From a bacterium (GTDB lineage Bacteria > Zhuqueibacterota > Zhuqueibacteria > Oceanimicrobiales > Oceanimicrobiaceae): a stretch of 49,202 nucleotides of DNA. The translations under genes were made by a program, and so were the position numbers. Shown in pieces: positions 1 through 49,202 of this stretch; within the stretch, counting starts at the first letter, position 1, and the number at the start of each line of letters is the position of its first letter. The stretch spans positions 1-49,202 of the forward strand of contig JBHHXT010000017.1 of assembly GCA_046757165.1 (NCBI GenBank). The letters run 5' to 3'. The notes under the pieces are model-generated. The model searched no databases. It saw only the letters and a list, made by a program, of their open reading frames with translations, and had not been told where the DNA came from.

Positions 1-64
1 TTATGTTAATCAATTTAAGTGCGTTGAATGGCAGCGCAGGTTATGCTTTCGATAACTCAGAGTG

Positions 65-103
65 AGCCTCACAGGCAGCTTATGTCTGTGAGGTTATTTT
101 TTT
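65..103 (+). terminator. Rho-independent terminator-like hairpin overlapping the RBS and start of the first gene
   Basis: AGCCTCACAGGCA-gctta-TGTCTGTGAGGTT (13-bp stem with G:U pairs) followed by A and T7. Confidence 0.6.
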
Positions 104-1004
104 GAGTCGCCACCCGGTTCTATCCTTCATTGGCTTACCTCGAAAAGAAAGGCACCACCTCGAGGAGAAATTGCGAGACAAGGGCTTCAATCGCAACGAG
201 AGTTTTAGGACGTTCTACGAATCCGTGGGCGAGCGCTACCCGGAGGAAGACCTGGTCTATGATTCGTTGCGGGGTAGAGTTCGCAAAAAATTTGTTCTGA
301 GCCATCTAACATCATTCCGTGGGCGCTTCCTGGACTTAGGGTGCAACCGCGGCACCTATATTTCGCATTACAGCAACGGCACGGCAATCGGCGTTGACAT
401 CGCCATGCCTGTGCTAAGGCTCGCGCGCACACGGGCTGTGGGCGCCAAGTTTGTCCAGGGGGACGGTCAGGATCTGTCATTCATTCGGTCCGACACCATC
501 GATGCCATTCTATGCTCGGAAATGATCGAGCATGTGGTTGACGCCCAGAAGGTCCTGTCTGAATGTTACAGAGTCTTGAAGCCGGACGGTAAGCTGCTCG
601 TCACCACGCCGAATTACAAAAAAAACAAGCCCGAATGGATCTCCATTGGTGAAATGGCAGCGTATGGCGTTGAGGGCATGCGCGGCGAGCTGTACTATCA
701 TACTGCGTTTCGCCCGGAAGAATTGCAAGCTCTCGCCCGAAGGGCAGGGTTTGAACAACTCGAGGCCGGAACGTTCGAAAAAGAGGTGAAATACGCCACG
801 CGCATTCCTGTTTTGCTCTATCATCTTGTCGACAAGCTTAATAGAGTTACGCTCAACAGTTCAAACCTCGATAGGCGAAACAGCCACATGCTGGAACGCG
901 CCAGTTTGCTTGTCTATCGAGCGAGCCGCGTGCTCGGGCTGGACGCCGTTCTGGTCCGCCTGTGCAAGGAAGGCGTGCGAACTTTTCTGCTCGCCCGTAA
1001 GTAA
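102..1004 (+). CDS. Class I SAM-dependent methyltransferase
   Basis: FLDLGCNRG motif I, GVDI, VQGDGQDL, SEMIEHV, RVLKPDG; TTG start with GAGGT 7 nt upstream, start uncertain. Confidence 0.8.
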   Translation: MSRHPVLSFIGLPRKERHHLEEKLRDKGFNRNESFRTFYESVGERYPEEDLVYDSLRGRVRKKFVLSHLTSFRGRFLDLGCNRGTYISHYSNGTAIGVDIAMPVLRLARTRAVGAKFVQGDGQDLSFIRSDTIDAILCSEMIEHVVDAQKVLSECYRVLKPDGKLLVTTPNYKKNKPEWISIGEMAAYGVEGMRGELYYHTAFRPEELQALARRAGFEQLEAGTFEKEVKYATRIPVLLYHLVDKLNRVTLNSSNLDRRNSHMLERASLLVYRASRVLGLDAVLVRLCKEGVRTFLLARK

Positions 1005-1020
1005 GAGCTAATGATAAGAG

Positions 1021-2037
1021 TTGCACAGGAGGGCCGTTTTGCGACCGACAATTGCAATCACCGTGGGTGACCCGAATGGTATCGGCCCGGAAATCATCTT
1101 GAAAGCGCTAGTCAGGCGCGAGATGCGAAGCCGTGCTCGATTTGCGATCATCGCCCCGAAATCCGTCTTTGATCCTGCTCTGGCAGAGACGGTGAAATTT
1201 GAACTGGCAGTCGTTCGTCAGACCTCGTGCCTCGATGGCCTAAAAGACGATATTGTGTTTATTGACCCGGGTTTGCCCGAAGAGTTCAGAGTCACCCCCG
1301 GCCGGGAGACGAAAGCCGGAGGACAGGTTGCCGGCAGATCGCTCGAAAGAGCTCTGGAGTTCGCGGTGGCCGGCAAGGTAGAGGCCATCGTCACCGCGCC
1401 CCTTGCAAAGCATCTTCTGAACCTGGCGGGCTACAATTATCCTGGACAGACGGAGTTTCTGGCCGATTACCTGAAGGTCGAGGACGTTGTGATGACGATG
1501 ATAAGCGACAGGTTTCGAGTTGCGCTGGCCACCACACACTGCGCCTTGTCACAAGTTGCCAGTTTGGTGACCGTCAGGAGGATTGGTAAGACGCTGCAAG
1601 TGCTGGACAACGACCTCAGGTCGCGCTTCAGCGTCCGCGAACCACGGATCGCCGTCTGTGCTCTCAATCCCCATGCAGGCGAAAAGGGGATGTTTGGTTT
1701 GGAGGAGCGAACCGTGATCTCTCCTGCCATTACCGAAGCACGGCGGCGCGGCATACTGGCGGAAGGCCCGTTTCCTGCGGATACGTTGTTTTCTGAGCCG
1801 CTGGGCAAGAAGTATGATGCCTACGTGGCGATGTACCACGATCAGGGGCTGATTGCGGCAAAAATGCAGTCTTTCGAGAGAGCGGTTAATTATACCGCCG
1901 GGTTGCCTGTGGTCAGGACATCGCCGGACCACGGCACGGCGTTCGGGATTGCGGGTAAGGGCGTTGCGATATCTACCAGCATGGAGGAGGCCATCAAGCT
2001 TGCGAGTGCATTGGCTGCAGAGAAGCCGGCTGGTTGA
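1021..2037 (+). CDS. pdxA: 4-hydroxythreonine-4-phosphate dehydrogenase
   Basis: IAITVGDPNGIGPE, LNPHAGE, GPFPADT, AMYHDQG, RTSPDHGTAF motifs; start may be TTG 1039. Confidence 0.93.
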   Translation: MHRRAVLRPTIAITVGDPNGIGPEIILKALVRREMRSRARFAIIAPKSVFDPALAETVKFELAVVRQTSCLDGLKDDIVFIDPGLPEEFRVTPGRETKAGGQVAGRSLERALEFAVAGKVEAIVTAPLAKHLLNLAGYNYPGQTEFLADYLKVEDVVMTMISDRFRVALATTHCALSQVASLVTVRRIGKTLQVLDNDLRSRFSVREPRIAVCALNPHAGEKGMFGLEERTVISPAITEARRRGILAEGPFPADTLFSEPLGKKYDAYVAMYHDQGLIAAKMQSFERAVNYTAGLPVVRTSPDHGTAFGIAGKGVAISTSMEEAIKLASALAAEKPAG

Positions 2038-2776
2038 GCCCTATTCCCAACTGGCATTTATCTATGATTTTGTCATGCGCCACGTAGATTACTCAGCGTG
2101 GGCACGGTATCTCATCCGGCTGTTCTCAAAGGCGGACGTTGAAGTCAAGAAAGTTCTGGACATCTCGTGTGGCACCGGAAGTTTGCTCTTCGAACTTTCG
2201 GATCTTGGATTTTGTCCTGCTGGTTTGGATCGTTCAACACACATGGTCCAAATGGCCCGAAAGAAGCTCGGCTTTAAAGGCGTATTCGCGCCCGTGTGGG
2301 TGGGCGCAATGGAACGGTTCTACGTTAAGCAACCGTTCCATGCCATCGTGTGCATCTATGATAGTTTCAACTATTGCCTGAACGAGGCGGCGTGCCAATC
2401 CGTGTTCTCTCATGTTGCGCAGGCACTCTGTCCGGGCGGGCTGTTTGTTTTCGATGTGACAACGACGAGAAACTCAAAACGGTACTTTTACAATTACTAT
2501 GACCGGGAGGGCACGCGGGAGTTCGAGTACGTCCGTCAGTCTTATTACCGCGTTGGGTCGAGAAGACAAATAAATGAATTCTACATTACGTGGTGTCATG
2601 ATCGGACGTGCTACAAGGAACGCCACCAACAGAGAATATACCAGCTCGAGGAATTGAGAAAAATGCTGCGTTTGAATCTTTTTGAAGTGATGGGCATCTA
2701 TTCCGGATTTAGCCTGCGGCCGGGTACGGAAGAATCCGAACGTGTCCACTTTGTTCTGAAGAAGAGTGCGGAGTAA
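2030..2776 (+). CDS. Class I SAM-dependent methyltransferase
   Basis: YSQLAFIYD N-terminus, VLDISCGTG, GLDRS, YDSFNY, LCPGGLFVFD; real start probably overlaps the pdxA stop near 2030 rather than 1853. Confidence 0.8.
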   Translation: MVEPYSQLAFIYDFVMRHVDYSAWARYLIRLFSKADVEVKKVLDISCGTGSLLFELSDLGFCPAGLDRSTHMVQMARKKLGFKGVFAPVWVGAMERFYVKQPFHAIVCIYDSFNYCLNEAACQSVFSHVAQALCPGGLFVFDVTTTRNSKRYFYNYYDREGTREFEYVRQSYYRVGSRRQINEFYITWCHDRTCYKERHQQRIYQLEELRKMLRLNLFEVMGIYSGFSLRPGTEESERVHFVLKKSAE

Positions 2777-2779
2777 GGC

Positions 2780-3430
2780 GTGGTAAAGGTCCAGAACGTC
2801 AAGATGAAATACCCCAACGGTGATGGCCTGGAACGCATCAACCTGGAGGTGCGCCCGGGGGAATTTGTCTACCTGGTTGGTCCGACCGGAGCAGGCAAAA
2901 GCTCGGTGTTGAAGCTTATTTACATGGAGGAGTTCCCGGTGGAGGGATATGTGCTCGTTGACCAATTCAATTCCCAGTACATTCGGCCAGGTGACATCCC
3001 GCATCTGCGCAGGCGGTTGGGCGTCATCTTCCAGGATTTCAAATTGCTGGATGACCGGGATGTGTTTGAGAATGTGGCCTTTGCGTTACGGGTGACCAGC
3101 GCTCGGCGCAAGGACATCAAGAAAAAGTCGTTGCGCGCCCTGGCGGAAGTGGGACTCAGCCACAAAAGCCGGAAAATGCCCTATGAACTCTCCGGCGGCG
3201 AACAGCAACGCGCTGCCATCGCCCGCGCCATCGTCAACGAGCCGTTCATTCTACTGGCGGACGAACCCACAGGAAATCTGGACCCCAAGACCGCCGTTGA
3301 AATCATGAATCTTTTGGATAAACTGCATGCACGCGGCACGGCGGTTCTTATGGCGACACATAACTATCAATTAGTCAATAGCTCCTCAAAGAGAGTGGTT
3401 TCCATTAAGAATGGGAGAACATTGAGTTAG
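2780..3430 (+). CDS. ftsE: Cell division ATP-binding protein FtsE
   Basis: GPTGAGKS Walker A, IFQDFKLL, LSGGEQQR, LLADEPTGNLD; adjacent to ftsX. Confidence 0.93.
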   Translation: MVKVQNVKMKYPNGDGLERINLEVRPGEFVYLVGPTGAGKSSVLKLIYMEEFPVEGYVLVDQFNSQYIRPGDIPHLRRRLGVIFQDFKLLDDRDVFENVAFALRVTSARRKDIKKKSLRALAEVGLSHKSRKMPYELSGGEQQRAAIARAIVNEPFILLADEPTGNLDPKTAVEIMNLLDKLHARGTAVLMATHNYQLVNSSSKRVVSIKNGRTLS

Positions 3431-3437
3431 CCCGACT

Positions 3438-4295
3438 ATGATTTTTGTCGTCAAAGAAGGTTTCACGGGACTGATGAAGTCGAGGGTTGCCGGTTTTGTG
3501 GCCGTCTTGACCATCGCCATTTCGCTGATTCTGATCGGCGTTTTCCTGATCATCACGGTGAACCTGGGCAAGTTCGTTGGCTATTTGCGCAGTCGCGTCG
3601 AACTGGAGGTCTTTCTGGATGACTCTTTTGATGAGGCCAAGATCCAGAAGCTGGGGGATGAAATCAGGAGGATTGAAGGGGTCGGGGAGTTGATTTTCAT
3701 CTCGAAGGAGATGGCAATTTTGGAGTATCAGAACTTGTTCAAAGAGCAGCAGGATGATTATTTTGAGACGCTTGGCTTCAACCCGCTGCCCGCCTCCTAC
3801 CGGGTGAAGCTGAGAAAAGATTATCGGACGGCTACAGGGGCTGAACGTGTGTTCGAAGAGATCAGTGCCATTTCGGATATCAAGACCGATGATGTTGTGT
3901 ACCGCCGCGAGTTTTTGGTGCGGCTGGAAAAATATATTCAAATTGCCATCGCTGTGGATTTCATCGTTGGGACTATCGTTTGTCTGAGCGCCCTTTTGCT
4001 GGTTTCAAACAATATTCGCTTGATCATCCTGTCCAAACAGAAGATAATTGAAACGATGAAGCTCGTTGGTGCGACACGGTTTTTCATTCGCATGCCGCTT
4101 TATGTACAGGGAACCGTACAAGGTTTCCTGGGTGGAATTATCTCGGCATCATTTTTGTTCGGTCTTTTGCAAATCGGGTCTCTCGAGATTCCGGGCATAA
4201 TTTCTGTAGACCGGAGGCTCTATCTGGTCGTCGCGAGCTTAGGGATCTTGCTCGGCCTCGCCGGTAGCTACACAGCCGTGCGTCGCTATCTTTAA
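3438..4295 (+). CDS. ftsX: Cell division permease FtsX
   Basis: 4-TM pattern with large periplasmic loop, NPLPAS motif, MKLVGATRFFIRMP. Confidence 0.9.
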   Translation: MIFVVKEGFTGLMKSRVAGFVAVLTIAISLILIGVFLIITVNLGKFVGYLRSRVELEVFLDDSFDEAKIQKLGDEIRRIEGVGELIFISKEMAILEYQNLFKEQQDDYFETLGFNPLPASYRVKLRKDYRTATGAERVFEEISAISDIKTDDVVYRREFLVRLEKYIQIAIAVDFIVGTIVCLSALLLVSNNIRLIILSKQKIIETMKLVGATRFFIRMPLYVQGTVQGFLGGIISASFLFGLLQIGSLEIPGIISVDRRLYLVVASLGILLGLAGSYTAVRRYL

Positions 4296-4335
4296 ATAAC
4301 AAAGCCTTAAGCCAAATTCTGTCTGGAGTTTTTTC

Positions 4336-4364
4336 TTGACAAACGCAAGAATAATTAGTATCTT
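4336..4364 (+). promoter_or_regulatory. sigma70-type promoter for the hrcA operon
   Basis: TTGACA-17 nt-TATCTT. Confidence 0.7.
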
Positions 4365-4432
4365 TCTACTATTTGCATCAAATTGATGTCTGTACTAAAC
4401 GCGCACTTTTTTCAACCGAAGATGGCCGAACG

Positions 4433-5470
4433 ATGCTAGCCCGAGCGCTTACAGAACGCGAAAATACGATATTGTGTTGCGTTGTCGAAAGCCATGTGCA
4501 AACAGCCTTGCCTGCCGGGTCGCGGCACCTGGCCAAGAAATTCAATTTGGGCATTAGCCCAGCGACCATCCGCAATGTGATGAACGATCTCGAGGAAATG
4601 GGGTATTTGTGTCAACCCCATATCTCTGCTGGGCGTATTCCAACAGACAAAGGCTACCGTTTCTATGTCGATAGCTTGATGGCTGTGCGCAAGCTCCGCA
4701 GAAGAGAGCGGCAGATCATCTGGGAGAACCTGCATAAATACGCCGTCGATGTCAAAGAGATCCTGGCAGCCGCATCGCGGGTCTTAGGCCAGGTTTCTGC
4801 CCAGTTGGGGGTCGTGCTCGAGCCCAGGTTTTATCAGGGCATTTTTCAAAAGATAGAGTTGGTGAGTGTCTCCGAAACCAGAATTCTTGCCGTGATTTCC
4901 ATCATGTCCGGTCTGGTCAAAACCATTATGATGGAAATGGAATCTGCCGTTTCCAGAGATCAACTCGAACAGACATCCTGGGTTATCAATGAGCGCTTGA
5001 GTGGACTTTCCCTCAAAGAGGTCAAGGAAACGATAGACGAGAGGCTCTCCGACGCCGTTGTCAGTAACGATCGGCTCATGCACCTCGTCCTCGAATCCTC
5101 ATACCGGTTGTTCAGTTTTGAACGTCATGAGGGTCTCCATCTTGGTGGCACGCATAATATTGTTGCGAATCCTGAGTTTTCCGAGAAGGATGATGTTGCA
5201 AGAGTGCTCGGTATGATCGAGAGCAAAGAAACGATTTTGCACAAGTTTGATCAGGGAGAAGACAACAAAGTCTGTGTGCGCATCGGGCGGGAAAACAAGG
5301 AGGACTTGTTTCGGGACTATAGCGTGATTGTCACTCAGTACTACATCGGCAATGTGACCGGTGCGCTTGGCGTTGTCGGACCGACGCGCATGCAGTACTC
5401 CAGGATCATCCCTTTGGTTGATTATGTTGGGGGCGTGTTGACAAGAGTGTTTTCTGATAAACTCTGCTAA
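4433..5470 (+). CDS. hrcA: Heat-inducible transcription repressor HrcA
   Basis: SPATIRNVM..LEEMGYL.QPH.SAGRIPTDKGYRFYVD, GVVGPTRM.Y; ATG 4433 preferred. Confidence 0.95.
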   Translation: MLARALTERENTILCCVVESHVQTALPAGSRHLAKKFNLGISPATIRNVMNDLEEMGYLCQPHISAGRIPTDKGYRFYVDSLMAVRKLRRRERQIIWENLHKYAVDVKEILAAASRVLGQVSAQLGVVLEPRFYQGIFQKIELVSVSETRILAVISIMSGLVKTIMMEMESAVSRDQLEQTSWVINERLSGLSLKEVKETIDERLSDAVVSNDRLMHLVLESSYRLFSFERHEGLHLGGTHNIVANPEFSEKDDVARVLGMIESKETILHKFDQGEDNKVCVRIGRENKEDLFRDYSVIVTQYYIGNVTGALGVVGPTRMQYSRIIPLVDYVGGVLTRVFSDKLC

Positions 5471-5493
5471 CCACTCAAGGAACGAAGAGCAAG

Positions 5494-6087
5494 ATGGAAG
5501 TTAAAGACAACGTTGGACCTGCCTCAGCAGAGGTCGATAATATGAGCAAAGAGGAGAAGGAAAGACTGAAATCAAACCGTGCTGGGAGGAACAGCCAAAA
5601 GAGGCGGGCGCCGCAATCGGCCAAAATGAAGAAGCTCCAGCAGCAAATTCTGCAGTTGCAGCAAGAGCGCGACGAGCTGAAAGACCGGCTGCTCCGAAAA
5701 GCGGCAGAATTCGACAATTTCAAAAAGCGAACAGAGAATCAAAACGTGCAATTAGCCGCCACCGCCAACGCGGATCTAATTGCGCAACTGCTGCCGGTCA
5801 TCGACGACCTCGAACGGTCCATCGCGTCGGCGGGAGAAAACGAAGACTTCAAAGGCCTGCTTGCAGGCGTCGAGCTGATTTCAAGGAATTTTTGCAAGGT
5901 TCTGGAAAAGCGAGGCGTCAAACGGATTGTGGCTGTTGGCGAAGCATTTGATCCTGAAAAACACGATGCGCTGATGCAAGTTGACAGCGATGAGCATCCC
6001 CCAGGAATTGTTGTAGATGAGCACCTGAAAGGGTATGAATTCAACGGCCGCGTCTTGCGCCATTCTCAGGTCCTGGTGAGTAAGTAA
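5494..6087 (+). CDS. grpE: Nucleotide exchange factor GrpE
   Basis: RKAAEFDNFKKR, LLPVIDDLER, FDPEKHDA, KGYEFNGRVLR. Confidence 0.95.
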   Translation: MEVKDNVGPASAEVDNMSKEEKERLKSNRAGRNSQKRRAPQSAKMKKLQQQILQLQQERDELKDRLLRKAAEFDNFKKRTENQNVQLAATANADLIAQLLPVIDDLERSIASAGENEDFKGLLAGVELISRNFCKVLEKRGVKRIVAVGEAFDPEKHDALMQVDSDEHPPGIVVDEHLKGYEFNGRVLRHSQVLVSK

Positions 6088-6103
6088 GTGAATTCTTTGT
6101 GTT

Positions 6104-7237
6104 ATGCCTATGCGTGATTACTATGAAATTCTCACTGTTCACAAAGATGCGAGCGAAGAAGAGATAAAGAAAGCCTATCGCAAGTTGGCGATGAAATATC
6201 ATCCGGACCGGAATCCGGGGGACAAAACCGCTGAAAAGAGGTTCAAGGAGGTCGCTGAGGCATACGAGGTCCTCAGGGATCCGGAAAAGCGACAGCGCTA
6301 TGACCGCTTTGGTCCTGGTGGCGTTAAGGGCGGGTTTGATGGGTTTTCCGGCTTTGACATCGATCTCAGTGATGCCTTGCGGACGTTCATGTCGGAGGGA
6401 TTTGGTTTTGGTGATATCTTTGGCATGCGCGGCCGTCGCGGCAATCGCAAACGCAGAGGCAAGGACCTGCAGGTCCGGTTGAAGCTGACCCTGGAAGAAA
6501 TTGCCACGGGTGTAGAGAAGAAGATCAAGTTGAGAAGGGCCGTTGTTTGTGAGGCGTGCGGCGGCTCTGGTGCGGCATCTGAAGATGCGTATATCACCTG
6601 TCTACAGTGCCATGGCAGAGGCGAGGTGCGCCAGGTTTCACAATCATTGTTTGGACAGTTTGTTAACATCACAAGCTGTCCGCGCTGCCGGGGCGAGGGC
6701 AAGGTGCTGAAAAATCCTTGCAGTAAGTGTGACGGCCAGGGGCGTGTTCAGGGTGAAGCCGTTATTACGGTCGAGGTGCCGGCAGGAGTGACTGCGGGCA
6801 ATTACATCACCGTACGAAACGAAGGCGAGGCGGGTCCCAATGGCGGTCCCAACGGGGACGTGATTATTCTGATCGATGAGCTCGAGCATGAGCATTTTGA
6901 GCGCCACGGCGATGATGTTCTCTACGATCTGGCGCTTAGTTTTTGTCAAGTGGCTTTGGGTGCAGAAGTTGAGGTGCCGACTTTGAACGGGAAAGCACGA
7001 TTGCAAATTCAACCAGGGACACAGGCGAACAAAATCCTGCGGATGAAGAATAAAGGCATTCCACATTTGCGAGAGCATGGCCGCGGCGATCAATTGGTCC
7101 GGGTGCTGGTCTGGACTCCGACAAAATTATCTGCAACAGAGAAGAAGATATTCGAGGACTTGGCAAAAAGCGAGCATTTGCAACCGCCAGCCGATAGCCG
7201 GGGTTTTTTCAAGCGCGTGAAAGAGGCGATTTTTTAG
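6104..7237 (+). CDS. dnaJ: Chaperone DnaJ
   Basis: J domain with HPD, G/F-rich region, four CxxCxGxG repeats. Confidence 0.97.
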
Positions 7238-7246
7238 AGGGTAAAC

Positions 7247-7768
7247 GTGTTGGGCTTTACAAAGCAGGAACTCTATATTGTATGGTTCCTGATAGGCTCT
7301 TTGCTCGTTGGGGGCGGCGTCAAGATATATAAGGGTCATTTTCGTCAACCGACGGTTCCTCGAGTTCGAGAATCGTTCGTCGAAGAATTTGAAACCCGCG
7401 CCGCCCGGGTCAATGCAGGGGTTCGTGACACGCTCTCGGATGATTTGAACCTGAAGAGCGGCGCGGCAGAATTGGCGGGGTCGAATTCTGGTCGTCGCCC
7501 GGCGGTCGTTGAAAGTCAAACCGGTGCCCAGGATGGTCCGCAACCCAACCAGCAGTTCGTGTCAGGCTCGCGATTGAGAATTGACATCAATTCCGCCAGC
7601 ACCGCAGAGCTTCAGGAAATCCCCAAGATCGGACCCGTGCTAGCGGAAAGGATTGTTTCATATCGAGAGCAGAAAGGCAGGTTCAGAGACATTCAGGATT
7701 TGCTGCTTGTCAAGGGAATAGGAAAGAAAACTTTGGAGAAAATGGAGCCCTTTATTGCACTAAAATAA
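7247..7768 (+). CDS. comEA: ComEA-family helix-hairpin-helix DNA-binding protein
   Basis: N-terminal TM, flexible linker, IDINSAS..EL..IPKIGPVLA..IV.YR...G.F....L..VKGIG. Confidence 0.8.
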   Translation: MLGFTKQELYIVWFLIGSLLVGGGVKIYKGHFRQPTVPRVRESFVEEFETRAARVNAGVRDTLSDDLNLKSGAAELAGSNSGRRPAVVESQTGAQDGPQPNQQFVSGSRLRIDINSASTAELQEIPKIGPVLAERIVSYREQKGRFRDIQDLLLVKGIGKKTLEKMEPFIALK

Positions 7769-7806
7769 TTAGTTTAGGTCTATTACAACAATCAGAGGGA
7801 GGAGAA

Positions 7807-8703
7807 ATGGCAGAACAGAAGGCGAGAGGGTCTATCATCTACGAGTTGCTCATTGTGATTTTGGGAGCAACGCTTGTTGCATCCATTTTGTACCCGAAGA
7901 AGATTACAGAACAGGAACAGCGCAATATGGAAATTAGCCGCTACCGCATGGAGCAAATCCAGAAAGCAGCGCTGCAATACCAAAAGTACAACGGCACTTA
8001 TAGTGATACGTTGGAAAAGGTGTTCGAGTTTATCAGAACCAGTCCGGAGTACCAACACTATGTGGACTCGGTCATCGTAGGGGGGCTCGATTCAATAATC
8101 ACGGAACTCGAGGAATTCAAAACCAAACAGAATGAGATCGCGGCTGCAATTCCATCTGCAACGGATTCAACCATGATTGATTCGTTGACCGAATTACAAA
8201 CCGAGATCAAGTTAGAATCGAGACGCTTGGCTGGCTATGTCGAGTATGTTCACGATCGGATGAAAAACCTGCCCAACACGCCCGTAGACGATCTGAGGGC
8301 CGTTTTGGTGATCATCGATTCAAAGAAGTTTACCCTGGATATGGACATCGTGAAGAACGCTATCGAAAGCGGCCAACAAGAGGTAGCTCAAAGGGGTTCT
8401 GGCGATGTTATAGAAACCATCGAATCCACGATTAAGCAATTCGAGCGGGTGAAAACCCTGTTGCCCCGGTACAGGGGCAGCAGCCTGGATTCTATCGGCT
8501 TGTGTCCGACCACGCACAAACCGTTTCGTCTGGTGCATGTTGATACGTCCGTGATCAAATTCTTGAATATCTACAGCCCAATCGACAGCGCGGATATTGC
8601 GATGGTTGAGCACGACTTCCTCAAATCGAAGATAGGAGGAATGAAACTGACCAATCATGGAAGAATAGAGAACGGGGAAAGGAGCTGGGCGGCACAGCAG
8701 TAA
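7807..8703 (+). CDS. Prepilin-like protein (type IV pilin-type N-terminus, helical body)
   Basis: MAEQKARG|SIIYELLIVIL: basic leader, Gly at -1, Glu at +5, hydrophobic helix; strong GGAGG RBS. Confidence 0.6.
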   Translation: MAEQKARGSIIYELLIVILGATLVASILYPKKITEQEQRNMEISRYRMEQIQKAALQYQKYNGTYSDTLEKVFEFIRTSPEYQHYVDSVIVGGLDSIITELEEFKTKQNEIAAAIPSATDSTMIDSLTELQTEIKLESRRLAGYVEYVHDRMKNLPNTPVDDLRAVLVIIDSKKFTLDMDIVKNAIESGQQEVAQRGSGDVIETIESTIKQFERVKTLLPRYRGSSLDSIGLCPTTHKPFRLVHVDTSVIKFLNIYSPIDSADIAMVEHDFLKSKIGGMKLTNHGRIENGERSWAAQQ

Positions 8704-8733
8704 AGGGCTCAGTGCATGGAGGTTAGTTGGGTC

Positions 8734-9696
8734 ATGGCCCAGGAAGAGAATACTGGGATTCTTGGAATTAGTCTGGTTGATGATCAACTGAGAATCGTTG
8801 AAGGAAGAAAAGAATCCGCCAACGAGTTTCAAGTTACTCATTTAGCCCAGGGTCGGGTTCGGCAACCCTTCAATTTCGAGATATTTTCCGACCGGAATAT
8901 GCCTCGCCGTTTCGCTGAGGACATCACGCGGCTTTGCCAAACTCAGGACTTTGGGGTCAAGGATGTGGCGTTTTCGCTGGATTCCAGGATGGTGTTGGTC
9001 AAGAAGGTGGCCGTCGACCAGAAATTGGAAGCGAGCAGACTCGGCGAGCATATCGGCTGGGAGGTGGAGCAGTTTGCCATCTCCCCCATCCAGGAGTACG
9101 TCGTAGATTATGAGCCGCTTAATGGCAGCACAAACGGTCCTTTGAGCAGCATGCTGGTCGTTGTGGTTCGCAAAAAGGTCATTCGATTCTTAAAGCAGCT
9201 TTTTAAGCATACCGATTTAAGGTTAAGAGTGGTAGATGTTGATATTTTCTCGGCACAAAGAGCTCTGCAGTTGAATTATGATTACACCGAAACCGACAAG
9301 ATTTGCCTCATCAATGTTGCGGAACAGAAGGTTCATTTTACCATTCTCAAGGGAAAGAATTTCTTCCTGGCCCAGGATATTGCGCCGCCTCATAAAAGAA
9401 GCTTTGCCAGAAGCTCGGAATCAACGGCAAGGTCTATTTCGAAGGAGCTGCGCAGAATTATCTTAGACCATCAACTAGGCAAGAGCGTGGAGGACTTGAG
9501 TGAGATTTTCCTCTACGGAGAAGCGGTTGAGGACGGCGTTCTGGAAGGTCTGCAAAAAAGCTATGACTTGCGCATTGACCGCGCAAACCCGTTTAGAAAA
9601 ATAAAACTCCCTCCGCAAGCACAAGAGGATGTTAGCCAGGCGCGTACCGAGCGCTATATGATCTCGGTGGGCGCCGCACTCAGAGGGATACAATAG
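8734..9696 (+). CDS. pilM: PilM-like actin-fold pilus assembly protein
   Basis: LGISL...LRIVE, YVVDYE, LRVVDVDIFS, ISKELRR, IFLYG, ANPF, ISVGAALRG match the PilM pattern. Confidence 0.75.
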   Translation: MAQEENTGILGISLVDDQLRIVEGRKESANEFQVTHLAQGRVRQPFNFEIFSDRNMPRRFAEDITRLCQTQDFGVKDVAFSLDSRMVLVKKVAVDQKLEASRLGEHIGWEVEQFAISPIQEYVVDYEPLNGSTNGPLSSMLVVVVRKKVIRFLKQLFKHTDLRLRVVDVDIFSAQRALQLNYDYTETDKICLINVAEQKVHFTILKGKNFFLAQDIAPPHKRSFARSSESTARSISKELRRIILDHQLGKSVEDLSEIFLYGEAVEDGVLEGLQKSYDLRIDRANPFRKIKLPPQAQEDVSQARTERYMISVGAALRGIQ

Positions 9697-9723
9697 ACCT
9701 CATGTTTTAGTTTGGAGCGTGTT

Positions 9724-10833
9724 ATGGTAGACATAAATCTCATCGGCGATGATAAGACCGGGGAAGAAGAACGCGTAGAAGAGTTCACGCAGACTTCCAG
9801 CATGGATACCCAGGAGTTGGCGTTTGAAGAAAGAACGGAAACGTTTGATACGACCAAGACGGCAGGCTTTGCGCAGAAAAGAAGTTACTCCTCTTTGATC
9901 GCAACACTTATCATCATGGCAGTCATTGTGCTTTTGGGTGGCGCCGTCTACTTCTTTATGTTCAGCGGTGACAATGCAGACCAGCCGGATATTCCAGCGT
10001 TTGCGCCGGAATCGCAGGACGTGATCGAACCGGTCCCGGTTGAGGAAGATGAGCTGGCGCAATTTGAGCGAGAATTCGCCGACCAGTTGGCGAGTGAAGA
10101 CGAACCTGCCAGCACCGAGCAGCCGGATATTCCGGTACAACCTGTTTCTCCATCACCGCAGCCGCAATTACCGGCGGCCTCAGCTCCACCGCCGCAGAAG
10201 CCGGAGAGGTCCACCGTCGATCCGGTGGCGGCCAGGTTTGTTATCAGCTCGCGAGAGGCCATTCAATCGGTCACGAATCTGTTGTCCTCAGTTCCATCTG
10301 ATCTAAGCACGACGCTGCTCTCATACACGGGGCAGAGAGTCCGAATCGAGTTCGTTGCACGCACCGCCTCTAGCGTGACAAATTTTACCAACCGGCTGAA
10401 TCAAGTTTGGGGCACCGGCAGTTTTGCGGTCGTTTCCCAAAGCCAGGTTGACGCCAACGGGGGCTTTCTTGAAAAGGTGTTAGTCTCTGGTCGGGTCACC
10501 AACCCGGCCTCAACTTCTGCCAATGGCAGTGTTCGATTCCTGAATCTCGCTCAGGCTCGCGACTGGCTCAACAAAACGGCACAGCAGTACGGCATCAGCG
10601 TGCGAGAACTCAGAACGCAATCGGGTACATTCGTCGGTGGCTACCAGAAGATACCGATGCTAGCGCGCGTCCTGGGGAGCCAATCGGCCATTGTCGGCTT
10701 TCTGCAAGAAATATCAAATCAGTCCGTCAACATGGAATTGATTAAGATTCTTCTGGTTTCGCCTGACATGGTGAACTTCAGCGACGACAATTTGATCCTG
10801 GTCCTCAACATGATTCTCTATGAACAGTCATGA
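9724..10833 (+). CDS. PilN-like protein, apparently fused to a PilO-like domain
   Basis: MVDINLIG (PilN INLL motif), one TM, acidic/Pro-rich linker, two ferredoxin-like segments; directly after pilM. Confidence 0.55.
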   Translation: MVDINLIGDDKTGEEERVEEFTQTSSMDTQELAFEERTETFDTTKTAGFAQKRSYSSLIATLIIMAVIVLLGGAVYFFMFSGDNADQPDIPAFAPESQDVIEPVPVEEDELAQFEREFADQLASEDEPASTEQPDIPVQPVSPSPQPQLPAASAPPPQKPERSTVDPVAARFVISSREAIQSVTNLLSSVPSDLSTTLLSYTGQRVRIEFVARTASSVTNFTNRLNQVWGTGSFAVVSQSQVDANGGFLEKVLVSGRVTNPASTSANGSVRFLNLAQARDWLNKTAQQYGISVRELRTQSGTFVGGYQKIPMLARVLGSQSAIVGFLQEISNQSVNMELIKILLVSPDMVNFSDDNLILVLNMILYEQS

Positions 10834-10851
10834 AACGCGTTCAGCTCACTC

Positions 10852-11403
10852 ATGCGCGTGATTGCAGGCAAAAAGAAGGGGCTAAAACTTGTCGCTTTTG
10901 ACAATTGCGTTATTCGACCGACTTCCGACCGAACAAAGGAGTTGATCTTCAATGTGCTAAGGGGGGATGTGTCAGGAGCTCACATACTGGATGTTTTTGC
11001 CGGCACCGGAAGCCTGGGAATCGAAGCCTTGAGCCGTGGCGCGGTCAAGGCTATTTTTATTGAGAACAACCGGATAGCACAACGAATCTTACAGCGCAAC
11101 CTCGAGAAGACGGGATTTTCAGATCGCAGTGAGCTTGTTCGGGTGGCCGTCAGGCCGGGGTTGCGCAGGCTGCACAAAGAGCGGTTGAAGTTTGACGTGA
11201 TTCTGGCAGATCCTCCATACAATGGGAACCTGGCAGTCGAGACCCTCGCCCTGGTACGCCGATTCGAGCTCTTGGCTGAACACGGCTGGCTGGTCATCGA
11301 GCACAGCATTAGAAAGGATCATCTGGATCCAGATGGGCATTATGTGTTGCGGTCCTGGAAAAAACAAGGAGAGTCAGTCGTCTCTTTCTTTCAATATGAA
11401 TAA
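10852..11403 (+). CDS. rsmD: 16S rRNA m2G966 methyltransferase RsmD
   Basis: MRVIAG, RPTSDR.KE..FN, LDVFAGTGSLGIEALSRGA, ADPPY. Confidence 0.93.
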   Translation: MRVIAGKKKGLKLVAFDNCVIRPTSDRTKELIFNVLRGDVSGAHILDVFAGTGSLGIEALSRGAVKAIFIENNRIAQRILQRNLEKTGFSDRSELVRVAVRPGLRRLHKERLKFDVILADPPYNGNLAVETLALVRRFELLAEHGWLVIEHSIRKDHLDPDGHYVLRSWKKQGESVVSFFQYE

Positions 11404-11890
11404 CGATGCTAAAATCGCGATCTATCCCGGCACCTTCGACCCGATCACAAATGGCCATCTGGATATCATACAGCGCGCAGTCAATCTGTTCGATAACGTG
11501 ATTGTGGCCGTCACCACCAATCCGGCAAAGCGTCCCTTGTTTACTGTCAAAGAGCGCGTGAAGATGATCCGTGAGGCGACCTCAAAGTTGGGGGCTGTCT
11601 CGGTCGAGGGCTTCGATGGGCTGCTGATGGATTATGCTAATAAGAGGCAGGCGCAGGTGATTGTCAGAGGTTTGAGAGCGATCACGGATTTTGAGTACGA
11701 GTTTCAGATGGCCCTGGTCAACCGCAAACTGGCCGGGAACATCGTGACGGTCTTCTTAATGCCAAATGAGAAATACACGTATCTGAATTCGACCATCGTG
11801 AAAGAGGTCGCCAAGTTCAACGGCGACGTCAGCTCCTTTGTTTCACCAGAGGTCCATGCTTTATTGAAGGCGAAGTTTGACAGCGCATGA
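11396..11890 (+). CDS. coaD: Phosphopantetheine adenylyltransferase
   Basis: [30 protein letters not shown] 11396 overlaps the rsmD end. Confidence 0.96.
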
Positions 11891-12861
11891 GATTTATCGA
11901 TCAGATACACGAAAAAGCAGGAAAGGTCAGGAAGCACATCGTTTTTCCGGAAGGTTTGGAACCACGAGTCTTGCGGGCCGTTGAATGTCTGCACACAAGG
12001 CGACTGGTCAATTGTGTCCTGCTTGGGAATGAGGGTGAGATCAGGACGTTGGCTGCTGAGCAAGAGATTGCTCTTGGAGCGGTTGAAATAATCGACCCGG
12101 CTCGGAGCAACCGCCTGACCGAATACTGTAACATATATATGGAGCAGAGAAAAGGCAAGATCTCGTCTGGCGAGCAAGCGTCTCAGATCCTATGCAATCC
12201 GCTCTTTTTCGGTGCGATGATGGTGCGTCAGGGCTGGTGTGACGGCGTCGTCGCTGGCAGTGTCACCACCACCAGCGATGTGCTCAGAGCCGCCCTTCAA
12301 GTCATCGGTACTGCACCTGATTGTTCTTTGGTCTCGAGTACCTTTGAAATGCTTTTGCCGGATGGGCGCGTGTTTACTTACGCGGACTGTGCGGTGGTGC
12401 CGAATCCGGATGCTGAGCAACTTGCCGACATCGCGATCGCATCGGCAAACACGCATCTTCGGTTGACCGGCGAGGCGCCTGTTGTGGCGCTGCTTTCATT
12501 TTCCACCAAAGGGAGCGCGCGCCACGAGAGAGTCGAGAAGGTGCAACAGGCGGTGGAGATCGTGCGCACGAAGGTGCCGGACCTGAAAGTTGACGGTGAG
12601 CTTCAGGTCGATGCGGCCCTCGAGCCGTCAATCGCTCGGACAAAGGCCCCCGACAGTGCTGTTGCTGGCCGCGCTAATGTCCTGATCTTCCCGGACCTGG
12701 ACGCGGGTAATATCGCCTATAAATTAACAGAGCGTCTGGCGGGCGCGCAGGCTGTAGGTCCAATTCTACAGGGATTGGCAAGGCCCATGAATGACCTGTC
12801 ACGCGGGTGTACCTGGCGAGACATTGTCGATGTCGCCTGTATTTGTTCACTGATGAATTGA
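11887..12861 (+). CDS. pta: Phosphate acetyltransferase
   Basis: [52 protein letters not shown]. Confidence 0.93.
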
Positions 12862-12882
12862 TGAAACCGTATGAGGAGCAGT

Positions 12883-14076
12883 ATGACATTTGCCCGGCGA
12901 GTTGACCAGATTCAACCCTCGCAGACTCTGGGTATCAGCGCGCTGGTTGAGTCCCTGCGACGGGAGGGCAAAAGTGTCATCGGTCTCGGTGCTGGTGAGC
13001 CCGATTTCGACACGCCGCAAATCGTCAAGGAAGCCGCGATCTGCGCGATCGAGGAGGGATTCACGAAATACACTCCCGTCTCAGGGACACTCGAGCTCAA
13101 GGAAGCGATTTGCGAAAAATATCAGAAACAGCACGAGTACGAGGTGTCGCCGGCAGAAGTGCTCGTTGCCTGTGGGGCGAAACATGCTCTGGCGAATGTG
13201 CTGCTGGCGCTGTGTCAGCCGGGCGATGAAGTCATCATTCCGGCGCCGTACTGGACAAGCTACATCGAATTGACCCGGTTTGTGGGCGCGAGACCGGTGG
13301 TTTTGGAGACCGATGAAACGACGGAGTTCAAGATGACGCCTGCTCAGTTGGCCAGCGCCATCACGCCTCAGACCAAAGTCCTCCTCCTGAACACTCCCTG
13401 CAACCCGACGGGCAGCGTCTACCACCGTTCAGAGTTGAGCGACCTGGCGGACGTGTGCAAGCAGCATCCCTTCCATGTCATCTTTGATGAGATCTATGAA
13501 AAAATCGTGTATGACGGCAGCGAGCACGTCAGCCTGGCGGGCTTTCCGGAACTGCGCGAGCGTCTGATTTTGATAAACGGCGTGTCGAAGACCTTTGCCA
13601 TGACCGGCTGGCGCCTTGGCTACGTGATTGCGCCGCAAGCGCTTATCAAGGCGTGCAGCAAGATACAAAGCCACACAACCTCCAATCCGTGCTCGATCTC
13701 GCAAAAGGCCGGCATTGCGGCCTTACGCGCTGAGTCCAGAATTGTCGAACAAATGGTGCAGGAATTCGACCGGAGACGCGTGTTTTTGACCAACCAGATG
13801 AACGAAATGCCCGGTATTCGGTGCCTGCTACCGAAGGGCGCGTTTTACACCTTTGCAAATGTGAGCGAGTATTTGGACATAGAGGTTGAGGACAGGCGGA
13901 TTGCCAGTCCCATGGGCCTCTGTGCCTATCTCCTGGAAGAAGAGGGCGTGGCGGTCGTACCGGGCGAGGCCTTTGGCTCCAGCCAACACGTGCGTATCTC
14001 GTATGCCACCTCCATGGGGAACTTAGAGGAAGCCGTGCTTCGCTTGAATCGCGCCTTTGCAAGACTCCGGGGCTGA
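12883..14076 (+). CDS. Class I PLP-dependent (aspartate) aminotransferase
   Basis: GAGEPDFDTP, NTPCNPTG, DEIYE, GVSKTFAMTGWRLG, RISYA. Confidence 0.92.
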   Translation: MTFARRVDQIQPSQTLGISALVESLRREGKSVIGLGAGEPDFDTPQIVKEAAICAIEEGFTKYTPVSGTLELKEAICEKYQKQHEYEVSPAEVLVACGAKHALANVLLALCQPGDEVIIPAPYWTSYIELTRFVGARPVVLETDETTEFKMTPAQLASAITPQTKVLLLNTPCNPTGSVYHRSELSDLADVCKQHPFHVIFDEIYEKIVYDGSEHVSLAGFPELRERLILINGVSKTFAMTGWRLGYVIAPQALIKACSKIQSHTTSNPCSISQKAGIAALRAESRIVEQMVQEFDRRRVFLTNQMNEMPGIRCLLPKGAFYTFANVSEYLDIEVEDRRIASPMGLCAYLLEEEGVAVVPGEAFGSSQHVRISYATSMGNLEEAVLRLNRAFARLRG

Positions 14077-14222
14077 GAGGCAGGGTGCGCCGGCATTATC
14101 CGAATTGGAATTGTGAAGTTAATTTTATAAGCTAATATTTTTTCTGCGTATACAGGCATAGTAGATAGGTAACTCCTAATGACCTTTTTTGCAACTTGAA
14201 TCAACCAACTCAGAGTACAGAT

Positions 14223-15347
14223 ATGGAGAATCTAGGATTAAACAAAGATGTGTCGGTCGGTCGGCGCACATTTCATGTCGAGACGAATTTCTTGAATTCC
14301 GCCGGGCTTATTGTTTCCAATACGTTTCTCGATGGTCAGGTGATCGATTCAAAAGAGGTCTCTGTTCGCGCCGGTCTGCCTGATCAGGAAGTCGGCGCTC
14401 TGCTCAACGAAGTGCATCAGCAGACCATCACCGACATGGAGATTCTCTATTACATCGATGAGAAGGTCAAAACCGTTCGGCACGCATCCTCAGCCAACAA
14501 GCTGGGATTACTGTTTTTGCAAAAAAACCTATACCGGGAGTCCATCGAACAATTCAATCTGGCGCTTGAAATCGACCCGGGATTGTCCGAGGTGTTGGCC
14601 AATCTCGGCAAAGCCCTGCTCATGACCGATTCGCTTGATGAGGCGATTGAAGTTTTGGAGCGAGGTACACAGCAAGCTCCGCAGTATGCGGATATTCAAA
14701 ACTACCTGGGCATCGCCTATCTCTACAAAGAAGATTTCGATCCCGCGGTTTTGCACCTGCAAGAAGCGATCAGTCTGAACTCGAACTATATCGGGGCCTA
14801 CTACCATCTTGGCATGGCGCTTCTGGCCAAATCTGTCACGCGGACAGGCACGCCCCAGCCAGGCTCTGAGGAAACGCGGCAGAGAGCCATTGATTACCTG
14901 GCCAAAGCAGCGGAGCGAATGGTGAATCGCCAGATTGCTAATTTCGATGCTGTTATGACCAAAGTCGACAATCAGGCCTATGAAGATGCGGTGAATGAGT
15001 TCTTGCTCAGCAAACCCAAAGAAGTGCTGACCCACTTCCTGGACATAGAAAATGAATTCTACTTGAAATTCATGTATGGGGGCAAAGGCAAGGATGACGC
15101 ATTCATCGCAGAGTATGTCAACAAGCTTCGCGAGTTGATCGCCAAGCATCCGGCCTATGCGGATATCCACAACAACATGGGTATCGCTAACTTGATTCAG
15201 TGCCGCAATCTGTTCTTAAAGGCGCTGGAGGAATTCCGTGCCGCGCTCAAGATCAATCCGAGGTTCAAGAAGGCAGAGAAAAACCTCAAGCTGGCAGAAA
15301 ACGATGGCAAAGGCTTTCTGATCTTGCTGCGAGCGATTCTGAAATAG
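14223..15347 (+). CDS. TPR-repeat protein with a small N-terminal beta-rich domain
   Basis: Multiple TPRs (NKLG, ANLG, PQYADIQNYLG, PAYADIHNNMG); no signal peptide; start 14196 or 14223. Confidence 0.8.
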   Translation: MENLGLNKDVSVGRRTFHVETNFLNSAGLIVSNTFLDGQVIDSKEVSVRAGLPDQEVGALLNEVHQQTITDMEILYYIDEKVKTVRHASSANKLGLLFLQKNLYRESIEQFNLALEIDPGLSEVLANLGKALLMTDSLDEAIEVLERGTQQAPQYADIQNYLGIAYLYKEDFDPAVLHLQEAISLNSNYIGAYYHLGMALLAKSVTRTGTPQPGSEETRQRAIDYLAKAAERMVNRQIANFDAVMTKVDNQAYEDAVNEFLLSKPKEVLTHFLDIENEFYLKFMYGGKGKDDAFIAEYVNKLRELIAKHPAYADIHNNMGIANLIQCRNLFLKALEEFRAALKINPRFKKAEKNLKLAENDGKGFLILLRAILK

Positions 15348-15351
15348 CGTC

Positions 15352-15368
15352 CTGGTATAGTTTTTGCA
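15352..15368 (+). promoter_or_regulatory. sigma-54 (-24/-12) promoter candidate
   Basis: CTGGTATAGTTTTTGCA: GG-N10-GC with TGGYA and TTGCA flanks. Confidence 0.6.
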
Positions 15369-15613
15369 AAAATGAAAGAATTCTTTTCTTGTGACTATAA
15401 CTAGATGGCGCTCGTGTCAAAACATGAAACATAGACAATATCGTGATACACAGACTGCCCCTACTTTAGTTCCTTTTGCGTTCCTGACGTTTACGCTTCT
15501 CCTCTTTGATCCAACACCAATAAATGTCAGCTTTCTTACATTAAATATCAGCAGATAGCATAACAGAGGGAGTTGGGTTCACAAAGATTGCGATCTTTGT
15601 TGCAACATTTTGG

Positions 15614-18600
15614 ATGGACGTTTTGATGATGAATCGGAGAGTCTATTTTCTTGCCGGATTGTTCGTGCTGTTCCTGAGCGCAGCATCCTTTGCCTCTACT
15701 GTGACTCCGGCAAACAGTACGGCCGGGGCGACCACGACGTATACCGTCGACTTTACGTTAACGGCTTTGGACAATCTGCCCGCTGACGGCTCCATAACCA
15801 TTACCTTTGGCAGTCTCGAGTATGATCTAACCGGGACCTTGACGGCAACGTCGCCCGATATCTCAGGCGGGTTCTTGGCGGCCACGCCTGGCGGCGGACA
15901 GTCCGTCACCTTCGTGCGGGACAGCACCGGCGCAGCTCTGCTCGGCGGCAACACGTATACGATTGTCTTTGGCAATGTGACCAATCCAACCACGGCGCAG
16001 TCCTATACGTTGACGGTAACGACCAGCGGCGGAAGCACGGACCCCAGCAGCTCCTACTCGATTACTGCAGACCAGTTGGACCATTTCACTGTTTCCGACC
16101 CCACGCCGTTCACACCAACCGCGGGCGTCAACTTTAGCGTGACGGTAGCGGCTTTCGACCAGTTCAACAACGCCACCGCCTTCAATGGCACGGTCAATTT
16201 GAGCGACAACACCACCACCTTGACGCCGACGAGTGTTGCGATGGCGGGCGTCTCCGTGGATGTGACAAATGCTCGCATCACCAAGGCCCAAAGTGGCGTT
16301 CAAATAACAGCCTCCGAAAGTGGGGGAGCCAGCGGCATATCCAGTGCCTTCACCGTGGATCCTGCGCCGTTGGACCATTTCACGGTCTCGGATCCAACCC
16401 CGGCCACTCCCACCGCGGGAGAAGACTTCACTTTCACGGTGGCGGCGTTTGACGAATTCAACAATGCCAGGACCTTCAGTGGCACGGTGAGCTTGACGGA
16501 TAACACCACGACACTGACACCGACCAGCGTGGCCATGGCCGGGACCTCTGTTTCGATCACCAATGGCCAAATTACGCAAGCGCAATCAGGGATTCAGATT
16601 ACGGCCTCAGAAGCCGGAGGGGCAACGGGAACCTCCAACTCCTTCACGGTGGTGGCTGCAGATATTGCGACCTTTGATTTGAGCGATCCCGGCACGCAGG
16701 AGGCCGGCGTTACCTTCAACGTGACCGTCTCGAACGCCCGCGATAGCTTTGGCAACCTGGCCTCCGGAACGATTGCGATTGATTTCAACGATAGCGATTC
16801 TCATCAGGTGCCAAACGGGGAGTCGCCTGTTTTGGCGGATATCGCGGTCGCCAACGGTTCTGGCACGGAAGCACAGCTTCTGTACTTGCGGGAATCCGGC
16901 GTCGTCTTGCTCGGCACCGTTGCCGCCACCTCTGCTACGGATAGCACACAGCCTTTCAGCGTCAACGCCGGCCTAATTCAAAATTTCTCCTTCCGCGATC
17001 CGGGTGCGCAGACCGCGGGCGTCGGATTCATTCTCACGGTGGAAAATGCCCGGGATGGCTTCAACAATCCTGCTGATGGCACGGTCGAAGTCAGCTTTTT
17101 CGACGCCGGCACCCATATCGCACCTGACGGTACGGCGCCAACCTTGCGAAACATCCTCGTTGGGAATGGATCCGGCAGCAACACGCAGGACTTGTTCCGG
17201 GCGGAAACCGGCCTCCTGCTGAGCGGTTCGGTGACCGCCACCGGGGCGTCGGATGATACACAGGCTTTTGATGTCACCGCCGCTACCCTCGCCGGTTTTA
17301 CGTTAGATACCCCGGGCACCCAAACTGCCGGCACAGAATTTACCCTATCCGTCTCCAACGCGGTTGACGCCTATGAAAATCCGGCGTCGGGGACCGTGCA
17401 GGTGAGCTTTAAAGACCAGCAACCCCATCTTGCGCCAAATCAAATTCCTCCGACGTTGCGGGATATCGCTGTCTCGGCAGGCGCCGGCAGCGCCATGCAA
17501 ACGTTGGTACTGGAGGAAAACAACGTGCAGCTCCGCGGCGACGCCGGCAATAGCGTCATCGACGACACCGGTAATTTCAATGTCACGGCGGGCAATTTGG
17601 CCGCGATTCAGATTCAAGTGGGGACGGCGGCCGGGGATACCACGGCTGTCGGTAACCAGAATCTGACGACGGGCAGCACATTGGCAATGCATGCTTCAGG
17701 GTTTGACATTTATGAGAACCATCGCGGCAGCGAAAGCGTGACCTGGGTGCTTGTTGGTACGAATATTGGCTCTTTGAATCCGGCAAGCGGTCCGAGCACC
17801 ACCTTGACGGCCACCACCCCGGGCACGGCCATTATTCAGGCAACCGAGACGAATTCCGGCCTGATCGATTTTACGGGCGCCATCGAGGTCAGCCTGGGTA
17901 ACGTGGTCAAGATCAGAATTCGCACCGCACCGAATAACGGCGGCAAGGAATTTGGTGACTCGACCCTGACCGCCGACGAAACCATGACTTTTTACGCCGC
18001 CGGCTACGACAACGAGGACAACTATATCAATGATTTCAGTGTTGACTGGCGCTCGCTCGGCGGACTGGAAAACATAAGTGGCAATAGCGGTAGGAGTTTC
18101 ACCTTCAGTCCAACCCTGATCGGGAGCGGACAGATTGTCGCAGACCATACCACTGCGACCGATGACACGACAGGCACGATTACGGTCACGCCTGGTTTGC
18201 CGGCCGGCACGGTGAATCTGACCCCCAGTGCGACGACCTTAGCGCCAACGGATACTTCACGAATAATATCATCACCGATAACCGATTCAGAAGGAAACCT
18301 GGTTGGGCCTGGAAGAGAGTTTGATGTGCAACTGGTCAATGGCCCCTTTGGCACCATCATAACCACGGATGCCAACCCGGGCAAAGCAGGGCATCAAATC
18401 AACACCGATGATAATAGCCAACTGGCTTTTGTTTTTCAAGCCGGAAATGAGGGCGGCACGCAGAATATCGTTGTGAGTAGTGTCGGCGGCGCGACCGGGA
18501 ACACCTCGATCACCATCGGCAGTTTGCGCATTCTCCGGGTTGAGAATGCGCCCGAGTTCGTGAGTCGGGGGCAGAGCGGGGTCACCAACCTTCAGATGAC

Positions 18601-21600
18601 AGTGGAAAATCTCAGTCCGTCATCGGCTACGAACCTGGCTCCTCAGTTGACGTTTAGCGGGGCGGGCCTTAGCTTTCAGCGCAAGGATTCTTTTACGGAC
18701 ATCCCTCCTGCTCCCGGGACACGCACGTTCACGTTTGATGTGGACGTGCTTCCTAATGCTGACTTAGGCTTGGTTACCATTGATGGCCTAATCAACGCGG
18801 AGATCAATAATACGCCTGTCTCTGCTCAAGGGGCTGTGACGCCGGACAGCGTGACCGTCCAGGATACGGCCCGGGTGAGTGTCGTCAGCGTGACAACCAC
18901 GCCGGACACGGTTGTGCAAGGCCGGCCGCCGGTAGATGTTACCGTCAGAGTCTCCAATCCCGCGCCCGCAGGGGTGTCTGCTGCCGCGGTACTCGACAAC
19001 ATCCAGTTGAAATTCACGCTCATAAAGGACGGCAGCGACAAAACCAACGAGTTTGTCGTGGTCGAAAAAGGAGGCATTCCCTCCACCATTGCTGCTGGCG
19101 CGACGGCGGATGTTGGTTTCACGGTCAGCGTGCGTGCCTCAGCAGATAGCGGGCAATACATTCTGGACGCCAACGCGTTTGGTCACGATATTAATTCTTC
19201 CGCCTTGACGATTCGAGACACGGATGGGGCATCGACCACCGATACCTGGTATGTAAAGGGCGCTGCCAGCCTGGAGATTTTGTCTCTGACTCCGATTCCG
19301 CAACCGGCCGTCCGCGCGGAACAGCCTACCGAATGGCGAGTGAGGATGCAGATTGAAAACAGCAGCCCGGACGACATCGACATCGATTTTAACAGTGTCA
19401 ACACCTACGTGAGATTTCGAATCGGAGCAAATGATGTGACCGGGGAGTACACCATCATCAATCCGGACTCTCTGAAGAACGCGGGAACGAATCGCCTGGC
19501 GAGTGGCGCCACAGACACGCTCGATTTCAGAATCGTCCAAACCGGATTCACGACGGGCACGGCGACCATACTGGGCAGTGTCGAAGGGATTGTCGTGGGC
19601 TCCGGCAGTCGCATTTCAGATGACACCAGCGATGACATCGGTCTGGGCTCTGTTCAGATCAACCCGGCCGACGCATCGGTTTTTGTGTTGACCACCAGTC
19701 CGCACACCTCTGTGCCGAATGCTTCTCCAGAAGTTGGGGTTGTGAACACAAACCAGGGTTTTAAGATAACGGTTGTCGTGATCAATGATCTGCCTGAGCC
19801 GGTGGACACGGTGGTTGTCAAGTTGAGCAGCAGCGTCAACAGCGGGGGCTCCACGATTTTGACGCCCCAGGATACGATTGCTTCCATTCCAGCCAATTCT
19901 AGCGGCTCTATCGATTTTGACATCATCGCTGCAGGTACTGCCAATCCTACTCAAGGGGAAACGTTTACGGCAGAGGTCTTGAACGCCACGGGCCAGCACA
20001 GCCGCCAGCCAGCGCCTATCGGTTCGCCGACAGACAACAACGTCCTTTTTCGCATCCAGGATCCCGCTGACTTGGTGGTGTCTTTGAGTATGGATACGGT
20101 TCAAACGGCGAACGATACGTTCGAGGTGTCGGCGACGGTCACGAACCTGGGGCAAGCAGATATCGACAATGCGGGACGTCTGGTGCTGACGGTGCCGGCC
20201 AGTTATCTTCTTGTCCCAGGCTCTGTTAACCCAGCCGCCTTTTCGTTGGACAACCCGGTGACGTGGGAGGTCATCGCTCCTGCCAGTGAAACCGTTAGCG
20301 ATACGTTCATCGTCAATATCAGCCAGGTCCCTAACGATGTCAACATCGCCGGCTTTGCGCAAGTCACGCGGGGCGTTGACTCGGTGCAAATCCGCACCTC
20401 GGACATTGGTCTTGCGATCGACGAGTTTCGAATCGTGTCGCCGGCCGGCGCGTTGGATGATACGCTCTCGAGTGAGCAAGAGTTTGCGGTGCAGGCCAAC
20501 ATCACCCGTACCGCCAGCATCGATTCTGTTCGTGCGACCTTGCAGCCTCCACCCGGCATTTCGCTGGCGCCGGGATTTACGAAGCTGACTAAGAGTTTGG
20601 GACCGGGCGTTACGAGCGCGAGTTGGAACCTGAAGGTCGCCGCAAACCAAACCGGGCAATCGACGCTAACGGTGCAGATGGTCGCCTTTGACCGCGGCGA
20701 AATCGCGGCCCAAACCTCGGCCAATATTGTGATTGAAACGGTCTTGAAGGGAAGGCTCCAGTTTGTTAGCTTCAGGTCAAACTTGCAGGGAAATCGTGCC
20801 TCGGTCAACCAGCAATTTCAACTTACCGCCGAGATCAGGAATTTCGGTGGCGCAGGCGTCACCCCCGGCCGCATTCGTCTAAACCAGGGGAATTCCGGCA
20901 TCATCAATCTGGATGCGGATGAAAGAACGTTTGATCCGGATGAGAATGTCGAGGTCGTTTGGAATGTACGGGCGCCGGCCACCCCAACCGCACGCGCCAC
21001 GATCACGGCGCGAATCGAGGAAATTCCAAAAGACGAGAACTCTGGACAGGAGGCCGCGCCCGCGACCCTCGAGCTGCCCCTTGAAGTCGAGACGGGTGAA
21101 TTTGGCGCCGCCACCATCAACAAGATATCGGTGCTATCCCCTCCGGGCGCTCAGGACGGCGTGATCTCAACCAACCAGCAGCTTACGGTCGAGGCAGAGG
21201 TGGGCTGGAATGATTTGGTGCAATTACAGGCTCAGATTAGCTGGGGGGATGCGGGCTATACCGTCCTGAACGGGACGCGAACCAAGAATATCACCCAGGG
21301 TCCCGTCACGACCGTACAGTGGGAATTGCGGGCCTCGCCAAACGCTGTTACGCAACACCATATCAAGGTCGAGGTGTTTGGAAATGATGCCAGCTCGGGT
21401 CAGCCGGTCAATGCTGTGCCCGATTCGATTCAGTCTACGGTCGTGGAGCGGGCAGACCTGACCCTGGTGGCTTCGATTTCGAGTCCTCCCTCTGCAATCG
21501 ACCGCATATTGACCGTGGGTCAGCAGTTTACCATCACCGCAGAGCTACAAAATACCGGCGCGGCCGGCCTGATTGGCGAAGACAATTTGAGGATCGAGCT

Positions 21601-22627
21601 GCCTCCAAGCTACACCATATCTGAACCCTCGATTAAGAGCGTGGCCCCTGACAATCAGGTGAGCTGGAGCGTCACAGCTCCGGACAATCCGACCAACCAG
21701 GTGGAAGACATCGTCATTTCGGTAGACCAGCAGAACTCAATTGACGAAAATACGGGCGACAACCCCCCTTTCGGGCCGTCGTCGGTCAAGATACCTGTTC
21801 AAACTCAGGCCGTCGGGCTCAATTTGACTCAACTCAATGACAGAAAACCGACCACGATTCCTCGCGGCGCTACGGACCAGCCTATTTTCGGCCTTCGGTT
21901 TGCGAACTCCAGCGATGATGATATCAATTTAGAGCGCATCAACCTGACGGTAGAAGATAACGACGGCAACGAAATCGCTCCGAATGCAGTTTTGTCGGGC
22001 CTGCGCGTGGTCGATTATGACAATTCCTCTGAGGTTTTTGCCACATTGGCCTCGATGCCAGCAAGTAATGCCATGCAGATTGACTTCAATCCCAATGTCA
22101 CGATTGCTGCCGGGCAAAACCGGTCGATTGAATTCCGCGTTGACCTCCTGGCTCAGTCAGATACGCCCAATTTCAGTCTGACGATCAGAGACCCCAACCG
22201 AAATGTCCTGGCAAGAAACACCGCCTCTGACAGCCTGGTGGCGATTCTTGATGAAGCGGGCTTTGAAATTCAAGGAGCGTTGAGTGCAGGCTCATCTGCA
22301 ATCATCGGGTCCGGATTTGCGGCGAGCTTTTTCAATTTCCCGAATCCATTTGGTCAAGGCGAGCAGACCATGTTCAATTACAGTCTGCCGCAAGACTCTC
22401 AGGTCACGCTAAGGATTTATACTTTGCTGGGTGAATTGGTGTGGACGACATCGTTCAGTGCCTCCGACGCTGAGGGCAAAGCTGGAAATCATGATGGTGT
22501 GAGCCTCAAAGCCATCACCTGGGACGGCAAGAACGGCAAGAGCCAGGAGGTTCTCAACGGCGTCTATATCGCTGTTCTGTCAACCGATTCCGATAAAGCG
22601 GTAACAAAAGTCGCAATTGCGAAATAA
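15614..22627 (+). CDS. Giant secreted multi-Ig-like repeat protein with C-terminal FlgD-Ig/T9SS type A-like sorting domain
   Basis: Signal peptide (..LSAASFA|S), T/S/V/G-rich beta repeats, C-terminal FPNPF...LRIYTLLGELV...WDGKN....NGVY.......KVAIAK. Confidence 0.85.
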   Translation: MDVLMMNRRVYFLAGLFVLFLSAASFASTVTPANSTAGATTTYTVDFTLTALDNLPADGSITITFGSLEYDLTGTLTATSPDISGGFLAATPGGGQSVTFVRDSTGAALLGGNTYTIVFGNVTNPTTAQSYTLTVTTSGGSTDPSSSYSITADQLDHFTVSDPTPFTPTAGVNFSVTVAAFDQFNNATAFNGTVNLSDNTTTLTPTSVAMAGVSVDVTNARITKAQSGVQITASESGGASGISSAFTVDPAPLDHFTVSDPTPATPTAGEDFTFTVAAFDEFNNARTFSGTVSLTDNTTTLTPTSVAMAGTSVSITNGQITQAQSGIQITASEAGGATGTSNSFTVVAADIATFDLSDPGTQEAGVTFNVTVSNARDSFGNLASGTIAIDFNDSDSHQVPNGESPVLADIAVANGSGTEAQLLYLRESGVVLLGTVAATSATDSTQPFSVNAGLIQNFSFRDPGAQTAGVGFILTVENARDGFNNPADGTVEVSFFDAGTHIAPDGTAPTLRNILVGNGSGSNTQDLFRAETGLLLSGSVTATGASDDTQAFDVTAATLAGFTLDTPGTQTAGTEFTLSVSNAVDAYENPASGTVQVSFKDQQPHLAPNQIPPTLRDIAVSAGAGSAMQTLVLEENNVQLRGDAGNSVIDDTGNFNVTAGNLAAIQIQVGTAAGDTTAVGNQNLTTGSTLAMHASGFDIYENHRGSESVTWVLVGTNIGSLNPASGPSTTLTATTPGTAIIQATETNSGLIDFTGAIEVSLGNVVKIRIRTAPNNGGKEFGDSTLTADETMTFYAAGYDNEDNYINDFSVDWRSLGGLENISGNSGRSFTFSPTLIGSGQIVADHTTATDDTTGTITVTPGLPAGTVNLTPSATTLAPTDTSRIISSPITDSEGNLVGPGREFDVQLVNGPFGTIITTDANPGKAGHQINTDDNSQLAFVFQAGNEGGTQNIVVSSVGGATGNTSITIGSLRILRVENAPEFVSRGQSGVTNLQMTVENLSPSSATNLAPQLTFSGAGLSFQRKDSFTDIPPAPGTRTFTFDVDVLPNADLGLVTIDGLINAEINNTPVSAQGAVTPDSVTVQDTARVSVVSVTTTPDTVVQGRPPVDVTVRVSNPAPAGVSAAAVLDNIQLKFTLIKDGSDKTNEFVVVEKGGIPSTIAAGATADVGFTVSVRASADSGQYILDANAFGHDINSSALTIRDTDGASTTDTWYVKGAASLEILSLTPIPQPAVRAEQPTEWRVRMQIENSSPDDIDIDFNSVNTYVRFRIGANDVTGEYTIINPDSLKNAGTNRLASGATDTLDFRIVQTGFTTGTATILGSVEGIVVGSGSRISDDTSDDIGLGSVQINPADASVFVLTTSPHTSVPNASPEVGVVNTNQGFKITVVVINDLPEPVDTVVVKLSSSVNSGGSTILTPQDTIASIPANSSGSIDFDIIAAGTANPTQGETFTAEVLNATGQHSRQPAPIGSPTDNNVLFRIQDPADLVVSLSMDTVQTANDTFEVSATVTNLGQADIDNAGRLVLTVPASYLLVPGSVNPAAFSLDNPVTWEVIAPASETVSDTFIVNISQVPNDVNIAGFAQVTRGVDSVQIRTSDIGLAIDEFRIVSPAGALDDTLSSEQEFAVQANITRTASIDSVRATLQPPPGISLAPGFTKLTKSLGPGVTSASWNLKVAANQTGQSTLTVQMVAFDRGEIAAQTSANIVIETVLKGRLQFVSFRSNLQGNRASVNQQFQLTAEIRNFGGAGVTPGRIRLNQGNSGIINLDADERTFDPDENVEVVWNVRAPATPTARATITARIEEIPKDENSGQEAAPATLELPLEVETGEFGAATINKISVLSPPGAQDGVISTNQQLTVEAEVGWNDLVQLQAQISWGDAGYTVLNGTRTKNITQGPVTTVQWELRASPNAVTQHHIKVEVFGNDASSGQPVNAVPDSIQSTVVERADLTLVASISSPPSAIDRILTVGQQFTITAELQNTGAAGLIGEDNLRIELPPSYTISEPSIKSVAPDNQVSWSVTAPDNPTNQVEDIVISVDQQNSIDENTGDNPPFGPSSVKIPVQTQAVGLNLTQLNDRKPTTIPRGATDQPIFGLRFANSSDDDINLERINLTVEDNDGNEIAPNAVLSGLRVVDYDNSSEVFATLASMPASNAMQIDFNPNVTIAAGQNRSIEFRVDLLAQSDTPNFSLTIRDPNRNVLARNTASDSLVAILDEAGFEIQGALSAGSSAIIGSGFAASFFNFPNPFGQGEQTMFNYSLPQDSQVTLRIYTLLGELVWTTSFSASDAEGKAGNHDGVSLKAITWDGKNGKSQEVLNGVYIAVLSTDSDKAVTKVAIAK
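16076..16663 (+). repeat. Two tandem 98-aa (294-nt) intragenic repeats
   Basis: LDHFTVSDPTP...TVAAFD.FNNA...DNTTTLTPTSVAMAG...AQSG.QITASE.GGA.G repeated at 16076 and 16370. Confidence 0.9.
16664..17590 (+). repeat. Three tandem ~104-aa intragenic repeats (second type)
   Basis: PG.Q.AG..F...V.NA.D...N.A.GT..V.F.D...H..P....P.L..I.V..G.G repeated three times. Confidence 0.8.
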
Positions 22628-22635
22628 ACTGCGAT

Positions 22636-24591
22636 ATGACTGTGTTTCGACTCACAAAAGTGTTGACTCTATCGTTTCTGATTTTTATAATATTAGCGTT
22701 GGTCAAGGGCGTGACTGCTCAGCCGGCTGATGGCGGCCGCTCGAGTCTCTTTTCCTCCGCAGGTGTCGGTGCGCGGGCTCTTTCAATGGGGGGCGCTTTT
22801 GTGGCACTTTCTGATGATCCCACTGCTGTCTACTGGAATCCGGCCGGACTCGACTTTATCCAGAAAAAGGGCGCCACGTTCTTTTACTCGAGCTTGAATT
22901 TTGGCACGAGCTACAATTTCATCGCTGGCGTCTGGCCGACGCTCGAGTTTGGAACCGTGGGCATTGGCTGGGCCAGGATTGTAACAGACGGTGTGCAAGC
23001 GCGTGATTCACAAGCGAACCCCATCGGCGCGCCAGGTGATTTTAGCACGGATCAAATCATTTTCTCCTATGCCAAGCAACTCAGGAAGCGCACAGATTCG
23101 CTGAGTGTTGGCGTTAGTTTCAAGATTGAGAAGCTCAACTTCTCGTTTAGCAATCTGTCGGACACAGGGGTGGGCTTCGATTTTGCTCTGCTTTACAAAC
23201 CCGGATTTAGCAGCGGTTTCTTGAGGAATATCTCTTTGGGTGTAAACATTCAAAATGCGCTGACTTCAAAGGTGCGCCTTAGAACCGCGTCCGAATCCTC
23301 CCCGGTCAACTTCAAGGTCGGACTGGCAAAGACGTTTACGATTGGTGAAAACCGTAGCCGCTTTCGGCTGCTGTTTGATCTGAACCAAACAGAGAACGGT
23401 GTCGGGACCTACCATATCGGGACGGAGTACGCATTTCAGGACCGCGCCAACTTGCGCATGGGCTTCAACAGTGGCCAGATAGCTCTCGGCGCCGGCGCCT
23501 CCTATCACAATATCAGAATAGATTACAACTTTGGCAAATTCTTTGATGGGGCGGACTTTGCTTCAAATCATCGCTTTTCGGTGACCATTGCTTTCGGAAA
23601 GGGCAAGACGAGACGCAGGCGGGAGTTGGAAGCTGCGCGCCGGCAAGAAATCCACCTGGCGATCGCGCAAGAACTCTGGATGAAGAAAAAGATTGAATTC
23701 AATACCCACATAGCGAGCGGCAAACGACAATTCAGAAATGTCGACTATCAGGAAGCGTATGTGCAGTTCAAGAGTGCCCGAAGTGTAGCGGACACGTTGG
23801 AGGTGATGTCCAGTGGCTACGACAGAGATCATACCGGAGAGGACCGCGTGCAAATCGCCACGGCTGCGCAAGATACGGCCAGGACGTGGATAGAACGAAC
23901 AGACCGCAAGTGGAAAGAGCAGCGCGATGAGGAGAAGAAGAGACTCTATCGCGAAGAACGCCAGCGAGTTGAAGAGGCCGCAATCAGGAAACTCAATGAC
24001 CTCATCGTCGAGCACAGGGAGAAGGGTGATGGATTCTTCAAGAATGGAGACTATGCCGAAGCAATCAATGAGTGGCAACTTGTTGTCAACGCCATAACAG
24101 AGAGCACGGTCCAGAACCTTCCAGAGAATTTTGCCAACATCAAGAGGCAGGTTAACAAGGACCTGGCGACGGCAAGAAAATACCTCGCAGCCGAGCGACA
24201 AGAACGAGAAAGAAGAGTTCAGCGGCTGAGTTTCGATGACCATTTCAATCGCGGCTTGCGGGATTATGCGAGCAAGGATTGGGAGCGTGCCGCTGCTGCC
24301 TTTAAAAAAGCGTTGGACATCAATCGAAATCATGCCGATGCAAGGAAATGGTATGACAAAGCTTATGCGCGCTCCCGAGCGACGGTGAAGCAGATGCCGC
24401 AGCAACTGCGGGCAAAATACGCCCGCTCAGTGGCATTGTACAGGCAAGGCAAATATGCAGAATCTTTGGACCTGCTAATGGAAATCCGGGATGATAAACG
24501 TTACAAAGAGCAGCGTTATAACAAGCGAATCCTGGATCGCATTGATCTGGTCGAAGAAAAAATAGCTCAGAAGAAAAGGCGAAACCAATAA
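22636..24591 (+). CDS. PorV/PorQ-family outer-membrane beta-barrel with C-terminal coiled-coil/TPR extension
   Basis: Signal peptide, GARALSMGGAFVALSDDPTAVYWNPAGL signature, barrel ends HRFSVTIAF, then about 330 aa charged helical TPR-like region. Confidence 0.8.
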   Translation: MTVFRLTKVLTLSFLIFIILALVKGVTAQPADGGRSSLFSSAGVGARALSMGGAFVALSDDPTAVYWNPAGLDFIQKKGATFFYSSLNFGTSYNFIAGVWPTLEFGTVGIGWARIVTDGVQARDSQANPIGAPGDFSTDQIIFSYAKQLRKRTDSLSVGVSFKIEKLNFSFSNLSDTGVGFDFALLYKPGFSSGFLRNISLGVNIQNALTSKVRLRTASESSPVNFKVGLAKTFTIGENRSRFRLLFDLNQTENGVGTYHIGTEYAFQDRANLRMGFNSGQIALGAGASYHNIRIDYNFGKFFDGADFASNHRFSVTIAFGKGKTRRRRELEAARRQEIHLAIAQELWMKKKIEFNTHIASGKRQFRNVDYQEAYVQFKSARSVADTLEVMSSGYDRDHTGEDRVQIATAAQDTARTWIERTDRKWKEQRDEEKKRLYREERQRVEEAAIRKLNDLIVEHREKGDGFFKNGDYAEAINEWQLVVNAITESTVQNLPENFANIKRQVNKDLATARKYLAAERQERERRVQRLSFDDHFNRGLRDYASKDWERAAAAFKKALDINRNHADARKWYDKAYARSRATVKQMPQQLRAKYARSVALYRQGKYAESLDLLMEIRDDKRYKEQRYNKRILDRIDLVEEKIAQKKRRNQ

Positions 24592-24604
24592 TCCAGGCGC
24601 TAAA

Positions 24605-27600
24605 TTGTTCACAAACGTCGAAAAACAACAACTAAAAGTTCCTGCGCATATAGACTATCTGGGCGACCTTCGCGACTTCGTCACGCAGATAGGCAAGAAA
24701 CACAGGTTCTCAGACAAAGTCGTCAACGCCTTTAAGCTCGCGGTTGATGAGGCGGCAACCAACATCATTCGCCATGCCTACCGGGATACGGACGGCTTGA
24801 TAACCATTCGAGCCATTGTCAAGAAGAATAGTCTGACTTTGTCGATCATCGACCAGGGTAAGTATTTCGATCCGAATCGGGTAGAGAATCCAGACCTCAA
24901 CCGCTACATCGATATCGGCAAGAAAGGAGGCCTGGGGATCTTTATCATGCGCAAGCTCATGGACGAGATCGAGTACAGCAGAACCGAGGAAGGCAACGAG
25001 CTGCGCATTACAAAATATCGCGATCAAGCCGAAAAGAAAGGAATCTTCAAGTCCGCCGTTTCTTCCATTCCTTTTTCGATCAAAGTCAAGTACTTTTTCC
25101 GCGCCATTGCCATCATTGCAACGCTCATAACCGTTGGCTATCTTTATTTTTTTTTCAAGGTAGATGAGAAGGTATTGTCGAAGTTTTTGTATGACTGCGA
25201 GGAAATCAACGCGAGCATTGTCACCCGAGTCATCTCCACGGTCAGCTTGAATCCTGATGAGCCCCTGGATGATGAGTTTTTCACCACCCTGGAAGAACAG
25301 TACGCGGAGATTCGTAAGATAGCCATTGAAGACTCGACCTCATATATCATCTATAGTACCGATACAAACGAATATGTTCGGGGTTTGTTCAGACCGGCCA
25401 AGATCGAAGTGGTCCGGAATCGTTTTCTTGGCGCCGGCGCCAAACTGTACAGATATAAGCTGAACAACGAGACGGTTTACGAATTCGAGAGCCCAATAGT
25501 GATCCGGCCTGGTAGACAGATCTTTGGCACGGCTCATATCGTTTTCACAGCGGTTTCTGCAGAAAGCCAAATTGCTGTGAGTCGACGCAGCAATCTAAAT
25601 CTTGCGTTGCTCATCCTCGGCCTGAGCTGCGTGGGTGTCGCCCTCATCATCTACCTGGTCATGAATCCTTTCCGTAAGCTCTCGGATTGGGTCAGGAACC
25701 TTGACCACGGACAAATCGAAGATGAGATGGATATTGACGCCTCCACCGAGATTGGGGAAATTGCCAAGGCGTTCAGCGATATCACCCACAAATTTCGGGA
25801 TTCACAAAAGAGGGTCGCTCAACAGGATCGGTTGGAGCGCGAGATGCGCGTGGCCAAGGATATTCAGCAAACCCTGTTGCCGATGTCGGTGCCAGAACTG
25901 GAAGGCTACCAGATTTCCGCGCATTATGAGGCGGCGACAGAAGTGGGCGGTGACTACTATGACTTTGTTGAAGTCGACCAGGACACGTGGGGAATCGCTG
26001 TCGCCGATGTTTCCGGCAAGGGTGTCCCGGGTTCGATGGTCATGACCATGATTCGGACCGTGCTGCGCACCGAGGCTCGTGGCGTGAAGGACGCGGCGGA
26101 TGTGCTCACGCGCGTCAATGATTTTGTCAGTAATGATATTAAAAAGGGCATGTTTGTCACGGTCTTCTACCTGATTATTGATTCGAAGAAGCGGAGCCTC
26201 AATTTTGCCAGTGCCGGCCACAACCCGATGATTCTGCGACGTGGCAGTACCAACCAAACCTACTACCTCAACCCGAAGGGATTTCCGATCGGTGTGAAGC
26301 TTCCGGACAAGGACTATTTCAAGAATTATATTGAATCAGAGACCATTCGGCTTGCCAAGGACGATATCTTACTGCTCTATACAGATGGAATTACAGAGGC
26401 GATGAACTCGAGGCGTGCGCTGTTTGGGGAAGAGCGTCTGCAGAAGGTCATGAGTGACTCCGGCCACTTGTCTGCAGAGGATTTCGTTGAGAGTCTGAAG
26501 GAAACTATTTACTCGTTCACCGAGGGTCAGCCCCAGTCCGACGATATCACTTTGGTGGCGATCAAGGAAAAGTCGACGCGTGAGGAAGACGAGCTCCGAA
26601 GGGCAAAGGAGGTCCATAGTCTCGTCTGCAATGGCCGGAGCGTTCGGGACGCGTGCCAGGAGGTGAATCTTGCAGTGTCGACTTACTATAACAAATACAA
26701 GAAAGTCTTTGAAGCGCAAGGAACAGATGGTTTCGAAATTGACGAAGTGGCTTCTGTCGAGTCGAAGCACCTGAGTATTGAGCAGAAGACCAGGATTTTT
26801 GACGTCATTGCCCATCATCCGGAGTACGGCGCCGGCAGAATCAAGGAAGAGCTCAATACCAAAAGGTATGACTTTACGGTCATCAGCGAAAGGAAGGTCT
26901 ATGAGGAGCTTGTTCGCAATCGATTGAATACACGGGCTTTACGTGAAGCTTATATCAATCGTGCCAGGAAGGGCAAGCGACGACCCAAGCCACCAGGCAC
27001 ACCGTATCTGACACTCCACGGTGAGATCGTGGTGCAGCATTCGAATATTGAGGATTACACCGCCGAAGAAGAGACGAAGGCACCGGAGTCGGGAGCGGGT
27101 GCTGAGGCGGGTCCGGCCGGGCGAACCGATGATGAACGCAGCGAGTCCATTGAAGTCGACAGTGTGATAATCACAGAGTTTGAGTCCGAGTCCCTGATAC
27201 ACAACCCTCTGGACGAAACCCTGTCCAATCCGCTGGCAACGGATCAAGATAAGAAAGATTCATCCGAAGATAATAGAGATGGGATCTCTGGTGGCCCCTC
27301 CGGAGCCGAGCCTGAAGTCGTGGTACCTAAAGCCGGAATCGAGGTCGGTGAGCATGACCCCGAGGCCACTTCCGACGATGTACCCTTTGAGGCGTTAGAG
27401 GCCATCGAGGGAACTTCCCTATTAGAGGACTTTACATTTGAAGAGCTGTTTGACAGCGGCTCGCAGATGGCTGATGAGGATGATTTCGACGAGGGCTCGG
27501 ACGAGGGTCAAGGCTCGAGCGTTGAATCGCAAGCGACCACCGCCTTCGATGCAGACGTCGAAGCACAAGCCGAGACACATGTAGAAGATGAGTCGCAGTC

Positions 27601-28375
27601 TCCTCCTGAGGTTCAGGAACAGGCGGGTCAATCGCAGCCGCAGGCGAGCGCTTCAGAATGCTCAGAAGTTAGCGCAGCAGATTCAGACGTTGCCGCGTTC
27701 TCCGTTGAGGAGCTGGTAGATCGAGATCGGGAGTCAGATTCCGAAAAGCAAGGAGACTTTGTACAAGCGACGGCCGAAGAGGGGCCCGACCTGCGCCGTC
27801 CACACGTGGCAGATGAGGATGAGGACACCGTATCTTTCTCGGACTTGATTCAAGCGATCGACGATGAAATCGTTTATGTAAGCAAACCTGCTCGTCAGCA
27901 AGATAAAGTCGCAGTGGAGTCCCGTGAGTTAAGCCCGTCAGCCGGGAAGCCGAAGCCGTTAGATGGGGATGAAGAGCCCTATTTCCATAAAAGCGAGCCA
28001 GGCGCAAATGGGGACCAGGACAAAGAGACGATATTGATTAACGGAATTAAGTATTACAAGAACAACGATTACGCCAAAGCGATCGAAGAGTTTAAGAAGG
28101 TGATCGATGTTTATCCCGACTATAAGGAGGCTCACAGCATCTTAGGAAACGCCTATTTTAGAAATAGAATGTACAATGAAGCGGCCCTTGAATATCAAAG
28201 GGTGAAGGAAATCGATCCCAACGACATCACGGCTTATGAGAATATGGGCGTGATTTATGCGAATCTCGGCGACTATAAACAAGCTCTGGGAGAGTGGAAA
28301 AAGGTGATGGAACTCAATCCGGATCGGATGGACATCAAGGATAAGATTAAGAAAGCCCTGAGAATGATAAATTGA
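24605..28375 (+). CDS. Membrane fusion: RsbW-type anti-sigma kinase, 2 TM sensor, HAMP, SpoIIE/PP2C phosphatase, HTH, acidic linker, TPR
   Basis: EAATNIIRHAY, DQG, GGLGIFIM (HATPase); two TMs; EIGEIAKAF (HAMP); EVGGDYYD, ADVSGKG, YTDGITE, DDIT (PP2C); C-terminal TPRs. Confidence 0.85.
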   Translation: MFTNVEKQQLKVPAHIDYLGDLRDFVTQIGKKHRFSDKVVNAFKLAVDEAATNIIRHAYRDTDGLITIRAIVKKNSLTLSIIDQGKYFDPNRVENPDLNRYIDIGKKGGLGIFIMRKLMDEIEYSRTEEGNELRITKYRDQAEKKGIFKSAVSSIPFSIKVKYFFRAIAIIATLITVGYLYFFFKVDEKVLSKFLYDCEEINASIVTRVISTVSLNPDEPLDDEFFTTLEEQYAEIRKIAIEDSTSYIIYSTDTNEYVRGLFRPAKIEVVRNRFLGAGAKLYRYKLNNETVYEFESPIVIRPGRQIFGTAHIVFTAVSAESQIAVSRRSNLNLALLILGLSCVGVALIIYLVMNPFRKLSDWVRNLDHGQIEDEMDIDASTEIGEIAKAFSDITHKFRDSQKRVAQQDRLEREMRVAKDIQQTLLPMSVPELEGYQISAHYEAATEVGGDYYDFVEVDQDTWGIAVADVSGKGVPGSMVMTMIRTVLRTEARGVKDAADVLTRVNDFVSNDIKKGMFVTVFYLIIDSKKRSLNFASAGHNPMILRRGSTNQTYYLNPKGFPIGVKLPDKDYFKNYIESETIRLAKDDILLLYTDGITEAMNSRRALFGEERLQKVMSDSGHLSAEDFVESLKETIYSFTEGQPQSDDITLVAIKEKSTREEDELRRAKEVHSLVCNGRSVRDACQEVNLAVSTYYNKYKKVFEAQGTDGFEIDEVASVESKHLSIEQKTRIFDVIAHHPEYGAGRIKEELNTKRYDFTVISERKVYEELVRNRLNTRALREAYINRARKGKRRPKPPGTPYLTLHGEIVVQHSNIEDYTAEEETKAPESGAGAEAGPAGRTDDERSESIEVDSVIITEFESESLIHNPLDETLSNPLATDQDKKDSSEDNRDGISGGPSGAEPEVVVPKAGIEVGEHDPEATSDDVPFEALEAIEGTSLLEDFTFEELFDSGSQMADEDDFDEGSDEGQGSSVESQATTAFDADVEAQAETHVEDESQSPPEVQEQAGQSQPQASASECSEVSAADSDVAAFSVEELVDRDRESDSEKQGDFVQATAEEGPDLRRPHVADEDEDTVSFSDLIQAIDDEIVYVSKPARQQDKVAVESRELSPSAGKPKPLDGDEEPYFHKSEPGANGDQDKETILINGIKYYKNNDYAKAIEEFKKVIDVYPDYKEAHSILGNAYFRNRMYNEAALEYQRVKEIDPNDITAYENMGVIYANLGDYKQALGEWKKVMELNPDRMDIKDKIKKALRMIN

Positions 28376-28409
28376 GAGTCTTCCGAATAGACAAAAGATT
28401 TACTTTCTA

Positions 28410-28438
28410 TTGACTTTTTTGCGATTTTCTATTATATT
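28410..28438 (+). promoter_or_regulatory. sigma70-type promoter upstream of the STAS gene
   Basis: TTGACT-17 nt-TATATT; AGGAG RBS before ATG 28485. Confidence 0.65.
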
Positions 28439-28484
28439 ACAATCTATTATATCTAATTTCTCATCAATAGGTTAGGAGTAATCC

Positions 28485-29186
28485 ATGGAAGGCATACATG
28501 TGTCTGTGGAAAAAGTTGGTCCGAATCAGAATATTTCGGTCATCAAAGTGGGAGGCTACATTGACACCACGACCTCTGCGGAACTAGAGCATGCGCTATC
28601 GAACCTTCTGAAGGCTCATAGTTATAGAATCATTATCGACCTGGGAAACGTCGATTATATTAGCAGCGCTGGCTGGGGTATTTTCATCAGTGAAATAAAG
28701 GGGATTCGTGAGAAAGCGGGGGACCTGAAATTGGTCCGCATGATCCCCGATGTGTATGAGGTATTTGAACTGCTGGAATTTCATTATATTCTCAAGGCTT
28801 TTGACACCCTGGAGGAAGCGATTGCTGATTTCGACAGCGAGAGTGCAGGCTCGGGGGTCGCGTTACCTCCCTACGAATCTGAACAGACTGGCGACGAAAA
28901 GTCTGCTGCCACTTCTCAGGAGGTTAAGACTGACGTCGCGCAGGTGGAGACGCGTTATGAGCCCTCATCAGATGATGCGTATCTGGAGACGATCGAAGAA
29001 AAACTGCGCCAGATCATTATTGAGAAGCCGGACGCAGGGATGTTCCAGTTGATCAGGAGTCTGAATACACCTCGGTTCGGCAACCTGAAGTTGGGCTGGT
29101 TTGAAATGCGCAAGTATTTGAAGCAGTTGAACCTGGAGTCAAAAAAGAAACGGGTTGAGTATTTCAAGCAGAATACTTTTGGTTGA
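28485..29186 (+). CDS. STAS anti-sigma factor antagonist with C-terminal HTH-like domain
   Basis: VGGYIDTTT, IIIDLGNVDYISSAGWG (phosphoacceptor Ser motif), VYEVFELL; about 120-aa extension. Confidence 0.88.
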   Translation: MEGIHVSVEKVGPNQNISVIKVGGYIDTTTSAELEHALSNLLKAHSYRIIIDLGNVDYISSAGWGIFISEIKGIREKAGDLKLVRMIPDVYEVFELLEFHYILKAFDTLEEAIADFDSESAGSGVALPPYESEQTGDEKSAATSQEVKTDVAQVETRYEPSSDDAYLETIEEKLRQIIIEKPDAGMFQLIRSLNTPRFGNLKLGWFEMRKYLKQLNLESKKKRVEYFKQNTFG

Positions 29187-29247
29187 TGCAATGCTGCTTT
29201 CTTATTTTTTTCTCTAGATCTCCCGTCTTGCTGACAGAAGAAAACAT

Positions 29248-29276
29248 TTGCCAAAACCCATATTCTTTCTTACCAT
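29248..29276 (+). promoter_or_regulatory. sigma70-type promoter for obgE-dprA
   Basis: TTGCCA-17 nt-TACCAT. Confidence 0.5.
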
Positions 29277-29323
29277 GTCGTCGCTTGGCTTAGCTAGCCA
29301 GGCCAGCGTTGAATTCCATCATT

Positions 29324-30304
29324 ATGTTTGTCGATCGTGCAAAAATTCGCATCAGAGCCGGAAACGGTGGCAGCGGCTGTGTGAGTTTCCGACGTGAAAA
29401 ATATGTTGCCAAGGGCGGCCCTAACGGCGGCGACGGGGGCAATGGCGGAGATGTTGTGCTTGTCGCAGATACGAACTTGGCGACTCTCCTGGACTTCAAG
29501 TATCGGCCCAATTTCAAAGCAGAGCGCGCTGATCACGGCAAAGGCAGCAACATGCATGGCAGAAACGGTAAGCGCCTGTACCTCAGGGTGCCCCCAGGCA
29601 CCGTTGTCAAAGATGTGGACACGGGCGAGATTTTGGGCGAGATTATGGAGGCGAAGCAAGCGCTGGTCGTGGCGAAAGGGGGTCGCGGTGGCCGCGGCAA
29701 CGCACGGTTCGTCAGTTCAACGAACCGCGCCCCGCGCGAGTGGGAGCAGGGAGAGTTGGGCGAGGAAAAGACACTTGAACTAGAACTCAAGTTGATTGCC
29801 GATGTCGGTTTGGTTGGGTTGCCGAATGCAGGTAAATCCACTTTGATCTCGAAATTGTCAGCCGCCAGACCCAAGATCGCAGACTATCCGTTCACGACGC
29901 TGACCCCAAATCTTGGCATCGTGCAGTACCGGGATTTCAACAGCTTTGTGGTGGCAGATATTCCGGGCTTGATCGAAGGCGCGCATTTGGGCAGGGGGTT
30001 GGGGCATGAGTTTCTCAGACACATCGAGCGCACCAAGGTCTTGATTCTGTTGATTGACAGCACGAGCGACAACTACTCCCAGACCTATACCCTCCTGGTC
30101 GAAGAGTTGCGCCAATTCAACCCCGCGTTGCCGGAAAGAATTGCAATTGTGGCATTGACCAAGATAGACCTTCAGTCGGATGAGACGATTGAACTGGATG
30201 GCCTGTTCGATAGAAAGGTTTGCAGGATCTCGAGTGTCACAGGCGAGGGTCTGACTGAGCTCAAGGATTTGGTTTGGCAACATCTACAAGAAGCTATATT
30301 CTGA
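29324..30304 (+). CDS. obgE: GTPase ObgE/CgtA
   Basis: MFVDRAKI, GGPNGGDGGNGG, GLPNAGKST, DIPG, TKID. Confidence 0.97.
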   Translation: MFVDRAKIRIRAGNGGSGCVSFRREKYVAKGGPNGGDGGNGGDVVLVADTNLATLLDFKYRPNFKAERADHGKGSNMHGRNGKRLYLRVPPGTVVKDVDTGEILGEIMEAKQALVVAKGGRGGRGNARFVSSTNRAPREWEQGELGEEKTLELELKLIADVGLVGLPNAGKSTLISKLSAARPKIADYPFTTLTPNLGIVQYRDFNSFVVADIPGLIEGAHLGRGLGHEFLRHIERTKVLILLIDSTSDNYSQTYTLLVEELRQFNPALPERIAIVALTKIDLQSDETIELDGLFDRKVCRISSVTGEGLTELKDLVWQHLQEAIF

Positions 30305-30305
30305 A

Positions 30306-31409
30306 ATGAATTCGACTTCCGCTGAACTGAAGGCCTTGCTGCGGCTCTCTGCGGTTCCCGGGATTGGGCCAAACCGAATCCGGTCGCTGGTCGGACATCT
30401 CAAATCTGCTGTTCGGGTTCTCAACGCCTCCCGTACCGAATTGACTCAGGTTGAGGGCATCGACACCAAGACTGCAGAGAGTATTCTGCGCTCGGACGGC
30501 CTGACATTTGCCGATGAGCAGCTACGCAGGATGGAGAAGTGTGGTGCGCACGTGGTCACGTTCTGGGACAAGGAGTATCCCGAGCTGCTGAAACGGATTT
30601 ACGACCCTCCCGCGTTTCTGTTTGTCAGAGGAGAGTTCAAGTCAGAAGACAAGTACGCAATTGCCGTGGTGGGGACGCGTCAGCCGACAAACTATGGCCG
30701 AATCGTCGCGGAGAAGTTGACGCAGGAGCTATCTCAGAGCGGTTTGACTATCGTCAGCGGGCTGGCTTATGGCATCGACACCAATGCGCATGCCAACGCG
30801 CTCAACAATGGCGGACGCACCATTGCCGTGCTTGGCTCCGGAGTTGATAACATCTATCCTGCCGAGAATACTCGCCTGGCCGAGAAAATTGCAAATGGCG
30901 GTGCAGTCATTTCCGAGTACCCCATGGGTGCGGAGCCAGACCGGAGCAATTTCCCACGCCGAAATCGCATCATCTGCGGGCTGAGCCTGGGGGTTTTGAT
31001 CATCGAGGCCGGCAGCAAGAGCGGCGCATTGATCACCGCCATGAATGCCCTGGACCAGAACCGAGAAGTTTTTGCTGTTCCCGGCAACATAGACAGTCCA
31101 AAGAGTATCGGCACGAATGATTTGATCAAGCAGGGCGCCAAATGTGTTATGTGCGTCGATGACATTATCGAGGAACTTTCGGTGCAGTTGCAGCCGATTC
31201 TCGAGAACGGAACCCATGACAGGGAGCCAACGCACCTCACTGAAGGAGAAAAGACGATCTTCGAGCACCTTTCTCACGAACCGCTGCACGTTGACGATAT
31301 CGCGAAGCGGTCGGGCCTGTCGACGTCGAAGGTTCTTTCGCTTTTGTTGACCCTGGAATTGAAAAATGTCGTGAGGCAGTTGGCAGGCAAGATGTTTGTG
31401 AAGATTTAA
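30306..31409 (+). CDS. dprA: DNA-processing protein DprA
   Basis: DPPAFLF, AVVGTR, VSGLAYGID, FPRRNRII, SGALITA, C-terminal winged helix. Confidence 0.95.
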   Translation: MNSTSAELKALLRLSAVPGIGPNRIRSLVGHLKSAVRVLNASRTELTQVEGIDTKTAESILRSDGLTFADEQLRRMEKCGAHVVTFWDKEYPELLKRIYDPPAFLFVRGEFKSEDKYAIAVVGTRQPTNYGRIVAEKLTQELSQSGLTIVSGLAYGIDTNAHANALNNGGRTIAVLGSGVDNIYPAENTRLAEKIANGGAVISEYPMGAEPDRSNFPRRNRIICGLSLGVLIIEAGSKSGALITAMNALDQNREVFAVPGNIDSPKSIGTNDLIKQGAKCVMCVDDIIEELSVQLQPILENGTHDREPTHLTEGEKTIFEHLSHEPLHVDDIAKRSGLSTSKVLSLLLTLELKNVVRQLAGKMFVKI

Positions 31410-31410
31410 G

Positions 31411-31439
31411 TTGACTTGTAGACCATTTTTTACTATATT
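31411..31439 (+). promoter_or_regulatory. sigma70-type promoter for the tRNA-Ser pair
   Basis: TTGACT-17 nt-TATATT. Confidence 0.7.
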
Positions 31440-31460
31440 TTTGAGCTTTTTCCCGAAGAC

Positions 31461-31544
31461 GGAGGGCTAGTCCTAATTGGTAAGGCAGCGGTCTTGAAAA
31501 CCGCCGGGTTCACGCCCTTGGGGGTTCGAGTCCCTCGCCCTCCG
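31461..31544 (+). tRNA. tRNA-Ser(TGA)
   Basis: GGAGGGC/GCCCTCC acceptor stem, anticodon arm GCGGT-CTTGAAA-ACCGC, long variable arm, GGTTCGAGTCC; CCA not encoded. Confidence 0.95.
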
Positions 31545-31584
31545 CTTGAGAATTGAGTCCTGATTTTCGACCATAGTTGTTTAC

Positions 31585-31671
31585 GGAGAGGTGGCCGAGC
31601 GGCTGAAGGCACAGGTTTGCTAAACCTGCGTAGGGGCAACTCTACCGAGGGTTCGAATCCCTCCCTCTCCG
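31585..31671 (+). tRNA. tRNA-Ser(GCT)
   Basis: GGAGAGG/CCTCTCC acceptor stem, CAGGT-TTGCTAA-ACCTG, long variable arm, GGTTCGAATCC. Confidence 0.95.
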
Positions 31672-31782
31672 CATTTTTTTGTCCAGTTCTGGAGTCTCAA
31701 TTCTTTGCACGCCAAAGTCACACGGGGAATTGTTTTTGCATTTTTTGCAAAAGATCAAAAACAATAACACCAATAACATAAA

Positions 31783-33267
31783 GTGTCGAGTCAAACCGAA
31801 AACACCAGGGTAAGGTTCGCGCCCAGTCCCACTGGGTATTTGCATGTTGGAGGGGCGCGCACGGCTATTTTCAACTGGCTGTTTGCGCGCAAGCACGGCG
31901 GTACTTTCCTGTTGCGCATTGAGGACACCGATGTCGAGCGTTCCGGGCCTGAGATGGTAGATGCCATTCTGCACAGTATGAAGTGGCTAGGTCTGGAGTG
32001 GGATGAGGAGGTGGTCTATCAGTCGGCAAGACTGGACCTCTACCACAAGCATATTGACGAGCTGATTCTTAACAGCAGCGCGTACAAATGCTTCTGCTCT
32101 AAGAAAACGCTGGAAGAAAGACGGGCACTGGCCAGGCTAGAAAAGCGCGAGTACAAGTACAAGCAAGACCGAACGTGCTTGAATCTCAGCAGCAATCAGG
32201 TCGAGTCTTTTGTGAAGGAGGGAAGACCCTGTGTTGTGCGTCTGAAGCTGTCCGATGGGCAAACGGTGTTTCGTGATGAGATCTACGGCGAAATCAAAGT
32301 CGCTCACAGTCAACTCGACGATTTCATCATCCAGCGCTCAGATGGCACCCCCACCTATCATTTCGCCGTGGTGGTGGATGACCATGAGATGGGAATCACC
32401 CACATTCTGCGCGGCGATGACCATCTATCGAATACACCCAAGCACGTTTTGCTCTACCAGGCTTTCGGATGGCCGCTTCCTGTCTTTGCGCATGTGCCAA
32501 TGATTCTTGGGCCGGATAAGAAAAGGCTCAGTAAGCGGCACGGCGCGACCTCGGTGGGTGAGTATGAAAGAGCAGGCTATCTGCCGGAAGCCATGTTGAA
32601 TTTTCTAACCCTGCTTGGCTGGTCATCCGGAGATGATAGAGAGCTCTTTAATCGCGATGAGCTCATTGAGCATTTTGAGCTGAACGGAATTTCAAAAAAG
32701 AGTGCCGTCTTTGATGAAAAGAAACTCGAGTGGATGAACGGGCAGTACATCATGCAGCTCGACGACAAGGTGCTGCAAAGGCTGGTGATGGCAGAACTGA
32801 TCAGCGCCGGGCTGGTCACCGAGAAGTATGTGGCCGCCAACAAGCTGCTCCTGGACAAGATCCTGGCGCTGCTAAAGCCTCGTGTCAAGAGGCTCAGTGA
32901 CGTTGTCTCCATGAGCCGATATTTTTTTCAGGACCCGCAGGAGTATGAGGAGAAGGGCGTCAGAAAACACTGGAAAGACCCACAACTGATGGTCAAGTTT
33001 GAAGAATTGTCCGGCAGGCTTGCGGATCTCGATATTTTCACGGCAGCCGGCATTGAGCCGGTGATGCGTGGCCTGGCTGAAGAGCACGGTCTGAGTGCGG
33101 CCAAGCTCATCCACCCTACCAGGCTCGCCCTGACCGGTGTCTCCTTCAGTCCCGGCATGTTTGAAGTGATGGAGCTTCTTGGCAAAGAGACCGTGCTGCG
33201 CAGGTTGCACACGGCGATGGATTATCTTCGCAAGCACCCTGTCGAAGAGCAGCGTCCAGGCGCTTAG
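31783..33267 (+). CDS. gltX: Glutamate--tRNA ligase
   Basis: RFAPSPTGYLHVGGART, LRIEDTD, LSKRHG, full anticodon-binding domain. Confidence 0.97.
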   Translation: MSSQTENTRVRFAPSPTGYLHVGGARTAIFNWLFARKHGGTFLLRIEDTDVERSGPEMVDAILHSMKWLGLEWDEEVVYQSARLDLYHKHIDELILNSSAYKCFCSKKTLEERRALARLEKREYKYKQDRTCLNLSSNQVESFVKEGRPCVVRLKLSDGQTVFRDEIYGEIKVAHSQLDDFIIQRSDGTPTYHFAVVVDDHEMGITHILRGDDHLSNTPKHVLLYQAFGWPLPVFAHVPMILGPDKKRLSKRHGATSVGEYERAGYLPEAMLNFLTLLGWSSGDDRELFNRDELIEHFELNGISKKSAVFDEKKLEWMNGQYIMQLDDKVLQRLVMAELISAGLVTEKYVAANKLLLDKILALLKPRVKRLSDVVSMSRYFFQDPQEYEEKGVRKHWKDPQLMVKFEELSGRLADLDIFTAAGIEPVMRGLAEEHGLSAAKLIHPTRLALTGVSFSPGMFEVMELLGKETVLRRLHTAMDYLRKHPVEEQRPGA

Positions 33268-33330
33268 CGCCAGACATCGACAAAGTATTGTCGATAGTTC
33301 ATTTTGGGTCAATCGTTACCTGAAAGAACC

Positions 33331-33442
33331 GTCATTTGAGCTTTGCTCGTCATTTGTTGTCATTTGCCCTGAGGGCGTCATTGAGCGAGCAAGGACCAAA
33401 TGAAGCCCGCAGGGCAAATGACGGCGCAAAGCGCCAAATGAC
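33331..33442. repeat. REP-like composite inverted repeat built from GTCATTTG units and triloop hairpins
   Basis: Left arm GTCATTTG x3 plus GTCATTG; right arm CAAATGA(C) x3; the arms are near reverse complements. Confidence 0.75.
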
Positions 33443-33470
33443 TTTTTTCGCAGCGAAGTCTGCGAAAAAA
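33443..33470. terminator. Hairpin flanked by T and A tracts, terminator-like
   Basis: TTTTTTCGCAG-cgaagt-CTGCGAAAAAA perfect 11-bp inverted repeat. Confidence 0.5.
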
Positions 33471-33490
33471 ATTAGTTTCTTCATCCATTT

Positions 33491-33561
33491 TGGGGTGTCG
33501 TCCAACGGCAGGACACGCGACTCTGGATCGTGTAATCGGGGTTCGAATCCCTGCACCCCAG
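33491..33561 (+). tRNA. tRNA-Gln(CTG)
   Basis: TGGGGTG/CACCCCA acceptor stem, CGCGA-CTCTGGA-TCGTG, GGTTCGAATCC. Confidence 0.95.
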
Positions 33562-33831
33562 CTGCCTATTTTGGGTCGCGCACAGGAAGATTCCTACGCA
33601 CGAAGCGGAAAACCTTGACCTTTCGGCGACCCTCCTTTTGACCCCAACCCCCCATTGCAATCTTTCCCCGGTTCCTTCACCCACCGGACTCTCAATGCGA
33701 AGATGACCCGTCTTGAGACCACAGCTGAGAGTTTTTTCCTCGCAGGTGGCTCTATTAAGGCAGAGACGGGCTTGAGCCCCCTTGGCTAAAGACGCCAGGG
33801 CAAAGTGAATACATAATTCAAGGAGGAGAAA

Positions 33832-34332
33832 ATGTTAACTCTATCCCAAACCAAAAGAGTACTGGTCATGGGGGGGCTGCTCAGCACGGTGTTACTCGCG
33901 GGCTGCGGTGATCAGATCGTTGATCCCGGGCAGGATGGCGATGATGAGCAAAAGACAACAACGCAGGCGGAAATCGTCGGGACGGTTACTCTGGATCCAG
34001 GAATCGACATCGACCTCAAGAATGCTCGCGTTGCGATCTATGCCGGTATTCTGGATTTCGTCGCGGAGGTCGCAACCGAGACGACCAGTCTCAGGGGTGA
34101 TTCACCGCAGTTTTCCTTTCAGACCGGTCCGCTGAATCCAGGCAATTATTTTCTTGATATCTGGAAGGACTTCAACCTTGATGGCACGATAGACACTGAC
34201 GATTTCTACGTGGTCTTTGGCGCCGACATCGACGAACCGACAGCGATCAAGGTGTTGGAGCAGGAGAGTAAGCAGATCGATCTTAGAATCAAGGTCGGTG
34301 ATAGCTCGACTTTGGTTCTCGTGCTGATGTAA
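33832..34332 (+). CDS. Lipoprotein of unknown function
   Basis: Lipobox LLAGC, AGGAG RBS, DFNLDGTIDTDD Dx[DN]xDG Ca-binding-like loop. Confidence 0.7.
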   Translation: MLTLSQTKRVLVMGGLLSTVLLAGCGDQIVDPGQDGDDEQKTTTQAEIVGTVTLDPGIDIDLKNARVAIYAGILDFVAEVATETTSLRGDSPQFSFQTGPLNPGNYFLDIWKDFNLDGTIDTDDFYVVFGADIDEPTAIKVLEQESKQIDLRIKVGDSSTLVLVLM

Positions 34333-34360
34333 GGCTTTAGTGAAACCAGGAAGATTTGCC

Positions 34361-35290
34361 ATGAGAGAATATTTACGCAGATTTCGAGCAAACAGGAGCA
34401 TAGGAGTGCTCTTGTTGGCACTGTATTCTGGGGGAAGCTTTGGCTTCGTTCATGCCCAGCATAACGATGGCAGAGTCAAGCCAACGGTGGTCTACAAAAT
34501 ATTGAAGAAGGTGCCGTTGATCAACAAAGGCAGCAAAGATGGACTCTTCGTCGGGCAGGAGCTGAGGGTGATTCGAAGATACCGCGGCGGCGGCACCGTT
34601 CATGTCGGCAAGGCGAAGGTCAGGGCGTTAGGCAAGAAGATAGCCGCGATTCGAGTTGTACAATTTGAAGACGGCCAGTTTGTTCAGGTCGGGGACGTAG
34701 TTTTGTTCGATGAGTCCCCCGGGGTGACGATAGCGGAACTGGATGGGAAGAACGGACAGAATGGCGCAGGACACAAGCAAACCGGTCTGACGGGCGTTGG
34801 CTTGAAAGCCGGTCTGAACGTGTCCAACTTCAGCAGAACGGTCGGGGTCAGCAATCGTATGTTTGGCGCCGGGGCGATTACAGGTGCAAGCGCCGGTGGC
34901 TTTTTGACCTATCGTCTTACGCCAGCGTTCGCGTTCCAGCCAGAGGTGCTTTATACGATGAAAGGTGCGGATATCGGAGGGACTCTATCACAACTGAGTG
35001 TGAACTATGTTGAGGTTCCCTTGCTTCTAAAGCTGACCGTCCCATCTCAGATGGGGCCCAACCTGTTTGTCGGACCGACGTTCTCGTACAAACTTTGGTC
35101 CAGGCGCAGTGCCAAAATCGAAACCCTCAACGTGTGGGACTACGGGTTCGTGTTTGGACTGGGAGTGAATGCAGGTCCGTTCACAGTCGATACGAGATTC
35201 ATTCTGGGGATGCCTTCGATCGCCGCGTCTCCAGGCATTCTGGGCATCAGAAACAACGTGTTCTCGATTATGGCCGGGTATTCGTTCTGA
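34361..35290 (+). CDS. Outer-membrane beta-barrel (PorT/porin family) with N-terminal FlgT-C-like domain
   Basis: GLKAGLNVS, FQPEVLYTMKG, YVEVPLLLK, C-terminal GYSF; N-terminal INKGSKDGL.VG...V...VQVGDVV. Confidence 0.7.
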   Translation: MREYLRRFRANRSIGVLLLALYSGGSFGFVHAQHNDGRVKPTVVYKILKKVPLINKGSKDGLFVGQELRVIRRYRGGGTVHVGKAKVRALGKKIAAIRVVQFEDGQFVQVGDVVLFDESPGVTIAELDGKNGQNGAGHKQTGLTGVGLKAGLNVSNFSRTVGVSNRMFGAGAITGASAGGFLTYRLTPAFAFQPEVLYTMKGADIGGTLSQLSVNYVEVPLLLKLTVPSQMGPNLFVGPTFSYKLWSRRSAKIETLNVWDYGFVFGLGVNAGPFTVDTRFILGMPSIAASPGILGIRNNVFSIMAGYSF

Positions 35291-35335
35291 GCCGGGCCAG
35301 ATAGCCGGGACTGAGATCCACTTGCCTTAGTGAGT

Positions 35336-35367
35336 AAAAAGCCTGCATGACAATTGCGGGCTTTTTT
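35336..35367 (+). terminator. Rho-independent terminator, possibly bidirectional
   Basis: AAAAAGCCTGCA-tgacaat-TGCGGGCTTTTTT. Confidence 0.8.
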
Positions 35368-35368
35368 G

Positions 35369-35397
35369 TTTACATCATGAAATATTTTGCCTACCTT
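35369..35397 (+). promoter_or_regulatory. sigma70-type promoter candidate
   Basis: TTTACA-17 nt-TACCTT immediately after the terminator. Confidence 0.45.
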
Positions 35398-35484
35398 CAA
35401 TAACGAGTTTCAATTGGAATCTGCCCGAATTTGGCAACTGACGTGCTTCGTAGATCGTTGGAAGCAACCCCGAGACATTGGAAG

Positions 35485-38112
35485 ATGTCGCAAGGAAACT
35501 TTAGAATAATCGGCCGCATTCTTGAGTCGTTGCGGCGTATCCAGACCAAAGAGATCAGCTGGGGCCGGACTCTGATCTATTCAGCGATCTGGTTCCTTTC
35601 TTTTGCGGCGCTTGCCTATCCTGCGGGTGGACCGAACAGCACAAGCTTTGCTATCTTCATCGTTCACGTCATCTTTTGGTTTCGACTGGTTGACGAGCTG
35701 GTGCAGCGGTTGCGCCCCCCGAACGAGCTGCTGATCTTGCTTGTCTTTCCTGTGTATCTGCTGGAATCTGCACTTTTGCAGGCCGCCTACCGCTCTGGCA
35801 TGGGTGCGATGCCATCGTTCAGTCTGAATTCTGTTGCCCTTGTGGTTCTGCAAATCATCACTCTTGCCGGCCTGATTTTGCCGTTGAGTGTGTTTTTGGT
35901 GCAAAACTGTCAGGGCAAAAAGGGTGTCCTGATCGGGTTTGTCCTGGTGGCCTGGATCGGTGTCGGCATGGTCGAGAGCGAGAGTGCTTCTTTCGATCTC
36001 TTGCTGCAAATGGTGCTGTTTGTCTTGCTGCTGCGCCGAACGACCTGGCTTGAAGCGTTAACCAAGGCCGAGTGTTGGCTCTACCTCGTTTTGGGTTACT
36101 TTGCCTTCCGGTGGCTTTCCGGCTTGCAGCCGTTTTCAGGGATATCGGCGGCGGAGGTCTCGCGTGCAACTCTGTGGTTTTCCGGGCCAAAGTTCTTGTT
36201 TTTCTTGTTTAAGATGTACCTGCTCGCGGTTCTGGTGAAGATCCCTATCGTCCTGGTTTACAATTTCGCCAGTCTTTCCAGAAAACTGAAAATATCGAGT
36301 TTGTTTCAGTCCACGTTTCCGCAGATTATCCAGTTGGGCATGCTGCTCATCATCTTTTATTTTTTCGTCGTCGGGCTTCAGGCTGAAAAGCTGCGCAAAG
36401 CCGTTTTTGCCGCCACGAAGCGGATCAATTCCACCGAGGACTTCGCATCGATTCGAATTGGTTCCCGGGGATGGGATTCTCATTTCGTCGTGGCTGGATA
36501 TGTGCCGCTTCGTGTGCCCGAGCACCTGCCCGAGCTCGCCATTGTGGCCCTGGACAGGGATTCGCGTTCCAGGGGCGAAAGAGATTATTTCATCTTCCTT
36601 CAGCCCGCGGAGCAAGACAGCGTCTCTTTGATCAAGATAGATTCCACTCTCCTGACTCAAATCGAGAAAGACCTGTCTATTCTGGCAGGGTCTGAGCTGG
36701 CGGCCTATCCGTATTCGCCACACAACTGGGAGACGTATGTGTACAATTTCAGCCTGGGAGATCTCAGTTTCTGGGGCGAGCGAGGCAATCTACAGATCTT
36801 CCCTTTTGCTGTGCACGGCAGCAAGCGCCGGCAAGCTGTGTCGATTTCTCTGGGTGACACTTCGGATGCGGCTGATTGGCAGGTTGAATTGGATGAGGAA
36901 GAGGTGATGCCAAATCCTGTCGCGACCGGCCGGGTCATCGCCTCTGTTTTTGGCGCAAATGAAACCGGCCCGCAATTTTTTGCCTTTGAAATTCTGAGCG
37001 GCCTTGACCTTACGTTTTTTACCACCACGTTGCTTAGTTTCATTCTTTTCCTGACTCTGGTCTATTTTCTGGTCAACCTGCTGATCACCCGCAGGATGGT
37101 CAGGTTTGGCTCTGAAATCAACCGCAGCATCGTGCAGAAGTTTAGTCAGCTCCGGGACGGCATTCGAGAGATTTCGGGAGGAAACCTGGATTACAAAGTC
37201 AAAATCGAAGGCAAGGACGAGTTCGTGGAACTGGCGGAGCGCTTCAACCAGATGGGTGACAACCTCAAGGCGTCTATCGCCGAGACGCGCGAGAAGGAGC
37301 GGCTGCAGCACGAGTTGACCATCGCGCGCCAGGTGCAGCTCGATCTGCTGCCGCGCAAACTTCCGGAAGTGCCGGGCTTCGAAATCGCGGCCATTCTCAA
37401 AACCGCCAACGAGGTCGGGGGCGATTTTTACGATGTTCTCGAGTTGGACGACAAACACTACCTTTTTACCATCGGGGATGTCTCCGGTAAAGGCACCTCC
37501 GCAGCTTTTTATATGGCACAGTGCATCAGCCTGATCCGCTACTCGCCGCAGTTCACTGACAGGCCGGATAAGATCGCCTGTCGCCTGAACAAATACTTCT
37601 CCGACCCCATGGTGGACCGGCAAGTGTTCGTGACCGCAATCATCGGCGTTCTGAATGTCAAAGAAAGCAGGCTGCGGTTTGTGCGCGCCGGTCACCCGCT
37701 GCCTCTTTTCATCCCAGGCGATGCCTCCGGGGAGATTGGTGAAATCGAGACCAGGGGCCTGGGGATCGGTCTGGAGAAGAACGGTCGGCTATTCGAGATG
37801 ACACTCGAACAAGAAGACATTGCGCTCGAGCCCGGCGACATGCTCGTGTTTTATACCGACGGTGTCGAGGAGGCTGCGCGGGCCGGTTCGAACCCCGGCA
37901 CGGCCGTTCGTGAAATTGAGTTCTACACGCCGGAGAGACTGAAGAGCAAGTTGAGTCAACTCCGAGGCCAAACGCCGGCCGCTATCCTGGATGCACTCAC
38001 CGAGGACATCAAGCACTTCTATGGCGGGAGCGCACAGGTGGACGACTATACCCTTTTGATTATCCAGAAGGCAGCGCTTCATCGAAAGGACGCGTCACGC
38101 ACATCATTGTGA
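35485..38112 (+). CDS. Multi-TM HAMP / SpoIIE (PP2C) phosphatase
   Basis: Many N-terminal TMs, extracytoplasmic domain, HAMP (KDEFVELAERFNQM), EVGGDFYD, GDVSGKG, YTDGVEE, DDYT; start 35431 or 35485. Confidence 0.88.
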   Translation: MSQGNFRIIGRILESLRRIQTKEISWGRTLIYSAIWFLSFAALAYPAGGPNSTSFAIFIVHVIFWFRLVDELVQRLRPPNELLILLVFPVYLLESALLQAAYRSGMGAMPSFSLNSVALVVLQIITLAGLILPLSVFLVQNCQGKKGVLIGFVLVAWIGVGMVESESASFDLLLQMVLFVLLLRRTTWLEALTKAECWLYLVLGYFAFRWLSGLQPFSGISAAEVSRATLWFSGPKFLFFLFKMYLLAVLVKIPIVLVYNFASLSRKLKISSLFQSTFPQIIQLGMLLIIFYFFVVGLQAEKLRKAVFAATKRINSTEDFASIRIGSRGWDSHFVVAGYVPLRVPEHLPELAIVALDRDSRSRGERDYFIFLQPAEQDSVSLIKIDSTLLTQIEKDLSILAGSELAAYPYSPHNWETYVYNFSLGDLSFWGERGNLQIFPFAVHGSKRRQAVSISLGDTSDAADWQVELDEEEVMPNPVATGRVIASVFGANETGPQFFAFEILSGLDLTFFTTTLLSFILFLTLVYFLVNLLITRRMVRFGSEINRSIVQKFSQLRDGIREISGGNLDYKVKIEGKDEFVELAERFNQMGDNLKASIAETREKERLQHELTIARQVQLDLLPRKLPEVPGFEIAAILKTANEVGGDFYDVLELDDKHYLFTIGDVSGKGTSAAFYMAQCISLIRYSPQFTDRPDKIACRLNKYFSDPMVDRQVFVTAIIGVLNVKESRLRFVRAGHPLPLFIPGDASGEIGEIETRGLGIGLEKNGRLFEMTLEQEDIALEPGDMLVFYTDGVEEAARAGSNPGTAVREIEFYTPERLKSKLSQLRGQTPAAILDALTEDIKHFYGGSAQVDDYTLLIIQKAALHRKDASRTSL

Positions 38113-38299
38113 CCGGCGCCCGGAATTGCCTCCTTGTGGAAACAAATCGCCTCTCTCTTTCAACAAGACCGGACTATTGAAACGGATCCTGTCTATTGAG
38201 GCCGGGTTTTCCTTTTCACAAAAAAGCGCAAATTACAGCAACAACAAGTTAAGCATGGAGAGAGTGTGTTAAGAGACGTTTTTTGCACTGCACTGGTGT

Positions 38300-38530
38300 C
38301 TATTCAAGAATCTCGAGAACCGCTCGCCTGCCTGTTTTTGCCGAAGCTGCGGCCAGCAGTGTTCGCAGAGCTCGTGCATTCTGGCCCCTTCGTCCAACCA
38401 CCTTGCCCATATCACCCCGTCCCACCCGCAACTCCAATACGACGGTTCGTTCACCCTCGATTTCGTTCACCTGTACTTCCTCGGGATTGTCTACCAAATG
38501 CTTGACGATAAAGATGAGGTACTCCTTCAT
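38300..38530 (-). CDS. khpA: KH-domain RNA-binding protein KhpA (copy 1)
   Basis: LVDNPEEV...DMGKVVGRRG..ARALRTLL; GGAGGTG RBS; 76 aa. Confidence 0.9.
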   Translation of the reverse strand: MKEYLIFIVKHLVDNPEEVQVNEIEGERTVVLELRVGRGDMGKVVGRRGQNARALRTLLAAASAKTGRRAVLEILE

Positions 38531-38712
38531 TTCATCACCTCCATTTGATTCTGTGTCCACTTTCCAATTCAGAATTTGACTTGAGATCTCCAAAGGTGCA
38601 AAATGGTACTTCAAAACCAAAAAAGCAAGGAAAACATTGTCTATTTGCCCACGACCGTTATGGTTCCTGGCGGTCTCTTTTCGTCACCTGACCGGATCTC
38701 AAAAGAAAATCC

Positions 38713-38740
38713 TTGACAAATATGAAAATATTGTTACCAT
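38713..38740 (+). promoter_or_regulatory. sigma70-type promoter for the radical SAM gene
   Basis: TTGACA-16 nt-TACCAT with TGn extended -10. Confidence 0.6.
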
Positions 38741-38809
38741 TTAAGTCAATATCTTTCTTGCCTTTAAAAGAAACAGCCCCTTTCACATCACTCTACCAGA
38801 GGAATGCCC

Positions 38810-40432
38810 ATGAAAGTAGCCTATGTCAATCCGATTTTTCCAGATACGCTATGGAGTTTCCGTGGCATCAGAAGCATAACCGGCGTCAAGACGGCTTTCG
38901 CGCCACTTGGACTTGCCACGGCGGTAGCGCTGACCCCGAGGGAGTGGGAAATAGAGATCTATGATGAAGAAATTGAGGTGATAGATTTTGACACCGATGC
39001 GGATGTGATCGCATTGACAGCCTTTAATGTCCAGACGCAGAGGGCTTCGAAGATTGCCGCTGAGTTCAGAAGAAGGGGCAAGCATGTGGCGCTCGGCGGG
39101 CCTTACGCTTCGCTTTGTCCGGATAGCGTGAGACCTTATGTGGACACGGTCATTTCCGGGGAATGCGAGTACATCTGGCCGGAGTTTCTCAACGACTTCG
39201 AGCATGGCCGGCATAAGGATTTCTACCGTCAGGAGGAGAAGGTGAACATGGCGGACTCGCCGGTGCCGGCGTTCGACAGGTTCGATGTCAGTGCCTACCA
39301 GTCTTTCTACATTCAAACCACTCGCGGCTGCCCATTTGACTGCGAGTTTTGCGATATCATCATTACCGATGGCCGGATTCCGCGCACCAAATCTGTGCAG
39401 CAAGTGATGATCGAGGTCGAGACTCTGCGCAAGTTGGGCGTGCAGTATGTTCAGTTTAGCGATGCCAATTATATCGCGAACACGAAGTTCGCCAAGGAGC
39501 TGACCGCCGAGTTGATTCACTTCAGCAAAGCGAACAATTATCCCATCACGTTCGCATGTGAGGCGACGTTGAATTTGGCCCGGAAAGATGAGTTGTTGAC
39601 CCTGATGCAGGAAGCAAATTTCGAGAATGTTTTCATCGGCATCGAGTCGCCGCGGACTTCGAGTCTGTTGGAGACCAACAAGCGTCAGAATACACACGGT
39701 TCGATTATCGATGATGTGCATAAGATACAATCGTACAACATGGTGGTGATAGCGGGCATGATTGTGGGATTTGACCATGACGACAAGGCGATTTTCCAGG
39801 AGCAATTCGATTTTTTGATGGAGGCAGGCATTCCTTTCACGACGGCGGGGGTTTTGGTGGCCATCGAAACGACGCCGCTTTATGACCGGTTGCAGCGCGA
39901 GGGACGTTTGTTAGAGTATAACGATCAATACAAAGGCCACGGTTCCGACGATTTGAACTTCCTTCCCAAACTGATGACGCGGGAAGAAGTGTTGCAAGGG
40001 TACAATTGGCTGGTGCGGGCGCTCTACGCTTACGACAACTATTCAAAGCGGTTGGTGACCGCGGTTCAAAATTTCACACCGGGCTTGACCCGCACGCGGC
40101 AGAACAATCCGTTTGTGACTGGCAAGACGCCCCGAATTTTGTTTAACCTTCTGAAACATTTTGTCTTCACAAAAGACAAGAAACGCCGCCGGTTCTTTTT
40201 CAAAACTCTCAGGGAGAGCTTTCGGGGTCATGGTTCAATCCGTAAGTTTGTCGAGGTGACCACGTTTATGACGCTGCACAAGCACTTCCATGAATATGTC
40301 ACCAAGACACACGGCGACCCGGAAGGCGTTGGTGCGCGTTCGCCCTTCTATGCCGAGACGATGGCCGGGCGCAATGGTCGCGCCGCAACCGTCGTCAAGC
40401 CGGAAATGGAGGAAGATCGTGTGGACGCCTGA
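38810..40432 (+). CDS. B12-binding-domain radical SAM protein
   Basis: PLGLAT and LGGPYAS cobalamin-binding region, RGCPFDCEFCD (CxxxCxxC), FIGIESP, GMIVGFDHD. Confidence 0.88.
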   Translation: MKVAYVNPIFPDTLWSFRGIRSITGVKTAFAPLGLATAVALTPREWEIEIYDEEIEVIDFDTDADVIALTAFNVQTQRASKIAAEFRRRGKHVALGGPYASLCPDSVRPYVDTVISGECEYIWPEFLNDFEHGRHKDFYRQEEKVNMADSPVPAFDRFDVSAYQSFYIQTTRGCPFDCEFCDIIITDGRIPRTKSVQQVMIEVETLRKLGVQYVQFSDANYIANTKFAKELTAELIHFSKANNYPITFACEATLNLARKDELLTLMQEANFENVFIGIESPRTSSLLETNKRQNTHGSIIDDVHKIQSYNMVVIAGMIVGFDHDDKAIFQEQFDFLMEAGIPFTTAGVLVAIETTPLYDRLQREGRLLEYNDQYKGHGSDDLNFLPKLMTREEVLQGYNWLVRALYAYDNYSKRLVTAVQNFTPGLTRTRQNNPFVTGKTPRILFNLLKHFVFTKDKKRRRFFFKTLRESFRGHGSIRKFVEVTTFMTLHKHFHEYVTKTHGDPEGVGARSPFYAETMAGRNGRAATVVKPEMEEDRVDA

Positions 40433-40499
40433 GCGCCTATCTTAAATGCGGGAGATTTGCTTAGTCATCACGTGTGGGTGCACGTGGGCAGTCGCTCGT

Positions 40500-40730
40500 C
40501 TAGTCGACAATATCGAGAACAGACCGTCTGCCTGTTTTGGCAGAAGCTGCTGCCAAAAGGGTTCGCAGGGCTATGGCAGTCTGTCCTTTCCGTCCAATCA
40601 CTTTCCCCATATCACCTCGTCCGACACGCAGCTCGAATACATCGGTCTGGTCACCGTCAATTTCGCTCACTTCAACCTCCTCAGGCTTGTCTACTAAATG
40701 CCTGGCGATAAACAATAGGAAATCTTTCAT
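40500..40730 (-). CDS. khpA: KH-domain RNA-binding protein KhpA (copy 2)
   Basis: LVDKPEEV...DMGKVIGRKG..AIALRTLL; 76 aa. Confidence 0.88.
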   Translation of the reverse strand: MKDFLLFIARHLVDKPEEVEVSEIDGDQTDVFELRVGRGDMGKVIGRKGQTAIALRTLLAAASAKTGRRSVLDIVD

Positions 40731-40844
40731 GTTCTGCACTCCGATTGAGTCTCGATATTCACGATGGTTCTCGAGAAACACACGTTGCCGTACACGCGTT
40801 CTCTTCTGGCTGGCATTTCCTGCATGCCGTCACACTTGAACTAG

Positions 40845-42797
40845 TCAAAGTGTGACGTTGAGTGTAAATTCTCCGCTGCCGCGGTAGCTCCGCACCATGA
40901 TATAGTAACGCCCGGGTGTTTCCGGCTTGATTTTGAGCACCTCATCTGGACCTTGTGTCCAGGCCCTTTGGTCGAAGTCGGTTGTCGTCGGTGGCGTCCC
41001 CCTCCTGGTGTAAAGGTCGAAATCGATGCCGCCCGGTCCGGCAAGCGTTATTGTGGCCGGGGCTGGCAGGTCTAGTGCAAATAATTTTTCAGCGCCTGTG
41101 GCCGACAGCACGCCGTTCGCCGAGGCGCGCAGGACGAGTTCTTCATGGCTGGTGTCCTCGCCGTTTGCTGCAAGCTGTACAGCCCGGGCCGCATCCGGCC
41201 GGCCATAGCCATACAATGGGCTATGGCCTTCGCTGTTGTAGGTGCCGCCCATTTCATCTATCCTGACGGCTGCCCGCCGGAGAATATCTTTGACCTGATG
41301 CCAGCGTAGAGCAGGATTTGCAGCCAGGATAAGCGCCGCAATCCCTGCGACTCCGGGACAGGCGCTGGAGGTTCCGCCAAACGTTTCTGTATAATTTCCG
41401 TGCTCGTCTCCCGGCGGCTCTGACCCGTTCGGAGAGAGAATGCCGGGGTTATAGCCGGCGCGGCCTTCGCGGTCCGTGGTCCAGATGCCGGGTGTTTGCG
41501 GTTCCGGATGGTTGAATGGTGCATGGCCAAAATCGCTGCTTGGGAAGGCGCACCAGACGGAGTCTCCGAAGTCGCTGTAGACGCAGCGCGTGTTTCTATC
41601 GTTGCAGGCAGCGACGGCGATCACCTTGTCGTAGCTGGCGTAGCCATCATTTTCTACGCTTTCGTTACCATTGCCAGCGGCCCACGCAATGACGCAGCCC
41701 TTCCCGTCGCGACCCTGACGGATGGCATAGTCGATAGCGAGGCGGGTACTGTCAGGCAAACGCACGGTGTGGTTGTGCCGGGCATCATCAGGATTCCACC
41801 AGGCGCCATCCACCGGGCCCCAACTGCAGGAAATGACATCGGCACCGTGATTTGCCGCCCACTCGAACGCCTCTGCTTCGGCCTGAGAACCAAGACTGGA
41901 GCGTAGACGAATGGGCATGAGCTTTGCTTCAGGCGCCACGCCAGAGGCATGATGCTGCCCGGCTGCACACGCCACGCCGGCGCACGCCGTCCCGTGATTG
42001 TCCGCACCCGTGCGATCTTTGGGGCGGGCATCGTCGCTATCTTCGGTCACGTCTCTGGGGTGAACGATTTTGCCCCGGAGATCAAACTCTTCATGGTCGA
42101 TGTCGACGCCATCATCGATGATGGCGATGACAATATCTTTGCCCCTGGTGACCTCCCAGGCGGCGGTGACGTTAACGTGTGCGTCAATTGTTCGTCCGTT
42201 GATCCGGGCTTGCTGCAAGTGCCACTGTTGCGGGGCGATGGCCCGCCGGCGGGCCTCCCGGACGATCTCGGGGTGGCAAAGCTCGACATCCTTTTCATCC
42301 AGGAGCTCTTGCGCGATGCGAAAGATATCGAGACCGGTACCCTCAGGCGCGGCGACAAAATAGGCATTGGTTGCATACGTGGGTTTTTTCTTTACCCGCA
42401 GGTCATATTTCTTCAGTGTGGCTTCGCACGCCTCGCTGCCGAGCCCGTCTTTGAATTTCACAAAAAAGTTTTCAGTATAGACAATGGGTGCGCCCTGGTT
42501 CTCCTGCCGCAGAACGCGGCCGGCGAAACGTACAGCTTGCTCTTGCTTGAGCACCCGGCGCGCCTGGTCTCGCAGGTGCACCAGGCGGTCCTGCGCTTGT
42601 CGACTTTTGAGCACAGAAACGCCGGCATCTGGAAACTGCAGCACCGCCGTGAGCTGGGCCAGGACGTTCTTGCCCTGCTTCGATTGCACCGCCTGCGCTA
42701 AAGTCTTGTTCTTTTTCGTCCGGACGACGACAAGGTCGTCGGCTAGTTCTAACCGAATGGTGGTGCCGTTCTTCCCACCGTATTTATAAGAATACAT
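40845..42797 (-). CDS. Subtilisin-family S8 serine protease with C-terminal PPC domain
   Basis: Triad IIDDG / NHGTACAG / FGGTSSA, oxyanion AAGN, C-terminal DFDLY..R...GRYYIMV; no signal peptide seen. Confidence 0.9.
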   Translation of the reverse strand: MYSYKYGGKNGTTIRLELADDLVVVRTKKNKTLAQAVQSKQGKNVLAQLTAVLQFPDAGVSVLKSRQAQDRLVHLRDQARRVLKQEQAVRFAGRVLRQENQGAPIVYTENFFVKFKDGLGSEACEATLKKYDLRVKKKPTYATNAYFVAAPEGTGLDIFRIAQELLDEKDVELCHPEIVREARRRAIAPQQWHLQQARINGRTIDAHVNVTAAWEVTRGKDIVIAIIDDGVDIDHEEFDLRGKIVHPRDVTEDSDDARPKDRTGADNHGTACAGVACAAGQHHASGVAPEAKLMPIRLRSSLGSQAEAEAFEWAANHGADVISCSWGPVDGAWWNPDDARHNHTVRLPDSTRLAIDYAIRQGRDGKGCVIAWAAGNGNESVENDGYASYDKVIAVAACNDRNTRCVYSDFGDSVWCAFPSSDFGHAPFNHPEPQTPGIWTTDREGRAGYNPGILSPNGSEPPGDEHGNYTETFGGTSSACPGVAGIAALILAANPALRWHQVKDILRRAAVRIDEMGGTYNSEGHSPLYGYGRPDAARAVQLAANGEDTSHEELVLRASANGVLSATGAEKLFALDLPAPATITLAGPGGIDFDLYTRRGTPPTTTDFDQRAWTQGPDEVLKIKPETPGRYYIMVRSYRGSGEFTLNVTL

Positions 42798-43644
42798 GGT
42801 TCATCTCCTCTTGGTTTTGGTCTTTGACCAACGGCCTTTGGAGCACATAAAAACACCGTCCGCGATCGCAAGAGAATTGCGTCACTTGATGGCCGCTGTT
42901 CAAATAGTGTACAAAGACTCGCCGCGTGTTCATGCGCCATTGCGCTGCCTGCGGCAGGGAAAGTTCCTGAATTCTGGCGATGTCTTTGGGAATTTCCACC
43001 CGGACGTTGTCTGCGAGCACGAGCTCCTGGTCGACGGGAACAAGCTCATCGCCACGCCACTCCGCGTTGACCACGGGGGCATTGTCGAGGTGCCTTTTTG
43101 ATGCCGCCGGCATCTCGCCAGACAGGATTCTGTGAACGTTGGCGTCGGCCAGCGGCCATTGCACGATAAAGCGGTCCAGGCTCATGCCGCGGTGTAGCTC
43201 GCTCCCGTTGTCCGACGGATACATTTCTTCAACGTAGCTTTGAATCCTGGCCCCCAGCTTGTTCAGATTCAAATGGGCATTGCGTGCCACGAGCGGGTCA
43301 TATGTCCAGTAGACAAACTCGATGCCACGTTCGAGCAGCAGCTCGCGCTGAAACAGCTTGAGCTGTCGCCCGATGCCCTGGCCTCGAACCTCTGTTCTGA
43401 CGGCCAGCATCTGCGACCAGTTCATGAGATGGTTTTCCATCAGCCCCGCCTGGCTAAAGACGAAACCAACGAGTTTGCCGTTTTCATCGAATGCCCCGGC
43501 GACGATGCCGCCGAGCTTTTGCGCAATCATCAAGATTGTGGGGGGGACGATTTCTGTAAAGTCCTGGCCCCAGGTTTCTTGCTGCAGCTCGACACAGGCA
43601 TGGTAGTCTGCGTGGGTCTGCATCTCACGGTAGGTCACTTTCAT
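42784..43644 (-). CDS. GNAT-family acyltransferase
   Basis: VRGQGIGRQLKLFQR acetyl-CoA motif, WTYDPL.ARNAHLNLNKLGA, DRF...W; start 43644 or 43653. Confidence 0.85.
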   Translation of the reverse strand: MKVTYREMQTHADYHACVELQQETWGQDFTEIVPPTILMIAQKLGGIVAGAFDENGKLVGFVFSQAGLMENHLMNWSQMLAVRTEVRGQGIGRQLKLFQRELLLERGIEFVYWTYDPLVARNAHLNLNKLGARIQSYVEEMYPSDNGSELHRGMSLDRFIVQWPLADANVHRILSGEMPAASKRHLDNAPVVNAEWRGDELVPVDQELVLADNVRVEIPKDIARIQELSLPQAAQWRMNTRRVFVHYLNSGHQVTQFSCDRGRCFYVLQRPLVKDQNQEEMNHVFL

Positions 43645-43674
43645 CGTGCTCACTTTGAGTTGAGATGTGACGTA

Positions 43675-43703
43675 AGTATAGCAATTTAGTGAAACTTTGT
43701 CAA
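43675..43703 (-). promoter_or_regulatory. Near-consensus sigma70 promoter for the GNAT-S8 operon
   Basis: Minus strand TTGACA-17 nt-TATACT with TGn extended -10. Confidence 0.8.
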
Positions 43704-44017
43704 CTACTTAGCTGTTGTTCTTGAGCTTGCTGATAGCTTTGCGGATGCTGTGTGAGGCAATATGGTATCGAAGTCATGAAAAACAGCACCAGCCATTTGC
43801 CTCAAATTTTCTGCATTTGGCTGCGCTTGCGCGTAAAAAATTGCGTTCTATAACCTTGAAGAGTGTTTATTCAGAAAACGTTTATTCAAGGTTCTTCTTC
43901 TCTTCGTATTGGATTGACTCAATCCAGCCGCCGACCGCAACTCTCCAAATTGAATTCAAGGGGGATTCAAGATAGAGTATGTTGTGTTAGTAGTCGAAAA
44001 CCAGCAGGCAATCTTCA

Positions 44018-46318
44018 GTGCAATCAACAGGACAGGAAAGTCGTCTCAAAGACCTCCTTTATCACCTGGGAAAGTCTTACCTGGACCGTCAGCAATACGA
44101 TAAAGCTTATGAAAAGCTGTGCCAGCTTTTCGAGCTCGAGCCCAACAATTCTGAGGTCTCTCTCCACGCGTCGTTCGCAGCGATTGGACTCGAGGATGTT
44201 TCCGAGACTGCGCTGGGCCTGTATGAAAAAGCGGTTTCCCTGAACCCCAGGTCCGAGGAACTGATTTGGGCGGTGGCCTCCCTGTTCGCCCGGCAGCAGG
44301 TTATCGCACCGTTTGCCATCGCCATCGCTCAGAAGGCGTTGGAATTATCCGTTCAGGCTGACGACCGGATCCGCAATGAGCTGATGAGGTACCACCGCAC
44401 CATCGGCCGAACCGACAATGGCTATCAACCAACTCGAAAGGCCCTCCCCGTCCCGCTCAGCGGCGAACCGGTTGCCGGGCGCATCGAGAAGTTGTGTTGG
44501 GATGGCAGGTTTTCAGAAGCGCGTGAACTGTTGCAAAGGACAAGATTCCAGGCGCAGGATCAGGAGGCCTGCCGACTCGCTTTAGCCTCGACTCACGCTT
44601 ACGAGGCCATCGCAAACGGAAAGATCGCCGAGGACATGAGCGTGATCCAGACAATTTGTGCTGCCATGGCGGGCCTCCATCTTGCCAGCTCCATGACCGA
44701 TTTGCGCAACTACTTAACGTTGCGTCTGGCGCTTCCGGATATCCTCATCGATCAGGAACCGCAAGTCGAGTATGATGAATATGAATTCATCCTGGGACTT
44801 ATCCCCATCGTAGATTTCTTTAGCAGGTTAAAGTCCGGGAGCGAGCCGGAGGTTCTTAGAATCGACCGCTTCGATTTGGTCCGGGACATCCTTGAACCGC
44901 TGGCGAGCGTCTCAGAAGCACCGGCACCAAAGGTAGAGCTGGATTCTGAGTGGCAGGGGGTCCTATTTACGCAGCTTCGTAGTCGGGAGGGCGTCAAACT
45001 CCCTGAAAAGACCCTGCAGCTTGTCAGTTCCTACTTGTGCAAGATTCCCGACAGCGTGCTCAGAATTAGCGGCACGGGCTTTATCAGCCTGGCCAGGGAC
45101 CCTTTCGTGCAAGTAAAACAAGTGGTTAACCTTCTCCAGATTTTGGAGGACTACAACCGCGCAGCAGCCAGGCCGTCGCAGATATGTTTGTCCTGCGGTT
45201 TGGTCATTGCATCCGGAAAGTCAAGTCAGGCCAACCCTTTCACCCTTCGCACTCTGGTCAAAGCCGCTCATCTGCTCTACGTTGCGCAGCAGTACTTTGA
45301 AGACAGGAGATCGGCGGGCAAGTTTTTGCTCCTGGCCAGCCCCAAGACTCTGGCCACCCTTGAAGCAAATGGCACCAGCCTCCTTCGGGTGCAAGAAGCG
45401 GAAATCTTACCGGGAGAGCAGGTTGAATGCGCTGAGATCATCTGGAACGATCCCCTGGCAAAAATCTCCCGAGCTCAGACTTACATTCTGGGCGACTATG
45501 AGGTCAAAGAGTCCCTCCTCGAGCATGCCAGCTACGCCACCTATTTGGCGATCGACCGCCGGCTCAGCCGGCGAGTGGTTTTGAAAGTCATTCCACCGCG
45601 GCACAGCGCGCGATATCTACAAAGCGAAAACGATCTCGACCTGCTTTATGACAGCATTCGCGCTATCGGACGCATCAGCCACCCCAGTATCGCGACCATT
45701 TTCGAGATGGGTGAGCAAGACTACATGATCTATCTTGCGCGGGAATACATCGAAGGCGCGACGCTGACCTCAGTTGACTGTTCATCAGAGTCCTGGGAGT
45801 ACGAGTTGTCACTCACCCTGCTCAAGATTGTCCGGGCTCTGATGGTTGTTCACGCTCAGGGGGCAGCCCACTTAAATTTGAAGCCTGCCAATATCTGGTT
45901 GACAGAGGCACAGGGGATCAAGATTACGGATTTTCAATGTGTCGGATTCCAGAAAGAGGTTGTCCCCTCCAACATCATCCTTTATCCGGCACACTGGCGT
46001 TATCTGGCACCGGAAACGCTTGCCAGCGGGGAGGGAGACATTCGCAGCGATATCTACTCTCTCGGCACCATTGCCTATGAAATCCTGGCCGACCATCATC
46101 CTTACGACAGTGCCGGCAAAATTGAGACCCCACAAGACGTTTTCAAGATTGACATTCCGCCCCTGGAAAACCCGGCGAGACCCCACCACAAGAAATGGCG
46201 CGATGTCATCATGAAGGCAGTCACGGCCGAGCCGGACAAGCGCTTTCAGTCTCTGCAGGAGCTGGAGGCCCAATTGCGTGAGATTCAAACGGAGCTTGTG
46301 CCCCCAAACACCCCGTGA
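44018..46318 (+). CDS. TPR / degenerate cyclase-like / Ser/Thr pseudokinase protein
   Basis: N-terminal TPRs; kinase fold VVLK, HPSI, HLNLKPAN, ITDFQ, YLAPE, SDIYSLG. Confidence 0.8.
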   Translation: MQSTGQESRLKDLLYHLGKSYLDRQQYDKAYEKLCQLFELEPNNSEVSLHASFAAIGLEDVSETALGLYEKAVSLNPRSEELIWAVASLFARQQVIAPFAIAIAQKALELSVQADDRIRNELMRYHRTIGRTDNGYQPTRKALPVPLSGEPVAGRIEKLCWDGRFSEARELLQRTRFQAQDQEACRLALASTHAYEAIANGKIAEDMSVIQTICAAMAGLHLASSMTDLRNYLTLRLALPDILIDQEPQVEYDEYEFILGLIPIVDFFSRLKSGSEPEVLRIDRFDLVRDILEPLASVSEAPAPKVELDSEWQGVLFTQLRSREGVKLPEKTLQLVSSYLCKIPDSVLRISGTGFISLARDPFVQVKQVVNLLQILEDYNRAAARPSQICLSCGLVIASGKSSQANPFTLRTLVKAAHLLYVAQQYFEDRRSAGKFLLLASPKTLATLEANGTSLLRVQEAEILPGEQVECAEIIWNDPLAKISRAQTYILGDYEVKESLLEHASYATYLAIDRRLSRRVVLKVIPPRHSARYLQSENDLDLLYDSIRAIGRISHPSIATIFEMGEQDYMIYLAREYIEGATLTSVDCSSESWEYELSLTLLKIVRALMVVHAQGAAHLNLKPANIWLTEAQGIKITDFQCVGFQKEVVPSNIILYPAHWRYLAPETLASGEGDIRSDIYSLGTIAYEILADHHPYDSAGKIETPQDVFKIDIPPLENPARPHHKKWRDVIMKAVTAEPDKRFQSLQELEAQLREIQTELVPPNTP

Positions 46319-46569
46319 TTCCCTGGCACAGCACGGCCCTTGCCGTCGCATCGCTGTGCCCGGCCGTCACACCTTGATCCGAGCCGAACCCCCCCCGGTT
46401 CCTTTTTCTTCGCTTGAACGCGTGCAAGATTTTGCTTGAATTCCTGGTTATTTGTTGCATATTATGGGTACGGTGAACTCAAATTGAACCCTGAAACGCT
46501 GCTCAGCGGCCATCAATCATCGATCATCGATTATCGATCCACGATTAATTCTAACCCGGAGGGATGACC

Positions 46570-47355
46570 ATGAAACTCTACGATCTTTCACAGCCTTTGA
46601 ACCAGGAGGCGCCATTCTGGCCCTATTATCCGCCATTCGAAGTCAAATATATCAAACGCAAGGCTGAGCATGGCGTCAATGCTCAGTATATCATGACTTC
46701 AAACCACATGGGTACACACCTGGATGCGCCGCGCCACTTCGTCACCGGCGGCATGACCATCGACGAAATTCCGCTGCAATGGCTTTACGGCCCGGGCGCC
46801 ATCGTCGATCTCTCCGACGAAATGGAGGAGCTGGACGCCTATACCCCGGAAATGATCGAGAGACGGGTCGAGGTGCGCGAAGGCGACATCCTGATTCTTC
46901 ACACCGGCTGGCACAAGTACGCCCAATTCGGCGAGCAGCCCGATGAAGAGAAGTACATCCACGTTCACCCCGGTGCTCATCCCAACATGGTGCAGTGGCT
47001 GCTCGACAAGAAAATCCACATCTGGGGCGTAGATTGTGTTTCGACCGACCACCCGATGAACTTGCCCATCGGGCGATTCCTCGGGAAAGGTATGCACGGC
47101 CACTGCGACCGCGTCCAGGCCAAATGCGCGGCCAAATTCGGTAAAGAGGAAATGAAGGAGCTCTTTCCGGACGAAGCCTATCAGCTCACGCACAACGGCC
47201 TGTTTCCACACAACTGCATGCATGTTGAAAACCTCGGTGGCGATATCGCAGCACCGGAGCTGCAAAACAAACGCACCTCGATTGGTGTCTTCCCCTGGAA
47301 GTTCAAAGGAGGCGAGGCGGCCTTTTGTCGCGTGGTGGCGTTTGTAGAGGCGTGA
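46570..47355 (+). CDS. Cyclase-family (kynurenine formamidase-like) metal-dependent hydrolase
   Basis: HMGTHLDAPRH motif, ILILHTGW, WGVD, HVENL; GGAGG RBS. Confidence 0.88.
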   Translation: MKLYDLSQPLNQEAPFWPYYPPFEVKYIKRKAEHGVNAQYIMTSNHMGTHLDAPRHFVTGGMTIDEIPLQWLYGPGAIVDLSDEMEELDAYTPEMIERRVEVREGDILILHTGWHKYAQFGEQPDEEKYIHVHPGAHPNMVQWLLDKKIHIWGVDCVSTDHPMNLPIGRFLGKGMHGHCDRVQAKCAAKFGKEEMKELFPDEAYQLTHNGLFPHNCMHVENLGGDIAAPELQNKRTSIGVFPWKFKGGEAAFCRVVAFVEA

Positions 47356-47420
47356 GCGACCTCGAAGAGATGGAAACTTCAGGCAACCGAAGACCCGGCC
47401 AGAACGGGCAACGAGAGGCG

Positions 47421-48938
47421 ATGATGAATTATTCAAGCCTGCCCATCATCAGACAGGCATTCAACCACCGGCACCGTGTGGCGATTCTGGATGCGACCGG
47501 TGCGCACACCTATGATGAGCTGCTGCACGCGGCTCACAAGGTGGCCACCCGCCTGCTGAACAACAAGCTGGATCTGGAGCAAGCACGGGTGTCCTTCATG
47601 GTGGCGCCCGGTTTCGAGTATACGGCCGTGCAGTGGGGCATCTGGCTGGCTGGCGGCATTGCTGTCCCGCACTGCATCTCGCATCCGGTGCCGGAGCTCG
47701 AATATGTGCTCACTGACACGCAGGCGGAGGTTGTGGTTGCGGCGCCGGAATTCGGGCCGCTCTTGCGACCGCTCGCCAGTAAGCACAATCTCCGCTTTCT
47801 CTTGACACCGGACGTGCTCAGCCGGGCCGGGAGCCCGACGCTGCCGCAGGTCGACGTCAACCGGCGCGCCATGATTCTCTACACCAGCGGCACCACCAGC
47901 AAGCCCAAGGGCGTCGTCACGACCCACCGTAACCTGGCCGCGCAAATCGTGACGCTGGTGGAGGCCTGGGGCTGGACAGCCGACGACCACATCCTCAACG
48001 TCCTGCCGCTGCATCACACGCACGGCATCATCAACGTCATGTCTTGCGCCCTTTGGTCCGGCGCGATTTGTGAGTTTCTGCCAAAATTCGATGCCGACGC
48101 CATCTGGGAGAAATTCAGCACCGGCAAGCTAACCGTGTTCATGGCTGTGCCCACGATTTACATCAAACTGACCGACGCCTGGGAAGCCGCGGGCGCGGAG
48201 AGACAAAAGGCGCTGAGCGCGGCCTGTGCCCGTCTGCGGCTCATGGTCTCCGGCTCGGCAGCGTTGCCGGTGACGGTTTTCGAGAAATGGAAGACCATCA
48301 CCGGCCACACCTTGCTCGAGCGCTACGGCATGACCGAAATCGGCATGGCGCTTTCCAATCCGCTCGAAGAAGAGAGACGGCCGGGGACAGTCGGCCAGCC
48401 GCTCCCGGGCGTAGAGGTACGAGTCGTTGCGGAGAACGGCCGCCTCATTTCTGAGGAAGGGACCCAGGGAGAGCTTCTTGTCAAAGGCCCGGGTGTTTTT
48501 CTGGAATATTGGCACAGACCCGAGGCGACGCAGGACGCCTTTCAGGAGGGCTGGTTCAAGACCGGTGATATTGTCACCGTCGAAGAGGGGTACTATCGCA
48601 TTCTGGGCCGGAACTCTGTCGATATCATCAAGACCGGTGGCTACAAAGTCTCAGCCCTGGAAATCGAGGAGGTGCTGCGGACCCACCCGAAAATCAAAGA
48701 GTGCGCCGTCGTGGGCGTCCCGGATTCGCAGTGGGGCGAATGCGTCTGCGCGGCCTTGACGCTCAACAAAGGAGCGTCTTTGACCACCGAGGCGTTGCGA
48801 GCCTGGGCGAAACAAAGGCTTGCCAGGTACAAAGTCCCCAACCGTGTGCTCCTGATGGAGGCCCTGCCACGCAACGTCATGGGCAAAGTGATGAAGCCGG
48901 AAATCATAAAAGCTTTTTGGCTTCCGAACTCTGTGTAA
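47421..48938 (+). CDS. Acyl-CoA synthetase (malonyl-CoA synthetase/ACSF3-like)
   Basis: YTSGTTSKPKG, ERYGMTE, WFKTGD, GRNSVDIIKTGGYKVSALEIE, PRNVMGK; alternative GTG 47352 overlaps the upstream stop. Confidence 0.9.
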   Translation: MMNYSSLPIIRQAFNHRHRVAILDATGAHTYDELLHAAHKVATRLLNNKLDLEQARVSFMVAPGFEYTAVQWGIWLAGGIAVPHCISHPVPELEYVLTDTQAEVVVAAPEFGPLLRPLASKHNLRFLLTPDVLSRAGSPTLPQVDVNRRAMILYTSGTTSKPKGVVTTHRNLAAQIVTLVEAWGWTADDHILNVLPLHHTHGIINVMSCALWSGAICEFLPKFDADAIWEKFSTGKLTVFMAVPTIYIKLTDAWEAAGAERQKALSAACARLRLMVSGSAALPVTVFEKWKTITGHTLLERYGMTEIGMALSNPLEEERRPGTVGQPLPGVEVRVVAENGRLISEEGTQGELLVKGPGVFLEYWHRPEATQDAFQEGWFKTGDIVTVEEGYYRILGRNSVDIIKTGGYKVSALEIEEVLRTHPKIKECAVVGVPDSQWGECVCAALTLNKGASLTTEALRAWAKQRLARYKVPNRVLLMEALPRNVMGKVMKPEIIKAFWLPNSV

Positions 48939-49202
48939 CCCTTCGCTGGATTGATAAATCAGGAGCCAATCAGGTTCAAGATGACAGTCTCGGAATCCTT
49001 TCCAATTTCCCATGAGCGGATGGTCTTTGTATTTGACCCCCAGCGGTTCTTTGGCAACTAGTTTATCGATAACTGTCCTGAGTTTGGTGAGATCTTTGTG
49101 AAGCGCAACCTGAGTAAGATACATCGAGATAGCCTCCGACATTGAAATGTTGAGGGTTTTTAAGATTCTCTGCGCCCTGGTTTTTATTTCAGGATCGATT
49201 CG
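48939..49202 (-). pseudogene. Collapsed dinJ/relB-yafQ toxin-antitoxin remnant (in-frame fusion, toxin truncated); runs off the window edge
   Basis: RIDPEIKTRAQRILKTLNISMSEAISMYLTQVALHK (RelB/DinJ-like) joined to DLTKL...YKDHPLMGNWKGFRDCHLEPDWLLIY (YafQ-like); no RTG(S/T)HSDLF tail. Confidence 0.75.

Follow-up and report, generated by a model that had tools for sequence, protein, structure and literature searches.

A PorV-TPR barrel and a membrane kinase/phosphatase fusion in a four-gene module: a likely undescribed route for information between cell surface and interior

Gene content of the locus

The window, that is the whole stretch of 49,202 nucleotides analysed from contig JBHHXT010000017.1 (GenBank assembly GCA_046757165.1; phylum Zhuqueibacterota, or KSB1), contains four open reading frames (ORFs) with spacers of 8, 13 and 109 nt between them. 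They encode a giant secreted protein, a PorV-family barrel with a TPR tail, a membrane kinase/phosphatase fusion and a STAS protein as its putative target (Table 1). These ORFs, their spacing and nearly all of the domains named in a preliminary description of this DNA are real. Its assignment of one component to each envelope compartment is supported by predicted folds and by the signal and membrane-spanning segments of the proteins. The co-orientation of the four genes was also correctly noted but says little, because almost every gene between positions 102 and 40432 lies on the + strand. As had been stated, a sigma factor is absent from the locus, none being encoded among the ORFs scanned in the window. 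The sigma-54-like promoter proposed to precede the genes is not supported: matches to TGGCACN5TTGCW with two mismatches are not commoner than chance across the window (22 found vs 28 expected), and a similar motif occurs in just two of the seven regions upstream of orthologues. A possible fifth gene codes for a cytoplasmic TPR protein without a signal peptide. Of 15 loci judged to have at least ~1 kb of flank on that side, 12 have a homologue (tblastn E<=1e-15) ahead of the giant gene, among them L104 from another phylum.

Table 1. Positions of the genes and predicted features of the four-gene block and its upstream flank in the window.
Feature	Position	Strand	Basis
Possible fifth gene, cytoplasmic TPR protein, 383 aa	14196..15347	+	TPR family matches
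Putative sigma-54-like -24/-12 motif TGGTATAGTTTTTGCA	15353..15368	+	2 mismatches to TGGCACN5TTGCW
Giant secreted repeat protein, 2337 aa	15614..22627	+	ORF; variable Ig-like-repeat N-terminal part, conserved C-terminal 600-900 aa
C-terminal sorting domain (T9SS type A / FlgD-Ig-like), aa 2241-2337	22334..22624	+	TIGR04183 and own CTD profile
Barrel protein, 651 aa	22636..24591	+	ORF
PorV/PorQ-family outer-membrane barrel, aa 41-320	22756..23595	+	NF033709, PorV structure match
TPR tail, aa 322-651, predicted periplasmic, about eight repeats	23599..24588	+	TPR_2, profile
Kinase/phosphatase fusion, 1256 aa	24605..28375	+	ORF, TTG start
RsbW/SpoIIAB-type serine kinase domain, fusion aa 13-137	24641..25015	+	HATPase_c_2 102 bits
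Periplasmic sensor, single Cache/PDC fold, fusion aa 187-328	25163..25588	+	AF2 model, fold search
PP2C (SpoIIE-type) serine phosphatase, fusion aa 459-654	25979..26566	+	SpoIIE 170.6 bits, above cut-off
Transposase-type HTH-like region, fusion aa 664-797	26594..26995	+	Weak transposase-model matches
Acidic low-complexity linker, fusion aa 806-1135	27020..28009	+	Composition
C-terminal cytoplasmic TPR domain, fusion aa 1146-1244	28040..28336	+	Several Pfam TPR families above cut-offs
STAS protein, 233 aa	28485..29186	+	ORF
STAS domain, aa 14-112	28524..28820	+	STAS 62.4 bits
Four-helix HTH-like domain, STAS protein aa 166-229	28980..29171	+	AF2 pLDDT about 90

Domains of the encoded proteins

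The giant protein begins with a hydrophobic, signal-like segment and ends in the sorting domain (CTD) of T9SS/FlgD-Ig type that had been proposed for it, aa 2242-2334 matching the T9SS type A model TIGR04183 with 25.8 bits (cut-off 23) and a purpose-built profile, based on 46 CTDs encoded in this genome, recovering the domain with E 2e-12. Its C-terminal part aligns with orthologues at all KSB1 loci with enough flank, and shares 23-29% identity (E 1e-23 to 1e-40) with giant proteins of at least 4700 aa in a second phylum. A CARDB match scores exactly at its cut-off, and a sequence search of the PDB with the giant protein gave no relative. As no more than a lead, Atlas features for the CTD suggest FlgD_ig, CARDB and Por_Secre_tail clusters.

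The PorV-like barrel and ~330-aa TPR tail of the preliminary description are confirmed. Following a signal-like segment (aa 1-32), aa 41-320 match the PorV/PorQ family model NF033709 with 123.6 bits (cut-off 90), a barrel profile of 47 orthologues matches solved PorV (6h3i_F, E 1e-18) and the Atlas model of the barrel aligns to PorV/PorQ clusters with TM values of 0.75-0.85 by target. The barrel does not qualify as the PorV equivalog (NF033710, 36 bits vs a cut-off of 250), and a better PorV-family candidate is encoded elsewhere in the genome (306 bits). In the tail, which is present in all orthologues aligned and is net basic (75 K+R vs 55 D+E), Pfam TPR_2 scores above its cut-off and the tail profile matches consensus TPR proteins over eight stretches (E 2e-59). 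PorV binds type A CTDs, and PorP/SprF-like proteins are encoded beside type B CTD cargo. The T9SS components SprA (771 bits) and PorU (844 bits) are encoded in the genome, where a CTD gene immediately precedes six of the 18 PorV-family genes, compared with an expectation of about 0.5.

In the fusion, the kinase domain scores above the HATPase_c_2 cut-off and is also matched by RsbW models; E49, N53, D83, G85 and G108-G111 are invariant among 47 orthologues from four phylum-level groups, as are D450, D453, D468, S470-G473, D594, G595, D646 and D647 of the phosphatase. On alignment, the catalytic residues of both kinase and phosphatase are shown to be intact. The sensor, which lies between two hydrophobic segments (about aa 163-186 and 329-356), has no family match in a Pfam search and is modelled as a single Cache domain resembling that of WalK (pLDDT 92.6, pTM 0.87): its best PDB matches are to the WalK/YycG extracellular domain (E 1.7e-5 to 7e-4, TM about 0.6), with a WalK-YycH model as the top-ranked entry, and further fold matches include CitA, DctB, KinD and the periplasmic domain of Chlamydia RsbU. 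It is the least conserved part, with a mean pairwise identity of 19.5% and zero invariant columns. Of the RsbW-sensor-HAMP-PP2C arrangement described earlier, the kinase and PP2C domains are borne out, whereas the HAMP match at aa 348-390 (22.2 bits) falls just under its cut-off of 25. The HTH-like region behind the phosphatase is strongly conserved among orthologues and is matched by transposase N-terminal models (IS481, E 2e-7; IS3, E 3e-6), far below their cut-offs, and by Pfam HTH_32 (E 7e-4), also below cut-off. The acidic linker (91 D+E vs 19 K+R in 330 aa) is without conservation, and the cytoplasmic TPR domain is conserved in KSB1.

The STAS protein is shown to conserve a serine at the SpoIIAA/RsbV-type position, S60 and S61 being invariant within the motif DYISSAGWG in a 42-sequence alignment, and the AF2 model of its STAS domain aligns with SpoIIAA and RsbV in their kinase complexes (TM by target 0.87). 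Beyond a disordered linker (aa 123-162, pLDDT below 50), the C-terminal domain has no family match in a Pfam search, and by profile comparison is homologous to the HTH-like region of the fusion (hhalign against fusion aa 721-786, probability 95.7%, E 1e-8). For the HTH modules formerly ascribed to both cytoplasmic components, which share this HTH-like domain, the model matches fall short of the curated cut-offs. At one locus (L081), the STAS gene is present and the fusion is absent upstream.

Conservation of gene order

The order giant protein, PorV-TPR barrel, fusion and STAS protein is kept in all 61 KSB1 loci, from 80 fetched, whose upstream flank reaches 7 kb or more, and in 9/9 loci from other classes of the phylum. 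Of 60 KSB1 relatives, 54 have orthologues of the barrel-tail protein and the fusion side by side in the same orientation; in the remaining six, one or both orthologues were not found (neither in G001) or the fusion match is at or close to the end of a contig, as shown for G010, G020 and G059 and assumed for G016 and G024. The KSB1 block also retains obg (69 loci), dprA (59) and gltX (33) downstream, and gene order is therefore conserved beyond any functional unit, so that synteny within the phylum is by itself weak evidence.

Adjacency across phyla is stronger evidence. An orthologue of the fusion was found in four of the 94 genomes sampled outside the phylum, in all four directly downstream of a PorV-family gene (one at 85.7 bits, just under the family cut-off) and with unrelated flanking genes, including those for HflX, RNase R, HisD and a GGDEF protein. 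Among 41 genomes from the phylum of G248, 40 encode the fusion, 39 the barrel-tail protein and 40 the STAS protein with its extension. The barrel gene adjoins the fusion gene in 38 and the STAS gene follows in 39, and in 6/6 loci checked a giant CTD protein (4700 aa or more) is encoded upstream. The barrel-tail gene lies directly upstream of the fusion gene in 28/30 loci of the G185 phylum and 18/18 of the G226 phylum, and the genes flanking the pair in these two phyla are unrelated. Two barrel-fusion pairs each occur in G046 and G049, and the barrel-tail, fusion and STAS genes are missing together in G289. No giant gene adjoins the pair in G226 or G240, nor does the STAS gene in any of the 18 loci of the G226 phylum.

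Adjacency of the barrel-TPR and fusion genes is thus near-universal in four phylum-level groups, and the giant CTD and STAS genes accompany the pair in two of the four. In favour of the preliminary description, gene order is not lost, and the partner-switching genes are clearly not usually unlinked from the PorV and giant-protein pair. Of the four-part unit proposed there, the barrel-fusion pair is invariant, but the giant protein falls outside the invariant core. The adjacency of the pair in further phyla argues that the conserved core consists of the outer-membrane barrel-TPR protein and the inner-membrane kinase/phosphatase.

Proposed mechanism and alternatives

The four proteins likely work as one envelope-spanning switch, in which the state of the barrel passes through the TPR tail to the Cache sensor and sets STAS phosphorylation; we give this reading a probability of about 0.5. 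The barrel would bind the CTD of the giant protein, by analogy with PorV and type A CTDs, and the signal input would be the state of the barrel, probably meaning how much giant protein it carries. The predicted periplasmic tail may relay this state by touching the sensor, and the fusion, like SypE of Vibrio fischeri acting on SypA, would both phosphorylate and dephosphorylate the STAS protein as the sensor dictates. The output would proceed without a sigma factor, through the transposase-type HTH-like domain which the STAS protein has in common with the fusion, most likely by direct action on DNA as in CapS. The tail and sensor distance matrices correlate with a Pearson coefficient of 0.80 and a Spearman coefficient of 0.36, which is not robust, and the tail correlates more highly with the cytoplasmic TPR domain (Spearman 0.62) than with the sensor. 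Cache domains usually bind small ligands, which counts against a relay through protein contact.

This property, together with the sensor matches to CitA, DctB, KinD and Chlamydia RsbU, would fit a scheme in which a FadL/PorV-type barrel admits or binds a small, perhaps hydrophobic molecule which is then bound by the Cache domain, the tail only docking the barrel and the giant protein being a neighbour without a signalling role. The occurrence of the pair without the giant gene in two lineages points the same way, as does the placement of the PorV family with the FadL-like barrels, which are 14-stranded (PMC8407342). Such a scheme is nevertheless quite unlikely, given that the sensor is without an invariant residue to mark a shared ligand pocket, that a giant CTD gene precedes the barrel gene in two whole phyla and that PorV-family genes of the genome are preceded by CTD genes more often than expected. 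The best sensor fold matches are moreover to WalK, which to our knowledge has no accepted small ligand and is controlled by accessory proteins. That the genes are co-inherited in a slowly rearranging block, perhaps co-transcribed, with the barrel/giant pair and the partner switch functionally separate, is very improbable. The downstream retention of obg, dprA and gltX in most KSB1 loci and the co-orientation of the region 102-40432 accord with it, and as the genome contains about 18 PorV-family and about 18 SpoIIE genes, one chance adjacency (roughly 0.1 on a rough estimate) would not be rare; the same orthologous pair is, however, adjacent in four phylum-level groups with differing flanks, is duplicated as a pair in two genomes and, with the STAS gene, is missing as a whole in another.

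Information might also flow from the inside out, with the kinase/phosphatase and STAS protein sensing a periplasmic or cytoplasmic cue and controlling how the giant protein, or other surface material such as exopolysaccharide, is secreted, anchored or released, and with the barrel and its tail as the controlled device. The genome encodes a full-length STAS paralogue with the same extension within a locus for exopolysaccharide export, with GT5, Poly_export and Wzz-type genes as neighbours, a SiaD-like diguanylate cyclase gene follows the module in G185, and the position of the cargo gene ahead of its regulators would fit autoregulation. SypE/SypA governs the biofilm matrix without a sigma factor (PMC10120452; see also PMC4517449). 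This direction of control is doubtful, since the layout of the fusion, an extracytoplasmic sensor between two membrane segments with a HAMP-like linker, is that of an outside-in receptor, the module is without an enzyme that might act on the cargo, such as a protease or sortase, and the barrel-fusion pair persists where the giant gene is not adjacent. Under the envelope-spanning switch favoured here, the module is likely a route for information between the cell surface and the interior that is as yet undescribed, and literature searches found no description of the four-gene module.

Comparison with known systems

As in T9SS cargo/PorV pairs, a CTD cargo gene is followed by a PorV/PorQ-family barrel gene, in a genome encoding SprA and PorU; the barrel differs from canonical PorV in falling outside the equivalog, in its TPR tail and in its pairing with a signalling enzyme. 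Cell-surface signalling through an outer-membrane barrel is known from FecA-FecR-FecI, and BcsC, PgaA and PelB are TPR-barrel exporters. The module resembles these in having an outer-membrane barrel with a predicted periplasmic extension towards an inner-membrane partner, or a TPR array that would bridge the periplasm. Its proposed partner in the inner membrane, however, is a serine kinase/phosphatase instead of a sigma regulator or synthase, its TPR array is C-terminal to the barrel, and it includes neither a TonB box nor an anti-sigma or ECF sigma factor. Of the five FadL-like barrels of Treponema pallidum, three carry a helical C-terminal extension of unknown function that contains a TPR motif and is presumptively periplasmic (PMC8407342).

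A membrane-bound sensor-HAMP-PP2C phosphatase acting with a phospho-switch protein is shared with SiaABCD of Pseudomonas aeruginosa and with Chlamydia RsbU, in which the kinase is instead a separate protein. The fusion scores 63 bits against the SiaA model (cut-off 700), and the output encoded in the window is not a cyclase. We know of no outer-membrane partner for SiaABCD, Chlamydia RsbU or SypE.

SypE, a kinase-REC-PP2C protein acting on SypA, likewise combines an N-terminal RsbW-type kinase and a C-terminal PP2C domain in one polypeptide, both acting on one STAS protein (PMC10120452), as the domains suggest for the fusion. In the same paper, a sigma factor is not the target and the system is tied to cell-surface material, as may be the case here. 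SypE has a cytoplasmic receiver between its two enzymes, whereas the fusion has a membrane segment, Cache domain, second membrane segment and HAMP-like linker, and SypA is a bare 105-aa STAS protein, whereas the STAS protein here carries a linker and HTH-like domain. This latter arrangement is closer, by description, to CapK/CapS, a GHKL/RsbW-like kinase and its substrate, a STAS protein with a C-terminal (w)HTH, which function without a sigma factor at loci preceding immune operons, unlike the module (PMC13373217). There, CapS is a STAS-wHTH repressor which is released by phosphorylation and acts directly as a transcription factor; for the STAS protein of the module, action on DNA is proposed, through a C-terminal domain of the IS481/IS3 transposase type with putative DNA binding.

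Layout of the locus and its promoter signals

The source genome, which is 6.09 Mb in size and 99.98% complete, encodes on the + strand of this contig the four genes named in the preliminary description, in the same order and with the same gaps of 8, 13 and 109 nt. The encoded products are a giant protein, a barrel with a TPR tail, a membrane-bound fusion of kinase and phosphatase domains and a STAS protein. Their shared orientation carries little weight, since almost all genes between 102 and 40432 lie on the + strand. The sigma-54-like promoter proposed for the locus was not upheld, as matches to it do not rise above chance in the window and the motif is kept in only two of seven orthologous upstream regions. 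A terminator and promoter scan by consensus matching returned no terminator-like sites in the three gaps or 3' of the STAS gene. Within the 109-nt gap it placed a sigma-70-like site (TTGACT, 17 nt, TATATT), which scores 10/12 against a consensus that may not be that of the host and from which the STAS gene may be transcribed independently. As had been stated, no sigma factor is encoded in the locus: a scan of 33 ORFs of the window returned no member of a sigma-factor family. Judged by this locus, the module would work in the manner of a partner switch, but not as a regulator of sigma factors.

Coordinates of the genes and loci described in the text
Feature	Sequence	Position	Strand	Type
Cytoplasmic TPR protein gene	window	14196-15347		gene
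Giant protein gene	window	15614-22627	+	ORF
Barrel gene	window	22636-24591	+	ORF
Fusion gene	window	24605-28375	+	ORF
Sigma-70-like site	window	28410-28438		candidate promoter
STAS gene	window	28485-29186	+	ORF
obg, dprA and gltX	window	29309-33267		genes
OMP_b-brl_2 barrel and HAMP-PP2C genes	window	34340-38112		gene pair
STAS paralogue	G000, contig C7 (= L109:7471-8181)	31470-32180	-	gene
Fusion paralogue	G000, contig C6 (= L108)	187-5967	-	gene
Joined barrel-tail and fusion frame	L069 (public contig)	1-5361		open frame
STAS gene with other upstream neighbours	L081	1-3654		locus
SiaD-like diguanylate cyclase gene	L106 (genome G185)	17480-19093		gene

A gene coding for a cytoplasmic TPR protein is located upstream of the giant gene and occupies this position in 12 of the 15 loci with enough flank, one of which belongs to another phylum; it may represent a fifth member of the module. 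Elsewhere in the window, a gene for an OMP_b-brl_2 barrel (316 aa) directly precedes one for a membrane HAMP-PP2C protein (893 aa) without a kinase domain. This pair was considered as a parallel case and rejected, since the barrel was unmatched in the other loci compared and the pair is therefore not conserved.

The giant protein and the PorV-family barrel

The C-terminal sorting domain (CTD) of the type IX secretion system (T9SS) that had been ascribed to the giant protein is recognised by TIGR04183 (25.8 bits, cut-off 23) and by a purpose-built profile of 46 CTDs from the same genome (E 2e-12), while a hydrophobic, signal-like segment occupies aa 3-31. With a CTD above cut-off and an N-terminal signal, the giant protein is, by prediction, a T9SS type A cargo. 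It is 2337 aa long and consists mostly of repeats, its sole Pfam match being CARDB, exactly at the cut-off of that family, and a sequence search of the PDB recovered no relative of solved structure. Both the translocon and the sortase for type A cargo are encoded in the source genome, namely SprA (771 bits summed, cut-off 200) and PorU (843.8 bits, cut-off 420); the GldM model had no match there, but had none in any control genome either. T9SS-type sorting domains end 129 crude ORFs of this genome, and six of its 18 PorV-family genes directly follow a CTD gene, against an expectation of about 0.5. Several of the 18 (e.g. on contigs C49, C72 and C119) are preceded by two genes coding for proteins of ~1000-1200 aa each, which may be a further recurrent cargo-barrel arrangement.

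The barrel was rightly described as PorV-like. It matches the PorV/PorQ family model NF033709 over aa 41-320 (123.6 bits, cut-off 90), with the same location returned by a whole-genome scan, and a profile of 47 orthologues matches the solved PorV structure 6h3i_F (E 1e-18). As a lead, its ESM Atlas model also resembles PorV/PorQ clusters (TM 0.75-0.85 by target). The score against the PorV equivalog model NF033710 is, however, 36.4 bits against a cut-off of 250, and a stronger PorV-family member (306 bits) sits elsewhere in the genome, so the protein is classed as a PorV-family paralogue rather than as PorV. The tail of ~330 aa (aa 322-651) is a true TPR array, whose profile matches consensus TPR proteins in eight stretches (E 2e-59); it is net basic and is kept in all orthologues aligned. 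Both ends of a PorV-type barrel are on the periplasmic side, and the tail is therefore taken as periplasmic. Barrel-plus-TPR clusters in the ESM Atlas are labelled from several phyla, which again serves as a lead. Among the five FadL-like barrels of Treponema pallidum, three likewise end in a helical, presumptively periplasmic tail that contains a TPR motif and whose function is given as unknown (PMC8407342).

The fusion protein

The preliminary description of the fusion, a protein of 1256 aa, as an RsbW-sensor-HAMP-PP2C chain holds for the kinase, the enclosed sensor and the PP2C domain, while the HAMP match (aa 348-390) falls just under its cut-off (22.2 vs 25 bits). The kinase domain (aa 13-137) is of the RsbW type (HATPase_c_2, 102 bits) and its residues E49, N53, D83, G85 and G108-G111, which we take to be the N, G1 and G2 boxes of a GHKL kinase, are invariant in 47 fusion orthologues from four phylum-level groups, in keeping with a GHKL serine kinase whose three boxes are intact. 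Equally invariant in the 47 orthologues are D450, D453, D468, D594, D646 and D647 of the PP2C domain (SpoIIE, 170.6 bits, aa 459-654), presumably its metal-binding aspartates, which are thus all in place. The invariance of both sets of residues suggests that the kinase and phosphatase activities are probably both intact.

Two hydrophobic segments (~163-186 and ~329-356) flank a domain of 142 aa, the sensor, for which no Pfam family was matched, Cache families included. The AF2 model of this domain (pLDDT 92.6, pTM 0.87) has a mixed sheet preceded by a long N-terminal helix and followed by a C-terminal one, all between the two membrane segments, and the fold so predicted identifies the sensor as a single Cache/PDC domain. 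Among solved structures, Foldseek ranks WalK/YycG, by its extracellular domain, highest (E 1.7e-5 to 7e-4, TM ~0.6), with KinD, CitA, DctB, LuxQ and the periplasmic domain of Chlamydia RsbU among the lower matches. The sensor is the least conserved part of the fusion, with a mean identity of 19.5% and no invariant column. The region at aa 664-797 is conserved and similar to the HTH portion at the N-terminus of IS481/IS3 transposases, with scores below the curated cut-offs (HTH_32 20.5 vs 33.7, HTH_21 16 vs 28.1 and the IS481 model 30.7 vs 224 bits); the relation to these HTH families (HTH_32/HTH_21/HTH_28) is a likeness only and DNA binding is putative. It is followed by an acidic, unconserved linker and a C-terminal TPR domain (aa 1146-1244). 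About 90 of the best 150 clusters at 50% identity align end to end with aa 1-657, from the kinase to the PP2C domain, indicating a sizeable family.

A fusion paralogue of 1926 aa is encoded elsewhere in the source genome and occurs in many members of the same family. It has the same kinase/HAMP/PP2C order and a long TPR-rich C-terminus, and the gene upstream is YqeC-like and not of the PorV family. In one public contig of a KSB1 MAG (L069), the barrel-tail and fusion genes run together in a single reading frame of 1786 aa or more, in which the last ~45 tail residues, the stop codon and the spacer are absent and the tail runs directly into the kinase domain. Since it would be unusual for one protein to combine a barrel of the outer membrane with segments of the inner one, the joined frame is probably an assembly error or a deletion.

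The STAS protein

The STAS domain that had been assigned to the fourth product is located at aa 14-112, and its model superposes on SpoIIAA and RsbV, taken from their kinase complexes, with a TM of 0.87 by target. S60 and S61 in the motif DYISSAGWG are invariant across 42 STAS sequences, so that the phosphorylatable serine of a STAS antagonist is present; by alignment, one of the two is the presumed phosphorylation target. A disordered linker then leads to a confident four-helix domain (aa 166-229), which matched no Pfam family. The homology of this domain to aa 721-786 of the fusion emerged from a profile-profile comparison (probability 95.7%, E 1e-8), and the same HTH-like module is therefore present in both cytoplasmic proteins. 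This agrees with the HTH modules noted previously in the two proteins, in the form of one common, putatively DNA-binding domain.

A full-length STAS paralogue (40% identity) that shares the C-terminal domain is encoded on another contig of the source genome and was found in every relative searched. Its gene is flanked there by a GT5-type glycosyltransferase gene and by Poly_export/Wzz-type exopolysaccharide export genes, a location which fits a surface-control role.

Gene order within KSB1 and across phyla

Orthologues of the barrel-tail and fusion genes are adjacent and co-oriented in 54 of 60 relatives (12 families), with the STAS gene following at the same places. The remaining six either gave no match to at least one of the two orthologues or have the fusion match at or close to a contig end: a contig edge was evident in genomes G010, G020 and G059 and is only assumed for G016 and G024, and neither orthologue was found in G001. 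Two genomes, G046 and G049, contain two barrel-fusion pairs each. The comparison of gene order suggested in the preliminary description came out in its favour. When 80 loci were fetched around STAS orthologues, 61 of them had an upstream flank of 7 kb or more, and the four genes stood in order in all 61. Where the upstream flank measured 300-7000 nt (17 loci), the fusion was present in 14, and two of the remaining three are too short to tell. The true exception, found in one genus (L081), has phosphoesterase, UPRTase and PPIase genes before an extended STAS gene, and the fusion is located elsewhere in that genome. Loci sampled in other classes of KSB1 kept the order as well, in 9/9 cases. Across the 167 genomes of KSB1, the STAS orthologue was detected in 152 (E<=1e-60) and the fusion in 155 (E<=1e-90). 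The downstream genes obg, dprA and gltX are also kept, in 69, 59 and 33 KSB1 loci, respectively, and synteny within KSB1 alone thus does not mark a functional unit. The gene order around the STAS-obg-dprA-gltX region is unusually stable across KSB1.

Linkage across phyla is stronger evidence than this synteny. A fusion orthologue was found in four of the 94 non-KSB1 genomes sampled (G248, G226, G185 and G240), and in all four a PorV-family gene lies directly upstream, three of these genes scoring above the family cut-off of 90 bits and one at 85.7 bits. Different genes flank the pair in the four genomes: a giant gene (3534 aa) and a STAS gene with extension in G248, HflX in G226, RNase R and HisD in G240, and, in G185, a short STAS gene together with a gene whose 813-aa product has a FlgD-like end. 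In the last genome a SiaD-like diguanylate cyclase gene comes after the barrel, fusion and short STAS genes, and its position suggests c-di-GMP as the output there.

The linkage extends through the phyla concerned. In that of G248, the fusion is encoded in 40, the barrel-tail in 39 and the extended STAS protein in 40 of the 41 genomes, with barrel and fusion genes adjacent in 38/41, the STAS gene following in 39/41 and one genome lacking all three. All six loci checked encode, upstream, a protein of 4700 aa or more that bears a CTD and aligns over its last 460-1000 aa with the giant protein of the window. In the phylum of G185, the fusion occurs in 31/31 genomes and the barrel-tail gene is directly upstream in 28/30 loci; in that of G226 the corresponding counts are 18/20 genomes and 18/18 loci, and no STAS gene was found within the 1.5-kb downstream flank. 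This pattern points to the barrel-TPR and fusion pair as the invariant core of the module, of which the giant cargo and STAS genes are usual, not obligatory, neighbours.

A proposed trans-envelope pathway

PorV holds type A CTDs and, by analogy, the barrel would hold the CTD of the giant protein, for which the excess of CTD genes directly upstream of PorV-family genes in this genome is indirect evidence. Its TPR tail may, judging from the anatomy of the parts, span the periplasm to the Cache domain. Cache-type domains can be under the control of protein partners, as in WalK with YycH/I and LuxQ with LuxP, and entries for both pairs are among the fold matches of the sensor. The kinase and phosphatase of the fusion would then set the serine phosphorylation of the STAS protein, as SypE does with SypA (PMC10120452). 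Direct action of the STAS protein on DNA would be the favoured output, because there is no sigma factor and the protein has an HTH-like domain of its own. A precedent may be seen in the STAS-wHTH repressor CapS, freed by phosphorylation (PMC13373217). Signalling may run outside-in or inside-out.

We tentatively propose, with a probability of about 0.3, that the module serves a new kind of surface signalling native to T9SS-bearing phyla, with the barrel reporting the load or strain of its giant adhesin cargo via the periplasm-spanning TPR arm directly to the Cache domain of the kinase/phosphatase. The STAS substrate of this enzyme would regulate by binding DNA through an HTH domesticated from a transposase, and the whole would amount to a sigma-free partner switch that spans the envelope and is nearly universal in at least four phyla. 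A mirror-tree comparison of tail and sensor was tried as evidence of their coupling and rejected. The Pearson correlation was 0.80 (partial r 0.75 given PP2C distances; 0/999 permutations as high), and by rank the tail-sensor value (Spearman 0.36) was lower than those for tail and HTH (0.54) and for tail and cytoplasmic TPR (0.62). The comparison was discarded, since a small number of close pairs, from two regions that evolve fast, account for the Pearson value.

The module bears on how T9SS-bearing bacteria sense surface events, on the roles of the many PorV-family paralogues and on the purpose of TPR tails on FadL/PorV-type barrels. Here such a barrel is tied by gene order, in four phylum-level groups, to a well-understood enzyme pair, whose state should be readable as STAS phosphorylation. 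Contact between the tail and the sensor, if shown, would make the module a new kind of trans-envelope pathway, and DNA binding by the STAS-HTH protein would represent widespread sigma-free partner switching, beside the recently described CapK/CapS. The near-universal presence of the module in KSB1 and in a second phylum suggests that it is probably central to their surface biology.

Comparison with known systems

All parts of the module belong to known families. In the literature searched, no described system has this layout, with a PorV-family barrel-TPR protein wired to a bifunctional partner-switching enzyme, as had been supposed from the outset. The searches returned no paper combining 'PorV' with 'partner-switching' or 'KSB1' with 'type IX secretion', and secretion, PorV, STAS, adhesin, gliding and sigma are all absent from the main text of the article on Zhuqueibacterota (PMC11683472). 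The RsbW/RsbU/RsbV system differs in that its kinase holds a sigma factor, a family without a representative among the window ORFs scanned. SypE is similar in having an N-terminal kinase and a PP2C domain further along one chain, as the fusion does. SypE has a central receiver domain, whereas the fusion has no receiver match and contains instead two membrane segments, a Cache-like domain and a HAMP-like linker. The locus of G185, where a diguanylate cyclase stands at the output position, is reminiscent of SiaABCD.

Follow-up and report, generated by a model that had tools for sequence, protein, structure and literature searches.

What does the N-terminal head of a transposase do inside a signalling enzyme? 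The question is raised by one gene of the window (the whole 49,202-nucleotide stretch of DNA analysed here), in which the segment behind a phosphatase domain had been likened, in a preliminary description, to the N-terminal pattern of IS481-family transposases and taken as a domesticated DNA-binding region that may make the protein a membrane-tethered DNA-binding regulator. In these uncultured KSB1-type bacteria, the enzyme and its probable small switch-protein substrates share the module, which on the enzyme now seems better suited to contacting proteins than to reading DNA. The residues in question lie in one intact frame, and positions 26590–26960 correspond to about aa 662–786, straight after the SpoIIE domain (aa 459–654). 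The host gene is organized as follows.

24605..28375 (+), host gene, 1256 aa, one intact frame (ORF call)
24605..28375 (+), domain order from N to C terminus: RsbW-type kinase, TM helix, periplasmic domain, TM helix, HAMP, PP2C/SpoIIE, IS481-like module, acidic linker, TPR
24641..25015 (+), HATPase_c_2 (RsbW/SpoIIAB-type) kinase with intact N, G1 and G2 boxes (Pfam, alignment)
25094..25666 (+), two predicted TM helices (~aa 164–185 and ~aa 330–354) enclosing a variable periplasmic domain
25646..25774 (+), HAMP domain (E 1.8e-4, under the Pfam cut-off for this copy)
25979..26566 (+), SpoIIE/PP2C phosphatase, aa 459–654, with invariant metal-binding aspartates D468, D594 and D646/D647
26600..26950 (+), IS481-transposase-like bipartite HTH, aa 666–782, equal to model positions 2–115 of 284, without DDE (NF033577 E 5.1e-9; hhalign 97.5)
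27050..28009 (+), acidic linker after the module, 28% D+E, poorly conserved
28040..28354 (+), C-terminal TPR repeats

The RsbW-type kinase and the PP2C phosphatase are carried with intact motifs on a single chain, and the catalytic motifs of both were intact in 123 aligned proteins. SypE, a protein discussed below, has a central receiver domain, whereas no receiver domain was found in the host protein (23 Pfam families), the centre of which consists of TM, periplasmic domain, TM and HAMP. The predicted topology places the module on the cytoplasmic side of the membrane. Its parts are listed below.

26579..26719 (+), HTH1, aa 659–705, with one extra residue (N696) inserted in the recognition helix, specific to the derived KSB1 clade
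26720..26776 (+), inter-HTH linker, aa 706–724, acidic here and basic in transposases
26777..26917 (+), HTH2, aa 725–771, with acidic E767/E768 in the recognition helix; homologous to STAS tails
26933..26971 (+), extra helix 4, aa 777–789, with R780 invariant in all 64 aligned catalysis-free modules
26960..26989 (+), basic patch, aa 786–795, with a variable sequence that is on average basic
26987..27037 (+), conserved Lys-Pro-Pro-Gly-Thr-Pro motif and short hairpin, aa 795–811, unaligned to transposases

The resemblance to IS481 was borne out by profile searches. NF033577 matched the segment with an E value of 5.1e-9 and the whole protein with 2.3e-7, IS481 was the best match of the module among all NCBIfam families, and the model was matched by all 34 aligned relatives (best E 4.6e-17). 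Comparison with a profile of 11 IS481-like transposases of the same phylum gave a probability of 97.5 (E 6e-12) with 113 columns in register across both HTHs and the linker; the single transposase that looked most similar, L061, gave a probability of just 58.7. The segment scored 32.3 bits on the transposase profile, and its shuffled versions reached 8.7 at best (1000 made, 814 scored). In Pfam alone, this copy was weak (HTH_32 E 5e-4, under its cut-off). The ESM Atlas returned HTH_32/HTH_28 clusters only, and a sequence search of the PDB yielded only chance matches to an acetyltransferase and Lin0861 (best E 0.0048). The match to IS481 stops at model position 115 of 284, at 36 bits compared with a whole-protein cut-off of 224 bits. 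No DDE catalytic domain follows the segment, and the six short pairs of inverted repeats in 26300–27400 are at chance level, none of them flanking it. The lack of a DDE domain and of terminal repeats, the intact frame and the basic patch behind the HTHs, located at aa 786–795, agree with the preliminary description. The Pro-Gly-Thr-Pro hairpin was considered as what is left of the strand that precedes the first catalytic Asp in IS481, but was rejected because the hhalign alignment ended earlier and the spacing was off by one residue.

AlphaFold2 predicted two three-helix units and the extra helix for the module alone (pLDDT 81, pTM 0.52), although fold searches with this model gave nothing significant: Pax6, TnsB, MuA, Tc3 and SETMAR were among the matches, all with Foldseek E values of at least 0.59 and VIA Z scores of at most 5.6. 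The model of PP2C plus module reached a pTM of 0.83, and only PP2C/RsbU-type structures were among its matches listed. Since PP2C makes up only 62% of this chain, the pTM suggests that most of the module is positioned relative to PP2C, an argument drawn from one global score. Mean-field coupling placed PP2C residues 582/585/636 with HTH2 residues 766–770 in several top pairs, which kinship could also yield at 305 rows and an effective depth of 73.

The gene next door encodes a STAS protein that bears the second HTH half, which the preliminary description had missed. The features around the host gene are as follows.

15353..15367 (+), sigma-54 −24/−12 promoter-like site at the head of the gene cluster (similar in 14/20 loci)
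15614..22627 (+), giant exported protein, 2337 aa, with a T9SS type A sorting tail (TIGR04183 above cut-off; synteny)
22636..24591 (+), PorV/PorQ-family outer-membrane protein with a TPR extension (NF033709 above cut-off)
28410..28438 (+), sigma-70-type promoter-like site before the STAS-A gene (similar in 62/72 relatives)
28485..29186 (+), STAS-A, anti-anti-sigma-like, 233 aa, probable substrate with S61 as candidate phospho-serine
28989..29174 (+), basic C-terminal tail of STAS-A, corresponding to HTH2 and helix 4 of the module (hhalign 98.3, E 1.5e-14; 94.5 against transposases)

Pairwise BLASTP between the module and STAS-A found nothing; the homology is visible by profiles only. A STAS gene with such a tail lies directly downstream of the host gene in 60 of the 64 loci with enough flank, and the tail profile was matched in 166/167 genomes, mostly three times per genome. 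A second paralogue, STAS-B, also carries the second HTH half; it heads a sigma-54 polysaccharide operon, with wza as the next gene and a sigma-54 site in 30/30 loci each. The candidate serine motif is present in both STAS proteins. The charge of the STAS tails was +3 to +9 in 19/20, whereas the equivalent part of the enzyme has about +1. With a single HTH per STAS tail, binding to a site would require dimerization. A complex prediction for the module with the STAS-A tail scored 0.01 (mark 0.32), which speaks neither for nor against contact between them. Because the adjacent STAS protein carries the second HTH half, the reading shifts from one odd domain to a module common to the enzyme and its likely substrates. 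Other neighbours include T9SS-type surface genes, obg, dprA and gltX. No sigma-factor gene was found among the 31 ORF segments scanned in the window; elsewhere in the genome there are two FliA-like sigma factors, so labelled by eye and context.

The module could be the scar of an insertion sequence in one gene, recent or neutral, since IS481-like elements exist in the phylum (66/167 genomes match the model at E<=1e-20), but its distribution leaves this reading practically no chance. The module was found in 158/167 genomes of the phylum and in 104/105 of those of good quality, is conserved about as strongly as the catalytic domains, and lies directly after PP2C in 80/80 loci, with no terminal repeats and a GC content similar to that of the neighbouring domains. 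The neighbours of the host gene are unchanged in 64/65 and 60/64 loci, indicating a fixed chromosomal position and no mobility. The module is old and not a recent scar, and its domestication, as proposed earlier, is supported. It is quite improbable that it is instead a two-HTH domain of ancient cellular origin, related to IS481 heads by common descent or itself their source. No transposase occurred among the best 150 of 444 profile matches of the module, the fold matches were weak and generic, and the R780-type helix 4 of all catalysis-free modules is found in only 2/11 transposases at that column; the alignment of both HTHs and the linker in register and the rank of IS481 among NCBIfam families nevertheless argue for transposase descent. 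In a tree from a quick search, unrooted and of 129 columns, which does not settle the placement of glycosyltransferase-borne modules or the donor subgroup, all 38 phosphatase-borne modules fell on one side of one branch (SH-aLRT 99), and the glycosyltransferase-borne modules were intermixed with transposases. In profile and alignment comparisons, basal members were more transposase-like than derived ones. Moreover, the phosphatase fusion is limited to a few phyla, whereas IS481 is a broadly spread transposase family. Members of the Calditrichia are among the carriers of the system. Judged from these sequence comparisons, it appears clear that the module derives from the two HTHs at the N terminus of an IS481-type transposase.

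Does the enzyme still bind DNA through this head? It is possible, though rather doubtful, that the bipartite HTH on the enzyme recognizes particular DNA sites, perhaps shared with the STAS tails, and makes the protein the membrane-tethered transcription regulator suggested earlier. Its cytoplasmic position and the confident prediction of both HTH units fit this proposal. So does the HTH1 recognition helix, which is aromatic/basic and strongly conserved in the clade (Y694 95%, Y695 94%, K697 99%, Y698 97%, K699 95%), as well as R745 (95%) and the basic patch (mean charge +4.9); DNA contact would account equally well for the conserved helix. Orthologues outside the derived clade, in basal KSB1 and other phyla, still have an HTH1 that resembles that of transposases and are net positive (+3.8 to +8.0), so that DNA binding by the ancestral fusion is a fair possibility. 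In the window's clade, however, the DNA-facing features of transposases are eroded. The insertion at 696 occurs in 10/12 derived KSB1 rows and 0/63 others, Glu at 768 in 36/38 phosphatase rows and 0/37 transposase or glycosyltransferase rows, and the linker charge is −3.9 compared with +2.3 in 11 transposases. The net charge of the module is −0.2 as against +8.5 in the same alignment comparison and is neutral or acidic in the derived clade, a blunt test in that 2/11 genuine transposase heads are net negative. The fold motifs are retained in nine paralogues that have lost HTH1 and whose HTH2 is acidic. Upstream of the giant-gene cluster and STAS-A, no common motif was detected beyond the promoter boxes. 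The motif upstream of STAS-B was absent from all 20 regions preceding the giant gene; with one mismatch allowed, it occurred at scattered positions in 3/80 phosphatase loci. Furthermore, the HTH of CapK, the one tested analogue, is dispensable. DNA binding by the enzyme is doubted in this lineage because of the insertion in helix 1, the acidic linker, the acidic recognition helix 2, the HTH1-less paralogues and the lack of an operator in these searches. The conserved basic/aromatic patches that remain, together with the missing operator, would suit a module that binds DNA or RNA non-specifically, as an input or locator (nucleoid proximity, damaged DNA) tuning the kinase/phosphatase balance; ssDNA activates CapK, a kinase of related type, albeit through a different surface. 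This is nonetheless improbable: the module of the derived clade is net neutral or acidic, and input is already supplied by the periplasmic domain and HAMP.

The best explanation overall, which we hold at about even chances, is that the IS481 head on the enzyme serves as a protein-contact domain of a SypE/SypA-like switch, the STAS tails being the likelier DNA-binding output. The head, without its catalytic domain, would have been taken up once, long ago, by an ancestor of the membrane kinase/phosphatase fusions; the homology and age of the head are shown, and the direction of its capture is inferred. The host protein most likely senses something periplasmic and relays the signal via HAMP. From the intact motifs and the gene order, the opposed kinase and PP2C domains would set the phosphorylation of the two STAS proteins, as SypE does on SypA. 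In the window's lineage, HTH2, helix 4 and the hairpin would probably pack on the phosphatase and either help regulate it or address the STAS substrates, which have the same HTH2. Nucleic-acid binding as an output would more likely fall to the STAS proteins with their basic HTH2 tails, acting in a CapS-like manner on surface-protein and polysaccharide genes. A more ambitious version, which we regard as unlikely, is a sigma-less partner-switching network fixed across the phylum. The IS481 head would sit on the membrane kinase/phosphatase as well as on two STAS proteins, and sequence-specific binding of the STAS tails to DNA would be switched by phosphorylation (one possible site being the tandem motif in front of the polysaccharide operon), with the enzyme module addressing STAS or holding DNA at the membrane. 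Together with its capture in tandem pairs by membrane glycosyltransferases, the head would then be a recurrently exapted controller of envelope-polymer synthesis. For the conserved motif in front of that operon, a simpler explanation is an enhancer that serves one of 47 sigma-54 activators.

Eukaryotes offer familiar cases of domesticated transposase DNA-binding heads (Pax, CENP-B, SETMAR). In the present case, almost all genomes of a phylum have an IS481 head fixed in three components of a single signalling switch; a second protein family, unrelated to these, has it too. We found no description of the module in the open-access literature; a review of prokaryotic exaptation, in its accessible text, names Cas1, Cas9 and Xre/RHH regulators, and never IS481 (PMC8987985).

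Among known systems, the IS481 DDE transposases (NF033577; Pfam HTH_28/HTH_23 plus HTH_32) share with the module two HTHs and a linker in register over positions 2–115. Unlike them, the module has no DDE domain, scores 36 rather than 224 bits, lacks terminal repeats and is fixed in position, and it has the acidic linker, the acidic recognition helix 2, the extra helix 4 and the hairpin. The RsbU–RsbV–RsbW and SpoIIE–SpoIIAA–SpoIIAB switches are built from the same three domain types with intact motifs, but here the kinase and phosphatase are fused and membrane-bound, HTH modules are added, and no sigma-factor gene accompanies them in the 31 ORF segments. The CapK/CapS pair resembles the present one in that an anti-sigma-like kinase and its STAS substrate each have an HTH, with the STAS protein CapS as the DNA-binding output. 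CapS binds DNA via its STAS-linked HTH, whereas deletion of the HTH of its kinase CapK has no effect; CapK is activated by ssDNA, and the pair flanks immune operons (PMC13373217). CapK is an HTH-STAS-GHKL protein described without a phosphatase or membrane sensor, and the host neighbours here are not an immune operon. CapS has a winged HTH; the STAS domains here are followed by an IS481-like HTH2. The word 'transposase' is absent from the main text of that paper (PMC13373217). A further close parallel is SypE of Vibrio fischeri, which, in the accessible portions of the reports, is one protein acting as serine kinase and phosphatase on the STAS protein SypA, with no known sigma-factor target (PMC10120452, PMC4517449). 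The host protein likewise has both activities' domains in one chain, but SypE is presented there as a response regulator, whereas the centre here is TM-sensor-HAMP. HTH domains are not described for SypE/SypA in those portions, whereas here the IS481-like module occurs on the enzyme and on both STAS proteins. The first gene of the polysaccharide (syp) locus, which is activated by the sigma-54-dependent SypG, is sypA, and the output through which SypA-type STAS proteins govern polysaccharide production is described as an open question (PMC4517449). STAS-B, unlike STAS-A of the window, similarly heads a sigma-54 polysaccharide operon. With this SypA-like operon position and their added domain, the STAS proteins provide a concrete candidate output for SypA-type control of polysaccharide production.

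The IS481-like segment lies in a single intact ORF (24605-28375, + strand) encoding an enzyme of 1256 aa. The uninterrupted frame agrees with the preliminary description, and the residues and basic patch (aa 786-795) that it had noted were located in the enzyme as claimed. Pfam and the segment itself divide the protein as follows.

Domains of the enzyme
aa 13-137, HATPase_c_2 (Pfam)
aa 348-390, HAMP (Pfam, below cut-off)
aa 459-654, SpoIIE (Pfam)
aa 659-705, HTH1 of the module; aa 706-724, linker; aa 725-771, HTH2; aa 777-789, helix 4
aa 795-811, Lys-Pro-Pro-Gly-Thr-Pro motif and short hairpin
aa 1150-1240, TPRs (Pfam)

Hydropathy placed one membrane helix near aa 164-185 and another near aa 330-354, and because of these the whole part C-terminal to HAMP is expected to be cytoplasmic from standard topology. 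The IS481 N-terminal pattern given in the preliminary description was recovered by NCBIfam, in which the IS481 model was the best family (aa 666-782 on positions 2-115 of 284, E 5.1e-9) and matched 34/34 aligned relatives. The proposed Pfam check gave an HTH_32 match (E 5e-4), but the signal was weak. In a profile-profile alignment with 11 IS481-like transposases of the same phylum, which we picked from 30 loci, the segment reached a probability of 97.5 over 113 columns; the window segment scored 32.3 bits on the transposase profile versus 8.7 for the top of 1000 shuffles. AlphaFold2 modelled the module as two three-helix units, a linker that is flexible, and one more helix (helix 4), and structure searches listed the bipartite heads of Pax6, TnsB, MuA, Tc3, and SETMAR, none significant. 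No DDE domain and no repeat bracketing the segment were found, as had been described. The segment is homologous to the IS481 head, has lost the catalytic domain, and is not an IS481 element. A transposase origin of the module is highly probable, and a non-transposase origin improbable.

The segment was present in 158/167 genomes of the phylum and in 104/105 of those at least 90% complete. The phylum is taken to be KSB1/Zhuqueibacterota, the named relatives being labelled KSB1, Zhuqueibacterota, or Calditrichaeota. Two unpublished genomes, G158 and G162, were counted in the 167-genome tallies (segment, IS481-like transposases, tail profile, STAS-B), and none of the conclusions rests on these two alone. 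The module follows PP2C in 80/80 loci. This presence in orthologues excludes the recent insertion-sequence scar that would have undone the earlier claim, and the chance that the module is a scar is negligible. In 123 full-length proteins, the mean share of the commonest residue was 0.73 in HTH1, 0.78 in HTH2, and 0.75 in the hairpin; it was 0.80 in the kinase, 0.82 in the phosphatase, 0.34 in the periplasmic domain, and 0.24 in the acidic linker. The kinase N/G1/G2 boxes and the PP2C aspartates were intact in these proteins. The module is thus old and under purifying conservation. At one locus (L041, G089:C5), both the enzyme gene and the STAS gene gave split tblastn matches near their starts, probably assembly indels.

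The surroundings are also conserved. Upstream, a PorV-like gene and the giant gene (15614..22627, +) were found in 64/65 loci with enough DNA; the product of the giant gene carries a T9SS type A sorting tail, and the gene after it belongs to the PorV/PorQ family, both above cut-off. Downstream, a tailed STAS gene was present in 60/64 loci with enough DNA, and obg, dprA, and gltX come after STAS-A, as in many relatives. Among loci L202-L221, the giant gene is separated from the upstream TPR gene in 11/19 relatives by a gene for an exported protein of 150-210 aa, which is absent from 15348-15613 of the window. The window further carries helix-hairpin-helix (7247-7768; presumably ComEA-like), PilM-like (8716-9696), and DprA (30306-31409) genes, and two tRNA-Ser genes and one tRNA-Gln gene at 31461-31672 and 33491-33562.

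Records named Calditrichia, Krumholzibacteriota, Eisenbacteria, and Spirochaetota contain the enzyme fusion as well, some of them with three STAS domains fused on; in P0170, P0172, P0190 (named Krumholzibacteriota), P0202, and P0168 they come after the module. In a quick tree of modules (75 rows, 129 columns), 38/38 phosphatase-borne modules fell on one side of a branch with an SH-aLRT of 99, which is consistent with a single capture of the module by the phosphatase family. A module profile search of 1.84 billion representatives gave 444 matches, and the best 150 of these were members of the enzyme family, fragments, STAS or tandem-HTH proteins, or GT2 glycosyltransferases whose N terminus carries two modules in tandem. 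Forty-two were scanned against NCBIfam (best five families per protein) and the remainder classed by other domains; an IS481 model match past position 120 was found in 0/42. Helix 4 with R780 was common to 64/64 catalysis-free modules aligned. The glycosyltransferase-borne modules are strongly basic, have helix 4, and possibly represent a separate capture. Such CelA/PgaC-like GT2 proteins include P0201 (named Microgenomates), P0204 (named Bathyarchaeia, an unchecked label), P0239, and P0257.

HTH2 is common to the enzyme and two STAS proteins.

Genes of the tailed STAS proteins
28485-29186, STAS-A, next gene after the enzyme
G000:C7:31473-32192 (-), STAS-B, elsewhere in the genome of the window (L171/L172; relatives L173-L201)

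By profile comparison, the last ~60 residues of STAS-A are homologous to HTH2 and helix 4 (probability 98.3, E 1.5e-14) and match transposase heads with a probability of 94.5. The tail profile matched 166/167 genomes, mostly three times each; the three matches in the genome of the window are the enzyme, STAS-A, and STAS-B. Two further STAS proteins (P0229, P0231) contain two HTH2 copies with a charged helical stretch between them. In the 30 STAS-B loci fetched of 107 matches, with neighbours labelled by eye, a wza-like gene is next on the 3' side in 30/30 and a wzc-like gene also lies 3' in 28/30, and a glycogen-synthase-like gene lies 5' in 27/30. STAS-B is the head gene of this wza/wzc polysaccharide operon. 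A sigma-54 -24/-12 pattern was found within 300 bases upstream of STAS-B in 30/30 loci. A tandem imperfect-palindrome motif, probably an activator enhancer, stands ~120 bases above it in 25/30 (shuffles at most 2). At the head of the window cluster, a sigma-54 pattern at 15353-15367 was found in 14/20 loci versus a shuffle mean of 0.025. These sigma-54 patterns are conserved, and the genome carries rpoN and 47 sigma-54 activator domains. STAS-A has a sigma-70-type site of its own in 62/72 relatives.

The module had been proposed to make the enzyme a membrane-tethered DNA-binding regulator. It is cytoplasmic, both HTH units fold, the Tyr and Lys of recognition helix 1 are conserved at 94-99% and R745 at 95%, and the basic patch follows. 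Basal KSB1 and other phyla, moreover, retain a transposase-like HTH1 with net charges of +3.8 and +8.0. In the derived clade that includes the window, however, recognition helix 1 has a one-residue insertion (10/12 rows versus 0/63 others), the inter-HTH linker has a mean charge of -3.9 versus +2.3, and the module has a net charge of -0.2 versus +8.5, although net charge is a blunt test of DNA binding, 2/11 transposase heads being net negative. Arg at 691 occurs in 0/17 KSB1 rows, whereas 26/26 glycosyltransferase and 6/11 transposase rows have it; Glu at 768 occurs in 36/38 phosphatase rows versus 0/37 others. The STAS tails carry +3 to +9 in 19/20, whereas the matching part of the enzyme carries about +1. 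In nine paralogues of the kinase/phosphatase (G000:C6:187-5967 in the genome of the window and eight more among the representatives), HTH1 is missing and HTH2 is acidic, but helix 4 is retained in all and the hairpin motif in most. The first of these (- strand, L002) is 1926 aa long and has a very long acidic linker.

A motif search of the upstream regions revealed no evident operator for the window cluster or STAS-A. The AlphaFold2 pTM was 0.83 for PP2C plus module and 0.52 for the module alone; since PP2C makes up 252/407 residues, this one global score implies that most of the module is placed against the phosphatase in the model. DNA binding by the enzyme is rather unlikely, and non-specific nucleic-acid sensing by the module more unlikely still. 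Even if the window copy does not bind DNA, its ancestral fusion may have done so. We favor, with belief and doubt about evenly balanced, a reading in which the IS481-derived module would serve as a protein contact in the lineage of the window. The periplasmic domain would sense a signal relayed by HAMP, the kinase and PP2C would act in opposition on a STAS serine, and the STAS tails would bind nucleic acid. We take S61 of STAS-A as the candidate serine by analogy with the RsbV motif. The window also encodes a second membrane HAMP-SpoIIE phosphatase (35431-38112, +; 893 aa), which lacks both the kinase and the HTH module and may have these STAS proteins as targets too. Two FliA-like sigma factors, labelled by eye (G000:C14:13363-14253, -; C2:78880-79812, +), one of them in a flagellar cluster, are possible unlinked targets of the kinase domain.

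A fusion of this kind is not described in the accessible portions of PMC10045372 or PMC8987985, and searches of open-access main texts found no description of the module; supplementary gene tables could mention the family. The module is real and ancient, a so far undescribed addition to a type of switch that is already known. In SypE/SypA, according to the accessible part of PMC10120452, a kinase/phosphatase governs a STAS protein for which no sigma target is known. The available text of PMC4517449 gives sypA as the first gene of a polysaccharide locus, and a title cited there indicates sigma-54 dependence. The enzyme may likewise control a STAS protein, as judged from sequence, but it falls outside the SypE/SypA group because a membrane sensor replaces the receiver domain of SypE. 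In CapK/CapS, as far as the accessible text of PMC13373217 goes, it is the STAS protein that binds DNA, and deletion of the HTH of the kinase has no effect; there, as in the enzyme and the tailed STAS proteins, both partners carry HTH domains.

What the first reader, a model, noticed from the sequence alone, without database searches (positions are those of the whole stretch)
28983..29186. The STAS protein carries a second copy of the same HTH subdomain as its neighbouring kinase/phosphatase
Seen: the STAS tail TIEEK--LRQIIIEKPDAGMFQLIRSLNTPRFGNLKLGWFEMRKYLKQLNLESKKKRVEY aligns by eye with SIEQKTRIFDVIAHHPEYGAGRIKEELNTKRYDFTVISERKVYEELVRNRLNTRALREAY of the upstream fusion. Shared elements are IE.K, I...P..G, LNT.R[YF], L....L and R..Y. 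Known: anti-anti-sigma factors are normally single ~110-aa STAS domains. Inference: the shared module is either a heterodimerisation tag that gives enzyme-substrate specificity, or a phosphorylation-controlled DNA-binding output that replaces a sigma factor. The shared LNT.R[YF] segment suggests duplication within this system.
Basis: partly seen in the sequence, partly recalled or inferred. Interest (0 to 1): 0.78.

Follow-up and report, generated by a model that had tools for sequence, protein, structure and literature searches.

The report
Transposase-derived HTH on phospho-switch partners
A membrane kinase/phosphatase and the small STAS protein encoded next to it share a conserved helix-turn-helix module related to the DNA-binding head of IS481/IS3-type transposases, and on the STAS protein it is likely the output of a phosphorylation switch that would control cell-surface genes in an uncultured bacterial phylum.

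Summary
Pairwise, the two segments are only weakly similar (23 of 2000 shuffles score as high). Family profiles align over 66 columns (probability 96.6, E 6.6e-10, 0 of 100 shuffles), and predicted folds agree. The module resembles the second HTH of an IS481/IS3-type transposase. The kinase keeps both HTHs without the catalytic core (NF033577 positions 2-115, 30 of 30 members); the STAS protein keeps only the second. In this genome it marks four proteins: two fused kinase/phosphatases and two STAS proteins. STAS-HTH occurs in 120 of 121 sampled phylum genomes (KSB1 by homolog names). Copying within the system is favoured but not proven (tree 94/96; AU p=0.07). Added here: the kinase operon and the second STAS gene, which heads a polysaccharide operon, have sigma54-type promoters with a 17-bp box. 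It works like SypE/SypA or CapK/CapS; output is untested (DNA binding 0.45, docking 0.3). This scan reported the same module before on other genomes.

The parts
28485..29186 (+). STAS-HTH gene (233 aa): STAS domain, acidic flexible linker, HTH2 tail
   Evidence: TIGR00377 61.7 bits, cut-off 53.45
28524..28820 (+). STAS domain (aa 14-112)
   Evidence: Pfam PF01740 E 3.9e-17; Foldseek SpoIIAA/RsbV E 4e-8 to 9e-8
28665..28667 (+). Ser61, predicted phospho-acceptor
   Evidence: invariant in 46 rows; aligns with the conserved Ser motif of solved anti-anti-sigma factors; that this column is the phospho-site is recalled
28845..28982 (+). Unstructured acidic linker (aa 121-166)
   Evidence: pLDDT <50; 20% identity across orthologs versus 77% for the tail; net charge -8
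28989..29171 (+). HTH2 module of the STAS protein (aa 169-229), four helices, basic
28410..28438 (+). Sigma70-type promoter of the STAS gene, between kinase and STAS
   Evidence: 22 of 24 loci; 53 of 57 loci, no further conserved operator seen
24605..28375 (+). Membrane kinase/phosphatase (1256 aa): HATPase - 2 TM - HAMP - SpoIIE - HTH1 - HTH2 - hairpin - acidic region - TPR
24641..25015 (+). RsbW/SpoIIAB-type serine kinase domain
   Evidence: PF13581 E 3.1e-29; catalytic-type motifs present
25979..26566 (+). SpoIIE/PP2C phosphatase domain
   Evidence: PF07228 E 4.9e-50; metal-binding Asp motifs present
26585..26728 (+). HTH1 (transposase first HTH); absent from the STAS proteins and from the paralogous kinase on contig C6
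26774..26962 (+). HTH2 module of the kinase, the homolog of the STAS tail
26987..27034 (+). Conserved PPGTP beta-hairpin after HTH2
   Evidence: invariant columns; strands in model
27038..28009 (+). Long acidic region, net charge -71
28040..28336 (+). C-terminal TPR domain
22636..24591 (+). PorV-family barrel with TPR
   Evidence: NF033709 123.6 bits, cut-off 90
15614..22627 (+). Giant protein (2337 aa) with T9SS type A sorting tail
   Evidence: TIGR04183 26.6 bits, cut-off 23
15353..15367 (+). Sigma54-type -24/-12 promoter ahead of the giant gene-PorV-kinase operon
   Evidence: 14 of 17 loci
15415..15431 (.). 17-bp TGT-N11-ACA box, same consensus as the tandem box ahead of the second STAS-HTH gene

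Best explanation
The shared segment is a conserved, non-catalytic helix-turn-helix module related to the DNA-binding head of IS481/IS3-type transposases, likely copied from the membrane kinase/phosphatase onto its STAS partner, where it likely serves as a nucleic-acid-binding output that phosphorylation of Ser61 would switch. Shown: homology, shared predicted fold, transposase relationship without the DDE core, phylum-wide conservation and gene order, intact-looking kinase and phosphatase motifs, a basic STAS tail on an acidic tether, and sigma54-type promoters on both linked surface operons. Inferred: a periplasmic signal flips the enzyme between kinase and phosphatase; it acts on Ser61 of both STAS-HTH paralogs; unphosphorylated STAS-HTH oligomerises and binds DNA as CapS does; the targets are cell-surface genes (giant T9SS protein, polysaccharide export). 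It would add a second layer to sigma54 control, not replace a sigma factor.
For: Transposase origin: NF033577 positions 2-115 of 284 in 30 of 30 kinase regions, best E 5.4e-9; IS3 model 28 of 30. A kinase-type relative is 33% identical over 105 aa to a full transposase, E 2e-16. The top fold neighbours are TnsB, MuA and Pax paired domains, though weak (E 0.06-0.5), and the Tc3 bipartite domain (Z 5.7, rmsd 10.8, 102 aligned, tied with unrelated HTHs). Fixation: full-length STAS-HTH in 61 of 61 relatives, kinase region in 60 of 61, STAS-HTH directly after the kinase in 68 of 80 loci. DNA-binding character: STAS tails average net +8.5 (n=58) versus +6.8 for transposases (n=15) and +1.6 for kinase copies (n=46), with K/R on helices 2 and 3. 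Precedent: CapS, a STAS-wHTH repressor released from DNA by Ser phosphorylation (PMC13373217). Surface link: the second STAS-HTH precedes a polysaccharide export gene, with a sigma54-type site in 28 of 31 loci and a tandem box in 22 of 31.
Against: No experiment. No conserved operator beyond -35/-10 at the STAS gene's own promoter in 53 loci, unlike CapS autoregulation. The start of the STAS recognition helix carries aromatic residues (F/W in 65% at position 206) where transposases have small polar ones. The window's own pair shows little charge contrast (+6 tail, +5 kinase HTH2). Membrane-bound kinases keep HTH2 even after losing HTH1, which DNA output on STAS does not explain. The 17-bp box is simply explained by a sigma54 activator: 47 in this genome, one over the PrsR cut-off. 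SypA, the closest by gene context, is proposed to act through an unknown protein target (PMC10120452). STAS tails match transposase models only weakly and the window's own tail not at all.
Confidence: 0.45

Rival explanations
1. HTH2 is a docking tag. The basic STAS tail binds the cognate enzyme (its HTH2, its acidic region or its TPR) and tethers the substrate, insulating this circuit from other STAS and PP2C proteins in the cell.
For: In this genome HTH2 marks 2 of 16 STAS ORFs and 2 of 17 SpoIIE-containing ORFs, and the latter are the two fused enzymes. The paralogous kinase lost HTH1 but kept HTH2 (10 rows). The kinase recognition helix is acidic (E/D767 85%, E768 98%) where STAS is basic or aromatic. 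The kinase acidic region has net charge -71.
Against: A transposase HTH is a DNA-binding fold; STAS-kinase specificity normally lies in the STAS surface (recalled; PMC10120452 passages). The window's own modules are both net positive. Four of 80 loci hold a full kinase with no STAS next to it.
Confidence: 0.3
2. As proposed for SypA, the output is post-transcriptional: the tail binds another protein, RNA or the membrane face of the polysaccharide or T9SS machinery, while a sigma54 activator handles transcription.
For: STAS gene at the head of a sigma54-type polysaccharide operon with a separate kinase/phosphatase, as in syp. Aromatic plus basic surface. Similar HTHs are fused to a GT2 membrane protein (P0142) and occur in a T2SSC cluster.
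Against: No partner identified. SypA is a 105-aa single-domain protein, so its mechanism need not carry over.
Confidence: 0.2
3. The module is a vestigial transposon remnant, or the resemblance is chance.
For: Pairwise score is marginal.
Against: Profile match E 6.6e-10; tail 77% identical across orthologs beside a 20% linker; present in 120 of 121 phylum genomes.
Confidence: 0.05

Closest known systems
CapK/CapS (Chambers et al., EMBO J 2026, PMC13373217; abstract and sections 7, 11, 14 read)
   Same: GHKL serine kinase gene followed by a STAS gene with a C-terminal DNA-binding-type domain and conserved Ser; the kinase also carries an HTH of unknown role; no sigma factor needed.
   Different: CapS has a winged HTH, CapK is HTH-STAS-GHKL activated by ssDNA, and the context is immune operons. 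Here the enzyme is a two-TM HAMP sensor with a fused PP2C, the HTH is transposase-type and homologous between both partners, and the context is surface genes.
SypE/SypA of Vibrio fischeri (PMC4517449, PMC10120452; passages read)
   Same: One polypeptide with N-terminal serine kinase and C-terminal phosphatase; STAS protein as downstream output; a STAS gene heads a sigma54-controlled polysaccharide locus.
   Different: SypE switches through a REC domain and SypA is a 105-aa single domain. Here TM-HAMP replaces REC, and both partners carry HTH2.
N-terminal DNA-binding region of IS481/IS3-family transposases (NF033577, NF033516; Pfam HTH_28/HTH_32/HTH_21)
   Same: HTH1-linker-HTH2 sequence and predicted fold.
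   Different: No DDE core, fixed inside conserved genes, 3-residue insert, remodelled recognition helix.
SiaA/SiaB/SiaC of Pseudomonas aeruginosa (search listing only)
   Same: The HAMP-PP2C part matches the SiaA model (63 bits); biofilm control by a phosphatase, a kinase and a small substrate.
   Different: Far below the 700-bit cut-off; kinase separate; output through a diguanylate cyclase; no HTH (recalled).
PEP-CTERM box / PrsR sigma54 regulon (PMC1569441; passages read)
   Same: 17-nt motif, sometimes repeated, upstream of a -24/-12 site, tied to exopolysaccharide genes.
   Different: The published motif ends TTTACA and is proteobacterial. A PrsR over cut-off was found in only 9 of 41 relatives (31 candidates scored per genome), while the box is in 28 of 31 STAS2 loci, so the binder is not identified.

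Membership tests
STAS anti-sigma-factor antagonist superfamily | STAS domain over curated cut-off and fold | tested here: met
STAS anti-sigma-factor antagonist superfamily | Conserved phospho-acceptor Ser | tested here: met
   Ser61 invariant, aligned to solved members; phosphorylation itself untested
Canonical RsbV/SpoIIAA partner switch | Single-domain antagonist of about 110 aa | tested here: not met
   233 aa with conserved tail; TIGR02886 45 bits, cut-off 114.75
Canonical RsbV/SpoIIAA partner switch | Cognate alternative sigma factor held by the kinase | tested here: inconclusive
   none among the 11 window proteins scanned; the genome was not searched for one
IS481/IS3 transposase | N-terminal HTH1-HTH2 region | tested here: met
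   kinase; STAS has HTH2 only
IS481/IS3 transposase | DDE/rve catalytic domain | tested here: not met
   match ends at model position 115 of 284; no rve in Pfam scan
IS481/IS3 transposase | Mobile element with patchy, multicopy distribution | tested here: not met
   in-frame, fixed gene order in 68 of 80 loci; terminal repeats not searched
CapK/CapS | HTH-STAS-GHKL kinase and immune-operon context | tested here: not met
   architecture; context
CapK/CapS | Conserved operator at the STAS gene's own promoter | tested here: inconclusive
   none seen at paralog 1 in 53 loci; paralog 2 has a tandem box of unknown binder
CapK/CapS | Phosphorylation-dependent DNA binding | not testable with these tools
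   needs EMSA or ChIP
SypE/SypA | Kinase and PP2C phosphatase in one chain, STAS partner, polysaccharide link | tested here: met
SypE/SypA | Central REC domain | tested here: not met
   two TM segments and HAMP instead

The most novel reading that the evidence does not exclude
A bacterial counterpart of Pax or CENP-B domestication. One transposase DNA-binding head was captured by a membrane kinase/phosphatase in an ancestor of KSB1, Calditrichota and Zixibacteria and copied onto its STAS substrates. The STAS-HTH proteins themselves read the tandem TGT-N11-ACA box and gate a sigma54 cell-surface regulon under serine-phosphorylation control, while the enzyme's copy and acidic region sequester them at the membrane.
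Probability: 0.15. Interest if true: 0.82.

Novelty: new variant of a known kind. Interest (0 to 1): 0.55.

Why it matters
It is a phylum-wide case of a transposase DNA-binding module fixed in both halves of a bacterial signalling pair. It gives a STAS output protein of the SypA type, whose target is still unknown in Vibrio, a visible effector domain. The conserved sigma54 promoters and 17-bp box supply a concrete DNA probe and candidate regulon, so the DNA-output and docking models can be separated with purified proteins although the host is uncultured.

Tried and rejected
Pairwise BLASTP of tail versus kinase: no useful hit. Pfam on the single proteins missed both HTHs. PDB sequence search with the kinase region: nothing under E 0.05. 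tblastn of the kinase region against plasmids: no match. Foldseek on the kinase region: no match at E<=0.001; VIA best Z 5.8, common for small HTHs. The full STAS-HTH model returned only STAS-type rows. Complex prediction of the two modules: tool not available, nothing folded; heterodimerisation is therefore untested. RNA runs: no RNA holder listed. Operator search at the STAS1 promoter: only -35/-10 and T-tracts. PrsR as universal binder of the box: over cut-off in 9 of 41 genomes only; the PrsK-like match is under cut-off. Atlas feature search: none for the tail, transposase-type HTH clusters at 0.87-0.89 for the kinase region, lead level only. Exact donor subgroup not resolved: one transposase group shares helix 4, another the recognition helix. 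Trees left out L148 (gapped in the module), and the second tree also L102, L121, P0052 and P0142; in the first tree P0052 and P0142 nested among STAS rows, so the clade may be wider than this system. Literature searches found no description of this pair; the phylum paper PMC11683472 has no 'STAS', 'sigma' or 'transposase' in its main text and the STAS review PMC8256260 no 'helix-turn-helix'. Supplements were not read; subscription journals are not covered.

Full report
Observation. The window encodes a 1256-aa protein (24605-28375) and, 109 bp later, a 233-aa STAS protein (28485-29186). Pfam gives HATPase_c_2, HAMP, SpoIIE and TPR for the first and STAS for aa 14-112 of the second; hydropathy shows two TM segments, placing kinase, phosphatase and the module in the cytoplasm (topology inferred). 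Families settle it: hhalign E 9.3e-5 with whole alignments, and probability 96.6, E 6.6e-10 over 66 columns with separately realigned modules, 0 of 100 column shuffles as high. AlphaFold2 gives helices 170-180, 186-193, 205-214, 220-231 in the STAS tail and 73-85, 91-98, 110-119, 125-137 in the kinase fragment. An Atlas structure search with the tail finds the kinase clusters of Calditrichota and Zixibacteria at TM 0.75 and 0.72.

What the module is. Kinase aa 666-782 match positions 2-115 of the 284-position IS481 transposase model in 30 of 30 aligned orthologs (best E 5.4e-9) and the IS3 model in 28 of 30; the match stops before the DDE core. A kinase-type relative, P0151, is 33% identical over 105 aa to a complete transposase, P0201 (E 2e-16). 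Fold neighbours are TnsB, MuA, Pax paired domains and the Tc3 bipartite domain, all weak. So the kinase holds HTH1 and HTH2 of a transposase head, and the STAS protein holds HTH2 only. STAS tails match the transposase models weakly (8 and 9 of 41 mixed rows, the window's own tail not at all; hhalign E 0.002-0.01), far less than they match the kinase copy.

Distribution. Full-length STAS-HTH is in 61 of 61 relatives, the kinase region in 60 of 61 (G001's only row is a STAS tail). A second STAS-HTH (contig C7, 40% identical) or its relative matches at E<=1e-40 in 120 of 121 phylum genomes. Homolog and record names point to KSB1 and Calditrichota. Of 80 kinase loci, 68 have STAS-HTH next; 5 end at the contig edge, 3 have a split or cut gene, 4 are stand-alone kinases. 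The tail is 77% identical across orthologs, the linker 20%. A profile search of 1.84 billion representatives gave 519 hits at E<=0.001; of the best 150, 58 were STAS-HTH2, 2 STAS with two HTH2, 46 kinase-type, 41 HTH2 only (mostly short proteins, one with a DnaJ domain), 3 others. In the window's genome HTH2 marks four ORFs: 2 of 16 STAS and 2 of 17 SpoIIE-containing ones; HTH1 is in one. The paralogous kinase on C6 and nine relatives lack HTH1 but keep HTH2.

Origin. Kinase and STAS modules share a 3-residue insert and invariant P, L, aromatic, L, L and R columns. On 72 columns, 12 kinase and 18 STAS rows fall apart from 17 transposases at 94/96; holding the kinases with their four closest transposases was not rejected (AU p=0.07). 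Two unrelated proteins picked by the same profile nested inside in the first tree. One capture followed by copying is favoured, not proven.

Genomic context. The kinase follows a giant T9SS-tailed protein and a PorV-family barrel; this order recurs in relatives. The second STAS-HTH precedes a polysaccharide export gene and a biosynthesis cluster. Upstream of it, a sigma54-type site occurs in 28 of 31 unique loci, a tandem 17-bp box in 22 of 31 and at least one box in 28 of 31. A strict tandem pattern occurs once in 18 of 61 genomes and never in the reversed control; 15 of the 18 lie just upstream of that gene by coordinates. Ahead of the giant gene-PorV-kinase operon a sigma54-type site occurs in 14 of 17 loci and a looser TGT-N11-ACA match nearby in 9 of 17, at variable positions (4 of 20 fetched loci left out because the contig ended first). 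In this genome 12 of 315 sigma54-type sites have the box, versus 0 of 203 in reversed sequence. The patterns were derived from these loci, so the counts describe conservation and are not independent tests. The window's STAS gene has its own sigma70-type promoter (53 of 57 loci) with no box and no other conserved operator. The box resembles the PEP-CTERM/PrsR arrangement (PMC1569441 passages); the genome has 47 sigma54 activators, one over the PrsR cut-off, but only 9 of 41 relatives have such a hit.

Mechanism. Kinase and PP2C motifs look intact and Ser61 is invariant, so reversible phosphorylation of STAS-HTH by its neighbour is the expected core (inferred from SpoIIAB/RsbW/SypE biology). STAS tails are basic (mean +8.5) and kinase copies near neutral (+1.6) with acidic recognition-helix residues. 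With the CapS precedent (PMC13373217) this favours nucleic-acid binding by the STAS tail (0.45). Against: no operator at its own promoter, aromatic residues at the recognition-helix start, little charge contrast in the window's own pair, and retention of HTH2 in membrane enzymes. Docking on the enzyme (0.3) explains why only the four cognate proteins carry HTH2; a SypA-like protein target (0.2) fits the gene context (PMC4517449, PMC10120452 passages).

Novelty. It works like SypE/SypA and CapK/CapS but fails defining features of both, and of transposases. Eight literature searches found no description. Earlier notes of this scan report the same module on other genomes; I had reached the transposase reading before that call (note) and count those notes as leads only. 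Verdict: real, new variant of a known kind, interest 0.55.

Noticed in passing
L051 / G000:C7:32230-32380: Tandem 17-bp box about 100 bp upstream of a sigma54-type promoter, ahead of the second STAS-HTH gene and a wza/wzc-type polysaccharide operon; conserved across the class.
   Followed up: yes
G000 contigs C12, C32, C35, C142, C185, C228: Further sigma54-type promoters with the same box, ahead of ORFs that read like a Ser/Thr kinase, a PrkA-like protein and a sugar-nucleotidyltransferase (names from recall): a candidate regulon.
   Followed up: partly
L052 / G000:C6:190-6000: 1937-codon stand-alone paralog of the kinase with HTH1 cleanly missing, HTH2 kept, a very long acidic region and two TPR blocks.
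   Followed up: partly
P0142 (aa 1-270): Two HTH1-HTH2 repeats of the same type fused to a membrane GT2 glycosyltransferase in a 1937-aa protein: a possible independent domestication.
   Followed up: partly
P0052: Chlamydiales hypothetical protein with five HTH2-like repeats.
   Followed up: no
P0053, P0054: STAS proteins with two HTH2 copies separated by a charged, probably coiled-coil stretch; the last copy is the most transposase-like.
   Followed up: partly
P0122, P0154, P0178, P0187, P0194, P0200: STAS-HTH2 subfamily with a long N-terminal low-complexity region before the STAS domain.
   Followed up: no
Atlas row 8: Thermodesulfobacteriota cluster joining T2SSC with transposase-type HTH_21/HTH_32.
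   Followed up: no
G000:C102:2736-3209 and C32:34343-34762: Tail-less STAS paralogs about 50% identical to the window's STAS domain; natural controls for the tail's role.
   Followed up: no
L058, L059, L060 (G004, G046, G049): Second full copies of the kinase in some genomes, without a STAS-HTH gene directly downstream where the locus could be read.
   Followed up: partly
window 35431-38112: Separate membrane HAMP-SpoIIE phosphatase without kinase or HTH.
   Followed up: no
L231 / G000:C80:12776-16680: PrsK/PrsR-like two-component pair directly ahead of another wza/wzc-type operon.
   Followed up: partly
P0098: DnaJ domain joined to an HTH2 tail on a 631-base contig; may be a misassembly.
   Followed up: no
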